Positions 1 through 47,739 of a DNA stretch of 47,739 nucleotides are shown here, one piece after another. The notes under the pieces were generated by a model. That model made no database searches. It was not told the origin of the DNA and worked only from the letters and a program-made list of their open reading frames with translations. Each line of letters starts with the position of its first letter. Positions within the stretch are counted from its first letter, which is position 1. This DNA comes from Planctomycetota bacterium. Its GTDB lineage: Bacteria > Planctomycetota > UBA1135 > UBA2386. Location of the stretch: positions 1-47,739 of the forward strand of contig JBASWX010000398.1 of the NCBI GenBank assembly GCA_049276695.1. The letters are read 5' to 3'. The translations under genes were made by a program, and so were the position numbers.

Positions 1-312
1 CGGTTCGGGCGCCTGGCGACCCGACGTATGGTGTCGACGTCGGGCCGGCTGCTGCTGACCGAGGCTGCGATGCGCGCGATTGTCGACGACGACACTCTGG
101 CCGAGCAGATCCTGGCTGGTTGCAGCCGCTGCGCGATGTTCGAACCGTGGGGCCCGAACCGGCTGCGCCACAGCGCGGCGACGCGGCTGCGGCGCGAGGA
201 AGGCCTCGAGGCCGCACGCGTAGTGCTCGGTCACGCCCGCGCCGCGGTGACCGAAATCTACGCGGAAGCGGACCACGAACGCTCGCGTGCGATCATGGCG
301 CGGCACGGGTAG
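1..312 (+). CDS. Tyrosine recombinase/integrase, C-terminal fragment (5' end lies outside the window)
   Basis: The frame is open from nt 1. The C-terminal catalytic box reads NRLRHSAATRL...VVLGHARAAVTEIYAE (H-x-x-R ... H ... Y), as in phage-type integrases. It is paralogous to the C-terminus of the integrase at 6374-7588. Confidence 0.8.
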   Translation, partial: RFGRLATRRMVSTSGRLLLTEAAMRAIVDDDTLAEQILAGCSRCAMFEPWGPNRLRHSAATRLRREEGLEAARVVLGHARAAVTEIYAEADHERSRAIMARHG

Positions 313-426
313 AGTCGTAGGAGCCGGGGCAGCGCGCGGTTATCTCCCGCGCGTGGCCAACCGCAGACCTCCGGCCCGCCCCGGCTGCCATCGTCTCGCG
401 GGGAGTCCGCAAGAGGAAGTCCGCTC

Positions 427-1374
427 GTGCCAAAGCCATCGTCGGCCTCACCGAATCTGCTCGCAGTACCGCAGCGGGTCGAGCAAGCAGTCGTCGAGTT
501 CCGAGGGGCCCTGCTGCGCATGCAGGCGAAGTTCGCCCTCGAGCTGTCTCGCGACCTGTACGAGGCGATCGAGGGCAGCATCGAGCCGCCACCTCAGGGC
601 ATGTCCACGAGCGAGTGGCATCATTGGCTCCTTGGGGAAGCCATATTCCATCACGATGTCGATCCGCCAGACGCGCACTCCCGAGAGGCCGCGCGGCAGC
701 TGTTGCGGACGATCGGGGTCAGTGACCCCGACGGTGCACTTGCCTGTCAGGACGCGGGGCTGCAGCCCCTCAAGGCTCTCTGCAGCGCGCCGTGGCACTC
801 GGTGTTGACTCCGCTCCTGGAGGCTGTGAGGCGGCTCGCGATGGTGGCAGCTGCGCAGGAGCTGGAATCACCACACATCCGCTGCGCGGACGAGCTCGCG
901 ATGGTGTTGCAGAAGCGGTTGCGGGTGCGTCCGGACTCGGCCGACGTTCTCGAGCTAGTCAAGCCCGTCGAGGTGCTCGCCGAGCAGATGCTTCGCCTGG
1001 CGCACACACCGGCAGGGGCGCCGGGCGGAGATGTCACATCGCCGAAGCATGACTTCGTGATTGCCACTCTCCTGGTGCGGAAAGACATCGGCTACCTGCG
1101 GAACACCAAGGCCGTGAAGCGATTCGCGCAGGAGAACGACGTTCCGATCGAGCAGAAGGCTCGGCGTTGCTTGATCGAACACAAGGCGTTCGAGGCAGCA
1201 CGACGACGCTTCGATTCCAGAACCTTCCAGCACCTGGACAGCGTTCGGGCGGCGATCAATCACGCCCGGGTCTCAAGAAGTAAAGGCGCTACTTCCCTCG
1301 CTACTTCCGTCCGGCAACCGGAAAACCCAGCAACTGCGCTGGTCATAGAACGGCGACTACTTCCGTCAACCTGA
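427..1374 (+). CDS. Hypothetical protein
   Basis: 315-aa ORF with protein-like composition and high GC3 over most of its length. The last ~100 nt have low GC3 and contain a repeated motif, so the true 3' end is uncertain. Confidence 0.55.
   Translation: MPKPSSASPNLLAVPQRVEQAVVEFRGALLRMQAKFALELSRDLYEAIEGSIEPPPQGMSTSEWHHWLLGEAIFHHDVDPPDAHSREAARQLLRTIGVSDPDGALACQDAGLQPLKALCSAPWHSVLTPLLEAVRRLAMVAAAQELESPHIRCADELAMVLQKRLRVRPDSADVLELVKPVEVLAEQMLRLAHTPAGAPGGDVTSPKHDFVIATLLVRKDIGYLRNTKAVKRFAQENDVPIEQKARRCLIEHKAFEAARRRFDSRTFQHLDSVRAAINHARVSRSKGATSLATSVRQPENPATALVIERRLLPST
1289..1367. repeat. Three direct copies of CTACTTCC(GTC)
   Basis: CTACTTCC occurs at 1289-1296, and CTACTTCCGTC at 1301-1311 and 1357-1367. 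They sit in a locally low-GC3 patch just upstream of the small HTH gene at 1408. Confidence 0.5.
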
Positions 1375-1407
1375 GCACAGCGTCACGCGGCGGAACAATC
1401 CGCTCCC

Positions 1408-1788
1408 GTGACGATCACCACTGAACACCGAGAGACGCCGGCGACCCTCGCCGAGTTTTACGCCCTCAAGTACGTTTCCGATCGGCTACCCAAGCGGGCA
1501 AACGGGAACCGCCTCCACCCGAAGGTGGTGGTTCGCTGGGCGATCCAAGGCTGCCAAGGCGTGCGGTTGCGCTTCATCGCCGCCGGTCGACAGAAGCTGA
1601 CGTGCGACGCGTGGCTGTTCCAGTTCCTTGACGAGGTTGCGCGGGCGCAGCAGTCGAAAGGCGCGGCGCCCCCGCCCCGCGCTGGCCGTAGCTGCCCCGG
1701 GGCGGCGCCTGCAGCAACTCGCCGCAAGTCGACGCAAGAGCAACTCACTGCGTTCGGGTTCCGGGCCCGCGGAGGCAACGGCCCGTGA
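1408..1788 (+). CDS. Small DNA-binding protein (DUF1580-like / excisionase-like HTH)
   Basis: The N-terminal segment TLAEFYALKYVSDRLPKRANGNRLHPKVVVRWAIQG...LRFIAAGRQKLTCDAWLFQFL resembles the short HTH proteins found beside integrases. It has a paralogue at 7678-8217. Its stop overlaps the next start (GTGA). Confidence 0.55.
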   Translation: MTITTEHRETPATLAEFYALKYVSDRLPKRANGNRLHPKVVVRWAIQGCQGVRLRFIAAGRQKLTCDAWLFQFLDEVARAQQSKGAAPPPRAGRSCPGAAPAATRRKSTQEQLTAFGFRARGGNGP

Positions 1789-3437
1789 CACGGCGCATCC
1801 GGATGTCGGTCGCACTACCAGCGGCAGAGCACAACGGCGTCGCGCACAGTCCATCGCACGACCTCGCCGCGGAGCGGAACGTGCTCGGCTCGATGCTGCT
1901 GCACACCGACGCCGTAGCGGAAGTCATGGCGATCGTGCGGCCGACCGACTTCTACTTGTCGCGACACCAAGTCATCGCCGCCGCGATCGCGAAGGCGCAT
2001 GCCAGCACCGGGCAGTCGGATCTGATCACCGTCGCCCACGCGCTGCGGCAGTGCGGGCGCCTCGACGACGCAGGCGGCCACGCGGAGCTGATCGACCTGC
2101 TCGACGGCGTCGTTACCGCCGCTGGCGTCGCCTACCACGCGGAGATCGTTCGGGACCACGCCCAACGACGCCACCTGATCCATGTCGCGGGTCGCGCTCT
2201 GACCGACGCGGCGGACGGCGCGACCACCGAGGACTTGCGTGCCCTGCTCGCCGCGGCGGCCAAGGACAGCAGCAGCACACGACGCCAGGCGCGCGTGCTG
2301 CTCTTGCCCGAAGTCGTCTCGCTACGGGAAGTCGAGTTCGTCATCGACGGCATGCTCCCCATTGGCGTCGGCTTCCTCGTCGGGCCGTCGAACGTCGGCA
2401 AGACCGCGGTCGCCGTCGACTGGGCGATGCGCGTCTACTACGGCCACAACTGGCACGGGCGCTGCGTCCGAGCGGGCAGCGTGCTCTACGTCGTGGGCGA
2501 GGGCATGACCGGGTTCGGTGCCCGCTGCGAAGCGTGGCCAATCGCGAACGGTGCGCGCGAACCAGGCGACCGCTACGTCGCTGTTGCTAACGGCCTGCCG
2601 CCGCTGTCTTCCCCCACCGGCCGGACCGAGCTCGCTGGCATCGTCGCTGATCTGGCGCGGCAGCATGGGCACCCGCCCACGCTGGTCGTCATCGACACCC
2701 TGTCGGCGCACTGGGCCGAGAGCGAGGACCGGTCGGAGTTCGCGGCCCCCGCAATGGCAGCGTTGGCACAACTCGCTGCAGAGCACAGCTGCTGTGTCCT
2801 CCTCCTGCATCACGAAAGGAAGCCCACCGAGAACGCCCGCGGCGGCGACCTGGCGGCGCTGCGCGGCAGCGGCGCATGGGCCGCGGCTGCCGACTTCGTC
2901 CTGGCGGTGAGCGGCAAGCCCGACGCCATCCAGCTGGCGACCATCAAGCAGCGGGATGCAGAACGGGCAGCGCCGATCCGGCTGCGTCTGCAGCGCGTCG
3001 AACTCGGGGTCGGCCAGCAGAACCGGCCGAGGGCCTCCGTCGTCGTTCTGCCAGCGATGGACTCTCCGGCTCCACGGCTGGAGGACGAGGGCATGCACAA
3101 GCGCGCGGCCGCCGACGCCTACCGGTTCGCCGTGCTGCGTACCGTCGCCGACAAGGGCGGCAAGGTCGCGTCTGGCAGGACGATCGTCGACAACACCGAG
3201 GGGCGGAATGCCTCCCTGTTCGCCGCCATCAAGGAGGCCGTCGCTGCCGGCGAACTGGTTCCTGACGGCGACGGCTATCGACTGACCGAGGCCGGTGCCG
3301 CAGCCGCTTCCCGTCCTGGTCCCCCCCTTCGGGGGGAGGGAACCAGGGAACCGGGAAGCAGTGGTGCTGCCCGGGGTTCCCGGGAACCGGAGGGAACCAG
3401 CGGGAACCAGTCGGACTGCAGCGAGGGCGGCGGATGA
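1785..3437 (+). CDS. Replication protein: DnaB N-terminal domain fused to a RecA-like (AAA_25/RepA-type) ATPase
   Basis: The DnaB-N signature is ERNVLGSMLLHTDAVAEVMAIVRPTDFYLSRHQVIAAAI...GGHAELIDLLDGVVTAAGVAYHAEIVRDHAQRRHLI. Walker A is LVGPSNVGKT and a Walker B-like segment is LVVIDTLSAHW. Confidence 0.8.
   Translation: MTRRIRMSVALPAAEHNGVAHSPSHDLAAERNVLGSMLLHTDAVAEVMAIVRPTDFYLSRHQVIAAAIAKAHASTGQSDLITVAHALRQCGRLDDAGGHAELIDLLDGVVTAAGVAYHAEIVRDHAQRRHLIHVAGRALTDAADGATTEDLRALLAAAAKDSSSTRRQARVLLLPEVVSLREVEFVIDGMLPIGVGFLVGPSNVGKTAVAVDWAMRVYYGHNWHGRCVRAGSVLYVVGEGMTGFGARCEAWPIANGAREPGDRYVAVANGLPPLSSPTGRTELAGIVADLARQHGHPPTLVVIDTLSAHWAESEDRSEFAAPAMAALAQLAAEHSCCVLLLHHERKPTENARGGDLAALRGSGAWAAAADFVLAVSGKPDAIQLATIKQRDAERAAPIRLRLQRVELGVGQQNRPRASVVVLPAMDSPAPRLEDEGMHKRAAADAYRFAVLRTVADKGGKVASGRTIVDNTEGRNASLFAAIKEAVAAGELVPDGDGYRLTEAGAAAASRPGPPLRGEGTREPGSSGAARGSREPEGTSGNQSDCSEGGG
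3338..3408. repeat. Iteron-like GGGAACC array (candidate replication origin) inside the 3' end of the replicase gene
   Basis: GGGAACC occurs at 3338, 3346, 3382, 3392 and 3402, with a variant GGGAAGC at 3353 and an inverted copy at 3375 that forms the perfect 14-bp palindrome GGTTCCCGGGAACC (3375-3388). A C-run/G-run hairpin at 3320-3337 precedes the array. Confidence 0.6.
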
Positions 3438-4063
3438 CCACCCCCACCGTGCGGTTGCTCGGTTCGATCCTGCCGGCTATGTGGCCCTCGCGCGACGTCG
3501 TCCTCTCAACAGCCGCCGGCTCGACCGGCGGCGACGGCTCAGGTCTTCTGCTGCGCGACTGGGACGTCTGGCGCGGCACCGGCGAGGTTCCCGCGGATGC
3601 GCTCGTGCGCGGCCGTACTGGGCCAGACACTCGGCGGCATCGCCCACGAGCTTCGGTATCGCCTCCGCCGCCACCTGCGCCAGCCGGAGGCGGCATGCTG
3701 ACCAGCGAGAGCACCGTTTGGCGCCCGGTCCCGACGATCGACTTCCGCCGGCACCTGCGCTCGACCGCCGAGCACCACCTGCACGCCGTTGTCGACGAGG
3801 TCCTGGGGATCCGGGGCGGCAGCACCCTCGACCTGAGCCGCGGCGCCCCCGACGGCGCCGACCGGGCGACGCAAGCCCTGCTGGCCGTCCCGCAAGTGGG
3901 CACCTCGGTGCGCGCATCGAGCGACCCCACCACCAGGCCAGGACGGCTCGACGGCGGCCGGCGTCGCGACGAAGGGGACCACCGTGGTGACCCCACACCA
4001 ACTTCGCTGCCGACCGACGAGGTGCTCTGCCAGGCGCTGCGCAAGGAGAAGCCCGGTGATTGA
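3434..4063 (+). CDS. Hypothetical protein (low-complexity)
   Basis: The ATGA overlap with the upstream stop, the GTGA overlap with the downstream start, and the highest GC3 of the competing frames support coding. The sequence itself is uninformative. Confidence 0.4.
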   Translation: MTTPTVRLLGSILPAMWPSRDVVLSTAAGSTGGDGSGLLLRDWDVWRGTGEVPADALVRGRTGPDTRRHRPRASVSPPPPPAPAGGGMLTSESTVWRPVPTIDFRRHLRSTAEHHLHAVVDEVLGIRGGSTLDLSRGAPDGADRATQALLAVPQVGTSVRASSDPTTRPGRLDGGRRRDEGDHRGDPTPTSLPTDEVLCQALRKEKPGD

Positions 4064-5519
4064 CCCGCTGCTGGGGCTGAAGCTGGAAGGGCTGCGGCGC
4101 TGGACTGCCGAGCCGCAGCTGTTCGTGCGCGAGGTCTTCGGCGCCGAGCCGCACAGCTGGCAAGACCGCGAACTGATTGCCCTGCCCGAGCACAACCGCG
4201 TCGCGATCGCCGGCAGCAAGGGCTGCGCGAAGACATGCCTGGAAGCCTGGATCATCTGGTGGTCGATGGCGACGCAGAAGGACCTGAAGGGGGTTTGCAC
4301 CTCGATCACCGGCCCGAACCTGAAGGACGGGCTGTGGGCCGAGCTGGCGAAGTGGCTCGGTAAGTCGCCGCTGCTGCAGCGGCTGTTCAGCTGGTCGAGC
4401 CAGCGCATTACCCGCATCAGCTCGCCGGAGACCTGGTTCACGTCGGCGCGCACCTGGAGCCAGTCGGCCGATGCCAACACGCAAGCCCAGGCGCTCGCCG
4501 GCATCCACGGCGACAACGTGCTGTTCGTCATCGACGAAGCGGGCGGCGTGCCACCGGTGCTGCTGGCGACCGCCGACGCTGCCCTGGCGAACCAGCAGGA
4601 GGGCCACAACGCTCGCGTGCTGATCGCCGGCAACACGACATCGCCCAAGGGCGCGCTGTACCAGGCGGTGACGAAGCAGCGGACGAAGTGGCGCTGCGTG
4701 CGCGTCACCAGCGACCCGGACGATCCCGACCGCACGCCGGCAGTCAGCATCGAGTGGGCGCGCGAACAGATCGCGATGCACGGCAGGGACAACCCCTGGG
4801 TGCAGATCAACGTGTTCGCCGAGTTCCCGCAGTCGGCGATGGGCCGGCTGCTGTCGCTCGCCGATCTCGAGGCCTCGGCCGCCCGCGTCGTCGACGACGA
4901 CCCGAGCCTGCCGGTGGTGATCGGCGTCGACGTCGGCATGGTGCAGGACGCTGCCGTGCTCTACCCGCGCCGGGGTCGGCTGCTCATGGAACCGAAGGTG
5001 ATGCGCGGCAAGAACAGCATCGTGATCGCCGCCGAGCTCGTGCGCTTGGCAGGGGACCTGGACGCGGCGGCGGTGTTCATCGACGCCGGCGGCCCGGGGC
5101 TCGGTGTCATCGACCAGGCGCGCGCGCTCGGCCTGCAGGTCGTGCCGGTGTACTTCGGCGGCGACGCGGACGACCGGGGCCGCTACGCGAACAAGCGCAT
5201 CGAGATGTATGTGCGCGGGGCGACGTGGATCAAGGAAGGCGGCGCGATCGGGGCCGACTGTCCCGAGCTGGTGCAGGACCTTGAGGCGCCCGAGGTCGGG
5301 TGGAACGAGAAGGGCCAGCAGTTGCTCGAGCCGAAGAAGCTGGTCGCCGAACGGCTTGGCCGCTCGCCCGACTGGGGTGATGGCTTCGCGCTGACGTTCG
5401 CGTACCCGGTGTCGTCAGGGGCGAAGCGAGAAGACGACGCAACGCCGCAGCAGATGGGCAGCCGGCTGCTCCGGGGCGGCGAGCCGACGGGTTGGGATGA
5501 GTTCGGGCACGGTGGATAA
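4056..5519 (+). CDS. Phage terminase large subunit-like protein
   Basis: Walker A-like VAIAGSKGCAKT and Walker B VLFVIDEAGG are present. The C-terminal RNaseH-like nuclease acidic motifs are VVIGVDVG and AVFIDAGGPG. I prefer the GTG start at 4056 because the track start at 3984 adds an Arg/Cys-rich junk extension. Confidence 0.75.
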   Translation: MIDPLLGLKLEGLRRWTAEPQLFVREVFGAEPHSWQDRELIALPEHNRVAIAGSKGCAKTCLEAWIIWWSMATQKDLKGVCTSITGPNLKDGLWAELAKWLGKSPLLQRLFSWSSQRITRISSPETWFTSARTWSQSADANTQAQALAGIHGDNVLFVIDEAGGVPPVLLATADAALANQQEGHNARVLIAGNTTSPKGALYQAVTKQRTKWRCVRVTSDPDDPDRTPAVSIEWAREQIAMHGRDNPWVQINVFAEFPQSAMGRLLSLADLEASAARVVDDDPSLPVVIGVDVGMVQDAAVLYPRRGRLLMEPKVMRGKNSIVIAAELVRLAGDLDAAAVFIDAGGPGLGVIDQARALGLQVVPVYFGGDADDRGRYANKRIEMYVRGATWIKEGGAIGADCPELVQDLEAPEVGWNEKGQQLLEPKKLVAERLGRSPDWGDGFALTFAYPVSSGAKREDDATPQQMGSRLLRGGEPTGWDEFGHGG

Positions 5520-5537
5520 CCTGGAGACCACGACGCA

Positions 5538-5753
5538 ATGAAGAGCCACGAAGCAATGAGGAGCCACGCAGCGGCCGATCTGTTTCCGCTTCTCGCCGCC
5601 GACGAGTTCGTCGCTCTGAAGCGGGACATCGCCGGGCATGGCCAGCGCGAGCCGATCGTGGTCGTCGAAGGTATCCTCGTCGACGGAGAAGGAATGCAGA
5701 GGCCCCCCATACTCCGCCAGCCCCTCGCTCTCGGCTCCCTGGAGGTCCGCTGA
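5538..5753 (+). pseudogene. ParB-like nuclease N-terminal domain fragment (truncated or frameshifted)
   Basis: AADLFPLLAADEFVALKRDIAGHGQREPIVVVEGILVDG matches the start of ParB-like/sulfiredoxin-fold phage proteins. It lacks the following DGR(H/N)R..A core and ends after 71 aa. Confidence 0.5.
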
Positions 5754-6127
5754 TGGGGCGCAGACCTGCAAAACAGGCGGGATCAGGTCGGCGGCCGAAC
5801 GGCACATTCGCTGCGGGCAACAGCGGCAATCCGGCAGGCCGCCCCCGACGGCCTGACTTCGCCTTGCTCGTTGCCGAGCATCGTGGTTCGACGTTGACGG
5901 ACTCGTTGCTCCGTGTGTTCGATGTCCTTGTGAAGCGCGCGATGAGGGGCGACGTGCACGCCGCGAAGTTGCTGCTCGATCGGGTCTGCGTTCATCCTTC
6001 TGTGCAAGAGGACGCCAGTGACGGCCAGACGTTCGACGATCTGCTGCTGGCAGCGATGGGCAGGCCCATCAACCCCGGCGGACCTGGCGCGGGCGAGCAC
6101 GCGACGAAGGGCGACAAGGCCCGGTGA
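5753..6127 (+). CDS. DUF5681-like phage protein
   Basis: The N-terminal motif FAAGNSGNPAGRPRRP is characteristic of this small phage-associated family. Its start overlaps the stop of the ParB-like fragment. Confidence 0.55.
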   Translation: MGRRPAKQAGSGRRPNGTFAAGNSGNPAGRPRRPDFALLVAEHRGSTLTDSLLRVFDVLVKRAMRGDVHAAKLLLDRVCVHPSVQEDASDGQTFDDLLLAAMGRPINPGGPGAGEHATKGDKAR

Positions 6128-6373
6128 TCACCGCCTGCTGCGAGGGAATCGAGGGGCCAGCAGTGCAGAGCGGCCGTGGCAGGCGTCGCGGTGTCGGCAG
6201 GCGGAGGTCCATCTGCGCGGCATGCCGGCCGAGCGCCGATGCCGCTCTGTTTCGGCGCGAGGGCGTTGTGGCGATCCAGATCACGACCGCGCCGCCAGCC
6301 GCTACCCGGCGGCGCGAGCGTTGCGGGCCAGCGGCCGCCTGTTCAGTCGCATTGCTGCCCGACCGCACGTTGC

Positions 6374-7588
6374 TCATCCATGTTTCGCTGCCGTTGCCCG
6401 CGCGACATCCACGTCGGCGGTGGCGGCGTACCGCTGGGTCATCTGCATGTCTTGATGTCCGAGCACGGCCTTGCACGCCTCGAGGCCGGCTTCGAGCGCG
6501 ATGCGTCTCGCCGCCGCATGCCGCAACTGGTGCGGTGACCAGCAAGGAACGCCCGCGTCGTCGCAGGCGCGATGGATCGCCTTGCGGTAGGCGTCCACGC
6601 CGTAGAACTGGCCGACGTACGGCCTCTTCTTCTTCGACCTCCGGTCGCGGTCCCTCGTCTGCTTGGTGATCGGCGTCTTCCGGTCTCGTCGCTTTCTCTC
6701 CTTCAGCGCGACGACCGCGTCGACTGGCGAGATCAGGGCAGCGTCGGGATCCACCTTCAGCAGCGGCGTCAGCACCTCCTGCGCCTTCGGGCCAAGCCAC
6801 GCCATCCGTTCGAGCCCCCGCCACACGCCCTTGTGCTTCGCCGGTCGGTAGAGCCACATGTCCGGGAACATCTCGATCTGACCGCGGGTGATCTGGAGCG
6901 CCTCTGTCGGCCGAAGACCCGTGTACCACTGCAGCAGAACCGCTGCGCGAAGTGGCGGCAGCAGGTGGGGAAGGGCTGGCTCAACCATGCCCCAAGGCAC
7001 CGGCTGGACGGGCACCGATTCCCGCACCCCTCCTCGACCAGCGGTGAGTCCACGCAACGACGAGAGCTGATGCCAGGTCGCCGCCGGCACCGCTTCGATC
7101 TCGGCACCCCACCGGAAGATCGCCTTGCACCGCCGGATGGTCCCGTTGATCGTCTTGCGGCAATACCGACCGCAGTCGACGAGCCGTTGCCGAACGGCCA
7201 GCAGGTCGGTCACCGAGAACTGGTCGACGTGCGCGTCCCCGAACAGCTCGAGGAGGGGACGAAGCGACCCGGTGTAGCTGCCAACTTCTCGCCCGACCCG
7301 TTGGTCGGGATCGCGGTAGAAGCGGCGGGCGTGGACCAGGAACTCGGCAGCGAGCTGGCTGACGGTCGGCCAGCTGCTCCGCTGCCGAATCCGCGGCCGG
7401 AGCCGGAGCAGCTTGCCGGCGAGCAGGTCGGCCAGAACCTCCTGGTAACGCTCCTGCGCTTCCATGGAGCCATGACGGCCCAGGTAGATGGTGCGGCGGC
7501 GGCCATCGGGATCGCGCACCGAGACTGCGCCCTGGCCGCTGGACTTGTGAAGGAAGGGAGTGGAAACGGAAACCTGCGACCTGTTCAT
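6374..7588 (-). CDS. Tyrosine recombinase/integrase
   Basis: The catalytic residues are TGLRPTEAL (R), HQLRHAAARR (H-x-x-R) and VLGHQDMQMTQRY (H...Y). I prefer the start at MNRSQVSV (ATG at 7588) because the upstream 123 codons of the track ORF are Arg-rich junk. Confidence 0.85.
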   Translation of the reverse strand: MNRSQVSVSTPFLHKSSGQGAVSVRDPDGRRRTIYLGRHGSMEAQERYQEVLADLLAGKLLRLRPRIRQRSSWPTVSQLAAEFLVHARRFYRDPDQRVGREVGSYTGSLRPLLELFGDAHVDQFSVTDLLAVRQRLVDCGRYCRKTINGTIRRCKAIFRWGAEIEAVPAATWHQLSSLRGLTAGRGGVRESVPVQPVPWGMVEPALPHLLPPLRAAVLLQWYTGLRPTEALQITRGQIEMFPDMWLYRPAKHKGVWRGLERMAWLGPKAQEVLTPLLKVDPDAALISPVDAVVALKERKRRDRKTPITKQTRDRDRRSKKKRPYVGQFYGVDAYRKAIHRACDDAGVPCWSPHQLRHAAARRIALEAGLEACKAVLGHQDMQMTQRYAATADVDVARATAAKHG

Positions 7589-7677
7589 CGCGCATCTCCA
7601 CCGCGTGGGCGGTGGCCTCATCGGGAGATGACGCCGACTGTTGCGCACAACTACTGCCGCAGCGAGGCTTGGCCGCC

Positions 7678-8217
7678 GTGATCGACGTGCGCACCGAGCA
7701 GCTGCTGCCGCTGAAGGACCTGCCCGGCTACCTGGAGTCACGCGGCTACGGCATTGCCGTGTCCATGCGTGTGGTCCGTCGGTGGATCCGCGTCGGCTGC
7801 GAAGGCGCCTGTCTTGAAGTCGTGCGAATCGACGGCGAGACCCTGACGAGTCTGGACGCGGTGCAGCGATGGGTCGCGGCGCAGAACCCGCAGGGCGGTC
7901 GAGACCAACCGGCGAAGGCCGAGCCCGTTCCCCACGACGCCACCCCCGAGCACACAAACAGCATTCAGCTGCTGCGCGAACACCGGGTCGTGTCGACCGA
8001 TCTCGACAGGGTCGTGCACTCGCTTCCCGGCTTCACACGACCAGCCCTGGGCTACGCCGCTGGCCTGCTGTTTCGCGCCGGCCTTCGAAACCTCGAGGAC
8101 CTGCGAAAGCGCGGGTTGGACCGCATCCTGGCGATGGACGGTGTTGGTGCATGCACAACGAAGGTGGTGCGGGCGGTGTGGGACCAGCTGAACACCGACC
8201 GCACGGCAACCAGTTAG
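7678..8217 (+). CDS. DUF1580-like HTH protein with C-terminal helix-hairpin-helix segment
   Basis: LLPLKDLPGYLESRGYGIAVSMRVVRRWIRVG...LEVVRIDGETLTSLDAVQRWV parallels the ORF at 1408. The C-terminal LEDLRKRGLDRILAMDGVGACTTKVVRAVWDQL looks HhH-like. The gene is divergent from the integrase. The GTG start at 7678 is my assumption; the track start is 7612. Confidence 0.55.
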   Translation: MIDVRTEQLLPLKDLPGYLESRGYGIAVSMRVVRRWIRVGCEGACLEVVRIDGETLTSLDAVQRWVAAQNPQGGRDQPAKAEPVPHDATPEHTNSIQLLREHRVVSTDLDRVVHSLPGFTRPALGYAAGLLFRAGLRNLEDLRKRGLDRILAMDGVGACTTKVVRAVWDQLNTDRTATS

Positions 8218-8394
8218 CTGGCTACCCGCTGGCTGGGAGGGACTGACCCGTAGCCCGGCGGACCAGCTGGATCGTTCCGCCTCCACACCCGCCGACGGGC
8301 GAACTTCTTGCCGGCCTGAACTGGTGCGAGTCTACTCCCGCGGCTCGATCGTCGGCGTGCGACCAAGGACTCGTCGCCAAGTCGGCTTCGCCCA

Positions 8395-11300
8395 ATGCCA
8401 CTCTCGGCTGCACGCTGGACCCAGTTCAACGCCACCCCGCACCCGTGGGAACAGGACGCGCTCCACTTCCTGCGCGAACAGCTGGCTGACGTCGAACCGA
8501 ACCGAGTCTGGTCGCTGTTTGAGTTCATCTCGGCCGAGGGCACGATCGGCGAAGTCGACGCCCTGGTGCTGACGGCGAAGGGGTTCTTCCTCGTCGAGAT
8601 CAAGAGCCGCCCCGGTCGCATCACGGGCGACGCGGCGTCGTGGACGTGGCACACACCGGAAGGCAAACGGGTCACCGACGACAGCCCCGTCTTCGCCACC
8701 GATCGCAAGTGCAAGCGCCTGATCAGCCTGCTGCGCCGCCAGAAGGCGCTGCGCGACCACGACCCGGGCAAACTGTTCCTCCAGCCGCTGGTGTTCCTGT
8801 CGGCGACCACCCAGCAGGTCGAACTCGACGAACCGCTGCGCCGTCACCTCTGCACGCGCACCGGCTCGCCGGGAACCCAAAGCCTGCGCGACGCGCTGAC
8901 CCGGATCGAACCCACCCATCACCGCCACCGGGTCATCGACGTCCGCCTTGCACGCGACATCGCGCAGGCGCTCGCCCAGGCCGGCATCCGTGAATCGCAG
9001 AGCCACAAGCGCTTCGCGAACAGCCACGAACTGGTCTCGGTGCTGCTCGAGGGTGCCGGCCACCAGGACTGGCTCGCGCGGCACCTGAGCTCCGCGAAGG
9101 TTCAACGGCGCATCCGCATCTACCCGGTCGCCTCGACCGTCGACATCCCGACCCGCCAGATGCTCACACGCGCCGCCCAGCGCGAGTTCTTCGGGCTCCG
9201 GGACATCGACCACCGCGGCATCCTGCGCGCCGTCGACTTCCAGGAAGGGGAACAGGGCCCCGGCGTCATCTTCGACTACGACCCGGACGACGTCCGGCTC
9301 GACCTGTTCCTCCGCGACGAGGGCGACAAGCTCAACCTGAGCGACCGGCTGTCGATCCTGCGGCAGATCGCCGAAGCGACGCAACACGCGCACGAGCGAC
9401 GCCTGGTGCACCGCGCACTGACCCCGCACAGCGTGCTGATCCGGAAGCTGCCGAACGCCGGCTACGCGACCCGCCTCTACAACTGGCAGACTTCGGCGCG
9501 GGAATCGACCTCAGCGACGGCGCTCGGCACGAGCAGCGGCACGGTCACCAGGCACATCGACAACCTCGTCGACCAGGGCGCGATCCCCTACTTGGCGCCC
9601 GAGACGCACACCGATCCAACGGTGCGGGCCGAGCACCTCGACGTGTTCGGCCTCGGCACGATCGCCTGGCACCTGTTCACGGGTCGCGCGCCAGCCGACA
9701 GTCGCTCGGACCTGCTCGAACGGCTACGCCGCGACGACGGACTCCTGCTCTCTTCGGCGGTCGACAACGTGCATGCCGCGCTGGTCGAGCTGGTCCGCCA
9801 GAGCACGCGCCCACGCGTGCCCGATCGCTTGCAGACCGTCCGCGACTTCCTGCATCAGCTCGACGAAGTCGAGAACGAGCTGACGCGGCCGGCCGACCTG
9901 GTCTACGAGAACCCAACTGCAGCCAGGGTCGGCCAGCGCTTCGAAGAGGGTGGCTGGGTGATCAAGAACCGCCTGGGTCAGGGCAGCACGTCGGTTGCGT
10001 TCCTCGTCGAGCGCTCGAAGGGCGGCACCACGCAGCAGCGCGTGCTCAAGGTCGCACTCGATCCCGAGAAGAACGGCACCCTGCAGGCCGAGTACGAAGT
10101 CCTGAAGTCGCTGCATCAGGAATCCATCATCGAGTGCGACGACATGCTCGACTGCGCGGGCCACACCGGCCTCCTGCTCGCGCGTGCCGGTGAGGAATCC
10201 GTCGCAACCCGACTGCGCAAGGGCCGCCTCGAGATCGAGATGCTGCAGCGGTTCGGCGAGGACCTGCTGTCCGCGCTCCGTTACCTCGAAGAGAACGCAG
10301 TCTTCCATCGCGACATCAAGCCCGACAACCTCGGGATCGCCGCCCGCGGCCGCGGCGACTACCAGCACCTGGTCCTGTTCGACTTCTCGCTCTCGCGAGC
10401 CCCGCTGTCGCAGATCCAGGTCGGCACGCGCGCCTACCTCGACCCGATGCTGGGCCAGAAGGGCCGCCGCCAGTACGACCCGGCAGCCGAACGCTACGCG
10501 GCCGCTGTCACGCTGTTCGAGATGGCGACGGCCCGGCTACCGAAGTGGGGCGACGGGCTCACCGCGCCCGAACTCAGCGACCGCGAAGTCGATCTGTCCG
10601 ATGAAGGGCTGTTCGACAGCTCGGCGCGCGAAGCGCTCACCGAGTTCTTCACCAAGGCGCTGCGGCGCGACGCCGCGCAGCGCTTCGACAACGCCGAGGA
10701 GATGCGGCGCGCCTGGCGCCGGACCTTCGAGTCGCTCTCGGCTCCAGCGAAGAAGACCGAGCCCGAGAAGGTCACGCCGCACTCCTCGGTGCAGTTGCTG
10801 GGACTCTCGACGCGGGCACTGACGACCCTCGAACGGGCTGGAATCGACACCGTCCGCCAACTGCTGACTGCACTGCCCGGCCGCATCACCAAGGCGCGAG
10901 GTGTCGGCGCCAAGACGGGCGAGGAGCTGCTGCGAGCCATCAGCTCGCTGCGCGCACAGTTCCCCGACATCCAGCCGGGGAGCGAGTTGCCGGCGGTGAA
11001 GCCGCGCACCGACGAAGACGACGAACCCGGCAACGACTCGCTGCCAGCCCCCTCCTTGGACCAGCTCGCGGGGTCGCTGCTGCCGGCACCGCGCAGCAAG
11101 GCCAAGGCAGACCAGCTGCCGGCGCAGGTCCTTGTGTCGCTGCTCTCGCCGCCTGCCGGGGAGCAGGACCCGCTGCCGTGGCCGACGCAAACCGAGGTGG
11201 CGAAGGTCCACGGCTGCACGACGGTGCTGGTCAATCAGACTCTCGCCAAGGCACGGGCGCGGTGGCGCAAGAACGGCGCGCTGTCCGCGATCCGCGACGC

Positions 11301-12639
11301 GCTGCTGCCGCATCTCGTCACTCAAGTTGGGATCGCCAGCATCGCGGAAGCCGTGGATCAGATCGCGCAGGCGTACGGTGACGGCGTGCCGGATTCCGAA
11401 CGCACGCGCTACGCCCGCATCGTGCTGCGCGCCGCGATCGAGGCCGAGCAGGATCTCGACGAGCCCCGCTTCGAAGCCAGCCGGCGGCAGGACCGGATCT
11501 GGCTCGTCGCCAACCAGGACGGCGACGGGCAGCCGATCGACGCCGACGCCCTGCTGCGCTACGCCCAGGATCTCGGCCGGCGCGCGCGCGAACTCGCCTA
11601 CGCGGAACCGCTGCCGGCACCGGCGCGCGTGCTCGAGCGGTTGCAGCAGACCAACGTCCCGGACGCAGTTCCGCCGTTGTCATCCGAGCGGCTGGTACGT
11701 CTCGCTGCCGTCGCGGGCGACGTTGCAGTGTCGGGCAAGCTCGAGGTCTACCCACGTGGCATGCCGGCCGCGCGGGCCCTGAAGCTCGCCCACGGCGCCT
11801 TGCTCGGTGCGGCGGCACTGACCCCGATTCAGATCCGCGACCGGATCGCCAGCCGCTACCCGGCCGCCGAAGCCCTCCCGGCGGCGGCCAGCGAACTGCG
11901 GCCGCTGCTGCAGGCCGTGGTGCCGGACCTGCAGTGGGACGGAGAGCACGGCACGTTCCGCTTCCGCAGCGCGACGAAGCCGCAGCTGACCGGCGAGCGC
12001 ACGCTGCCAGCACGGGTGTCGACCGGCACGTTGCCGCCGGCCGAGTCGCCGGAGGTGGTCGAGGCGCGCGAGTTTGACCAGAAGCTGGTGAAGGCGCGCG
12101 AGAAGTTCCTGGTGCTGACCGTCCTGCGCGAGCACCACGAGACCGTGCTGCACCGGCTGCAGGACCGGTTCGGCGAGCAGGTGCGGGTGGTGTCATGCGA
12201 GCGGGTGTTCCTGGAGGAGTTGCGGCGGGTCGCGACGAAGTACGAGGTTGCGTGGTCAGAGGTTCTGGCCGCAGACGCCGACCCCGTTGGCTCGCCGAAG
12301 AACCGTGACCTGCGCGAGTTCGTGCGCGAAGTGGCGAGCAGGCTCGGGGACGTGATCGGCAGCGACACGCCGGCAGCGACGGTCCTGGTGACGCGGCTCG
12401 GCGTGCTGGCGCGCTACGGGTTGCTGGCGCAGGTCGTCCAGCGGCTGCGCGAACGGGTAACCGCGAAGCCAGGCACGGACGGGGCCCTCGGCGGCGCGTG
12501 GCTGCTGGTGGCGGCGATGGATGCGCAGGCGCTGCCGGTGGTCGATGGCGTGCCGGTTCCGGTGCCTGGCAGCCGGAGTGACTTCACGGCGGTGCCGCCG
12601 TCGTGGGTACACCTGGGCCAGCGGGAGCGCGCATCGTGA
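8395..12639 (+). CDS. pglW: BREX type 2 protein kinase PglW (NERD-like nuclease N-terminus, tandem kinase-like domains, HhH, large C-terminal region)
   Basis: The NERD/PD-(D/E)xK-like segment is GEVDALVLTAKGFFLVEIK. The first kinase-like domain has HRALTPHSVLI...PYLAPE. The second has VLKVAL, HRDIKPDNLGI, LFDFSLS and YLDP. The HhH is LLGLSTRALTTLERAGIDTVRQLL. The size (1414 aa) and the context with pglX/Y/Z also fit. Confidence 0.85.
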   Translation: MPLSAARWTQFNATPHPWEQDALHFLREQLADVEPNRVWSLFEFISAEGTIGEVDALVLTAKGFFLVEIKSRPGRITGDAASWTWHTPEGKRVTDDSPVFATDRKCKRLISLLRRQKALRDHDPGKLFLQPLVFLSATTQQVELDEPLRRHLCTRTGSPGTQSLRDALTRIEPTHHRHRVIDVRLARDIAQALAQAGIRESQSHKRFANSHELVSVLLEGAGHQDWLARHLSSAKVQRRIRIYPVASTVDIPTRQMLTRAAQREFFGLRDIDHRGILRAVDFQEGEQGPGVIFDYDPDDVRLDLFLRDEGDKLNLSDRLSILRQIAEATQHAHERRLVHRALTPHSVLIRKLPNAGYATRLYNWQTSARESTSATALGTSSGTVTRHIDNLVDQGAIPYLAPETHTDPTVRAEHLDVFGLGTIAWHLFTGRAPADSRSDLLERLRRDDGLLLSSAVDNVHAALVELVRQSTRPRVPDRLQTVRDFLHQLDEVENELTRPADLVYENPTAARVGQRFEEGGWVIKNRLGQGSTSVAFLVERSKGGTTQQRVLKVALDPEKNGTLQAEYEVLKSLHQESIIECDDMLDCAGHTGLLLARAGEESVATRLRKGRLEIEMLQRFGEDLLSALRYLEENAVFHRDIKPDNLGIAARGRGDYQHLVLFDFSLSRAPLSQIQVGTRAYLDPMLGQKGRRQYDPAAERYAAAVTLFEMATARLPKWGDGLTAPELSDREVDLSDEGLFDSSAREALTEFFTKALRRDAAQRFDNAEEMRRAWRRTFESLSAPAKKTEPEKVTPHSSVQLLGLSTRALTTLERAGIDTVRQLLTALPGRITKARGVGAKTGEELLRAISSLRAQFPDIQPGSELPAVKPRTDEDDEPGNDSLPAPSLDQLAGSLLPAPRSKAKADQLPAQVLVSLLSPPAGEQDPLPWPTQTEVAKVHGCTTVLVNQTLAKARARWRKNGALSAIRDALLPHLVTQVGIASIAEAVDQIAQAYGDGVPDSERTRYARIVLRAAIEAEQDLDEPRFEASRRQDRIWLVANQDGDGQPIDADALLRYAQDLGRRARELAYAEPLPAPARVLERLQQTNVPDAVPPLSSERLVRLAAVAGDVAVSGKLEVYPRGMPAARALKLAHGALLGAAALTPIQIRDRIASRYPAAEALPAAASELRPLLQAVVPDLQWDGEHGTFRFRSATKPQLTGERTLPARVSTGTLPPAESPEVVEAREFDQKLVKAREKFLVLTVLREHHETVLHRLQDRFGEQVRVVSCERVFLEELRRVATKYEVAWSEVLAADADPVGSPKNRDLREFVREVASRLGDVIGSDTPAATVLVTRLGVLARYGLLAQVVQRLRERVTAKPGTDGALGGAWLLVAAMDAQALPVVDGVPVPVPGSRSDFTAVPPSWVHLGQRERAS

Positions 12640-12725
12640 TCGCTCCCGGACACTTCGGACAGCCGCTGCCTGTGTAGAACGGAACGGGCCATCGGTTCGC
12701 GCTCTGGTCTCTACGACCCGCGCGC

Positions 12726-13619
12726 ATGAACAAGCCAACCCAGGTCTTCCCCCGCTGCCCCATCACGACCGTCAACTACCACTGCTGGAAGCCGTGCAAC
12801 ATGCGCTGCCGGCACTGCTTCGCCCGCTTCAACGACGCCGGGCACGACAACCTGCCCCGCGAACAGATGCTGGCCGTCGTTCGCGAACTCGCGCTCGGCT
12901 TCGAGCGCATCACGTTCGTCGGCGGTGAGCCGACCCTGTGCCCCTGGCTGCCCGAGGCGCTCCAACTCGCGCACAGTCTCGGGCTCGCGACGAGCATGGT
13001 GACGAACGGCACCAAGATGCTGCGCGATCCGGCGCTGCGCGACGCCATCCTGGCGGGCATGGACTGGATCGGCCTCTCGGTCGACAGCGGCTGTGCCGAC
13101 ACCAACCGCGCGATCGGCCGCACGTATGGACGGTCGGTGATCTCGCCCGACGAACTGGCCACCCTTGCGGACTTCATCCACCGCGCCGGCGTTCAGCTGA
13201 AGGTCAACACCGTCGTGCAGCGCCACAACCTGGACGAGGATCTTGCCCCTCTGGTGCGGCGCCTGCGACCGGGTCGCTGGAAGCTGCTGCAGGTGCTCCC
13301 CGTCCGCGGACAGAACGACGCCGACTACATCGACCTGGCGATCACGCGCGACGAGTTCCAGCGATTCGTGGACTGCCACCGTCCGGTCGGCTCCTCCGGC
13401 ATCACGATCGTGCCCGAGGATCACGAACTCATGACTGGCAGCTACGCGATGGTCGACCCGGGCGGCTACGCCTACGACAACGTCGCCGGGCAGCATCGCT
13501 ACAGTTCCGCGCCCGTCCATCAGATCGGCTGGCGCACCGCGTTCACCGAGGTGCAACTGCTCGCCGAGCGATTCGTCGCCCGGGGCGGCAACTACGCGAG
13601 CCGGGGAGCCGAGCAATGA
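12726..13619 (+). CDS. Prokaryotic viperin (pVip), radical SAM enzyme
   Basis: The protein is collinear with my recollection of animal viperin (RSAD2). Matching blocks are VNYHCWKPCNMRCRHCF (CxxxCxxC), ERITFVGGEPTL, MVTNGTKM, DWIGLSVDS, LKVNTVVQRHNLDEDL..LRPGRWKLLQVLPVRGQN, IVPEDHELMTGSYAMVDP and ERFVARGGNY. Confidence 0.9.
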   Translation: MNKPTQVFPRCPITTVNYHCWKPCNMRCRHCFARFNDAGHDNLPREQMLAVVRELALGFERITFVGGEPTLCPWLPEALQLAHSLGLATSMVTNGTKMLRDPALRDAILAGMDWIGLSVDSGCADTNRAIGRTYGRSVISPDELATLADFIHRAGVQLKVNTVVQRHNLDEDLAPLVRRLRPGRWKLLQVLPVRGQNDADYIDLAITRDEFQRFVDCHRPVGSSGITIVPEDHELMTGSYAMVDPGGYAYDNVAGQHRYSSAPVHQIGWRTAFTEVQLLAERFVARGGNYASRGAEQ

Positions 13620-15475
13620 GCGCCACCTCGACGCCGACCTTCTTCCAGCTGCTCGACCTCGTGATCCAGGCGTTCCACCTCGACTTCGACGTCGACGAGC
13701 AAGGCCAGCCGATCGAGGTGCCAAGACTGAGCGGGGGCGGACCGTTCCAGCATCACTTCACGGGCCGCCGGTTCGACATCCAGGACCAGGGTCTGCAGAC
13801 GCTGCTGCGGACGTTCGGCGAGGCTCTGCTGCGCTCCGACATCATCCCGGTCATCCGCAAGTCGCTGCGGTGGGACGAACCCGGCAGCCGAGGGCCACTG
13901 GTGCAGCAGTACCTCGCCGATGCCGCGTCGGTGCCGGCTTGCAGCGGCGACCTCGGCGACGCCATCGTCGGGCGCCTCAGCTGGCTCGCGCAGGAGCACG
14001 AAGCCCTGCTCGGGGAAGCCCGTTCGCGAATCGCAGGTGCGGAGGTCGATCCGGCGTTCGGCCTCATGCCGCTGATGCGATTCGGCTGGCACCACCTGAC
14101 GGTCGCCCTGTCACTGCTGCCGTGGTCCGGTTCCATCGACGAACGCACTCTGGAACCAGACTCGGTCGAGATGACGTGGTGCATGGAGGTGCCGCCGACC
14201 ACGCCGATGAGCCGTGCCCGGGCAGCGGCCGGCAAGAGCCTCGACGAACTGACTCTCGACCTGGTCGGCGCCGACGGCAACCGCAACTGGAACGAGAAGA
14301 CCGTCGCGAACCTCGAGCACGGCGGTCCGGCGCACCCGACCTTCCAGGCCATCCACGCCGCTGCCTCGGTGCTGCATCCGCACGACCAGCTCGCCCTACC
14401 GCGGTGGCGTCGTTGGTACGGCTTGCGCCATCTCGCGCGCCAGTTCGCCAAGACCTGGTGTTGGGAGTGGCTGGGCGGGTGCCTGACCACCACGCTCACG
14501 CACGCGCACGCACAGTCCCAGGCCATGCGCGAATCGGATCTCGCGCAGGAGCAGCGGAGGACAGTGACCTCGATCGGCCTCTTCGCCGGCTGGCGGCTGG
14601 GGTTCGCTCGCTGGGCATTCGGCGAAGTGGCCCGCGCACCCGAGAACGACATCCATCCTGTGATTCGAGCCGACTACGCCGCAATCAGCCGGTCCGAGGA
14701 ATCGTCCCGCTTGACGACTTGCCTCCAGTTGGCCACCGGAGCGCGGTCCCTCGAGGCGACCTTGTTGGATCACGGCCGCAGCGCGTCGGCCGCCCGCCGG
14801 GAAGCGAGCCAGCTGATCTGGAACTTCCAGGGCAACCAGAGCCAGTTTCGGCATCTCCATCCGCTGGCGGAGTTGTTCCACTCCAGGAACGAGCGCAATT
14901 GGCCAGCCATGGAAGCGGCGGCGGGCAAGCTCGTCGAGCAGCGCCCGGACCTGTCCGACAACCACCGGGTGCTGGCCGAGGCTTTGGCCGATCAGAACCA
15001 CTTCGAAGACGCGCTTTCCGTCACCAGAGACGCGCTGACCCGGTTCCCGGCGGACGGAGGCTTGGCGATGACCGAGATCGCCGTGCTGATGATGCGTGGT
15101 GACCACCACACCGACCGCCACGACTTCGAGGTCGCTCGCGACAAGCTGCTGGCGATGCAGCTCACGGATGACGACTGGGTCCAGCACCTCCACCTCGCTG
15201 ACTGCCATCTGGCTCTCGGCGCCTGGGCAGCGGCTCGGGATGCGTGTAGGCGGGTGATCGCGACGAACGGCCAGTGCGGCGAAGCCCACGCGATCCTCTC
15301 CTTCTGCCGGTCGAAGCTCGGCGACGATCCGCGGAACACGGCTGCGAAGGCAGCGCGCCGTGGAGAGCAGGGCTTCGTCGACCTGCTGCACGAACTCGAC
15401 CGCCGCGGCGAACTCGGTACTGCGGCGCACCCGCCGGTCGCGCGCTGGCACCGACTCTGGCGATTCCGTCGCTGA
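13616..15475 (+). CDS. Uncharacterised 619-aa protein with an HTH-like segment and C-terminal TPR-like repeats; translationally coupled to the viperin
   Basis: The ATG at 13616 overlaps the viperin stop (ATGA). A possible XRE-like HTH is GKSLDELTLDLVGADGNRNWNEKTVANLEHGG. The C-terminal helical repeats are HRVLAEALADQNHFEDALSVTRDALTRFP..., HLADCHLALGAWAAARDACRRVIATNG and CGEAHAILSFC. The part of the track ORF upstream of 13616 is an out-of-frame overlap with the viperin. Confidence 0.75.
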   Translation: MSATSTPTFFQLLDLVIQAFHLDFDVDEQGQPIEVPRLSGGGPFQHHFTGRRFDIQDQGLQTLLRTFGEALLRSDIIPVIRKSLRWDEPGSRGPLVQQYLADAASVPACSGDLGDAIVGRLSWLAQEHEALLGEARSRIAGAEVDPAFGLMPLMRFGWHHLTVALSLLPWSGSIDERTLEPDSVEMTWCMEVPPTTPMSRARAAAGKSLDELTLDLVGADGNRNWNEKTVANLEHGGPAHPTFQAIHAAASVLHPHDQLALPRWRRWYGLRHLARQFAKTWCWEWLGGCLTTTLTHAHAQSQAMRESDLAQEQRRTVTSIGLFAGWRLGFARWAFGEVARAPENDIHPVIRADYAAISRSEESSRLTTCLQLATGARSLEATLLDHGRSASAARREASQLIWNFQGNQSQFRHLHPLAELFHSRNERNWPAMEAAAGKLVEQRPDLSDNHRVLAEALADQNHFEDALSVTRDALTRFPADGGLAMTEIAVLMMRGDHHTDRHDFEVARDKLLAMQLTDDDWVQHLHLADCHLALGAWAAARDACRRVIATNGQCGEAHAILSFCRSKLGDDPRNTAAKAARRGEQGFVDLLHELDRRGELGTAAHPPVARWHRLWRFRR

Positions 15476-15687
15476 ACCTACCCACGCCGACCAACGCGCT
15501 TCGACGTACGCGCCTTCGCAGGGCCTCAGCGCGTACGCCCACTGGTGGTCTGCGCCGGTGCGCGGTCAGCCCTGGTCTCGGCGCGGCAAGCGAGCCTTGC
15601 CCCTTGTGGAGTTCCGCACCCACGCTTCGTACTCTCCCGCGCCCCGGGGACTCCTCGACCGGACGAGGCTCCCCCACCTCTCCGACC

Positions 15688-16563
15688 ATGCCCAGTCTCG
15701 CCTACGTGAAGCACACCCGCATCAACCTGCGCGACACGGAGTACACCGAGAAGTGGCTGCAGGATCGGATCGCCGAGGATCCCTCCATCCTCGGCATCCC
15801 GGGCGATCTCGAACTGCTCGACCGCGAGCGCCGCCAGGAACGCGCCGGCCGCCTCGACCTGGTGCTCTACGACCGGGAGGCGGAACGGCGCTACGAGCTC
15901 GAACTGATGCTGGGCAGCCTCGACGAGAGCCACATCATCCGCACGATCGAGTACTGGGACCTGGAGCGCCGCCGCTACCCGGGCTACGAGCACATCGCGG
16001 TGATCGTCGCGGAAGACGTGACCGGTCGGTTCCTGAGCGTGCTCAGTCTGCTCGCCGGCACGATCCCGCTGATCGTGCTGCAGTGCCACGCGCTGCAGAT
16101 CGACGGCAGGCTGCTGCTGAACTTCGTGAAGGTGATGGACCAGACGTCACTGCGTCGCGACGACGAACACGAAGCCCGGGCCGAACCCGCGACGCGCGAG
16201 TACTGGATCGAACGCGTCGGCGGCGAGATCCTCACCGTCTGCGATCGCGCGGTCGAAGTCATGAACGGCAAGGCCAAGGGCAAGATGAGCCTGAACTACC
16301 TTCGCCAGTACATCAACATCAACGACGGGACCCGCAGTGGCGCGTTCGTCCACTTCGTACCGAAGAAGAAGTTCGTGCACTTCAAGATCGAGGTCCAGGA
16401 CGCTGCGTCGTGGATCGAGCGCATCGAGAAGACGGGTCTCGATGTCCGCCCCGGCCGCAACGGAGCGGCGGTGCGGGTGACCGTGATGCCGAAGGACTTC
16501 GACCGGTGCCTGCCGACGCTCACCGAGCTGCTGCAGACTGCGGTCACCGAGTACGAAGCTTGA
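15688..16563 (+). CDS. Restriction-endonuclease-fold (NucS/PD-(D/E)xK-like) protein with a C-terminal alpha/beta domain
   Basis: WLQDRIAEDPSILGIPGDLELLDRERRQERAGRLDLVLYDREAERRYELELMLGSLDESHIIRTIEYWD resembles the core of NucS-type nuclease-fold proteins, although the ExK lysine is not evident. GC3 is high. The stop lies 3 nt before the pglX start. Confidence 0.7.
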   Translation: MPSLAYVKHTRINLRDTEYTEKWLQDRIAEDPSILGIPGDLELLDRERRQERAGRLDLVLYDREAERRYELELMLGSLDESHIIRTIEYWDLERRRYPGYEHIAVIVAEDVTGRFLSVLSLLAGTIPLIVLQCHALQIDGRLLLNFVKVMDQTSLRRDDEHEARAEPATREYWIERVGGEILTVCDRAVEVMNGKAKGKMSLNYLRQYININDGTRSGAFVHFVPKKKFVHFKIEVQDAASWIERIEKTGLDVRPGRNGAAVRVTVMPKDFDRCLPTLTELLQTAVTEYEA

Positions 16564-16566
16564 GCG

Positions 16567-19500
16567 ATGATCGACCGCCAGGCCCTGCTCACCGACCTGC
16601 AGCCGCTCGTCGTCGAACTCGTCGAGGATCTGCGGACCCGACTCGCGGAACACCCGGCATCGAAGGCGCTCGTCGACGGCGACTACGACGCGGCGCGGAG
16701 GGCCGGGCGCACGGCACAGACGCTCGCGGCGTTCGCCGAGGATCACCTGACGCAGGTCGCGGTGGCGTGGGTGCTGGCGACGGTGTTCGTGCGGTTCGTC
16801 GAGGACAACCAGCTCTGCGACGAGCCATGGTTCTCCGGACCGGGCAAGCGGCTCGCTCAGGCCCGCGACCGCTACACCACCTGGCTGCGGAACAACAGCA
16901 AGCTCAGCGACCGCGAGTACCTGCTGCACGCGTTCGGGGCGCTGGGCAAGCTGCCGGGGCTCGCCCCTCTGCTCGGGCCGCAGAACACGCTGCTGCACCG
17001 GATCGGGCCGTCCGCCGACGGTGCGCGCACGCTGCGCGAGTTCTGGCAGCAAATCGAAGGGCAGGGCGACGCCTCGAACCTGACGCACGACTTCACCGAC
17101 CCCGCGGCGGACACGCGCTTCCTCGGCGACCTGTACCAGGACCTGTCGGAGTCGGCCAAGGACAAGTTCGCCCTGCTGCAGACGCCGATCTTCGTCGAGG
17201 AGTTCATCCTCGACCGCACGCTCGAACCGGCCCTCGCCGAGTTCGGGCTCGCGGAGGTGCGGCTGATCGATCCGGCCTGCGGGTCGGGGCACTTCCTGCT
17301 CGGGGCGTTCGCGCGGTTGTTTCAGCGTTGGTCGGATCGGGAGCCGGGAACGCCGGTGCAGGAACGCTGCAAGCGTGCGCTCGACGCGGTGGCTGGAGTG
17401 GACCTGAACCCGTTCGCTGTCGCGATCGCGCGCTTCCGGTTGTTGGTCGCGGCGCTGAAGGCGTGCGATGTGCGTCGGCTAGCCGAGGCGTACGACTTCC
17501 GACCGAAGGTCGCAAATGGCGACTCGCTGTTGCACGGCCAGCAGGGACTGCGGCAGCGGTCGTTCAGTGCCGAGGAGGAGGCGGAGTTCGACCACTTCTA
17601 CGGCAGCGAGGACAAGGCGCTGCTGAAGTCAATCTCCGCACGCAGCTACCACGCGGTAGTCGGGAACCCACCGTACATCGTGGCGCGCGACAAGGCGCTC
17701 AACGCCCTCTACCGGAAGCGTTTCCCCGAGGTATGCCATCGGCAGTACTCGCTTGCAGTGCCGTTCACGCAGGTGTTCTTCGAGCTCGCGCGACCGTCGC
17801 TCGACGAGAAGCGTGGGGCGGGTTTCGTCGGGGTGATCACGGCGAACTCGTTCATGAAGCGCGAGTTCGGCAGCAAACTGATCGAGGATTACCTCAACAG
17901 GCGCGTCGAGGTGTCACACGTAATCGACTTGTCTGACGCGAGCATTCCGGACCACAACACTCCGACCGCGGTCCTCCTGGGCAGAGCTCGGCCGCCCACC
18001 AGTCAGTCGATTCGAGCTGTGCGGGGCATCAAGGGAGAGCAGGGAATCCCAGACGACCCGACAAGGGGCTTGGTCTGGTTGTCAGTTCTTGACCAGGTGG
18101 ACAAGCCGGGCACGCAAAACGAGTACACAAGCTGCAGTGATGTGCCCCGAGAGCAGTTCGCACGCCATCCATGGAGCATCGGGGGCGGCGGCGCAACGGA
18201 GTTGAAGGCGCAGATCGAGGAGGTGTGCGAGAAGACGCTCACATCCCTCTCGGAGGCGCCAATCGGCCGTGCCGTCCGCATCGCCGAGGAAGAAGTGTTC
18301 ATGTTCCCCGGCAACCGTCGCCGTTACTCGAAGGCACCTGAACGCGAATTCCGAGGCTTCCTTGTCGGCGAGTCTCTTCGCGACTGGGGCAGCTCGATCG
18401 ACACCTGGGTCTGGTACCCGTACGAGGAGGGCGCTGACGCTTCTCCGATGCTGCGCGAGCTTTGGCCGTGGCGAACCAGCCTTGCGAACCGGTCTACGTT
18501 CCAAGGAAAGATGGCTGACGCGGGGCTCAGGTGGTTCGACTACATGCAGCACACGGCGTCTGCCTACTGCACCCCTCTGTCCATCGCCTTCGCCGAAGTC
18601 GCCACCCACAACCACTTTGTCCTCGACCGCGGCGGCAAGGTGTTCAAGCAAACGGCACCGGTCATCAAGCTGCCTGCTGGCGCCACCGAGGATGAGCACA
18701 TCGGCCTCCTCGGCCTGCTGAACAGTTCGGTCGCCTGCTTCTGGCTGAGGCAGGTTTGCCACAACAAAGGGCTCAGGGGTCAGAGCGGTGGGATTACCTC
18801 GGAGAAGTGGGAGCAGTTCTTTCAGTTCTCGGCAACGGCACTTGGCGAGTTTCCGGTGGCAGAGTTGAGGCCCGCCATTCGGGCGCGGCCGCTTGACGCG
18901 CTCGGATCTCAACTCGCTAGCGAGGTCACGACAACATCTGGCGCCGAGCACAGCAAGACGCTCGCGCACCTGATCGCTCTTCAAGAGGAGATCGACTGGG
19001 AGTGCTATCGGCACTACGGCATCCTGAAGGACGACTTGACGTTCCCAACAGCCGACGTCCCCCCCCTCCAACTCGGCCAGCGCGCGTTCGAAGTCGTCCT
19101 CGCACGCCAGCTCGCCGCCGGCAAGACCACGACGACGTGGTTCGAACGCCATGGCTCGACACCGATCACCGAGGTCCCCGCGCAGTGGCCCAAACCCTAC
19201 CGCGACCTCGTACAGCGCCGCATCGACTGCATCGAGAAGAACGCCGACATCCGCCTGATCGAGCAGCCCGAGTACAAGCGCCGTTGGAACGTCGAGCCGT
19301 TTGCCGAGCAGCTGCACCGCGCCCAGCGTTCCTGGCTGCTCGACCGCATGGAGGATCCCAGGTTCTGGCCCGAGCCGCGGCTCGTCAGCACCGCGCGCTT
19401 CGCCGAACAGCTTCGCCGCGACGCCGATTTCAAGCGGGTCGCCGACCTCTACCGCGGTCGCGACGACTACGACTTCGACGACCTCGTGCGCGAGCTCGTC

Positions 19501-20106
19501 GAGTCCGAGGCGGTGCCGTTCCTGCCCGTGCTGCGCTACAAGCTGTCCGGCCTGCGCAAGCTCGCCGACTGGGAAGCGACGTGGGCGCTGCAGCGCCGCG
19601 AGGATGCTGGCGAGAAGCTGAAGGACCCGATTCCCGTTCCACCGAAGTACACGAGTGCCGACTTCCTGAAGAGCACCTGGTGGTCGCTGCGCGGCAAGCT
19701 CGACGTCCCGAAGGAACGCTTCCTCCTCTACCCCTTCGCCGAACGCGGTGACGACCCGACCCCCGTGTTCACCTGGGCAGGCTTCGACCAGCAGCAGCAG
19801 GCCCACGCCCTTACCGCGCGCTACCAGGACCGGAAGCACCAGGATGCCGCCACGCCAGACCAGCTCTTCCCCCTGCTCACCGGCCTCCGCGAACTGCTGC
19901 CCTGGCTCCTCCAGTGGCACAACATCCCGACGACCGAAGCGCCGTCCGGCCTCGGCACCGAGTACCAGCGATTCCTCGCCAGCGAACTGCTCGCCCTCGA
20001 CAAGACCGAGAAGGACCTGACCGACTGGACGCCACCGGCGCGACCGCGCGGCCGCCGCGCTGCAAGGCGCGGCAACCGCCCGGATGCCAACGAGGTGGCT
20101 GACTGA
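16567..20106 (+). CDS. pglX: BREX adenine-specific DNA methyltransferase PglX
   Basis: The SAM-binding motif I is LIDPACGSGHFLLGAF and catalytic motif IV is VVGNPPYIV. The size is 1179 aa and the gene sits in BREX context. Confidence 0.9.
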   Translation: MIDRQALLTDLQPLVVELVEDLRTRLAEHPASKALVDGDYDAARRAGRTAQTLAAFAEDHLTQVAVAWVLATVFVRFVEDNQLCDEPWFSGPGKRLAQARDRYTTWLRNNSKLSDREYLLHAFGALGKLPGLAPLLGPQNTLLHRIGPSADGARTLREFWQQIEGQGDASNLTHDFTDPAADTRFLGDLYQDLSESAKDKFALLQTPIFVEEFILDRTLEPALAEFGLAEVRLIDPACGSGHFLLGAFARLFQRWSDREPGTPVQERCKRALDAVAGVDLNPFAVAIARFRLLVAALKACDVRRLAEAYDFRPKVANGDSLLHGQQGLRQRSFSAEEEAEFDHFYGSEDKALLKSISARSYHAVVGNPPYIVARDKALNALYRKRFPEVCHRQYSLAVPFTQVFFELARPSLDEKRGAGFVGVITANSFMKREFGSKLIEDYLNRRVEVSHVIDLSDASIPDHNTPTAVLLGRARPPTSQSIRAVRGIKGEQGIPDDPTRGLVWLSVLDQVDKPGTQNEYTSCSDVPREQFARHPWSIGGGGATELKAQIEEVCEKTLTSLSEAPIGRAVRIAEEEVFMFPGNRRRYSKAPEREFRGFLVGESLRDWGSSIDTWVWYPYEEGADASPMLRELWPWRTSLANRSTFQGKMADAGLRWFDYMQHTASAYCTPLSIAFAEVATHNHFVLDRGGKVFKQTAPVIKLPAGATEDEHIGLLGLLNSSVACFWLRQVCHNKGLRGQSGGITSEKWEQFFQFSATALGEFPVAELRPAIRARPLDALGSQLASEVTTTSGAEHSKTLAHLIALQEEIDWECYRHYGILKDDLTFPTADVPPLQLGQRAFEVVLARQLAAGKTTTTWFERHGSTPITEVPAQWPKPYRDLVQRRIDCIEKNADIRLIEQPEYKRRWNVEPFAEQLHRAQRSWLLDRMEDPRFWPEPRLVSTARFAEQLRRDADFKRVADLYRGRDDYDFDDLVRELVESEAVPFLPVLRYKLSGLRKLADWEATWALQRREDAGEKLKDPIPVPPKYTSADFLKSTWWSLRGKLDVPKERFLLYPFAERGDDPTPVFTWAGFDQQQQAHALTARYQDRKHQDAATPDQLFPLLTGLRELLPWLLQWHNIPTTEAPSGLGTEYQRFLASELLALDKTEKDLTDWTPPARPRGRRAARRGNRPDANEVAD

Positions 20107-21182
20107 TGTTCACGCTCCGGCTCCCAACTCCCAGCGGAGCCCCAGAGGTGTTCGATGTTCATCGGGTCCAGCCGATCGAGCTGACCGCCTTTTCCCGTTT
20201 CGTTTCCGGCAGGACTACCTCCTTCCGCGTGCGGATCCGCGGGCGTGCGCACACCGCGGCGGCCGCCCATGCTGACGTGCGCTGGTTCGATCTGAGCGTT
20301 CGTTACGATCAAGGTCTCAGACACTTCGCCCTCGTGCCCGGAGGTGTGCTGCCGCCGGACTTCGTGCTGCGCGGCGGCACTCGAGTGCTCATGGACCGGA
20401 ACGTGGTCTCGGACCTGCGGCAGATGCCCGCGGTCGACGTCGGCGCTCCGCACCAGCTGCGATGGCTCGATGTCGACGGCTTCCATGTGAATCCCATCCT
20501 CGGCGTCGTCGAGGGGTCCAAAAGACGTCCGCAGACGTTCGGCGAGTTCGAACGCGAGTACACCCGAGCCGAGAGGTTGGTCGCCCGGCGTCTGCCGCGG
20601 GCGAAGGTCGTGCAGTTCTCCGGCAGCAAGCGGAGGATGATGTTCGACATGCATCTGGAGTTCGCGCCTCGCGCGGCACGGGAGGGGCAGTTCCTTCGAG
20701 GGATCGCGGGCCGCCTCGCCGAACAGGTGCCTGATCGGGACCTCCGCACGACCGAGCAGTTCGTCTTGCAGGCTGCAGCGCAGGCCGGCCTTCAGCCAAT
20801 GACCGCGGTCGTGTTGACCGCCCTTGCGAAGCTCCACGAGGGCAGGCACGGCTCACCGGCCGCCAAGCTGCTGAAGCTGAGGGAACTCCGTGACGCTGGA
20901 GGCGACTGGCAGGGCTGCGCCTACAACGCCGTTGCCGACGTTCGGCAGATGGAGTTGCTTTCGAACGGGATCGCGATGCCCGACTTCGTCGCGGGGTTGA
21001 CCGGTGACCTGGGGCTCGCGCAGGTGTGGTGTGGTCTACGCCCCACGGGAGTGAAACTCTGCGACGGCAGGGTTGGGTTCTACTTCCGCCTCGATCCCGC
21101 ACTGTTCCCTCGTCTCGACGGGACGACCGAGGACCTCATCGAGCGCATCAACGCCGGCGGCACCGCCGCCGCCGGAGGCTGA
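20106..21182 (+). CDS. Hypothetical protein, first gene of the cassette coupled to pglX (weak PIN-like pattern)
   Basis: The ATG shares one base with the pglX stop (TGATG). The acidic-residue pattern VLMDRNVVSDL ... NPILGVVEG ... YNAVADVRQMELL loosely recalls PIN-like nucleases. No secure family assignment. Confidence 0.7.
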   Translation: MFTLRLPTPSGAPEVFDVHRVQPIELTAFSRFVSGRTTSFRVRIRGRAHTAAAAHADVRWFDLSVRYDQGLRHFALVPGGVLPPDFVLRGGTRVLMDRNVVSDLRQMPAVDVGAPHQLRWLDVDGFHVNPILGVVEGSKRRPQTFGEFEREYTRAERLVARRLPRAKVVQFSGSKRRMMFDMHLEFAPRAAREGQFLRGIAGRLAEQVPDRDLRTTEQFVLQAAAQAGLQPMTAVVLTALAKLHEGRHGSPAAKLLKLRELRDAGGDWQGCAYNAVADVRQMELLSNGIAMPDFVAGLTGDLGLAQVWCGLRPTGVKLCDGRVGFYFRLDPALFPRLDGTTEDLIERINAGGTAAAGG

Positions 21183-21443
21183 GGCTGGGATGCCCAGGGG
21201 AAAGATGGAACCCGACCACGGTCAAGAGCGCGCCGTGGTCGTCGATCGAGAACAGCACTCGCGTCGTCGTCGTGCCCTCGGCAAGGCCCGAGAAGGACCT
21301 TGACCGACTGGGGGCCCCCGGCGCGAACGCGCCGCCGCCGCCGCGCCCGGCACCAACCGACGACGGTTCACCGTCCCGCGCCCGGGGGATGACCGCCCGC
21401 GGATTGGGTGCGGATGCGCACCGGATCGATCGGATCGTCGGCC

Positions 21444-21471
21444 TTGACAAAGGGGACGCCCGACGTAGCTT
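21444..21471 (+). promoter_or_regulatory. Candidate sigma70-like promoter in the 340-bp gap before the ORF at 21523
   Basis: TTGACA (21444-21449), then 16 nt, then TAGCTT (21466-21471). The -10 match is weak and promoter rules for this lineage are uncertain. Confidence 0.2.
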
Positions 21472-21522
21472 CCCCGCCTGAGCCGATGTGGCTCGCCCGC
21501 GCAGCCGGGATCCGCTGCAGCC

Positions 21523-22170
21523 TTGCGACCCATCGATGTCATGAAGACCAGACTGATCATCCTCGCGGACGGTGCCCTGCTGCACGTTCGCAACGCGAAG
21601 GCCAAGGAGAGAACCCCCGAGACAAGGGACCGCACCGCCGAAGTGCCGCCACCCGTCCTGGACTTCCTCAAGCTGCCGGCCGCGATCGCGAAGCAGCTCG
21701 ATGTTCAGACGCCGCCGATCGCCGACTGCCACTGGTTCATGGTCGGCGCGGCGAACGCTGCCAAGTTCATCGAGACGATCAGCCAGGCATGGTCGGTCCA
21801 CGAGTTCCCGTTGCGGGCATTCACGATCGGACCAGTGACTGGCGATGCGCAGGCCAGGTTCACGCCCGCGATCTCGTGGGCGCTCGGCAACATCGCCAGC
21901 AGCAACCTGAAACCGACGGTGGTCGTGCTCAGCAACGACGCCGGCGTCATCTTCCCCGCCAAGTTCACGATCGATCGCGGCGCAGCCGACGTCATGCTCG
22001 CCTGGCCCGATCCGCTCAGTGAAGAATCCCGCTATTTCGCGGATTGGAACGAGGTGCGCGTGCTGCCTCTCGAGCCGAACGACGTGCGTGCCCCTGGGCA
22101 CCGCCCATCGTTCGGTCGCACGTTCCTTGTGCAGAGCGATCCAGATGGGTCGCCGAAGCGCAAGGCCTGA
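21523..22170 (+). CDS. Hypothetical protein (weak NYN/LabA-like pattern)
   Basis: RLIILADGALL near the N-terminus and VVVLSNDAGVIFPAKFTIDRGAADVMLAW loosely recall the DG.N and SGDSD segments of NYN/LabA RNase-fold proteins, in degenerate form. An alternative ATG start is at 21541. Confidence 0.6.
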   Translation: MRPIDVMKTRLIILADGALLHVRNAKAKERTPETRDRTAEVPPPVLDFLKLPAAIAKQLDVQTPPIADCHWFMVGAANAAKFIETISQAWSVHEFPLRAFTIGPVTGDAQARFTPAISWALGNIASSNLKPTVVVLSNDAGVIFPAKFTIDRGAADVMLAWPDPLSEESRYFADWNEVRVLPLEPNDVRAPGHRPSFGRTFLVQSDPDGSPKRKA

Positions 22171-22265
22171 TCGACTCCGCCCTCTTCGTTCGGACCGGAG
22201 GGCAAGCTGCGAAGGGACGATCCCTTCGCGGTGAATCGTGGTCCGTCGATTCTCAAGGATTGGTC

Positions 22266-22499
22266 ATGCATGCAGTCACCGTCACCGGTGTCCCGAACCT
22301 GAGGGATGCGCACCGGATGTGGTTGAACCTCGGCGGCGAGGTCACGTTTCCCGCGGGTACGGGCGAGATCCTGTTCTCGCACCCTGACGTCGGAAAGATC
22401 CGCGTCAACTACCGGCGCAAGGACAGCTCTCGCAAACTCGTTTCAAAGCTGCGCCGCCTCATCTCGCTGTGCGCCGACGGCGTGAAGGGGGCCCGGTGA
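22266..22499 (+). CDS. Small hypothetical protein (77 aa; HicA-like pattern without the catalytic His)
   Basis: TGEILFSHPDVGKIRVNYRRKDSSRKLVSKLRRL parallels the HicA segment GSHHIFKHPD..G.VTVPHPKKDL.....SILKQ. Its stop overlaps the next start (GTGA). Confidence 0.5.
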   Translation: MHAVTVTGVPNLRDAHRMWLNLGGEVTFPAGTGEILFSHPDVGKIRVNYRRKDSSRKLVSKLRRLISLCADGVKGAR

Positions 22500-23074
22500 A
22501 GAGCTTCCCTCCGATCCGGTTGGACTTGGCGGACGGTCGCGCTCGCCGCATCGACGCTTCCGGGGTCGCGATGTTCGTTCACGAGGTCCTTCTCCACCCA
22601 GCGCGCAACCTCCCCGTCGTCGGCGTGACCACGAGCCCGGACTACGATGGATGCTTGGTCGACGAGCAGCTTCTCGCCGCCAAGCTTCGCGACGTCGCGC
22701 CGGTCGTGGTGATCGCGACGGGGCGGGCGACTTGGTTGCTGACCGAGGCGCTGTCGCGCAACCTGAGTGTCCACCACGGCTACGTCCGCGTCTGGATGCC
22801 GCGCCTGCGGTGTAGTTCGCCCGAGTCCGCCAACCCGCGCATCCAGATCGACTGTGATCGCGAGGCCGATGCCGTGGCCTCGCGGGTCTTGCTGGCCGCC
22901 CGCTTTGGACTGCGGTTGGGCAACGACAAGTGTTCGCCCCGCGCGCCTGCCGGAGTCTCCGGTCCAGCCCGGTCGCTCGTGAAGACCGGAGGCTCGGGCG
23001 TACCCTTCGACCCACAGGGCCCCCTTGCGGACGTACTGGGCTGGCAGCACGGCGACAGCTGGTCACCGCTGTAG
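22496..23074 (+). CDS. Hypothetical protein
   Basis: The GTG at 22496 overlaps the upstream stop. The ~190-aa product has protein-like composition and no recognisable motif. Its 3' end overlaps the convergent HNH-like gene by 12 nt. Confidence 0.55.
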   Translation: MKSFPPIRLDLADGRARRIDASGVAMFVHEVLLHPARNLPVVGVTTSPDYDGCLVDEQLLAAKLRDVAPVVVIATGRATWLLTEALSRNLSVHHGYVRVWMPRLRCSSPESANPRIQIDCDREADAVASRVLLAARFGLRLGNDKCSPRAPAGVSGPARSLVKTGGSGVPFDPQGPLADVLGWQHGDSWSPL

Positions 23075-23782
23075 CCAACTTCGAGGGCGTCGGTGCGAAG
23101 GTGCGCCGACGCCCTCGGCGACTGCTTGCTGGACGTACGCCAGGAACCAGACGCGACGATAGAACGTGCCCACCCAGAGGCTGGTCGGCTCGTTCGGCTG
23201 TGGAAACACCGCGTACTCGAACACGTCCCCAATCTGATGGATGTGGTCTTGGGGCCGTTCGCCGAAGAGTTGTCTCGTGGCAGCGGGAATCCGGTGCCCG
23301 AACTGTTCGAGGTGCACTCGCACCACGCAGTCCCGTGGCAGTGGCATGCCAGCCTCGATGAAGAACAACCCGCGAATCGTCTGGCGGACCACCGCCTGTA
23401 GCCGAGGGATGTTCACACGCAGGCCCACACCGCGGCCGACGTAGACGCCGCCGGGCGACTTGATGGCGACGTTGACGAACGCGTTGCGGACCTCGTCGGC
23501 GAGCCACTGCGTCCCTGGTCGCCAGAACGAGCGCGCGACCACAGCGCGAACCTTGCTTGCCGTCGGGCAGTCGGCCACGTTGGCCGAGGCAGCGATCACC
23601 GCCCGGAAGTACTCGCCGTCCTTCGCCCAGGACCGGTTGCACTCCGCGCAGGCCGGCACGGTGATCAGGTTCCCAGGCCGCGGCGGCGGGAAGAGACACC
23701 CCGGCGGAACGTGATCCCGGGTCGTCGCCTGTCGGCGCTGGCAGAACACGCAGACTTGTTGTTGGGCCACCACTTGTGTCAA
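23063..23782 (-). CDS. HNH-like (Cys-rich) endonuclease domain protein
   Basis: The N-terminus CVFCQRRQATTRDHVPPGCLF...NLITVPACAECN is a CxxC ... DH ... CxxCN arrangement typical of HNH/His-Me finger nucleases. The remaining ~180 aa are uncharacterised. Confidence 0.7.
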   Translation of the reverse strand: MTQVVAQQQVCVFCQRRQATTRDHVPPGCLFPPPRPGNLITVPACAECNRSWAKDGEYFRAVIAASANVADCPTASKVRAVVARSFWRPGTQWLADEVRNAFVNVAIKSPGGVYVGRGVGLRVNIPRLQAVVRQTIRGLFFIEAGMPLPRDCVVRVHLEQFGHRIPAATRQLFGERPQDHIHQIGDVFEYAVFPQPNEPTSLWVGTFYRRVWFLAYVQQAVAEGVGAPSHRRPRSWLQR

Positions 23783-23858
23783 TCCGAACTAGCCGACCGC
23801 CCGCCGCGTTTCACGTTCAGTACGGGAAAGCCGCGCTGGTTCGCGGCCGTCTCCGCCG

Positions 23859-24771
23859 TCACCCTGCTGGCCAAGTAACTGCGATCGGACTCCTCTCGAT
23901 CAGGCGGAAGCTGACGTTGCGAATGTTGCGCCCATCGAGGCCAAGCGCCTCGGAGTTGTCGAGCGGCTTCCAGCGCCCGACGGTCTTGGCGGGGGCGTTC
24001 GCCGACACGCCGATCATGTTGGCCGGGCTCTTCGACCAGCGCTTGGCTTCGGTCAGCAACAGGAACACCACGTTCCCGTCGGTCTCGCACACGAGTTGCT
24101 TCACCGTTCCGGTGTACAGGACGCCGACCTTGCCGTCGGGGCCAAGTTCATCGCCCTGGATCACATCGACGTAGACGCGAGCCACCCTACCAACGCCGCC
24201 TTGGACCTCCGACGACCGCTGCAGCAGTACCGCCGCCTTCTGCAGCACGAGCCAGTGGCTGGCGCCGAGCGGCTGGAAGAGATCGGAAACCCGCAGGACT
24301 CGCAGCACACGCTCGACGCGCGACGAGATGCGAAACCAGATCCGGTCCCACCATCCAAGGTCGGTACTCTCTAGACCGAAGTTGCGGATCGCGAATCCGG
24401 TCAACGCCGCATGGTGAAGCGTCGCGCACGCTGCGCCGGTTGCGACGGTGAAGAACCCGAGCACTGCCGCTCCCGCCAGCAGGGGCAGCGGAAGCCCCAG
24501 CATCGTGGTGAGGATTCGGGCCCGTTCGTCGCTATTCGTGCCCACCAGCAGAGTGGCGAGACCTCGGCAGTGCTCCCCTTCGAACGGCAGCTTGGCGTAC
24601 ACCAAGAGGGAGGAACCAATCAGCGCCGGCGAAGAAGAGGAGCCCGAAGATCCGCGTTCCGAGACTCGACTGCCGAATGGCGCGGCTGCGCGGGCTGAGC
24701 GCCAGGGCGAGGCTGACGAACCCGGGGATGAGGAACAGCGCGGCGAGGAGCGTGCTCTCGAGTAGCGGCAT
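23859..24771 (-). pseudogene. Multi-TM membrane protein interrupted by an apparent frameshift
   Basis: The ORF starting at 24771 (MPLLESTLLAALFLIPGFVSLALAL...IFGLLFFAGADWF) has high GC3 until about 24615. High GC3 then continues in the 23859-24827 frame from about 24605 (LVYAKLPFEGEH...MLGLPLPLLAGAAVLGFFTV...). If the genes are separate, the second could start at GTG 24602 or ATG 24503. Confidence 0.5.
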
Positions 24772-24783
24772 GCGAGGTGGCCG

Positions 24784-25068
24784 CTACGGCTTGATCCCCT
24801 TGATGAACTCGTCGCGATCAGCCTCACTGACTTCCCTGCAGATCCAGCCGGGTCCAGAAGGCTCGGCCTTGATCCACTTCAGCCGCCGCAGCGAATCGGG
24901 GTTGCCGAGGTCGAGACCGGACCCGACGGTCGTGTACGCCTCGAGCTTCCTGATGTGCGGCAACACGACGATGATGCCTTGCTCCGGGCCGGTCAGCGCG
25001 GCCAACTGGCTCTGGATCAGCACCTCGAGGGTGCGGAAATGGCCGAGCGTGTCGTTGGTCGTCGTCAT
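24784..25068 (-). CDS. Small hypothetical protein (94 aa), first gene of the minus-strand trio
   Basis: ATG-initiated ORF divergent from pglY, with protein-like composition. The next minus-strand ORF starts 12 nt downstream. Confidence 0.5.
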   Translation of the reverse strand: MTTTNDTLGHFRTLEVLIQSQLAALTGPEQGIIVVLPHIRKLEAYTTVGSGLDLGNPDSLRRLKWIKAEPSGPGWICREVSEADRDEFIKGIKP

Positions 25069-25287
25069 CGTGGTCTCACGCTTCTAGATCGAACGGACCG
25101 CGGAGCAACCGAGAGGAGCTTCGACCGCGGGATCCTATCGCCGCCTCGGAAGACTGGATGCCGGACCTTGCTCTTGCCCAACGACCGAACGGCTCGGTCG
25201 GGCGCCGCGAACTCCCCTGACCTGTGGAAAGTCACTACCGCAGGCTCCGGCGGTTCGCCATCATCCGTCCTCCGAGGAAGCGGCACG

Positions 25288-28200
25288 ATGACCCTGCTGA
25301 AGGACCTGATCCAGATCCCCGAGCAAGTCCACAAGGGCGACTTCGTGCTCAAGCTGGCCGAGGGCGTCCAGCACCCGGCCGAGACCCTCGGCGACTACGT
25401 CATCACCGAGCAGATCCGGACCGCGTTCGACCAGGCGCTGACCCTGATCAAGAGCGCGCTCGCCGGCAACCAGAGCAAGGCGGCGTTCCTGCACGGCAGC
25501 TTCGGCAGCGGCAAGAGCCACTTCCTCGCCGTACTGCACCTGCTGCTCGCGCACAACCCGGAGGCGCGCAGCAACCCCGACCTCGCACCGGTCGTGAAGA
25601 AGCACGGCTGGCTCGACGGCAAGAAGTTCTTGCTGGTGCCGTTCCACATGATCGGCCGTGGCAGCCTCGAGCAGGCCGTCTTCGATCAGTACCAGTCGTA
25701 CGTTCGGCGGCTGCATCCGGAGGCGACTGTTCCTGCCGTGTTCCTGGGCGAACCCGTGCTGCAGCAGGCCGAGGTGCTGCGGGCGCAGCTCGGTGACGAA
25801 AAGCTGCTGGCGACGCTCGGCGGTGGCGGCGGTCTGCGGAAGCGCGGAGGGTGGACGATCGACCGCTACCACGCCGCACGGTCAGCGCCGCCGAACGACG
25901 CAGAACGACTCTCCCTGATCTCGGCGATCGTCACGAACCTGCTGCCCGGGTACGCGAGCGTCATCGGCGCCGGGGACCGCGAAGGCTTCGTTCCGATCGA
26001 CGAGGGCCTCGGGACGCTGAGCCGCCACGCCAAGGAGCTGGGCTACGACGCCCTGCTGCTGTTCCTCGACGAAGTGATCCTGTGGCTGGCAAGCATGGTC
26101 TCGGATCAGACCTTCGTGAATCGCGAGGGGCCAAAGCTGTCGAAGCTGGTCGAGTTTCAGACCCAGCGGGACCTGCCGATCGTGTCGTTGCTGGCGCGCC
26201 AGCGCGACCTGCGCGAACTGGTCGGGGAACACGTTCCCGGCGCGGAGAAGCTTAGCTTCCTGGACGCGCTGAAGTTCTGGGAAGGTCGCTTCGACACCAT
26301 TCGCCTCGAGGACAAGAACCTGCACGTCATCGTCGAGCGCCGCCTGCTGAAGCCGACGAGCGACAACGCCCGGGTGCAGATCGACGGCGCGTTCGCGGAG
26401 ACGAGAAAGCTCCGGCAGGAGGTCCAGGACATCCTGCGCACCAGCAGCTACACCGACGAGGACTTCCGCCGCGTCTACCCGTTCACGCCGGCCCTCGTCC
26501 AGGTGATCGTTGCGGTCAGCTCGGTGCTGCAGCGCGAACGCACGGCGATTCGGGTGCTGATGCAGCTGCTGGTCGACCAGCGTGAGACCCTGCGCCTCGG
26601 CCAGATCGTTCCGGTCGGCGACCTGTACGACGCGATCGCCGATGGTGACGAGCCGTTCGGCGAGGGACAGCGCGTGATGTTCGACGCGTGCCGCAAGCTG
26701 TACCGGAACAAGATCCGCCCGCGCCTGTGCCACGACCAGGGCCTGGCCTGGGACGCGATGCAAGAGCTGCCGGCGACCGACCCCAAGCGGCAAGCGTTCG
26801 CGCGGGACGATCGGCTGATCAAGACCCTGCTGCTCGCGTCGCTGGCACCCGAAGTCGAAGCGCTGAAGAACCTGAACGCGCAGAAGCTCGTCGCGCTGAA
26901 CCACGGCACCTTCAAGTCGGCGATCCCGGGCCAGGAGACGAGCACCGTCCTCAACAAGCTCCAGAACTGGGCCGCCGACATCAGCGAGATCCAGTCCGAG
27001 GGCGACCCGAAGAACCCGACGTGGGCGCTGCGCATCCTCGGGGTCGACACCGCGGCGATCCTGGAGAAGGCGCGCCACAACGACAACCCGGGCAACCGCA
27101 AGATCAAGGTCCGCGAGATCCTGTTCGGGCGGCTCGGCATCGAGTGGAAGGACGAGTTCGAAGTCGTGCACGAACACGTCTGGCGCGGCACGCGGCGGCG
27201 ACTGACGGTCGTCTACGGCAACGTGCGCGAGATGCCGCCCGCGTCGCTGAGGGCCCGCGGTGACGACTGGAAGCTCGTGATCGACTTTCCGTTCGACGAG
27301 GAGGGGCACGAGCCGAAGGAAGACCTCGAGAAGGTGGAGGCGTTCCGCGAGAAGGAAGGCAGCTCGCGCACCGTCTGCTGGCTGCCGGCCTTCCTGTCGC
27401 GCGAACGCCAGGCCGACCTCGGCAGCCTCGTCGCGCTCGACTACGCGCTCGCGAGCGAGGCACGCTTCCACGACCTCGCGGCGCACCTGCCACCGGCCGA
27501 ACGGGCACAGGCACGGGCCCAGCTCGACAGCCAACGTGGCATGCTGCGGGCGCGCATCGAACAGGCGCTCGAGGCTGCCTACGGGCTCGGCAAGGAGCAA
27601 CCCGGCATGCTCGGGGCCTCGTTGCCGATCGAAGAGCGTATCCAGTGCCTCGATTCGGTCCGCGTGCTGCCGCGCCCGGTGGCGACGCTCGGTTCGGCAC
27701 TCGGGGAACTGTGCGATCAGATGCTGCGACTGCAGTTCCCGAAACACCCCGACTTCGGCGTCGAGATCAAGGCCGGCGTTCTCGGGCGGGTGTTCGGCTG
27801 GGTGCAAAAGGCCGCACGCGCCGACATGCACCGGGTGGTCGTCGACAAGGAACGCCGCGCGGAGCTGCGAGCTGTGGTGCAGCCGCTCGACCTCGGCGAC
27901 GTCCACGAGGATGCCTTGGTGTTGCGCCATGGCTGGAGCGATCTGTTCACCCGCTGCACGGCGCAGGCCGGCGGCGCGATGACGGTGGGCTTGATGCGCG
28001 GATGGACCGACCAGCCCGAACCTCGCGGGCTGCCGCCCGAGGTCCAGGACCTGCTGATCCACACCCACGCCGAACTGAACAACTTGCGGTTCTTCCTGCA
28101 CGGCGGCCCGGTGACTCCGGCGCCGGGGGCCCGCCTGCTCGACGAGTACGAGCTGAAGCCGCAGCCGTTGCCGAGCCAGGCGCACTTCGATTCGGCCCGC

Positions 28201-28926
28201 GATCGGTCGCACCGCGGCTTCGGCGTGCCGGTCGGCGAGGTCCTCGGCGCAACCAACGTCGCGGCATTGATCGACGGCGTCTGCCGCGAGTGCGCCGCAC
28301 TGCCGGCGGCTCGCGACCTGTCGGTGCAACTGCGCGAACGCTGCAAGGCTCTCGGCCTGCCGGTCCAGGAGGTCCCGCGCGGCAGGTCGGCGCTCGCCGT
28401 CGTCACCGTGCTAGAGGCGCTCGAGAAGGCCGACCCGGCGCTGTTCGTCGAGCGTCTGGCCACCGTGGACCTGCCGTGCTCGTGGGAAGTGTTCGGCTCG
28501 AGCCTGAAACAGGCCGGTCCGGTCGCCCAGGCGCTGCGGGACACGCGCTGGACCACCATGGAGAGCGCGTTCTCGCTCGCGACCAAGGACGCGGACGCCA
28601 AGCGGCTGCGCGACGACGTGCTCGCACTCGTCAGCGCCGACGAACTCGCCGTGCCCTTGCCCGCCAGGCTGCGGGCACTCGAGGCCAAGGCCGAGGAGAT
28701 CGTGAGCCGGGCGGTTGCTCCACCCCCACCACCGAGACCCTCACCGCAGCCGGGGCCGGGTGTGCCACCGACGTCGCCGCAGGTTATGGTCGTCGAGCAG
28801 GGCGAGCGGGAGGCGCTCGATAGCAAGGCATTCGAACAGCTCAGCCGGGACCTGCAGCAGAAGCTGACGGCCAGCGGCGGCACCCTGTCGCTGTCGTGGC
28901 GCATCGAGAGGAAGCCGAAGCCGTGA
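25288..28926 (+). CDS. pglY: BREX P-loop ATPase PglY
   Basis: Walker A is FLHGSFGSGKSHF and Walker B is LLLFLDEVILWL. The product is ~1212 aa. GAGGAAG lies 7 nt upstream of the ATG at 25288. The track ORF start at 24955 is an unsupported extension. Confidence 0.9.
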   Translation: MTLLKDLIQIPEQVHKGDFVLKLAEGVQHPAETLGDYVITEQIRTAFDQALTLIKSALAGNQSKAAFLHGSFGSGKSHFLAVLHLLLAHNPEARSNPDLAPVVKKHGWLDGKKFLLVPFHMIGRGSLEQAVFDQYQSYVRRLHPEATVPAVFLGEPVLQQAEVLRAQLGDEKLLATLGGGGGLRKRGGWTIDRYHAARSAPPNDAERLSLISAIVTNLLPGYASVIGAGDREGFVPIDEGLGTLSRHAKELGYDALLLFLDEVILWLASMVSDQTFVNREGPKLSKLVEFQTQRDLPIVSLLARQRDLRELVGEHVPGAEKLSFLDALKFWEGRFDTIRLEDKNLHVIVERRLLKPTSDNARVQIDGAFAETRKLRQEVQDILRTSSYTDEDFRRVYPFTPALVQVIVAVSSVLQRERTAIRVLMQLLVDQRETLRLGQIVPVGDLYDAIADGDEPFGEGQRVMFDACRKLYRNKIRPRLCHDQGLAWDAMQELPATDPKRQAFARDDRLIKTLLLASLAPEVEALKNLNAQKLVALNHGTFKSAIPGQETSTVLNKLQNWAADISEIQSEGDPKNPTWALRILGVDTAAILEKARHNDNPGNRKIKVREILFGRLGIEWKDEFEVVHEHVWRGTRRRLTVVYGNVREMPPASLRARGDDWKLVIDFPFDEEGHEPKEDLEKVEAFREKEGSSRTVCWLPAFLSRERQADLGSLVALDYALASEARFHDLAAHLPPAERAQARAQLDSQRGMLRARIEQALEAAYGLGKEQPGMLGASLPIEERIQCLDSVRVLPRPVATLGSALGELCDQMLRLQFPKHPDFGVEIKAGVLGRVFGWVQKAARADMHRVVVDKERRAELRAVVQPLDLGDVHEDALVLRHGWSDLFTRCTAQAGGAMTVGLMRGWTDQPEPRGLPPEVQDLLIHTHAELNNLRFFLHGGPVTPAPGARLLDEYELKPQPLPSQAHFDSARDRSHRGFGVPVGEVLGATNVAALIDGVCRECAALPAARDLSVQLRERCKALGLPVQEVPRGRSALAVVTVLEALEKADPALFVERLATVDLPCSWEVFGSSLKQAGPVAQALRDTRWTTMESAFSLATKDADAKRLRDDVLALVSADELAVPLPARLRALEAKAEEIVSRAVAPPPPPRPSPQPGPGVPPTSPQVMVVEQGEREALDSKAFEQLSRDLQQKLTASGGTLSLSWRIERKPKP

Positions 28927-31571
28927 ACCTGTCCGAGAACCTGCTGCGCGCGACCATCGCGCAACTGCGCAGCGATGCGAACGGCCGCGGCCGGACCTCG
29001 GACAAGCGCTTCATCGGTGTGCAAGCGGACAGCTGGCTCGGTCCCGCGCAGATCGAAGTCGGGGGCGAGGCGTTCCGGGTTCGCGAGTGTCGTTCCGCGC
29101 TTGCGGTGCGTGCCGCGATGGATGAGACCAGCGCCAACGAGCCGCGGGTCGTCCTGGTGACTCCCTGCACTGGCAAGGACCTCGGAGCCGATGTCGAAGC
29201 CAGGGTGATCCACAACCGGTTCCAGCGGCCGGATGCGTGGCAGTCCATCCAGGGACGCTTCGGTGCGCAGCGGATGGCTCCTGGCGTTCCACGCCCGAAC
29301 TGGCTGCGCGATCTCCTGCTCGCGATACCCGAACACGACCTGCCGCAGTTGCAGACCAGCGATGTGCTCGACCTCGACACCGTGCGGGCCGCGGTCTTCC
29401 AGGCGCTCGGCATGACCCCGCGGCCCGACCTACGGTCGTTGCTGCGATGGGCGGAGTCTGCTTCAGCAGAAGCCTTCGGATCAGGTCCTGCCGAACAACA
29501 GAGCTGCGTCCGCGAGTGGATCGGCTCCAGCCTCGGACCCGCCGGAACCGCCATCGTGGACTGCGTACTGGCGGGCAACGGCAACCGGGCAAGGCCCCTT
29601 GGGCTCGCGTTGCGCGTGCTGGTCGGTGGCGCCGAGGTGCCAGGGGCGAATCCTGGGATGCTGGCCAAGGCCGAGGGCAGGCTCGAGGCGTTCCTGGGCG
29701 GCGTCGCCGTCAGCGCCCGGGACCTCCCACCATGGGTCGAAGCCGCTGAGGAACTGCTGCGGGCCGACGTCGCGCAACGCTGCCAGCAGTGGCAACCACC
29801 GCTCGACGAGGCAGACCGCATCGTCGAGCAGTTTGGCCTGAGCGACCTAGCGCACGTCAGCAACTGCCTGCTCAGCAGCCTGAGCCGGCGGGAGCTGGCG
29901 TTCGCGGCTGCGGTCGACCGCGCCCTGACCGACCTCGGCACGACGACGGCGGACGTCGAGCAGTGCGCGCGCCGCATCGAAGAACACACTCTCGCCCGCG
30001 ACCTGCGCGAGGGTCGTCTGCTGGCCCTGCGGATGGCGGTCCGGTTGCTGCGCTGGCTGCGTGCTCCGATCTCGAAGCAATCCGACTTCCGCTCGATGGC
30101 GCTCGAGTACGCAGCGGACGCGAGCTTCGCGGACTGGGCCCGCGAAGTGCTCGACTATCCGGATCCTGTGCAGGCCGCGCTACGGCGCGTCTGGAGTGCC
30201 GTGATGACGCGGCGCGAAACGTTCAGCCGCCGCTTTGCCGAAGCGGCCCGTGAGCACTTCGCCGCACCGAGCCGCGACGATCTGCTCGTGCCGCTGGAGG
30301 AGGTGCTCGACCGCGTTGTCGGGCCGCTGAGCCAGCAAACGCCCGTGCTGCTGGTCGTGCTCGACGGGTGCAGCCTCGCCGTGTTCCACGAGTTGCTGCC
30401 GGGGCTTCTGAACTGGTACGAGGTCGGGCCTCGCGTCGCTGGCAGGGACGCCGGTGCGCGGATGTACGGCGTGTCGACCTTGCCAACCGTGACCGAGGTC
30501 GCGCGCGCGAGCCTGCTGTGCGGGCGCATCGTGCGTGGCGATGCAGGTACGGAACGCACCGGGTTCGCCGAGCATCCCGCGCTGCGGGGTGGACGGCAGA
30601 GCCCGCGCCTCTTCCACAAGGACACCATCACGGACAGCCGACTGGGCCTCAGCGACGAGGCACAGCAATCGATCGCCGGGTCCCATGCCCCACGCGTCGT
30701 CGGCGTGGTGCTCAACGCGATCGACGACTGGCTCAGCAAGGGCGATCAGGATGCCGCCGCATGGACCATCGATCGCATCCGGCCCATGATCGAACTGCTG
30801 CAGTGCGCCGCGGACGGCCAGCGCGCGATCGTGATCACGAGCGACCATGGTCACGTACGCGAGCACGCATCGCGGTACGTCGAAGGCAAGGAAGGCGCCC
30901 GGCACCGACGAGGGGGCAACGCGAACGACGGCGAGCTCCTGGTCCGAGGACCTCGGGTGGCCCTGTACGACGGCGAGATCGTCGTGCCCTGGACGGAAAG
31001 CCTGCGCTACAGCAGCAGCAAGCAGCACGGCTACCACGGTGGCATCAGCCCTCAGGAGGTGCTCGTACCGCTGTCGATCTTCGTGCGTCCCGGCATCGAT
31101 CTCGATGGCTACGAGCAGGTCCCCGTCGTGCAGCCTGGCTGGTGGGAGAGCAGCGAAGTGCAGGCGGAACCCCGACCCAAGACCACCCCGAAGGCGACAC
31201 CGCCGCGTACGAAGGTGCCGCAGAAGGCGCTGCTGCCGTTCGCGGGCCTGCAGCGGAACCGGATCGATGCTTTGCTGCAGTCGAAGGTGTACGCGGCCCA
31301 AGTCGAAGCTGCGGGCAAGATGCGCGTGGCACCAGAACGGGTGGCCGAGATCCTGCTGGCTCTCGACGAGCGGGGAGGGAGCGCGACCATCGCCGCGTTG
31401 TCGGCCAAGCTCGGGCTGCCGCTCGCGCGAGTTCACACGTACCTGACCGCCCTGCGTCGCACGCTCAACTTCGATGGTGTCGAAGTCGTCGGCATCGACA
31501 CCTCCTCGAACACGGTGCGTGTCGACTGGAATCTGCTGCGGGTGCAGTTCGACCTCGGGGAGGAGAAGTGA
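28923..31571 (+). CDS. pglZ: BREX alkaline-phosphatase-superfamily protein PglZ
   Basis: The PglZ-domain motifs are VLLVVLDGCSLAVFHELL and AIVITSDHGHV. The GTG at 28923 overlaps the pglY stop (GTGA). Confidence 0.9.
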   Translation: MNLSENLLRATIAQLRSDANGRGRTSDKRFIGVQADSWLGPAQIEVGGEAFRVRECRSALAVRAAMDETSANEPRVVLVTPCTGKDLGADVEARVIHNRFQRPDAWQSIQGRFGAQRMAPGVPRPNWLRDLLLAIPEHDLPQLQTSDVLDLDTVRAAVFQALGMTPRPDLRSLLRWAESASAEAFGSGPAEQQSCVREWIGSSLGPAGTAIVDCVLAGNGNRARPLGLALRVLVGGAEVPGANPGMLAKAEGRLEAFLGGVAVSARDLPPWVEAAEELLRADVAQRCQQWQPPLDEADRIVEQFGLSDLAHVSNCLLSSLSRRELAFAAAVDRALTDLGTTTADVEQCARRIEEHTLARDLREGRLLALRMAVRLLRWLRAPISKQSDFRSMALEYAADASFADWAREVLDYPDPVQAALRRVWSAVMTRRETFSRRFAEAAREHFAAPSRDDLLVPLEEVLDRVVGPLSQQTPVLLVVLDGCSLAVFHELLPGLLNWYEVGPRVAGRDAGARMYGVSTLPTVTEVARASLLCGRIVRGDAGTERTGFAEHPALRGGRQSPRLFHKDTITDSRLGLSDEAQQSIAGSHAPRVVGVVLNAIDDWLSKGDQDAAAWTIDRIRPMIELLQCAADGQRAIVITSDHGHVREHASRYVEGKEGARHRRGGNANDGELLVRGPRVALYDGEIVVPWTESLRYSSSKQHGYHGGISPQEVLVPLSIFVRPGIDLDGYEQVPVVQPGWWESSEVQAEPRPKTTPKATPPRTKVPQKALLPFAGLQRNRIDALLQSKVYAAQVEAAGKMRVAPERVAEILLALDERGGSATIAALSAKLGLPLARVHTYLTALRRTLNFDGVEVVGIDTSSNTVRVDWNLLRVQFDLGEEK

Positions 31572-32881
31572 CGGTCAGCCCGCAGCGACGGCAGGAGATC
31601 CTCGACGCCCTGCGGCGCGGCACCGTTCCGCAGCGGAGCCTCGACGCCTTCGCCGTTGGACTGGATCGTTTCGCGACGTCCTTCGACGAGGAACTGGAAT
31701 CGGTGACTCGTGGTAGCGGCGTGTTCAAGGCGGTCCGCGGCGAGTACGGGAGCGGCAAGACCTTCTTCGCCCGCTGGGTCCAGGAGCGGGCGCTCGCCAA
31801 GGGCTTCGCGGTGTCCGAGGTCCAGGTGTCCGAGACCGAGACGCCACTGCATCGGCTGGAGACCGTCTACCGCCGGTTGATCGAACGCCTGCGCACCAGC
31901 GACACCCCGAGCGGCGCCTGGCGCAGCGTCGTCGACGGGTGGTTCTTCGCGCTCGAGCAGGACGTGCTCGCTGAGGGCGGCGTCGACGAAAGCGACATGC
32001 CCGGGTTGAACAAGCGGGCCACCGACCTCATGGAGAAGCGGCTGACCGCGATCACGCAGCAGGCCCCGTCGTTCGCCGGCGCGTTGCGGGCCTATCGGGC
32101 TGCGGTAGTCGGCGGGGATACGGCGATCGCGGAAGGGCTCCTGGCGTGGCTCGGCGGTCAGCCCAACGTCGGTGCCGAGGTGAAGCGCCGCGCGATGATC
32201 AAGGGCGACGTCGATCACTTCGGCGCGCTGAACTTCCTGCAGGGCCTGCTCGTGATGCTGCGCGATTCCGGGCGGCCGGGGCTCCTGTTCGTGCTCGACG
32301 AGGTGGAGACGCTGCAGCGCGTGCGCGGGGACGTGCGCGAGAAGGGGCTCAACGCGCTGCGCCAGCTCATCGACGAGATCGACAGCAGGCGCTACCCGGG
32401 GCTGTACGTGCTGATCACCGGCACTGCCGCCTTCTACGACGGCCCGCAGGGCGTTCAGCGGCTGCCGCCGCTCGCCCAGCGCCTGCACGTCGACTTCTCG
32501 GGCGAACCCCGCTTTGACAACCCGCGGGCCGTCCAGGTGCGGCTCCCGGGGTTCGACGCCGGTTTGCTCGAACAGGTCGGCAGGCGCGTGCGTGACTTGT
32601 TCGCCGAGGGCTGCCAGAGCCAGGACCGTGTCTGCACCAGGGTTGATGATGCCTGCGTGCGTCGTCTTTCGCAGGCCGTCACCGGCCAGCTCGGCGGCAA
32701 GGTCGGCGTCGCGCCGCGCGTCTTCCTGAAGAAGCTCGTCGGCGAAGTGCTCGACAAGGTGGATCTGCACGCCGACTTCGATCCCGCCGTCAACGCGAAC
32801 CTCGGCCTGACCGATGGCGAACTGACCGCCACCGAACGCGCGGCTCGCGGTGCTTCGAACCCCGACGACATCCAGCTGTGA
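31568..32881 (+). CDS. brxD: BREX ATPase BrxD
   Basis: Walker A is VRGEYGSGKTFFARW and Walker B is LLFVLDEVETL. The GTG at 31568 overlaps the pglZ stop (GTGA). The track ORF from 30368 is an out-of-frame overlap with pglZ. Confidence 0.85.
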   Translation: MTVSPQRRQEILDALRRGTVPQRSLDAFAVGLDRFATSFDEELESVTRGSGVFKAVRGEYGSGKTFFARWVQERALAKGFAVSEVQVSETETPLHRLETVYRRLIERLRTSDTPSGAWRSVVDGWFFALEQDVLAEGGVDESDMPGLNKRATDLMEKRLTAITQQAPSFAGALRAYRAAVVGGDTAIAEGLLAWLGGQPNVGAEVKRRAMIKGDVDHFGALNFLQGLLVMLRDSGRPGLLFVLDEVETLQRVRGDVREKGLNALRQLIDEIDSRRYPGLYVLITGTAAFYDGPQGVQRLPPLAQRLHVDFSGEPRFDNPRAVQVRLPGFDAGLLEQVGRRVRDLFAEGCQSQDRVCTRVDDACVRRLSQAVTGQLGGKVGVAPRVFLKKLVGEVLDKVDLHADFDPAVNANLGLTDGELTATERAARGASNPDDIQL

Positions 32882-34976
32882 CCCCTTGAGCGACGCCTTC
32901 GGCTCTCTGCACCCGGTCCTTCAGCACCACATCGTCAACTCGCTGGGTTGGCGCACGCTGCGACCACTGCAGGAAGCCACGATCGCGCCGCTGCAGGCCG
33001 GCGAGCATGCGTTGCTGCTGGCGCCTACTGCCGGCGGCAAGACCGAGGCGGCCGCGTTCCCGGTGCTGTCGCGCATGATGCGCGACGAGTGGCGCGGGCT
33101 GTCCGTGCTCTACCTGTGCCCGATCAAGGCGCTGCTCAACAACCTGCACTTCCGGCTGAGCCAGTACGCCGCGTGGATCGGCAGGACCGTCGCGTTGTGG
33201 CACGGCGATGTGGCCGACGGCGAGAAGCAGGACATCCGCCGATCGCCGCCCGACGTCCTGCTGACCACGCCCGAGTCCCTCGAGGTGCTGCTGACGAGCA
33301 AGCGCAGCGATCCGCGGGCGATGTTCGCCGGTGTCCAGGTCGTCGTCGTCGACGAGTTGCACGCATTCGCCGGGGATGATCGTGGCTGGCACCTGCTGTC
33401 GGTCGTTGCTCGGGTTGCCAAGCTCGCCGGGCGGCCGATCCAGCGCATCGGTCTCTCCGCGACCGTGGGCAACCCCGACGCGCTGCTGCAGTGGTTCGCA
33501 GGTCACGTCGAGGGCGCGCGGCGTGTGATCGCGCCGCCGGCTGGCGCCGCGGCCCAACCGGAAGTCCGCCTCGACCACGTAGCGTCGCTGGACAACGCCG
33601 CAACGGTCATCAGCCGCCTGCACCGCGGCGAGAAGCGGCTCGTGTTCGTAGACAGCCGATCGCGGGTCGAGAAGCTCGCCGCCGGCCTGCGAGGACTCGG
33701 GGTCAACACGTTCGTCAGCCATTCCTCCGTGAGCCTCGACGAGCGCAAGCGTGCCGAGGAGGCCTTCGCGCAGGGCACCGACTGCGTGATCGTCGCGACC
33801 AGCACGCTCGAGCTCGGCATTGATGTCGGCGACCTCGACCGCGTGATCCAGCTGGATGCCCCCGGGTCGGTCGCGTCGTTCCTGCAGCGGATCGGCCGCA
33901 CCGGCCGGCGGCCGGGCACGACGCGCAACTGCCTGTTCCTGACGACCGACGACGATGGCTTTCTGCGGGCAGCCGGTCTGCTGGACCTGTGGGCCCGCGG
34001 CTACGTCGAGCCGATCGTTCCGTCGCCCTCCCCCTACCACCTGTTCGCGCAGCAGATCATGGCCCTGGCGCTGCAGACCGGTGGTCTCGGTCGGCTCGAC
34101 TGGCAGGCATGGATCGGCGCAGTGCCGTGTTTCGCCGCGATGGGCCCGGCAACCGACCAGATCCTCGACCACATGCTCGCGCACGGCGTCCTCGCCGAAG
34201 ACCAGGGGCGTCTGTGGTTCGGCACCGAGGGGCAGCGGACCTTCGGCTACAAGAACTTCCTCGAGCTGTACTCCATCTTCACGAGCCCCCCGCTGTTCAC
34301 CGTGCTGCATGGCCGCAGCGACCTCGGCCTCGTGCACGAGACGTCGTTCGCCGGGCATGGGAAGAACGGGGCCGCCGTGCTGTTGCTCGGCGGTCGGAGC
34401 TGGGCGGTGAAGAGCCTCGACTGGTCACGGCGCGTGGCGTACGTCGAGCCCGCCCCCGCCGGCGGTGCATCGCGATGGTGTGGCGGCAGCCGGACCATCC
34501 ACCTCGAGCACGCCCGCGCGATGCGCCGCGTCCTGGCCACCGGGCACCTGGCAGGGCTGCCGTCCAAGCGCGCCGTCGAAACGCTGGCCGCGCTGCGCGA
34601 CGAGTTCTCGTGGGTCGAGGACGGTTCGACGGCGATCGTCAGCAAGGGCGGCGAGTCGCAATGGTGGACGTTCGCCGGCCTGCGAGCCAACGCGACGCTC
34701 GCCGCCCGCCTCGGCAACCTGGTCGCATCCCCCACCGTTCAGGACAACTTGGCGTTGCCGCTCAGAGCTGGCGTCGACCGGGAAGCCATCGAGCGACAGG
34801 TCAGCTCGCACCCGGTGTGGAGCGCACCCGTTTCGGCACAGGCTCAGGCAGAACTGAAGTTCGTCGAATGCCTCCCCGAAGCCTTGGCCGGACAGATGAT
34901 GGTCCACCGAGCGGCTGACGAGCGCGGAGCCGAGGCGTCGCTCGCGGAGCGCATCCGCGACGTTGTGCTCGGCTAA
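32850..34976 (+). CDS. brxHI: BREX Lhr-like DExH helicase BrxHI
   Basis: The helicase motifs are LLLAPTAGGKTEAA (I), VVVDELHAF (II), ATSTLELGIDVG (V) and FLQRIGRTGRR (VI). The start is uncertain (GTG 32850 or TTG 32886). Confidence 0.85.
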   Translation: MLRTPTTSSCDPLSDAFGSLHPVLQHHIVNSLGWRTLRPLQEATIAPLQAGEHALLLAPTAGGKTEAAAFPVLSRMMRDEWRGLSVLYLCPIKALLNNLHFRLSQYAAWIGRTVALWHGDVADGEKQDIRRSPPDVLLTTPESLEVLLTSKRSDPRAMFAGVQVVVVDELHAFAGDDRGWHLLSVVARVAKLAGRPIQRIGLSATVGNPDALLQWFAGHVEGARRVIAPPAGAAAQPEVRLDHVASLDNAATVISRLHRGEKRLVFVDSRSRVEKLAAGLRGLGVNTFVSHSSVSLDERKRAEEAFAQGTDCVIVATSTLELGIDVGDLDRVIQLDAPGSVASFLQRIGRTGRRPGTTRNCLFLTTDDDGFLRAAGLLDLWARGYVEPIVPSPSPYHLFAQQIMALALQTGGLGRLDWQAWIGAVPCFAAMGPATDQILDHMLAHGVLAEDQGRLWFGTEGQRTFGYKNFLELYSIFTSPPLFTVLHGRSDLGLVHETSFAGHGKNGAAVLLLGGRSWAVKSLDWSRRVAYVEPAPAGGASRWCGGSRTIHLEHARAMRRVLATGHLAGLPSKRAVETLAALRDEFSWVEDGSTAIVSKGGESQWWTFAGLRANATLAARLGNLVASPTVQDNLALPLRAGVDREAIERQVSSHPVWSAPVSAQAQAELKFVECLPEALAGQMMVHRAADERGAEASLAERIRDVVLG

Positions 34977-36322
34977 TAGCCGATGTGCCAGTCCAGGCCG
35001 TTGCTGACGATGATCCCCGCGGGGTTCGCGCCAGGTGCGACCGTCCAACCCTGCAAGTAGATGTGCCGTTCGATCAGGCTGGCCAGAAGGGGCACCGGCA
35101 GCGCGTAGGTCGCCGTGCCTGGTCCGGTGGTTGTCGTAGGTTCTCCCAGCACCTCGGTCGACTGCAACAAGTAGCAGCCCGGCATGCCGTATCCGATGAG
35201 CGGGATCGGAAGCTGGAACGGTCCGGCGCTCGTGTTGCTCCAGCCGATCGCGACGAAGGTCAGCGGCGACGGGGCGTTGGTCAGCAGCGCCTGCGCCGTG
35301 GTGCCGATCGTCGGCGGCGCGGCCAGCTCAGGGGCGATGGTGAACACGGGGCTGCCGCACCCGGTGCCGAAGGCGGCCGCGGCGCCTACGGGATCGATCA
35401 ACTCCCAGGTTTCGCAACCGAACTGAGGGCTGTTGCTGCCGAGGAGAACGAGCCGCTTGTGCACGCTGTCGAACGCGACCGCGTTGAAAGTCAGCGCAGG
35501 TCCGACAAACGACGTCTGCACCCAGGAGGGCCCACCGGTGAACTCCCATGTCTCGAACGACCCAGTGCTCCCGTTTCTGCCGCACATCACGATCTTCCCG
35601 CGCGTGCTGTCGAATGCCATTGACCCGCCAGAGGGAACAGGTGGACCAGAATTGATCAGCGTCCAAGGCGGCCCGTTCCACTCCCAGGTCGCGTTCGGAA
35701 GAGCAGGGCTACCACCGTACATCACAGTGCGCTGCCGGAGGCTGTCGTAGGCCATTCCGCCGGCGCCGAAGTTCGGGGGCCAATAGTAGGACAGGCTCGT
35801 CCACACGGTTCCGTTCCACTCCCAGGTGTCATACGCGGCGCTGCCGCCGTAGAGGACCGTGCGGTCACGATGGCTGTCGTAGGCCATGAAGTGGCCCGCG
35901 CGAGGGGATGGTCCAAAGCCAGTGGCAGCGACTTCGGTCCAGGTGACGCCGTCCCACTCCCAGGTGTCGCCGGCGAGAGCGCCGGACGACGTGTTCAGAG
36001 CGCCGCCGAACAGAACAATGCGCTGGCGCTGGCTGTCGAAGACCATTCGGTGGCCGCTTCTCGCCGCTGGACCGGCGGTTGGCGACACGTTCACCCAGGC
36101 CCCGTTGATCAACTCCCAGGTGTCCGCGAACGAGGGACTGAAGAAGCCACTGGCGCCGCCAAATAGAACCGTGCGCGCCCTGGTGCTGTCGAAGGCAATC
36201 GCATGGGCCATCCGTCCGGGCGGCCCGGCTGTGGACAACTGGCTCCAGTACTGCCCTGCGGCCGCAGCCTGTAGCCCACCGACCACGAATAGCACTCGCA
36301 CAGACCGCGTCGTCAATCGCAT
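34973..36322 (-). CDS. Secreted Kelch-repeat beta-propeller protein
   Basis: The signal peptide is MRLTTRSVRVLFVVGGLQAAAA. Units of the form HxMxFDSxRxRxVLFGG....DTWEW recur about six times. A C-terminal beta-rich module is shared with the secreted proteins at 41919-45281. Confidence 0.8.
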   Translation of the reverse strand: MRLTTRSVRVLFVVGGLQAAAAGQYWSQLSTAGPPGRMAHAIAFDSTRARTVLFGGASGFFSPSFADTWELINGAWVNVSPTAGPAARSGHRMVFDSQRQRIVLFGGALNTSSGALAGDTWEWDGVTWTEVAATGFGPSPRAGHFMAYDSHRDRTVLYGGSAAYDTWEWNGTVWTSLSYYWPPNFGAGGMAYDSLRQRTVMYGGSPALPNATWEWNGPPWTLINSGPPVPSGGSMAFDSTRGKIVMCGRNGSTGSFETWEFTGGPSWVQTSFVGPALTFNAVAFDSVHKRLVLLGSNSPQFGCETWELIDPVGAAAAFGTGCGSPVFTIAPELAAPPTIGTTAQALLTNAPSPLTFVAIGWSNTSAGPFQLPIPLIGYGMPGCYLLQSTEVLGEPTTTTGPGTATYALPVPLLASLIERHIYLQGWTVAPGANPAGIIVSNGLDWHIGY

Positions 36323-36400
36323 GGGCCTCCGTTCAGCTGCTGAGACCCATCGACAGTAGGCGCGACTTGCCGGCCTGTCTAGGTAGGTGTGACTTCTAGT

Positions 36401-36419
36401 CCGTAGACCCTTCGTCTAC
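36401..36419. promoter_or_regulatory. Inverted repeat (candidate operator) upstream of the XRE gene
   Basis: CGTAGAC-ccttc-GTCTACG is a perfect 7-bp inverted repeat ending 20 nt before the GTG at 36440. Additional GTCTA/TAGTC half-site-like copies lie at 36376-36400. Confidence 0.3.
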
Positions 36420-36439
36420 GCATCGAGACCCTGGCCCCC

Positions 36440-36679
36440 GTGAAGCCCAGGGCCCCCGAAGTCCGAGCCTTCCTGCGAAGGTTCGGTGCGGCCGTCCGCA
36501 CGCAGCGGGAAGCCCGGGGCCTGTCCCAGGAAGACCTCGGCTTCGAGGCGGACCTGGACCGAACCTACGTTTCGGGCGTGGAGCGCGGCGTTCGGAACCC
36601 GACCGTGCTCACGATCTTCGCGCTGGCGAAGGCACTGAGGGTGAGGGCTGGCAGGCTGGTGGCCGCGGCTGAGGGGTGA
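36440..36679 (+). CDS. XRE-family helix-turn-helix transcriptional regulator
   Basis: VRTQREARGLSQEDLGFEADLDRTYVSGVERGVRNPTVLTIFALAKAL is a canonical Cro/C1-type HTH. Confidence 0.8.
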   Translation: MKPRAPEVRAFLRRFGAAVRTQREARGLSQEDLGFEADLDRTYVSGVERGVRNPTVLTIFALAKALRVRAGRLVAAAEG

Positions 36680-37032
36680 TGATCCCGCGCAAGCCTCGTT
36701 GGATGGACAACGCGTTGATCGTCGACCGCTTGGGCTTCGGGTCACCACGGCGAGCGCCGCCCACTATCCTGGCCAGGGTGAAGTGGCTTCCCGAGGAACA
36801 GCCGCAGACCGAGCACGAACCGAACGACATGAGGCGCGTGCTCAGCATCGAAACGATCTGGCTGGTTGCCGCGGTCGGTGCTCGCGCTGCGCCTGCCATT
36901 CATCGCGGTCGCCCGGTTGGTCGAGCGAGGTGCCATCACCGTATGGCGGTGGCAGCGATGAGCGGCAACGACCTTTCGCGCGCACTGAGCGGCGTGCTTC
37001 GTCGCCGGCGTCGCGCTGACCCGGTGCTCTGA
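36676..37032 (+). CDS. Questionable small ORF (118 aa)
   Basis: The start overlaps the XRE stop (GTGATGA) and the first half has high GC3. The second half has poorer GC3, and there are no motifs. Confidence 0.3.
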   Translation: MMIPRKPRWMDNALIVDRLGFGSPRRAPPTILARVKWLPEEQPQTEHEPNDMRRVLSIETIWLVAAVGARAAPAIHRGRPVGRARCHHRMAVAAMSGNDLSRALSGVLRRRRRADPVL

Positions 37033-37035
37033 TTC

Positions 37036-38013
37036 ATGAGCAAGAACGTCGCGTGCCCGATTTGCCGCGGTGCCGCCGGGGCTGGCCAATGGGCGGACCG
37101 CGGCGAGTGGTTCGAGTGCGCGCGCTGCGGCAAGTATCTGATGACCTTCGATCTGTCCGACGACCTGCGGATGATGGATCCGAAACCGCCTTGGTGGTTT
37201 CGGTTGTCGGCGTGGGTTCGCGAGCGGTGCGATCTCGGCGAGCGCTACTTCGACATCAGCGGCAACCTTGCGGAGGTCGAGGCCTCGCTGCCGACGCGCA
37301 CGTTCACCGAGCAGTTGGACTTGTTGTTGCGGTTGATCGAACGGGAGACCGTGTCGCTCGGTCAGGTGGCTCGCCTGGACCTCGACAAGACCGCGCCTCT
37401 GGTGTGGGCCAGGGATGGCGGCGAAGTGGTCGCGCTGCTGTCCCACCTTCGCGATCTCGAGCGCGTCGAACCCGAGCAACCGGGCGGCCAGATGGTGCGC
37501 GGTGCCGTGAGGCTCAGCACCAAGGGACTCCTTCGTCTCGAAGAACTGAGCGGGTCCACGGCGCTGAACGATCGCATCTTCGTTGCGATGTGGTTCCCGC
37601 CGAAGGGCAACGACGAGCACGAGCACATGCGCGGTGCGTACCGCGATGGCATCCTGAAAGCGATCGAAGCGGCAGGCTACAAGCCCTTCCGTGTGGACGA
37701 AGAGCCGATCACAGACGATCGAATCGACGCACGCATCATGGTCAACATTCGCCGCTCCCGCGCGCTGATCGCTGACCTGACCGGCCACCGGCCGAATGTT
37801 ACGTTCGAGGCCGGGTTCGCAGCGGCCCTCGGGCGCCCGGTGCTGTGGTCAGTTCGCAAAGACTGGTTCGAGAAGGGCCTGCCCTTCGATGTCCGGCAGT
37901 TCCCTTTCCTCGTGTGGGACTCGCCTGCGCAGATCGTCAAAGAGCTGGTGCCGCGAATCCAAGACCGCCTCGGAATCCGCAGTGGCCCCGGTGCGCGAGG
38001 TGCGGGACAGTGA
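37036..38013 (+). CDS. Zn-ribbon / winged-helix-like / nucleoside 2-deoxyribosyltransferase-like (TIR-like fold) protein
   Basis: The N-terminal Zn-ribbon is CPICRG...x17...CARCGKY. The C-terminal domain IFVAMWF...YRDGILKAIEAAGYKPFRVD...IDARIMVNIRRSRALIADLTGHRPNVTFEAGFAAALGRPVL matches the Rossmann-like NDT/TIR-like pattern (.NV..E.G.A.alG.PV). Confidence 0.75.
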   Translation: MSKNVACPICRGAAGAGQWADRGEWFECARCGKYLMTFDLSDDLRMMDPKPPWWFRLSAWVRERCDLGERYFDISGNLAEVEASLPTRTFTEQLDLLLRLIERETVSLGQVARLDLDKTAPLVWARDGGEVVALLSHLRDLERVEPEQPGGQMVRGAVRLSTKGLLRLEELSGSTALNDRIFVAMWFPPKGNDEHEHMRGAYRDGILKAIEAAGYKPFRVDEEPITDDRIDARIMVNIRRSRALIADLTGHRPNVTFEAGFAAALGRPVLWSVRKDWFEKGLPFDVRQFPFLVWDSPAQIVKELVPRIQDRLGIRSGPGARGAGQ

Positions 38014-38146
38014 GGTTCGCAACGTCAGCAACCCGCGGTAGCGCGGCCAGCGGCGCGGGCCGCGGGTCACTCGCCCCGCTGTGGTGGCTGGCGATCGCGG
38101 GCGGCGGCGTTGAAGTCGTCGTTGGGTTCCCGCTCGCGAGGGCGCA

Positions 38147-38884
38147 GTGGTGACGTCGCCCTCGAAGTTGAAGCCGTGGTGGAGGACGACGCTAGGCATG
38201 GGCTCGCTCTTTGCACTCGGGGCCCTTGCCGCCGTCGTTGCAATTGTCCTCTTGCTCCGGTGGCGCTACGGACCGACCGGCGCTCATGACGTGGCAGAGA
38301 CGTTCGGCGGCGTGGGATCCCTGGTCGCGACCGCATTCGTCGCGCTCACGCTGTTCCTGCAGAGCCGCGAACTGCGGTTGCAGCGGCGTGAGCTCGAACT
38401 TCAGCGCGAGGAGATGCAGGACACGCGTGGCGTGCTGGCAGAGCAGTCGGCCGAGTTCCGACGGCAGAGCGATCTGATGGCCCGCGGGCTCGCCAAGGAC
38501 ATCCCTCGCTTGGCAGCTGACTTTGCCGTCCGAGACTACGTGGGTGGTGGCGATAGCACCTACACGGTTCGCGTGCGGAACATCGGCGATGCATCGATCC
38601 GCGAAGTGACGGCGCGAATCCAGGGAGGCGAGGCGAGGAACGAAAGAACCCAGAGCGAGCCCCACCTCGCTCCTGGCAACAGCCTCACGCTGTTCACCGT
38701 TTCAGCGCGCGTCAGCGCGCGCGATGCGCTTGCGATGGCGAAGCAGGGTGCTTCCCGAGCTGTCCTCAAGTTCAAGGACACCACCGGTGTACCGCACAGG
38801 TGGACGATCGAGATCTCGGCTCTGGCAGACGGGGCGAAGGTCTATTACCCGCCCTCGAATGAAGGCGACGCTCGTGTCCCATGA
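38147..38884 (+). CDS. 2-TM membrane protein with coiled coil and beta-rich C-terminal domain
   Basis: The TM helices are LGMGSLFALGALAAVVAIVLLL and FGGVGSLVATAFVALTLFL. They are followed by the heptad-like LQSRELRLQRRELELQREEMQ. The start is uncertain (GTG 38147 or ATG about 38198). Confidence 0.65.
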   Translation: MVTSPSKLKPWWRTTLGMGSLFALGALAAVVAIVLLLRWRYGPTGAHDVAETFGGVGSLVATAFVALTLFLQSRELRLQRRELELQREEMQDTRGVLAEQSAEFRRQSDLMARGLAKDIPRLAADFAVRDYVGGGDSTYTVRVRNIGDASIREVTARIQGGEARNERTQSEPHLAPGNSLTLFTVSARVSARDALAMAKQGASRAVLKFKDTTGVPHRWTIEISALADGAKVYYPPSNEGDARVP

Positions 38885-39058
38885 CATCCTACCCGAACCT
38901 GCGCCGGCTGTACGCGATGGTCGAGGACCACCTGCCGCCGCGCGAGGCACCGAGGTCGTGCTCGCCAGGCGCCGCGCGATGCTCGCCGGCGGCGACCGCG
39001 AACCGCGCCGCGATGGCCGACCTGGGTGACCCCGGCGAGCCCACTGAATGCGTGGAGG

Positions 39059-39682
39059 TCAGAGCCCGATCCACCAGTGTGTGTCGTCGCCGATCGCGCC
39101 ACGCAGTTTGGTTACGGTCGCGGCGTGCTCGCGCACCATCTTCCGCCATGAGCCGTTCACGAACGCGCCCCGAGCGAGTCTCTGGGCAGCGGGGACGGAA
39201 TCCCTGCTGCCGATGAAGGTGCGTCGACACGCATCGCAACGCCAAGCCGCGAAGTCGTTGGGCAACGCGTTGTTGTAGATCTTCAATGCGTGCAGGTCGT
39301 CGTAGGTGGGGTTGACCATTCGCATCGGTACGGTATCGAACGGGCACCATGGCGCAGGCTCGCGCCCGTCTACTTTCCACAGGCCGCGCTCTTGCAGCAC
39401 GGCGAACTCGAACGGTGGTTCCTCGGCCCTCCCGCGCCACCAGCGAACGCCAGTGGCAACCCCGACTCCGACCAACCCAACCACCACGACCGTCGCGAAC
39501 AAGGCGATGCCGTTGGGGTACTGCGCCGTCGCGAAGGACCACGTCCAGAGATCCCCGATCCACCCGACGATCTTGGACGGCAGGTTCGCGAGCACCTCAG
39601 CCAGGACGAGGGCCAGGAGACCACCGAGCCCGACGAGGAGCTTTCGCCAACCAGTGTTCGCCCACCCTTCCGCCATGTGCAC
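39059..39682 (-). CDS. 2-TM membrane protein with Cys-containing soluble domain
   Basis: The TM helices are LLVGLGGLLALVLAEVLANL and GIALFATVVVVGLVGVGVATGV. The C-terminal part contains WCPFD ... WRCDACRRTF. Confidence 0.65.
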   Translation of the reverse strand: MHMAEGWANTGWRKLLVGLGGLLALVLAEVLANLPSKIVGWIGDLWTWSFATAQYPNGIALFATVVVVGLVGVGVATGVRWWRGRAEEPPFEFAVLQERGLWKVDGREPAPWCPFDTVPMRMVNPTYDDLHALKIYNNALPNDFAAWRCDACRRTFIGSRDSVPAAQRLARGAFVNGSWRKMVREHAATVTKLRGAIGDDTHWWIGL

Positions 39683-39868
39683 GGGATCGCGGCGGTAGGA
39701 ACTCGCCGCACCTGCTTGAGCAAGTTTCTAGCGTTCCCGATCACGCGACGAAAGGACTTGTGCGTGCCCTCGCGTTCCCGCTTGCTCCGCTCGCGATCGT
39801 CGCTATCCTCGCAACCACCGACGTTTGAACTGCTTCCGGGGCTCTCCCCGGGCTGATCGACAAGCTGA

Positions 39869-39901
39869 GGGTCGCAGGTTCGACTCCTGCAACGCCCACC
39901 A
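39869..39901 (+). other. Orphan tRNA 3'-half (variable loop, T-arm, 3' acceptor strand, discriminator, CCA); putative att core
   Basis: The sequence is GGGTC GCAGG TTCGACT CCTGC AACGCCC A CCA. It has a canonical T-stem and TTCGAnT loop plus an encoded CCA. The required 5' acceptor strand GGGCGTT and the D and anticodon arms are absent in the ~90 nt upstream. Confidence 0.6.
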
Positions 39902-40321
39902 CATTCGCCAGGCACGGGAAGGGCAACCGCTTTGGGGGTCGCGGCACCGCACATCCCTCCCGCGAATCGACGGCGGCTAGGCGACTTCCAGCGCCTGCCC
40001 TTTGCGGGCGGCAACTTCAGCGCGACGGGCCGAACGGATCGCGCGGCCGATCACGGGGGCCGCGAGGAACGAACCGACACACCAACTCACCAGCAGCGTC
40101 GCGAGCATGGGCCTCTGAGGGGTTCTGGTTCTGACCGCTACGCACATCTTCCTCACGGCGGCTCGGCCAAGTCTCCGAATTTCGGAGTTTTCCACAATCC
40201 GGTGTTGCCGGAGGCCGGTTGCCCGCAGCTAACCGCTAACGGCGCAGCGACCTTCCGTCGCTCTTCACCCTCTCCCCAGACGGTGCTTCGGCACCTGCAG
40301 GAACCCGCAGCCTCGCAGCAG

Positions 40322-41878
40322 CTACCCCTGGCCCTTGCCAAAGGCCCGGTCGACGACCGCCCGGTCCCCCTGCACTGCCGTCCGCTGCAGGTAGGGAGCG
40401 AGCCCCCGAAGCCCACCGAGTTCTTCGCCACCACCCGCCCGCCCGGGGCCCCCGTGCACCGTCGCCGGCAGCACCGCCCCCGGACCCAGAGCCTGGCCGT
40501 GCGTCTTCTCGCTGCCGAGCCAGATGCGCCCGTGCCACGGCGCGATGCCGGCCACCAGCGCTTCCACGAACGCGCGGTCGTCGCTGTAGGCACTCGCGAC
40601 CAGCCCGCCGCCGCCGCGGTTGCACAGGGCGACCGCTTCGTCGACACCGCCGCCGTAGGGCAGCACGGTGGCACACGGCCCGAACACTTCCAGCTCGTGC
40701 AGCACCGCGGCGTCGGCCGAACGCGCGCGCAGCAGCGTCGGAGTGACGAAGTAGCCCTTCGGCGCAATCGCCTGCGGCCCACCGAGCACGACTTCGCTGA
40801 CGGCCGCCAGCTTCTCGATGCCGGCGCGCACATCGCGCAGCTGTTCGGCCGAGGCGACCGGGCCCATGCGCACGTCGCCGTCCGCGGGGTTGCCTACCTT
40901 GACTGCGCGCAGCCGTTCGCCCAGCGCCTGCTCGACCTCGCCGACCTTGTCGTGCGGCACCAGGATGCGCCGCACCGCGGTGCACTTCTGCCCCGCCTTC
41001 TGCGTCATGTCGGTGGTGACATTGGCGAGGAACTGCTCGAAGGTGTCGCTGCCCGCCTCGACGTCGGGCCCGAGCACCGCGGGGTTGATCGAGTCGGCCT
41101 CGATGTTCACCCGCACGTTGCGCGCGACCAGGTTCTTGTTGCCGCGGATCAAGGCGCCGGTGACCGAGCTGCCGGTGAACGCGACCGCGTCCATCGGCCC
41201 GAGCAAGTCGAGCAGGCCGGCGACCGAGCCAGCGAGGAACTGGAACGCGCCCTCGGGCAGGATCCTGCTGTCGACCACGATCTGCGCGATGCGGTGCGCA
41301 AGCAGCGCGCTCGGCGTGCCCGCCTTCTCGATCACCGGCACGCCGGCGAGCAGCGCGCACGCCATCTTCTCGCCCATGCCCCAGGCCGGGAAGTTGAAGG
41401 CGTTGATGTGCACGGCGACGCCGGGCCGCGACGTGAGGATGTGCTGACCCCAGAAGCGCGGCGTGCGGCCGAGCTGGGCGCCGTCGCCGTCGACCAGGTG
41501 GCGCGTCGCCGGCAGCGAGGCGCCGAGCTGGGCGTAGAAGGCGAGCGTGCCAGTGCAGCCGTCGAGGTCGAACTTGCCGTCGCCGCGCGTGTTGCCGCCG
41601 TTCTTCGTCGCGATGTCCAGCAGTTCGTCGCGGTGTTCGTGCAGTTTCGCCGCGAGCGCCTTCAGCAGTTCGCCGCGCTGCGGGAACGTCAGCGCGCGCA
41701 GCGCCGGTCCGCCGACGTCGCGCGCGTGCGCGAGCGTGGCGGCGAAGTCGATGCCGAAGGCGCGCACTTCGCCGAGCACGGCCTCGGTCGCAGGATCATG
41801 GAGGGACTTCGCGTCGCCGGTGCCGGCGATCCAACGGCCTTGGACGTGGCTCTGCAGCGTGATCATCGGGGCGAGCAC
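40322..41878 (-). CDS. NAD(P)-dependent aldehyde dehydrogenase, PaaZ-N/BoxD-like (3,4-dehydroadipyl-CoA semialdehyde dehydrogenase family)
   Basis: Full-length ALDH fold with [15 protein letters not shown], catalytic Glu in NIEADSINP and catalytic Cys in [10 protein letters not shown]. The N-terminus LQSHVQGRW is typical of the PaaZ/BoxD subgroup. Confidence 0.85.
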
Positions 41879-41918
41879 GATACCGACGCTGCGGTCCGGA
41901 TTCAGCGGCGCGCGGCGG

Positions 41919-43598
41919 TCACGGCCACAGCGTCATTTGCTTGCTGTCGCCGACGCAGGCCGGCGTGCCGCCCGCGGTCGTGCTCAGGAACGACCACCAG
42001 ATCGGCAGCCCGGCGAGGAACTGCAGGATCACCGGCGGGATCGTCAGCACCGCGGTGGCGTGCCCGTTCGCATCGAGGTTGCCAAGGCCATTGGCGAGGA
42101 TGCCGCCGGTCGGGTCGGATGCGAACAGCATCGTGACGCCGTCGACGTTGAGCGGCACCGGGAAGCCGGGCTGCCACAGGAAGCCCGGGGCCGTGCCCGA
42201 GATGCCCGCGATGGCGAGGTAGACGTTGCCGGCGGCGGCGCTGCCGGCGTCGATGTGGATCTGGACCTGCCCGCCGAGGCTGGTGCTGACGAACGGCGGC
42301 AACAGCGTGACCGCGGAGCCCGCGGCGTAGCGGCGGCGCGTCGTGCTGACGTGGTTGTTGCTGTCCTTCACCTGCATCGTGGTGGTCCAACTCCCGGGAT
42401 GGCGCGCGAGCAGCGACGCCGGCGCGTTCAGCAGCCACGGCGTGTCGAAGATCGCGTCGCCGTCGCGGTCGAAGCGCACCAGCAGCGAGGTCGCTGGCTG
42501 GTCGACGTCGGTGGTGCCGGTCGGGTCGCAGGCCGCGGTCAGGCGCGGCGAGACCGCGGTGAACACGGGCTTCGGCCAGTTGCAGCCGGGCACCGCGTAC
42601 TGCTGCATCTCGAGCCACCAGGTCGGATTGTTGACCAGGAACTGGTAGCGGAAGGCCTGGTAGCCGTCGCCGCCGCCGAGCAGCGCGCCGGTGATCGACG
42701 CATCGATCGTCTGCGCCGTCGTCGTCTCGCCTTCGCCGGAGTAGGTCTTGATCGTCGGTTGCACGCGCTTCTGCGCCTGACCGGCGTTCACGCACGCCTG
42801 GCGCGCGTACTCGGCGGTCTTGCGCACGTAGGCCTGGTGCAGCGCGTAGGTGTTGTAGATCGAGCCGTCGGCGGTGTAGGCCATCGGCATCAGCACGTCG
42901 AGGATGCCGGCGAGCTGTTCCCAGTGCTGGCCGAACTGCGTCTGCAGCTGGCCCATCGTCGACGCGTACGAGTTGAACACGCCGTTGTAGGTCGGCCCGT
43001 CGAACGAGTAGCGGTTGGCGATCAGGTAGGCGTGCAGCGACAGGCTGCCGACGTGCTGGCGCACCGACGCGACGAAGTTGGTGACGTTGGCGACGCTGAC
43101 CGAGGTGCCGCCGACGTAGCGCACGTAGTCCAGCGCGATGCCGTCGAGGTCGTAGACCGGCTGGCCGTTGCCCAGGAAGGCGTCGACGAAGTAGTCGATG
43201 ACGTCGAGCAGGTACTGCTTGTGGGCCGCGTTGTCCGGCTGCACGGTGTCGGCGAAGCACTTCAGCACCGCGACCACCCGCAGGTTGGCGGCGTGGCAGG
43301 CGGTGATCAGGTTCTGCAGGTTGATCCCGGCACCACCGGGCCGGATCGGTCCCCACGCCAGGTTCCAGTCGCCGGCGCTGTCGTTGACCCACAGGTCGCC
43401 GGTCGACGGCCCGGTGGCGCGGAACGCCGAGACGTAGAGCGTGTCGATCCCGTACGTCTGGCAGTTGCCGACGATCTCGGCGATGCGCGGATCCATGTTG
43501 CCGACCAGGAACGGGAACACGCCGACGGCGACGTCGGTCGACGGACTCTGGGCGGCGAGGCTGCCGGCGAGCAGCAACGAGCAGAGGGCATTGCGCAT
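41919..43598 (-). CDS. Secreted glycoside-hydrolase-like TIM-barrel protein (GHL10/DUF187-like) with C-terminal beta module
   Basis: The signal peptide is MRNALCSLLLAGSLAAQ. LDGIALDYVRY and LDVLMPMAY resemble the GHL10 family. I prefer the start at the ATG at 43598 because the rest of the 1104-aa track ORF is antisense to the gene at 43698. Confidence 0.7.
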   Translation of the reverse strand: MRNALCSLLLAGSLAAQSPSTDVAVGVFPFLVGNMDPRIAEIVGNCQTYGIDTLYVSAFRATGPSTGDLWVNDSAGDWNLAWGPIRPGGAGINLQNLITACHAANLRVVAVLKCFADTVQPDNAAHKQYLLDVIDYFVDAFLGNGQPVYDLDGIALDYVRYVGGTSVSVANVTNFVASVRQHVGSLSLHAYLIANRYSFDGPTYNGVFNSYASTMGQLQTQFGQHWEQLAGILDVLMPMAYTADGSIYNTYALHQAYVRKTAEYARQACVNAGQAQKRVQPTIKTYSGEGETTTAQTIDASITGALLGGGDGYQAFRYQFLVNNPTWWLEMQQYAVPGCNWPKPVFTAVSPRLTAACDPTGTTDVDQPATSLLVRFDRDGDAIFDTPWLLNAPASLLARHPGSWTTTMQVKDSNNHVSTTRRRYAAGSAVTLLPPFVSTSLGGQVQIHIDAGSAAAGNVYLAIAGISGTAPGFLWQPGFPVPLNVDGVTMLFASDPTGGILANGLGNLDANGHATAVLTIPPVILQFLAGLPIWWSFLSTTAGGTPACVGDSKQMTLWP

Positions 43599-43697
43599 GA
43601 GCGGACGCAGTGTGCACGGTGGCCGCAGTGCTGTCACGGCCCCCCTGGTGCGCGGTCGGGCGATTCCTATCCTGGGCCCTCCCCCGCGAACCCCACC

Positions 43698-45281
43698 ATG
43701 ACGCCAGCCCTCCGCCTCGTTCTCGCCGCCGCTGCCCTGCCGCTCGCTGCCACTGCGCAGTTGCAGACGGTGCTGTTCACCGGCCGCTTCCCGTTCGTCA
43801 GCGCCGACTCGCCGAACGAACGGCCGGGCGGCGCGATCACCCGGCTCGAGGAGTTCGACATCTCGCACGTGCTGCCGGTGCCCGGCGGCGCGGCGCGCTC
43901 GCTGCTGCCGACCACGGCGCTGCAGTGTTATCTCGGCGACGGCAACAACGACGGCATCTACACCAAGTTCGCCGGCTGGAAGACCTACTTCCAGGCGATC
44001 AACCTCGGCGGCATCTTCGTGAAGGCGGCGGACCGCGCCTCGGTGCGCTGGGACAAGGTGTTCTTCACCGTGCGCCGCAACGCCGCGGCGGCCGGCACCG
44101 CGTCGCCGGGTGCCTTGCAGGTCGAGGTGCTGACCAACAACGGCACCACGCCGGTGACCCTGCTGCCCGGCGACTACGTGCGGCTGTTGCCGAACGGCAA
44201 CGCCGAGTTCTTCCTGCGCAACTCGCAGCTGGTGACCGCGGTGGGTTTGCAGACCGGTGCCGCGACGATCGGTGCCGGCGCCCTGCTGCAGGCCAACAAC
44301 GGCGACCTGTACTACGCGCCGGCCGATGGCAGCCACTGGGTCAACGGCAACCAGGGCGGCACCGTGAACTGCCTCGATGGTGCGATCGTCAAGATCGACG
44401 CCGCCAACATCACCTACGACGCGGCGGGCAACGTCGCGGCGCTGGCGCCGAACTCGGCGCGATTGCTGATCAACGAGAACAGCGGCGGCCCGGGCGGCAC
44501 GATCACGACCCGCCAGATGGTGGTGAACACCGGCGCGATGAACCGCGACGGCCTGCCGATCGTCGCCGCGGGCGTCTTCGGCAAGGTCGTCGGGCTGGCG
44601 TTCGACCCGAACGGCGGCACCTTCCTGCCCAACCACCCCGACGCGACCGGCGCCTTCCCGCCGGAACCGAACCTGCTGTTCGCATCGGACGCCGGCTCCT
44701 ACGCCGGCTCGATCTTCTCGACGGCGCCCAATGGCGCAGTGCAGGGTTCGATCGCGACCATCAACGGCGTGCTGTGCGGCAGCCTGACGCCCGGGGTGCC
44801 GGCCAACGGCTCGTGGCTCGGCGTCAACTTCGACTACGCGAACTTCCAGCCGACGCTGATGGGCTTCACGCTGTGCGATGCGATCACCGCGCTGCCGCTG
44901 ACGATCGACCAGAACGGCTTCGGCAGCCTGCCGCTGGCGACGAGCCAGCCGAATTGGGACGTCGACATCCACGGCACGCCGTTCACGCCGACGTTCCTGT
45001 TCTTGTCGCTCGGCCCGACCGCCGCTGGCGGGTTCGCCCCATCGGTGCCGGCCGGCTTCGTGCCGCTCGGCTTCGCGCCCGACAGCTGGAACGACGTGTT
45101 CCTGCTGAACGGCCTGTTCTCGCTGGGTCTCGCGGTCACCAACGCCGCCGGCTACGGCACCGTCACCACGCCGAACCTCAACACTGGCGGCTTCACCGGC
45201 ATCACGCTGATGGTGCAGGGCATCGGGCTGCAACCGGGCGGCTTCCAGCTCACCTCGCCGCTGCTGGTGCAGCTGCAGTGA
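43698..45281 (+). CDS. Secreted protein of unknown function
   Basis: The signal peptide is MTPALRLVLAAAALPLAATAQ and the mature part is Gly/Asn/Thr-rich and beta-type. The gene is divergent from the GHL10-like gene. The track ORF from 41547 is an antisense extension. Confidence 0.7.
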   Translation: MTPALRLVLAAAALPLAATAQLQTVLFTGRFPFVSADSPNERPGGAITRLEEFDISHVLPVPGGAARSLLPTTALQCYLGDGNNDGIYTKFAGWKTYFQAINLGGIFVKAADRASVRWDKVFFTVRRNAAAAGTASPGALQVEVLTNNGTTPVTLLPGDYVRLLPNGNAEFFLRNSQLVTAVGLQTGAATIGAGALLQANNGDLYYAPADGSHWVNGNQGGTVNCLDGAIVKIDAANITYDAAGNVAALAPNSARLLINENSGGPGGTITTRQMVVNTGAMNRDGLPIVAAGVFGKVVGLAFDPNGGTFLPNHPDATGAFPPEPNLLFASDAGSYAGSIFSTAPNGAVQGSIATINGVLCGSLTPGVPANGSWLGVNFDYANFQPTLMGFTLCDAITALPLTIDQNGFGSLPLATSQPNWDVDIHGTPFTPTFLFLSLGPTAAGGFAPSVPAGFVPLGFAPDSWNDVFLLNGLFSLGLAVTNAAGYGTVTTPNLNTGGFTGITLMVQGIGLQPGGFQLTSPLLVQLQ

Positions 45282-45299
45282 GCCGCCGCCGCGCGCGGC

Positions 45300-46202
45300 T
45301 CACGCGCCGGCGACGAACTGCTGCAGCTCGTGGTAGCGGCGCTCGAGCGTGGTGCGCTCGGCGGCCGCCAGCCGGTCGACGCCAAAGCCCTCGACGGTCA
45401 GGCTCGCAGCGGCGGTGCCGTAGCCGACCGCGCGCTTCATGTTCCACAGCGTGACCGAGTCGCAGGTCGCCAGGTAACCCATGAAGCCGCCGGCGAAGCT
45501 GTCGCCGGCCCCGGTCGGGTCGACCACCGTCTCGGTCGGGTACGCCGGCAGCGCGTAGTGGAAGAAGTTCGAGAACAAGAAGCAGCCGTGTTCGCCCTTC
45601 TTGACGATCACCAGCCGCGGGCCCAACGCCAGCGCCGCGCGCCCGGCCTGGATCAGGTTGCCCTTGCCGGTCAGCTGCTTCACTTCGCTGTCGTTGACGA
45701 TCAGCCCGTCGATGCGCCGGCACAGGGCCAGCAGGCCATCGCGCTGGGTCTCGATCCACAGGTCCATCGTGTCGGCGACGCAGAACTTCACGTCCTGCAT
45801 CTGGTCGAGCACCGAGGCCTGGGTCGCCGGCGCGCCGTTGGCGAGGAACACGAACGGCGTCTTGCGATACGCGGCCGGCACCTTGGGCTGGAAGTCGCCG
45901 AAGGTGTTGAGCTGCACGTCGAGAGTCGTGCGGCTGTTCATGTCCTGCGCGTAGCGGCCGTGCCAGCGGAAGGTCTTGCCGGGCTTGCTCTCCAGCCCGG
46001 CGAGGTCGACGCCGCGATCCTGCAGCAGGCGCCGGTGCTTGTCCGGGAAGTCGGCGCCGACCACGCTGACCAGCTGCACGGTGATGAACAGCCGCGCCGC
46101 CAGGCTGAAGTAGGTCGACGAGCCGCCGAGTTGGTCGGCGGCGGTGCCGTGCGGGGTCTCGATGGTGTCGAACGCGGTGGAGCCGACGACGAGCAGCGAC
46201 AT
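45300..46202 (-). CDS. PfkB-family carbohydrate/nucleoside kinase
   Basis: The N-terminal motif is LLVVGSTAFDTI...GGSSTYF and the C-terminal PfkB signature is DPTGAGDSFAGGF. Confidence 0.9.
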   Translation of the reverse strand: MSLLVVGSTAFDTIETPHGTAADQLGGSSTYFSLAARLFITVQLVSVVGADFPDKHRRLLQDRGVDLAGLESKPGKTFRWHGRYAQDMNSRTTLDVQLNTFGDFQPKVPAAYRKTPFVFLANGAPATQASVLDQMQDVKFCVADTMDLWIETQRDGLLALCRRIDGLIVNDSEVKQLTGKGNLIQAGRAALALGPRLVIVKKGEHGCFLFSNFFHYALPAYPTETVVDPTGAGDSFAGGFMGYLATCDSVTLWNMKRAVGYGTAAASLTVEGFGVDRLAAAERTTLERRYHELQQFVAGA

Positions 46203-46248
46203 GGGGGCCCGGACGTTAGCCGCCGGCCCCGGGGCGTGCCACGCCCGC

Positions 46249-47448
46249 CTACGGGTCTTCCTGGTCCTCGAGCGCTTCTTCGCGCTCGATGTCGGCGCGC
46301 GTGACCCGGTCCTTCTCGAACAGCACGAACAGGCCGCCGAGCAGCGACCAGAAGGTCAGGTGCAGCCGGTACAGCACCGACAGCGCGACGCCGCGCGTGC
46401 CCATGACCGCGGCGGCATTGGCGACTCCGGGCAGCGCGGCGGCTCCGTACTTGCCGAACAGCAGCTTGTACAGCGCCTCACCGACGCCCCAGCCGTTCGG
46501 GCCGACCGGCAACGCGGTGACGATGTTGATGATCGGGATCAGCACGAAGTACTCGAACGTCGGCAGTCCGACGCCGAGCGATGCGCCGATGAACACCACG
46601 CTGGCGACCGAGACCACGTGGTTGCCGACGCCGGCGAGCAGGCTCGCCATGATCACCCACTTGTGGTCGCGGTAGAAGAACACCGCGCGATCGACGAGGC
46701 GCAGCAGATGGCCGATGCGGTGCGGCAGCCGCTCGAGCAGCCACTTCAGCCGCACCAGGCTGCGCAGGCGCTTGCTGAACGCGATCAGGAACAACAGCCC
46801 GACGCCCGCGATCACGCCCCAGATCGCGAGCGCCAGGTCGGCGAAGCGGTCGAGCGCGAACAGCACCACGAACGCACCGAGCAGCGCCAGCGAGCCGAGC
46901 CCCAGCACGCGGTCGACGATCACCGACACCAGCACCGGGACCCGATGGCCCGGGCAGCGCTTCATGATGTACAGCGCCTTGATCAGGTCGCCGCCGGTGG
47001 CGCCCGGCACCACGGTGTTGAAGAAGATGCCGATCCAGGTGAAGCGCAGCGTCTCCAGCAGCGACACGTCGGTGCCGTTCACCCGCAACAGCCACCACCA
47101 CCGCGTGCCGGCGATCAGCGCGGTCAGGAAGTAGCAGAAGGCGCCGAGCAGGAACAGCGGGACGTCGAGGTTGCGCCAGTAGGTCAGGAAGCCGGGCACC
47201 ACTTCGGCCGTGCGTCCGTCCGGCTGTGCACCGGGCACGATGCTGCGTTCGCCCGGCGCGCCCTGCGGCGTGAACCGCACCGGACTCGCCTGCCAGTCGC
47301 CGACGATCGTGATCGCCTGTTCCTCGGCGGTCTCGCCGGTGCGCAGCACCAGGCGATCGGCGAACGGGATCTGGTGGAACACGAACCACATCAGGCCGCC
47401 GACCAGCACCAGCTTGAGCAGCGTGATCAGGTGCCTGTTCACCGCCAC
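46249..47448 (-). CDS. Flippase-like / lysylphosphatidylglycerol-synthase-TM-domain (UPF0104) membrane protein
   Basis: A polytopic membrane protein with at least 8 hydrophobic helices. The conserved segment is FFNTVVPGATGGDLIKALY. Confidence 0.8.
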   Translation of the reverse strand: MAVNRHLITLLKLVLVGGLMWFVFHQIPFADRLVLRTGETAEEQAITIVGDWQASPVRFTPQGAPGERSIVPGAQPDGRTAEVVPGFLTYWRNLDVPLFLLGAFCYFLTALIAGTRWWWLLRVNGTDVSLLETLRFTWIGIFFNTVVPGATGGDLIKALYIMKRCPGHRVPVLVSVIVDRVLGLGSLALLGAFVVLFALDRFADLALAIWGVIAGVGLLFLIAFSKRLRSLVRLKWLLERLPHRIGHLLRLVDRAVFFYRDHKWVIMASLLAGVGNHVVSVASVVFIGASLGVGLPTFEYFVLIPIINIVTALPVGPNGWGVGEALYKLLFGKYGAAALPGVANAAAVMGTRGVALSVLYRLHLTFWSLLGGLFVLFEKDRVTRADIEREEALEDQEDP

Positions 47449-47739
47449 TCCCCCTTCGGCCGCACCTTGGCGCGGGCGTCCGCGATCGAGGCCTGTTCTG
47501 CCGCGAGACGCGCCAGCAACGCTGGCCCGAACGCCGCGGGGGCGATGCCGAGTTCGTGCAGCGACACCGCCGGCACCGGCGCGCCGCCCGCGGTCGCGTT
47601 GACCGCGAAGTGGATCAGCGTGCTGACCGGGGTCACGGTCGCGATCGAGATCGACAGCTTGCGTGCCCCGACCCAGAGGTCATCGCCGTCGCGGCGCACG
47701 GCGACCGCCGGCGCCAGCTCTGCCAGCACCTCGCGCGCC
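47439..47739 (-). CDS. Partial CDS (5' end outside the window), possibly biotin/lipoate protein ligase-like
   Basis: The frame is open to the window edge. DDLWVGARKLSISIA...LIHFAVN loosely recalls the D..v.GRKisGsA...l.H motif of BPL/LPL-family enzymes. The assignment is weak. Confidence 0.4.
   Translation of the reverse strand, partial: AREVLAELAPAVAVRRDGDDLWVGARKLSISIATVTPVSTLIHFAVNATAGGAPVPAVSLHELGIAPAAFGPALLARLAAEQASIADARAKVRPKGEWR

Follow-up and report, generated by a model that had tools for sequence, protein, structure and literature searches.

The window analyzed here, the whole 47,739-nt contig JBASWX010000398.1 of a Planctomycetota bacterium (assembly GCA_049276695.1), carries a complete BREX type 2 locus, with PglW (8395–12639, + strand; NF033442, 1360 bits), the PglX methyltransferase (16567–20106, + strand; NF033451, 1485 bits), PglY (24955–28926), PglZ (28896–31571), BrxD (31568–32881), and BrxHI (32850–34976) all present. 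The initial annotation had placed a viperin and a coupled partner gene between pglW and pglX. Both flanks were confirmed, but a further, unannotated 291-aa ORF in the same slot (15688–16563, + strand; third-position GC 0.90), lying between the partner and pglX, had been overlooked. This ORF is outside the conserved cassette described below: the related loci L001/L002 hold a copy of it, 66% identical, at the equivalent position and L003–L006 lack it, and it retrieved no family or PDB match in any library searched. A 358-aa ORF likewise had no match in any library searched.

The ORF at 12726–13619 (+ strand) encodes a genuine prokaryotic viperin (pVip) of 297 aa, a radical-SAM nucleotide dehydratase. 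The motifs CNMRCRHC, GGEPTL, RWKLLQVLPVRGQN, and RGGNY can be read from its sequence, and it matched NCBIfam NF038283 ("viperin family antiviral radical SAM protein") at 268.8 bits (E = 4.4e-80; curated cutoff 180 bits) over residues 14–287, the PADLOC pVip model at 6.9e-79, and Pfam Radical_SAM at 1.7e-17. It is collinear end to end with the solved viperins 9dfw, 6b4c, 7n7i, and 5vsl (E 1e-25 to 3e-30), in alignments which extend to residues 290–291 and so include the C-terminal extension ending in RGGxY. The collinearity with viperin proposed at first was thus borne out, and the possibility raised alongside it, that the protein belongs with MoaA or other SPASM enzymes, was discarded, as the MoaA model gave 53.5 bits against a cutoff of 284. 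No nucleotide kinase is adjacent or fused to this viperin between 12640 and 16566, and no residue-level rule for viperin nucleotide specificity was found in the accessible literature.

The viperin stop codon and the start codon of the next gene share an ATGA at 13616–13619, a 4-nt overlap already noted in the initial annotation and read directly from the sequence. The second gene (13616–15475, + strand) encodes a 619-aa protein, hereafter the partner. Its start is supported by a shift in third-position GC from 0.46 upstream to 0.86 downstream of 13616 and by homologues of 598–630 aa which align from residue 1; the public 430-aa gene call for this protein (P0001) is too short. An AF2 model built from 17 sequences (pLDDT 87.4) is all-alpha; a model built from 6 sequences (pLDDT 50) was set aside as too poor. 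The first 192 aa (13616–14191, + strand) form a helical domain with one small hairpin (pLDDT about 90) for which no relatives were found in PDB, Pfam, or Foldseek. It is followed by an XRE/Cro-C1-like helix-turn-helix (HTH) segment at aa 193–255 (14192–14380, + strand) and by an alpha-solenoid (14381–15415, + strand) made of degenerate helical repeats at aa 256–428 and recognizable TPRs at aa 429–600. The solenoid is seen in the helix pairs of the AF2 model and in Foldseek matches, and the C-terminal TPR-like repeats suggested initially were substantiated by Pfam TPR_14 (30.8 bits, cutoff 23.5, aa 450–570), with TPR_2 and TPR_19 also matching, the latter in 16 of 17 family members. Whole-chain Foldseek searches of PDB and BFVD retrieved generic TPR matches only (MamA, OGT, and APC), none at E ≤ 1e-3, and a PDB sequence search gave weak TPR matches and nothing else.

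Apart from the TPR repeats in Pfam, the partner has no model in Pfam, NCBIfam, PADLOC, or PHROGs; no catalytic family was matched in these four libraries, and no published description was found in the literature open to search. No NTPase family, such as the central NACHT/NB-ARC P-loop domain of STAND/Avs-type TPR sensors, was detected in Pfam, NCBIfam, or PADLOC searches and the AF2 model has no Rossmann-like core; an identification as such a sensor is unsupported. Divergence is uniform across the domains of the partner, and hence no hypervariable "sensor" region stands out. Recognizable relatives are lacking for the first 190 aa and for the middle of the protein, so these parts might in principle have a catalytic or other function.

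The HTH segment, modeled by AF2 as four short helices at aa 197–253, reaches no Pfam HTH threshold in the window's partner itself. HTH_26 matches 2 of 16 partner-family segments, below its cutoff, and hhalign of the segment against classical XRE domains gave a weak alignment in the correct register (44% probability, P 2.4e-4). Nevertheless, the XRE-like HTH proposed in the initial annotation is supported through homology to a larger family of Chloroflexota proteins, to which the partner family aligned at 97.6% probability (hhalign, E 3.4e-12, 486 columns). This sister family has the same layout of N-domain, XRE HTH, and TPR, and the N-terminal domain is conserved in both families and private to their superfamily. 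In the sister family, the region with which the partner's HTH segment aligns passes the Pfam HTH_3 cutoff of 23 bits with scores of 26.6, 25.2, and 23.9, and the sister-family profile matched XRE DNA-binding proteins and repressors in PDB (E 8e-4 to 0.1). XRE-like N/K-T residues are kept at the start of HTH helix 3. The net charge of the segment is negative in the two families (-1.5 and -1.75), versus +3.25 in classical DNA-binding XRE domains.

Among the 80 reference-genome viperin loci closest to the window's, an HTH-TPR partner follows the viperin in 32, and a member of the Chloroflexota sister family does so in 31 of the 80. The pVip and the partner are the sole conserved genes across these 31 loci, and the pair has no conserved transporter, tailoring, or resistance gene as a neighbor. 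The superfamily is common beside Chloroflexota viperins, so the arrangement is not unique to the window's locus. Just upstream of the Chloroflexota cassettes lies a sigma70-like promoter with the -10 element CCTACGAT.

The partner family proper is tiny: a set of 1.84 billion representative proteins contained about 12 full-length relatives. At each of the 12 distinct loci examined, the gene directly upstream, with the same 4-nt overlap, encodes a viperin or a kinase-viperin fusion, and this pairing is obligate in the family, holding down to 34–37% partner identity. The identities of the two proteins are correlated (r = 0.82; means of 65% for pVip and 44% for the partner). The cassette pVips form one clade, in which Cys24/28/31, GGEP at 66–69, and RGGNY at 286–290 are all conserved and every member has a coupled partner of about 600 aa. 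The initial annotation had allowed that the partner's homologues might lack viperins elsewhere, or that it might be a common housekeeping regulator; instead, every partner-family locus examined has the viperin, and the family is extremely rare and matches nothing in NCBIfam, PADLOC, or PHROGs. No partner was found in IMG/VR, PLSDB plasmids, INPHARED phages, or PHROGs. A pattern-based genome scan with the partner gave no match, which was a false negative, one locus (L015) being reached later via its viperin, and an indexed search with a wider partner alignment missed distant members.

Seven of the 12 partner-family loci lie inside BREX-2 and four clearly outside it, the cassette being found away from BREX at L009/10, L013/14, L015, and on the P0003 contig. 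Because some loci are clearly outside BREX-2, the cassette is autonomous, and of the new configuration inside a BREX operon that was first proposed, the partnered viperin was confirmed and the BREX nesting turned out not to be essential. Every informative context is a defense island or mobile element, with BREX-2, AIPR, TIR, restriction fragments, integrases, or Schlafen-like genes nearby, and the viperin and partner travel together as a mobile cassette. No domain fusion was taken as informative: the sole apparent Radical_SAM-partner fusion, P0255, comes from a degraded locus of low coverage, and in P0247 a transposase breaks the sequence. A thymidylate-kinase-like domain is fused to the cassette pVip in L001/L002 and L007. 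The kinase is an optional extra in the cassette clade, and the HTH-TPR partner is its constant, probably non-enzymatic component.

The DNA upstream of the cassette is also conserved. A TGTAGA-N6-CGGG element (12673–12688, + strand), a candidate promoter or operator, lies 53 nt upstream of the viperin ATG and occurs twice in the whole window. Its core, TGT[AC]GA (background frequency 4.8e-4 per nt), is found at -51 to -53 in 9/9 Planctomycetota-type loci, four of which have unrelated upstream genes; it accompanies the cassette in every context, BREX or not, and in the L001 fusion it is duplicated ahead of the pVip domain. A second box, CTACGA (12711–12716, + strand), 10–15 nt upstream of the ATG, resembles the -10 element of the Chloroflexota cassettes and may have the same function. 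A scan of 12400–16700 for sigma70 promoters and terminators found nothing. A palindromic operator around the TGT[AC]GA box was significant at one locus only and was rejected, as was a conserved RNA structure in the upstream region (-0.23 kcal/mol).

The HTH-TPR-coupled viperin is a variant form of a known defense system. Characterized prokaryotic viperins make chain-terminating nucleotides whenever they are expressed and are not known to respond to a trigger. With the single-gene pVip (Bernheim et al. 2021; "Viperins not associated with kinases" in PADLOC; NF038283), the window's protein shares a full-length, motif-complete enzyme and a defense-island setting. In contrast, current models of that system consist of one gene, whereas the cassette pVip is never alone but coupled to its partner. 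The kinase theme of the kinase-associated pVips and fusions (PADLOC pVip-kinase, VakA) recurs in the cassette fusions named above, although the window's pVip has no kinase. The initial annotation gave described pVips as stand-alone or paired with nucleotide kinases or nucleotidyltransferases; kinases are indeed known neighbors, but so are HicA and RelE (PMC10865869). These pairs likewise have an adjacent second gene, proposed to cooperate in defense (PMC10865869), but HicA and RelE are small RNase toxins and the cassette partner is a 619-aa HTH-TPR protein in which neither a nuclease nor a toxin signature is seen.

The architecture of the partner invites comparison with two kinds of regulator. 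The RRNPP receptors (PlcR, NprR, Rap, PrgX, and the phage arbitrium receptor AimR) have an XRE-type HTH followed by a TPR-like ligand-binding solenoid. The partner has a predicted XRE-type HTH directly before a TPR-like solenoid, but its HTH is internal, behind a domain of about 190 aa (aa ~193–255), rather than at the protein start, and the phyla of its carriers differ. No RRNPP structure matched the partner in Foldseek or sequence searches, and no conserved small ORF common to the loci was found that could be a signaling-peptide gene; only 69–72 nt separate the partner from the gene that follows in L003–L006 and the P0006 contig, leaving several loci without room for one. Membership of the partner in the RRNPP group is unsupported. 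The BrxR/CapW WYL-type regulators are attached to defense systems. Like them, the partner, a putative DNA-binding-type protein, is dedicated to and co-transferred with one defense module, but it has another fold, with no WYL or wHTH domain, is much larger, and is encoded downstream and coupled rather than upstream or divergently.

We infer that the partner is most likely not an enzyme and serves to regulate the viperin or to sense for it, so that a regulator or sensor is probably built into some bacterial viperin systems. For the reading as a whole, a self-contained two-gene viperin defense cassette with the partner as its regulator or sensor, we see an even chance. The viperin would convert a nucleoside triphosphate to a 3'-deoxy-3',4'-didehydro chain terminator, by a chemistry established for the family. 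The partner is translationally coupled to it through the ATGA overlap. An infection-related cue (a phage protein, peptide, or metabolite) would reach the partner's TPR solenoid, and the HTH and N-domain would respond by controlling how much the viperin delivers, most likely via the cassette's own conserved upstream element, with direct binding of the partner to the enzyme as a possible additional route. That the partner is specifically a dedicated infection sensor which switches the viperin on, whether by promoter derepression or activation or by gating the enzyme directly, is put forward tentatively, as somewhat short of an even chance. One distant relative (L012) stands solo, with no viperin, and shows that this type of protein can function with no enzyme beside it, as would be expected of a regulator. 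If the sensor reading is true, bacteria of at least two phyla possess a viperin module that is inducible and pattern-triggered and so parallels in function the interferon-induced viperin of animals, and there is a second, two-gene type of prokaryotic viperin system, which present detection tools record as a pVip on its own.

A less likely alternative is that the partner is no transcription factor but a stoichiometric subunit or gate of the viperin, its HTH a structural relic that does not bind DNA. Binding one to one, it would keep the viperin inactive, or stabilize it, until a phage protein docks on the TPR solenoid. It is unusual for a regulator to be twice as large as its enzyme and to be encoded behind it in translational coupling, and a stoichiometric complex is the better fit to these features; the coupling at every locus, the acidic HTH segment, the missing palindromic operator, the tight co-divergence of the two proteins, and the private N-terminal domain all point the same way. 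Against it, helix 3 keeps its XRE-like residues and the sister family matches true repressors, a conserved DNA box accompanies the cassette, a solo relative exists, and the viperins characterized so far reportedly act on their own.

The pair could also be a biosynthetic unit, making a ddh-nucleoside metabolite under a pathway-specific HTH-TPR regulator (SARP- or RRNPP-like), with its position in defense islands incidental. HTH plus TPR is an architecture typical of pathway and quorum regulators, and two sister-family members have weak BTAD matches, but this explanation is improbable given that every informative context is a defense island or mobile element, that the enzyme passes the antiviral viperin equivalog model, and that its neighbors include no conserved biosynthetic accessory genes of the kinds listed above. 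That the 619-aa protein is instead a BREX-2 accessory or regulator, a functional analogue of BrxR, with the viperin a separate passenger, would suit the seven distinct loci where it lies between pglW and pglX and has co-diverged with them, yet can hardly be right when partner and BREX are never seen without viperin, partner and viperin occur without BREX in at least four loci, and the 31 sister-family loci have only pVip and partner in common.

With the partner read as a regulator or sensor of its viperin, a conserved protein of this kind in two phyla offers an experimental handle on viperin control, and the tools that annotate defense systems capture a sizeable group of viperin loci only in part. 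The nesting in BREX, which comes second to the viperin-partner pairing, is of long standing and stably passed on. Other defense genes, for example for type IV restriction or PARIS, are nested within BREX-1 loci. The window's cassette is likewise a foreign module between core BREX genes in the same orientation; it differs in being a viperin cassette and in occupying the gap between pglW and pglX of a BREX type 2 system. The pglW-cassette-pglX arrangement of the seven distinct loci has co-diverged with PglW and PglX at 58–67% identity; in one Planctomycetota-type lineage the mobile cassette was probably inserted once and has since co-diverged with BREX-2. Such stable nesting makes these loci a natural place to ask whether a nucleotide-analogue system and one of epigenetic exclusion are co-regulated or act in synergy.

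The 297-aa ORF at 12726-13619 (+), in a window of 47.7 kb and 68% G+C, carries all of the motifs for which the initial annotation had called it a viperin, and can be aligned between residues ~10 and ~291 to the solved viperins of animals, fungi, and cnidarians. It passed the NCBIfam equivalog for prokaryotic antiviral viperins (NF038283; 268.8 bits, E 4.4e-80, cutoff 180) and matched the PADLOC pVip model at 6.9e-79. The next-best radical-SAM models, MoaA and the SPASM maturases, scored far under their cutoffs, which upholds the viperin assignment over either of these. Prokaryotic viperins produce ddhNTP chain terminators, and the viperin of the window, judged by its sequence, probably does the same. 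Several public "272-aa" radical-SAM calls are too short, and use of an upstream Met restores their complete Cys motif.

The viperin TGA (13617-13619) overlaps the ATG (13616-13618) of a downstream gene at 13616-15475 (+), as had been read from the sequence, and the length of 619 aa proposed for this partner protein is correct: third-position G+C is 0.86 from 13616 onward versus 0.46 upstream, and homologues of 598-630 aa are alignable from the first Met. On the same grounds, the public 430-aa gene call is truncated. Against 5.8 billion clustered proteins the partner matched only five other clusters, and about a dozen full-length relatives came out of an exhaustive profile search against 1.84 billion representatives. 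Since the weaker matches below these are generic TPR matches restricted to profile positions ~400-600, the N-terminal ~400 aa are private to the family.

Twelve distinct loci were examined: the window, the relative loci L001/2, L003, L004-6, L007, L008, L009/10, L011, L013/14, and L015 (a slash joins records of one locus), and the contigs of the relatives P0003 and P0006. In all 12, a viperin or a kinase-viperin fusion lies directly upstream of the partner, which answers whether its homologues associate with viperins elsewhere; the kinase part of the fusions, in L001/2 and L007, is thymidylate-kinase-like. The 4-nt stop/start overlap is likewise present in 12 of 12 and is kept down to 34-37% partner identity. 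Mean pairwise identity across the cassettes is 65% for the viperins and 44% for the partners, the two sets of identities being strongly correlated (r = 0.82), and partner divergence is uniform across its domains. The cassette viperins form one well-separated clade in a neighbour-joining tree of 87 viperins. The partner is an obligate, co-inherited, non-enzymatic-looking companion of the viperin, with an HTH and TPR-solenoid architecture.

An AlphaFold2 model of the partner, built from a 17-sequence alignment, is all-helical and confident (pLDDT 87.4). It divides into an N-terminal domain (aa ~8-190), a group of four short helices (aa 197-253), long paired helices (aa 260-425), and canonical TPR pairs (aa 429-596), the last bearing out the C-terminal TPR-like repeats first noted. 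Foldseek searches of the PDB and viral models returned TPR proteins only, none at E <= 1e-3, and no enzymatic family was detected in any library searched. The XRE-like HTH is only weakly detectable within the partner family itself (HTH_26 in 2 of 16 segments, below threshold; hhalign 44% against classical XRE domains), and was placed instead through a sister family, whose HTH_3 segment aligns onto partner residues ~196-253.

This sister family came to light in a search of 185,579 species genomes, with the cassette viperins as queries, which yielded 215 viperin loci. Among the best 80 of these, 31, all from Chloroflexota/Dehalococcoidia, encode directly downstream of the viperin a 414-881-aa protein (29 intact, 2 split) whose start codon is at, or overlaps, the viperin stop. 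This protein has the layout of the partner, its HTH is above the Pfam HTH_3 cutoff in several members, and in the PDB its profile matches DNA-binding proteins of the XRE type. Its homology to the partner family extends along the full length of both (hhalign 97.6%, E 3.4e-12, 486 columns). The sister family comprises at least 105 clusters, annotated at source solely as "hypothetical protein"; PADLOC, NCBIfam, and PHROGs contain no model for either branch. Viperin and partner are the only two conserved genes of the Chloroflexota loci. A distant 627-aa relative of the partner, nearer the Chloroflexota branch (E 1.8e-18), is encoded at 10001-11884 of L012 (GCA_027296055.1) and stands alone, as no viperin, whole or remnant, lies within 10 kb of it; Rep_1 and integrase genes mark its neighbourhood as mobile.

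The nesting described by the initial annotation is real: the flanking genes are PglW upstream and BREX-2 PglX downstream, and, with PglY, PglZ, BrxD, and BrxHI following PglX, they make up a full BREX type 2 locus. The cassette lies between pglW and pglX in seven loci (the window, L001/2, L003, L004-6, the P0006 contig, L007, and L008, the last assigned through a PglW C-terminus). Their PglW and PglX are 58-67% identical to those of the window and their viperins form a single subclade, which fits one old insertion into BREX followed by co-divergence. This setting is secondary, however, as four cassettes have no BREX genes nearby: L009/10, L015 (a Planctomycetota MAG), L013/14, where AIPR, TIR, restriction fragments, and integrases share the island, and the P0003 contig, where the cassette adjoins an rve integrase and a PLD-helicase. 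The P0003 partner is 58% identical to that of the window, as close as the BREX-embedded copies. It follows that the cassette is an autonomous, mobile unit, for which BREX serves as a host locus but is not required.

The insertion also holds a third ORF omitted from the initial account, of 291 aa (15688-16563, +), which shows a strong coding signal (GC3 0.90), has a 66% identical copy in the same slot of L001/L002, is absent from L003-L006, and matched nothing in the Pfam, PADLOC, NCBIfam, PHROGs, and PDB collections. It may represent one more small gene, for defence or with an accessory role, in a BREX slot of variable content. A 358-aa ORF (20106-21182, +) starts at the last base of pglX and has no match in any library searched; its slot holds a Schlafen/AlbA_2-domain protein in L001 and L003-L006 and a 360-aa unknown in the P0006 contig, and seems to be a second site of variable cargo in BREX-2 operons of this group. 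The ~3.7-kb stretch between the pglW-pglX part and pglY (21183-24954) contains weak PADLOC matches to the candidate systems HEC-07 (22469-23074, +) and PDC-M01B (23063-23782, -) and a 322-aa ORF with no matches (23859-24827, -). Upstream of pglW, phage- or satellite-like genes span 1785-8217. They encode a helicase with DnaB_N+AAA_25 domains (1785-3437), a protein resembling the large terminase (3984-5519; phrog_2, 1.8e-25), and a protein with DUF1580 (7612-8217); in L001 this position is taken by genes for an integrase, DUF1580, and DUF3987. An integrative element may carry the entire BREX-2 island. The window lacks tRNA genes.

The sequence TGT[AC]GA precedes the viperin ATG by 51-53 nt in each of the nine loci for which DNA is available (background 4.8e-4 per nt), and is kept in four loci with an unrelated upstream gene. 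Of an extended box, TGTMGA-N6-YGGG, the window has just two copies, one of them at 12673-12688, and a CTACGA box lies at about -15 from the ATG. The L001/2 fusion has the extended box twice (L001 8355-8370 and 9062-9077; also in L002), once 51 nt ahead of the start of the fusion and once 52 nt ahead of an internal Met of the viperin domain, which suggests that insertion of the kinase brought a duplicated leader along and that read-through of a former intergenic region produced the fusion. No conserved RNA fold was found in the cassette upstream region and no consistent palindrome at the element, which we read as a candidate promoter or operator feature. Just upstream of the Chloroflexota viperins (L016-L092; about -90 to -1 from the viperin ATG), a sigma70-like promoter, GGGCTGAC-N17/18-CCTACGAT, is conserved. 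It is followed, within the 5' leader, by an inverted repeat whose sequence varies by locus with self-complementarity kept (e.g., TTCCGT...ACGGAA, ACCG...CGGT, GTTG..CAAC), which may form a hairpin in the leader or else be an operator that co-evolves.

The viperin configurations known so far are the lone pVip and the kinase-adjacent or kinase-fused pVips of the PADLOC models, along with pVip paired with HicA or RelE (PMC10865869). A search of the available literature, which did not take in key subscription papers including Bernheim et al. 2021, turned up no account of a pVip joined by an HTH/TPR protein. The suggestion of a new configuration is supported, but the configuration is not unique to this locus and belongs to a wider two-phylum superfamily; with that, the secondary place of BREX, and the third ORF as corrections, the original observation is confirmed and its interpretation supported. 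The partner resembles RRNPP receptors in its HTH and TPR architecture; unlike theirs, its HTH is internal, and no RRNPP-type peptide gene adjoins it, so we rejected that assignment, as we did STAND/Avs because the partner has no NTPase.

We favour the partner as a regulator or sensor that would regulate or gate the output of the viperin when the solenoid receives a signal. Whether such control would act at least partly through DNA is, in our estimate, an even call. Its homology to XRE proteins, K/N-T residues conserved where helix 3 begins, the box conserved upstream of the cassette, and the viperin-less L012 relative argue for it, but the HTH segment has a net acidic character in either family, the box has no palindrome, and a downstream, translationally coupled "regulator" of 600 aa is more like a stoichiometric subunit. 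A purely protein-level gate of the viperin is a more doubtful reading. That the pair is a non-defence biosynthetic unit is unlikely given its genomic contexts, and the non-BREX cassettes essentially exclude a BREX accessory. The configuration makes the question of how bacterial viperins are regulated directly testable.

Two apparent fusions were rejected as degraded Chloroflexota-type cassettes. At L095 4147-5436 (contig coverage 2.9x), a viperin without the Cys motif is in frame with a partner fragment and a recombinase-like tail, and the P0247 partner is broken by a DDE transposase. Elsewhere, viperins are coupled to different downstream genes: one for a bpMoxR AAA+ ATPase of the MoxR-vWA-beta-propeller ternary system type overlaps a Myxococcota viperin gene by 4 nt (L057 6843-8429), and one for a D5_N/DUF5906 primase-helicase-like protein follows a Limisphaerales viperin (L053 5339-6709).

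Follow-up and report, generated by a model that had tools for sequence, protein, structure and literature searches.

Two separable cargo modules of candidate defence genes between pglX and pglY in a type 2 BREX locus of a Planctomycetota bacterium

The four genes O1 to O4, located between pglX and pglY in a type 2 BREX locus of a Planctomycetota bacterium, make up two separable modules: O1, which stands by itself, and the triad O2-O3-O4. The explanation we favour, at a probability of roughly 0.55, is that these are two independent, horizontally exchangeable cargo modules in the variable bay of the BREX/Pgl locus, and both are probably nuclease-type "backup" immunity genes. The analyzed stretch of DNA (the window) comprises 47,739 nucleotides with 68% GC, and the features that matter for the argument are the following.

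16567..20106, + strand: pglX, BREX type 2 methyltransferase (PADLOC PglX, E=0; Pfam Eco57I, MmeI_Mtase and DUF7008)
20106..21182, + strand: O1, 358 aa, from a large family that lacks annotation; start codon overlapping the stop codon of pglX
21274..21341, + strand: degenerate remnant of the 3' end of pglX (self-blastn of the window; MAFFT with pglX 3' ends)
21541..22170, + strand: O2, 209 aa, predicted NYN/LabA-like (PIN-superfamily) fold, putative RNase (alignment, AF2 model, Foldseek)
22179-22203 and 22207-22231, + strand: two apparently conserved hairpins in the O2-O3 spacer (RNAalifold, four loci)
22266..22499, + strand: O3, 77 aa, small and basic; the motifs TGE and RRKDS are invariant
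22496..23074, + strand: O4, 192 aa, N-terminal alpha/beta domain (~residues 16-107) homologous to the central region of HEC-07
25285..28926, + strand: pglY, BrxC/PglY ATPase (PADLOC BrxC-PglY, E=0)

The host locus encodes a full type 2 BREX system. PglW, PglX, PglY (BrxC), PglZ, BrxD and BrxHI were all found, with PADLOC matches for PglW, PglX, BrxC-PglY, PglZ and BrxHI, and with a BrxD (31601-32875) that is 83% identical to that of the related locus L001. The pglX-pglY gap measures 5.2 kb and extends to 25284; the variable bay ends where pglY starts. Such a gap is normal in type 2 BREX, contrary to the premise of an earlier note on this DNA that pglX canonically runs directly into pglY. According to PMC4365076, 6 kb separates pglWX from pglYZ in the S. 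coelicolor prototype. Among the related loci compared here, every one that covers the gap holds 5-8 kb of variable cargo in it. More specifically, the cargo differs between the four related type 2 BREX loci L001, L002, L003 and L007. The bay is a hotspot for defence cargo, which in related loci includes PDC-M07 A+B, IetA/IetS, NACHT and Schlafen-like genes.

The idea that BREX-embedded genes are defence candidates is already in print (bioRxiv 10.1101/2024.01.29.577857; PMC12839542). Payne et al. validated seven of nine embedded candidates and described most embedded genes as neither mobile-element nor housekeeping genes (bioRxiv 10.1101/2024.01.29.577857). With the genes embedded in BREX, DISARM, R-M and Hma loci ("guilt by embedding", same source) and the BREX "auxiliary and backup effectors" of PMC12839542, the genes of the window share the co-directional nesting between core BREX genes and, it appears, nuclease-type folds (PIN-like, NYN-like and, on the opposite strand, HNH). 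Related loci have recognised systems at the same position, whereas O1, O2 and O3 are without a PADLOC v2 model. Neither the O1-O4 families nor the O2-O3-O4 architecture was found in the literature searched; it is as candidate families that O1-O4 are new, the setting of defence genes embedded in BREX having been described before.

The family of O1 comprises 424 representative clusters (50% identity) matching at E<=1e-3. A variable, beta-rich N-terminal domain (~residues 1-75), which is missing from many members, precedes a conserved core in which D97/N99, E136, N274/D278 and T299-x-D301 constitute a PIN-like set. The PIN-like acidic pattern that had been suspected in O1 is retained across an alignment of 47 diverse members. 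D97, D278 and D301 are invariant in this alignment as well as in one of 24 diverse members, for N274, T299 and W308 this holds in one of the two, with near-invariance in the other, and N99, E136 and K257 are near-invariant. A D-x-N at a strand end is followed by E ~39 residues on, then by N..D and by T-x-D; the E136-D278 spacing of 140 residues is atypical for PIN. We take LMDRNVVSDL, E136, N..AD and LTGD..L to resemble the four PIN motifs of VapC/FitB-type toxins, from which O1 differs by a ~140-residue helical insert between motifs 2 and 3, by the lack of a profile or fold match and by the lack of an adjacent small antitoxin gene. Indeed, no match to Pfam (47 members), PADLOC or NCBIfam was obtained for O1-like proteins, and hhalign gave a probability of 0.1% against a bona fide PIN protein (that of PDC-M07B) and a negative result against the O2 profile. 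A Foldseek search with the AF2 model of O1, which is mediocre (pLDDT 67.6, and below 50 over residues 287-358), returned zero matches in PDB or BFVD. By motifs alone, O1 may be classified as PIN-like.

The contexts sampled form a small set, about 22 for O1-like genes and four for the triad, and they place the modules among BREX, R-M and mobile-element genes. The sequence CTGATGTTC is found at the pglX/O1 junction of four distinct loci, and close O1 homologues with a readable context are all located in type 2 BREX, between pglX and pglY. In Allochromatium pALVIN01 an O1-like gene lies directly 3' of hsdR-hsdM-hsdS (type I R-M). Others lie within SF1-helicase/PLD operons, adjoin Shedu together with an Iet-like AAA-ATPase/S8-peptidase pair, or adjoin a restriction endonuclease. 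In addition, relatives occur on plasmids and ICE-like elements, near ParDE, RadC/DUF3560, ParAB/AlpA, integrases and transposases, and several of these mobile-element genes have no obvious defence neighbour. Phage sequences yielded zero O1 matches.

These contexts could also be read as those of an accessory subunit of a type 2 BREX subclade, which would bind or regulate PglX and use its acidic residues in another role. One example of such regulation is control of methylation or of the PglX toxicity noted for Pgl. The stop/start overlap of pglX and O1 in four loci, in which O1 is 36-76% identical to the protein of the window, the confinement of the close homologues to the pglX-pglY gap and the position of an O1-like gene behind the type I R-M genes for M and S all agree with it, as does the description of Pgl, methyltransferase included, as toxin/antitoxin-like in PMC4365076. 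We nevertheless consider this reading unlikely. In L001-L003 a Schlafen-like gene separates pglX from O1, the plasmids and ICE-like elements that carry the wider family have no methyltransferase in its vicinity, and the residues conserved most strongly resemble those of a catalytic site more than those of an interface. Moreover, many members, the one found with R-M genes among them, lack the N-terminal domain, which would be the region most likely to be specific to a partner.

Under the cargo-module reading we infer nuclease activity, a defence function and the direction of regulation along the following lines. O1 (module A) would be a stand-alone protein, translated from the pglX mRNA through stop/start coupling. 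Its PIN-like constellation suggests a Mg2+-dependent nuclease, probably an RNase, which might complement the modification enzyme as an effector, either as a backup or by abortive infection. Possibly it is silenced by PglX, in analogy to PrrC and EcoprrI. The analogy concerns O1 only: at the type I R-M locus EcoprrI, too, a single putative nuclease gene is tied to modification and specificity genes, and an O1-like gene is likewise found 3' of hsdS, but PrrC has no sequence or domain relationship to O1. PrrC consists of an ABC-ATPase-like N-domain and an anticodon nuclease domain. Module B (O2-O3-O4) would be a toxin-antitoxin-like RNase defence module in which O3-O4 form a sensing or regulating complex and O2 is the effector, the double hairpin setting the expression of O2 relative to O3-O4.

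The length of 215 aa initially given for O2 results from an in-frame TTG at 21523; homologues favour the ATG at 21541 and 209 aa. D11, N19, D42 and S132-x-D134 are invariant in its alignment. The suggestion of a degenerate NYN/LabA-like pattern was borne out at the level of the predicted fold: Foldseek with an AF2 model of modest confidence (pLDDT 63.9) placed 2qip on top (E 7.6e-5, prob 1.0, TM(target) 0.66) and also retrieved the MARF1 NYN domains 5yaa (prob 0.99) and 6fdl. Like the NYN/LabA-like RNases (MARF1 NYN; VPA0982, PDB 2qip; PADLOC HEC-09), O2 conserves a D..N near its N-terminus and an S-x-D in its C-terminal part. MARF1 has three conserved aspartates, D358, D426 and D452; D11, D42 and D134 are the invariant ones of O2. 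In the O2 family G, A or P takes the place of the second Asp of the NYN SxDxD, and zero matches to Pfam NYN (PF01936) or PADLOC HEC-09 were found for O2 at E<=1. Judged by these differences O2 may be catalytically dead, and HEC-09 itself gave zero defence in published tests.

The spacer between O2 and O3 contains two hairpins for which RNAalifold, applied to four loci, predicts 17 pairs, seven of them with compensatory changes. The hairpin cells are paired in 89.7%, versus 37-59% with the partners slid, the covariation score was exceeded by 0 of 500 shuffles, and the single-sequence folds have z values of -1.4 to -2.7. With four sequences, conservation of the hairpins is suggestive. For O3 there was no Pfam or PDB match. 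Its supposed likeness to HicA found no backing, with no Pfam HicA_toxin match at E<=1 and an hhalign probability of 0.9% against the HicA of E. coli, whose sequence was confirmed to be that of 6hpb_A; in a statistically unsupported hand alignment O3 has an invariant T-G-E where HicA has the G-S-H with its catalytic His. The GTG of O4 (22496-22498) overlaps the TGA of O3 (22497-22499), as had been noticed, and an overlap of this kind (GTGA or TGATG; 4 or 1 nt) is kept in all four triad loci. O3 and O4 are probably translationally coupled, and in the overlap of their genes they resemble a type II toxin-antitoxin pair.

That the four genes include no named defence gene is correct for O1, O2 and O3, which are without a PADLOC model, but not for the N-terminal domain of O4. 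This domain matches PADLOC HEC-07 (PDLC04161, 2.4e-13), as do all four members of the O4 family (best 1.4e-15), with homology between O4 residues ~16-107 and profile positions ~150-260 of ~530-553, to which the match is limited. HEC-07, an AdoMetDC-like, thioredoxin-like and RelE domain in a single gene, has been shown experimentally to defend against phage. Both O4 and HEC-07 lie within larger defence loci, adjoining or fused to an RNase-type module. O4 differs in its length (192 aa versus ~530-550 aa) and corresponds to the central region only; the full HEC-07 architecture, with its C-terminal RelE RNase domain and conserved His, was not found in O4, and a putative RNase would here come in trans, from O2 or O3. 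No single system listed in PADLOC v2 was matched by the four genes as a whole, O1-O3 giving zero matches and O4 the partial one to HEC-07. Against the PDB O4 gave a weak eS12/L7Ae-like match (E 0.016). Conservation of O4 reaches residue 1; therefore the start that gives 192 aa is right and the recorded call of 139 aa is too short.

Both modules could instead be non-defence cargo, serving addiction (toxin-antitoxin) or mobile-element maintenance in a recombination-prone bay and conferring no phage immunity. The presence of O1-like genes near partition, toxin-antitoxin and mobility genes, the toxin-antitoxin-like overlap of O3 and O4, and a duplication of the pglX end that reflects recombinational turnover fit such cargo. 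It seems a rather improbable account, since the replacements at the same position are recognised or candidate defence genes (PDC-M07, Iet, ThsB-like TIR), most of the embedded candidates of Payne et al. proved active, and O4 has a domain in common with the validated HEC-07. Moreover, toxin-antitoxin and defence roles can coexist.

The separability of the two modules is evident from their distribution. O1 is found without the triad in at least six loci (L002, L003, L035/36, L026, L012/L030, L031 and others), including every non-BREX context, and the triad is found without O1, adjoining a DUF4238 gene, in L004/5/6. Only in the window, L001 and L007 are the two adjacent, and in the Planctomycetota locus L007 the order is O2-O3-O4-O1. 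The earlier note had proposed that the four genes form one defence or BREX-accessory module, which would act as a single operon with coupling to pglX. All four genes are indeed co-directional and downstream of pglX, and O1 adjoins the triad in these three loci. The independent occurrence and permuted order make that proposal quite unlikely, and the intervening DNA and the divergence histories argue against it as well. Within the 340-358 bp that separate O1 from O2 lies a remnant of the 3' end of pglX, evident when it is aligned (MAFFT) with the pglX 3' ends from L001, L020 and the window. In the window, 21274-21341 repeats 19993-20058 in direct orientation, at 87% identity and with two indels, so that O1 is bracketed by two copies of the pglX 3' end; the coding-like GC3 of the gap between O1 and O2 is due to this remnant. 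Between the window and L001, dS is 0.43-0.55 for O2-O4, 0.80 for pglX and 1.19 for O1. Of the eight BREX loci seen, three have both O1 and the triad, which leaves room for a functional link between them.

The four genes are real. Co-directional frames of 358, 215, 77 and 192 aa are present on the + strand at 20106-23074, as described before, and in the reported TGATG the last base of the pglX stop TGA (20104-20106) is also the first of the O1 ATG (20106-20108). Pfam, NCBIfam and PHROGs do not recognise them, and their defence context stands. A reading as spurious open frames of high-GC DNA, to which the many long overlapping ORFs on both strands might lend some colour, is effectively ruled out by the conservation data: the third-position bias is frame-specific (GC3 0.81-0.84 for O1-O4 versus 0.85 for pglX), homologues occur in other phyla at 33-93% identity, all four are under purifying selection (dN/dS against homologues 0.08-0.43, hence below 0.45 throughout, and 0.08-0.22 for O2), and the start/stop couplings are conserved.

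O1-O4 do lie between pglX and pglY but do not fill the whole gap. A separate, HNH-containing cargo module, delineated by GC3 by frame, follows on the opposite strand beyond the genes first described, and it is missing from the otherwise collinear L001.

23063..25068, - strand: the module as a whole
25068->24784, - strand: M3, 94 aa
24771->24532, - strand: M4, 79 aa, two apparent transmembrane helices
about 24506->23859, - strand: M2
23782->23063, - strand: M1, HNH-like (PADLOC PDC-M01B, 2e-5; Pfam HNH_5 weakly; PHROG HNH)

The interval between pglX and pglY is a hotspot, or cargo bay, in which defence modules are exchanged. On the basis of PADLOC and Pfam matches the host locus classifies as a complete type 2 BREX system, with the following genes:

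8320-12639: PglW
12678-13619: prokaryotic viperin (PADLOC pVip, 8e-79)
Directly downstream of the viperin gene: TPR protein
Downstream of the TPR gene, ending just short of pglX: 290-aa protein without assignment
16567-20106: PglX
20106-23074, plus strand: O1, O2, O3 and O4, four ORFs of 358, 215, 77 and 192 aa
25285-28926: PglY
28824-31571: PglZ
31601-32875: BrxD
32826-34976: BrxHI

The frames of pglY and pglZ (28824-28926) and of BrxD and BrxHI (32826-32875) overlap by tens of bases each. The earlier note had taken the filling of the pglX-pglY interval to be an anomaly. The interval measures 5.2 kb, not 3 kb, with a minus-strand set (23063-25068) after O4, and a filled gap is the norm, both in the S. 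coelicolor prototype, where 6 kb lie between the pglWX and pglYZ operons (PMC4365076), and in four related loci. The cargo differs in every recovered related locus that spans pglX to pglY, as listed here in that order:

L001: 239-aa protein, Schlafen/AlbA_2, O1, O2, O3, O4
L002: Schlafen, O1, 119-aa protein, NACHT
L003: Schlafen, O1, PDC-M07A (ABC ATPase), PDC-M07B (PIN), DUF3037, Fic
L007 (Planctomycetota MAG): Schlafen-like, 227-aa protein, O2, O3, O4, O1, IetA, IetS

The Schlafen/AlbA_2 protein of about 392 aa that lies between pglX and O1 in L001 (8728-9903), L002 (1334-2512) and L003 (3063-4247) has no PADLOC v2 match, and probably belongs to the BREX-linked Schlafen RNases of PMC12839542. 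A second embedded cargo set of the same BREX locus is formed by the run of viperin, TPR and 290-aa genes between pglW and pglX (12678-16563). Its order is kept in L001 and in a further related locus, L020, where two extra small genes lie within the run.

The setting as such, defence genes embedded in BREX, is already known: the same phenomenon goes by the name of 'guilt by embedding' in one study (bioRxiv 10.1101/2024.01.29.577857) and was treated in another (PMC12839542) in terms of the 'auxiliary and backup effectors' of BREX. Our finding leaves current views standing, since the embedding of backup effectors is documented. Three things remain of interest: the O1-like family is large and unannotated, it is recurrently fused to pglX through the stop and start codons, and a triad, O2-O3-O4, carries a HEC-07 domain. 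Apart from a partial match of O4 to HEC-07, neither O1 nor the O2-O4 families matched anything in the family libraries tested, and no description of them was found in the literature searched. A more far-reaching and rather unlikely reading, with a probability of roughly 0.15, is that O1 would be the founding BREX-linked member of a widespread but undescribed family of PIN-like guard nucleases, and that the triad would be a new three-component RNase defence with the HEC-07 sensor domain reused in trans.

Open frames are plentiful on both strands because the GC content of the window is 68%. Nevertheless, the four ORFs have a third-position GC of 0.81-0.84 and a second-position GC of 0.47-0.52, matching pglX. 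Homologues were found for each, with pairwise dN/dS values of 0.08-0.43, and they are therefore genes, as had been proposed. The two claimed overlaps are likewise present in the sequence: the pglX stop TGA (20104-20106) shares one base with the ATG of O1, and the TGA of O3 is overlapped by the GTG of O4 (22496). The start sites originally placed for O1 and O4 hold, with conservation reaching residue 1-2 in both, whereas that of O2 has to be moved; its start is most likely the ATG at 21541, because the homologues begin with MKTRLIIL. The proteins recorded for O1 and O4 of the window (344 and 139 aa) are too short.

The four genes had been regarded as a single cassette coupled to pglX. A comparison of about 22 contexts for O1-like genes and four for the triad does not bear this out, since O1 and the triad are found apart, in permuted order and with different divergence. 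O1 occurs without O2-O4 in L002, L003 and L035/36 and in all non-BREX contexts found, the triad occurs without O1, next to a DUF4238 gene, in L004/5/6, and distant O2-like genes are solitary, next to ThsB-type TIR genes. L007 has the four genes in the order O2-O3-O4-O1. When the window is compared with L001, dS is 0.43-0.55 for O2-O4, 0.80 for pglX and 1.19 for O1; similarity at the DNA level sets in again some 100 bp upstream of O2 and ends at the stop codon of O4. Judged from gene order and divergence, O1 and the triad represent two units with separate histories. With respect to transfer, a very recent event was considered for the triad, as O2 is 93% identical to that of L001, and rejected, as the DNA identity of 82% lies within the pglX range (77-86%). 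The sole claim that we retain is that the dS of the triad is somewhat lower than that of pglX between the window and L001.

The spacer between O1 and O2 measures 340-358 bp in the window. It contains, at 21274-21341, a degenerate direct repeat of the 3' end of pglX (19993-20058; 87% over 68 bp, with two indels), so that O1 is bracketed by a duplicated pglX terminus. The repeat implies that O1 arrived, or was exchanged, along with a terminus of pglX; in L002 a fainter trace of that terminus, 32 bp long, is found upstream of O1. A small gene in this gap was discarded, its coding-like GC3 being better accounted for by the relic. The region as a whole has no DNA match in the plasmid and phage collections, and scans for Rfam families, sigma-70 promoters and terminator patterns (19500-25500 and 19800-25400) returned nothing.

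A word-indexed search gave only 12 relatives of O1; an exhaustive profile search gave at least 424 representative clusters (clustered at 50% identity) at E<=1e-3, and 309 at <=1e-10. Pfam, PADLOC and NCBIfam have zero matches for the diverse O1-like members (sets of 47 and 24). D97, D278 and D301 do not vary in the alignment of either set. N274, T299 and W308 show no variation in one alignment and almost none in the other, N99, P130, E136 and K257 are conserved with few exceptions, and the N-terminal 75 or so residues are variable or missing. It is likely, from this pattern, that a nuclease active site is conserved in the family. The series of motifs, LMDRNVVSDL, a Glu 39 residues further on, AYNAxADxR and LTGDxxLAxxW, resembles the four PIN motifs of VapC/FitB. 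The PIN-like acidic pattern hinted at in the earlier note is thus seen across the family, but three observations count against a firm PIN call: the second and third motifs are spaced about 140 residues apart, the AF2 model (pLDDT 67.6, falling below 50 in the C-terminal third) matches no fold in PDB or BFVD, and hhalign was negative against a genuine PIN protein from L003, as it was against the O2 profile. No PDB sequence match was obtained for O1 either. We consider O1 PIN-like by motif, an assignment that is unproven.

The genomic context of the O1-like genes offers further clues. The junction CTGATGTTC, which comprises the pglX stop, the O1 start and a Phe codon, is kept in four distinct BREX-2 loci, the O1 proteins of which are 36-76% identical to that of the window. 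In Allochromatium vinosum (pALVIN01) an O1-like gene (L026, 7028-7894) lies directly 3' of hsdR-hsdM-hsdS; it is convergent with a gene for a 1756-aa RecQ-family helicase. In Sinorhizobium and Aminobacter the O1-like gene is the last of an SF1-helicase/PLD operon, which looks like an undescribed defence-type operon. More specifically, this conserved operon of three genes (L012, 5269-10834; L030, 516-6834) encodes an SF1 helicase (AAA_11/12), a PLD-like nuclease with a MarR domain and the O1-like protein, and it lies opposite a UvrD helicase with a Top1 zinc ribbon in Sinorhizobium and on the Aminobacter plasmid. In Agrobacterium vitis the O1-like gene lies opposite a Shedu gene and an Iet-like AAA-ATPase/S8-peptidase pair, and the copy in Aurantiacibacter has a restriction endonuclease nearby. 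Two unrelated replicons have an AAA-ATPase/S8-peptidase pair beside an O1-like gene, the Planctomycetota BREX locus L007 (12723-16222), where it matches PADLOC IetA/IetS, and the A. vitis plasmid L031 (8391-12087), where it is recognised from annotation alone. The remaining copies reside on ICE-like or plasmid backbones, and tblastn found none in phages. A common partner was not found among 16 neighbouring proteins by HMM and all-against-all BLAST; these share no family and include no O2-, O3- or O4-like member.

O1 is best read as an effector that stands alone and is frequently linked to a modification module. Solely from this linkage comes the less likely idea that O1 would act as a PrrC-like guard, a nuclease translationally and physically coupled to the methyltransferase/specificity subunit, i.e. 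PglX in type 2 BREX and HsdM/S in type I R-M, which would be released when a phage inhibits that subunit and so cause abortive infection. The logic would be like that of PrrC in scheme, yet invented independently. The mechanism of type 2 BREX/Pgl is still obscure, and O1, if it guards PglX, would account for the way in which hosts with BREX-2 punish anti-BREX phages.

Scans of O1-O4 against Pfam, NCBIfam and PHROGs gave nothing usable, and PDB sequence profile searches with O1-O3 gave chance-level matches only. The suggestion of an NYN fold in O2 was borne out by the AF2 model (pLDDT 63.9), which matches the LabA/NYN-like VPA0982 (2qip, E 7.6e-5, prob 1.0) and the NYN domains of MARF1, and D11, N19, D42 and S132-x-D134 are invariant across nine family members. 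Its catalytic activity is uncertain, because a Pfam NYN match is absent and the SxDxD motif lacks one of its catalytic Asp residues. IMG/VR contains no O2 relatives, and neither O2 nor O4 had a tblastn match on plasmids. O3 has invariant TGE and RRKDS motifs; its supposed likeness to HicA failed in both a Pfam scan and an hhalign comparison with HicA. In each of the four O4 homologues the N-terminal domain matches the PADLOC models of HEC-07 at profile positions of about 150-260, with a best E of 1.4e-15. HEC-07 combines AdoMetDC-like, thioredoxin-like and RelE parts and gave E. coli protection against phages, but the RelE part is missing from O4. An eS12/L7Ae-like assignment of O4 was rejected, the PDB profile match (E 0.016) being too weak.

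The overlap of O3 with O4 is present in each of the four loci, as GTGA in two of them and as TGATG in the other two. The spacer of about 90 bp between O2 and O3 holds two GC-rich hairpins (22179-22231) that are conserved in four loci from different lineages. With only four sequences, compensatory changes were seen in 7 of 17 pairs, and 89.7% of cells are paired, versus 37-59% when the partners are slid. The hairpins have no U-tract after them and no Rfam match. The triad would be a toxin-antitoxin-like RNase module in which O3-O4 forms a regulatory or sensing pair, and this is the least secure of our readings. As a compact three-gene module it joins an NYN-fold protein to a domain that is sensor-like and is shared with a validated defence protein. 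O1 and the triad are two testable candidates, fit for addition to defence-finder databases.

The minus-strand module is specific to the window, the collinear locus L001 being without it. It occupies 23063-25068 and consists of:

23063-25068 set, minus strand: M1, HNH-like protein (PADLOC PDC-M01B, 2e-5; PHROG HNH)
23063-25068 set, minus strand: M2, protein of about 215 aa with one apparent transmembrane segment
23063-25068 set, minus strand: M3, 94-aa protein
23063-25068 set, minus strand: M4, 79-aa protein with two apparent transmembrane helices

M1 gave no tblastn match on plasmids. For M2, the long ORF call of 322 aa probably places the start too far upstream, as the GC3 signal is absent from the N-terminal part.
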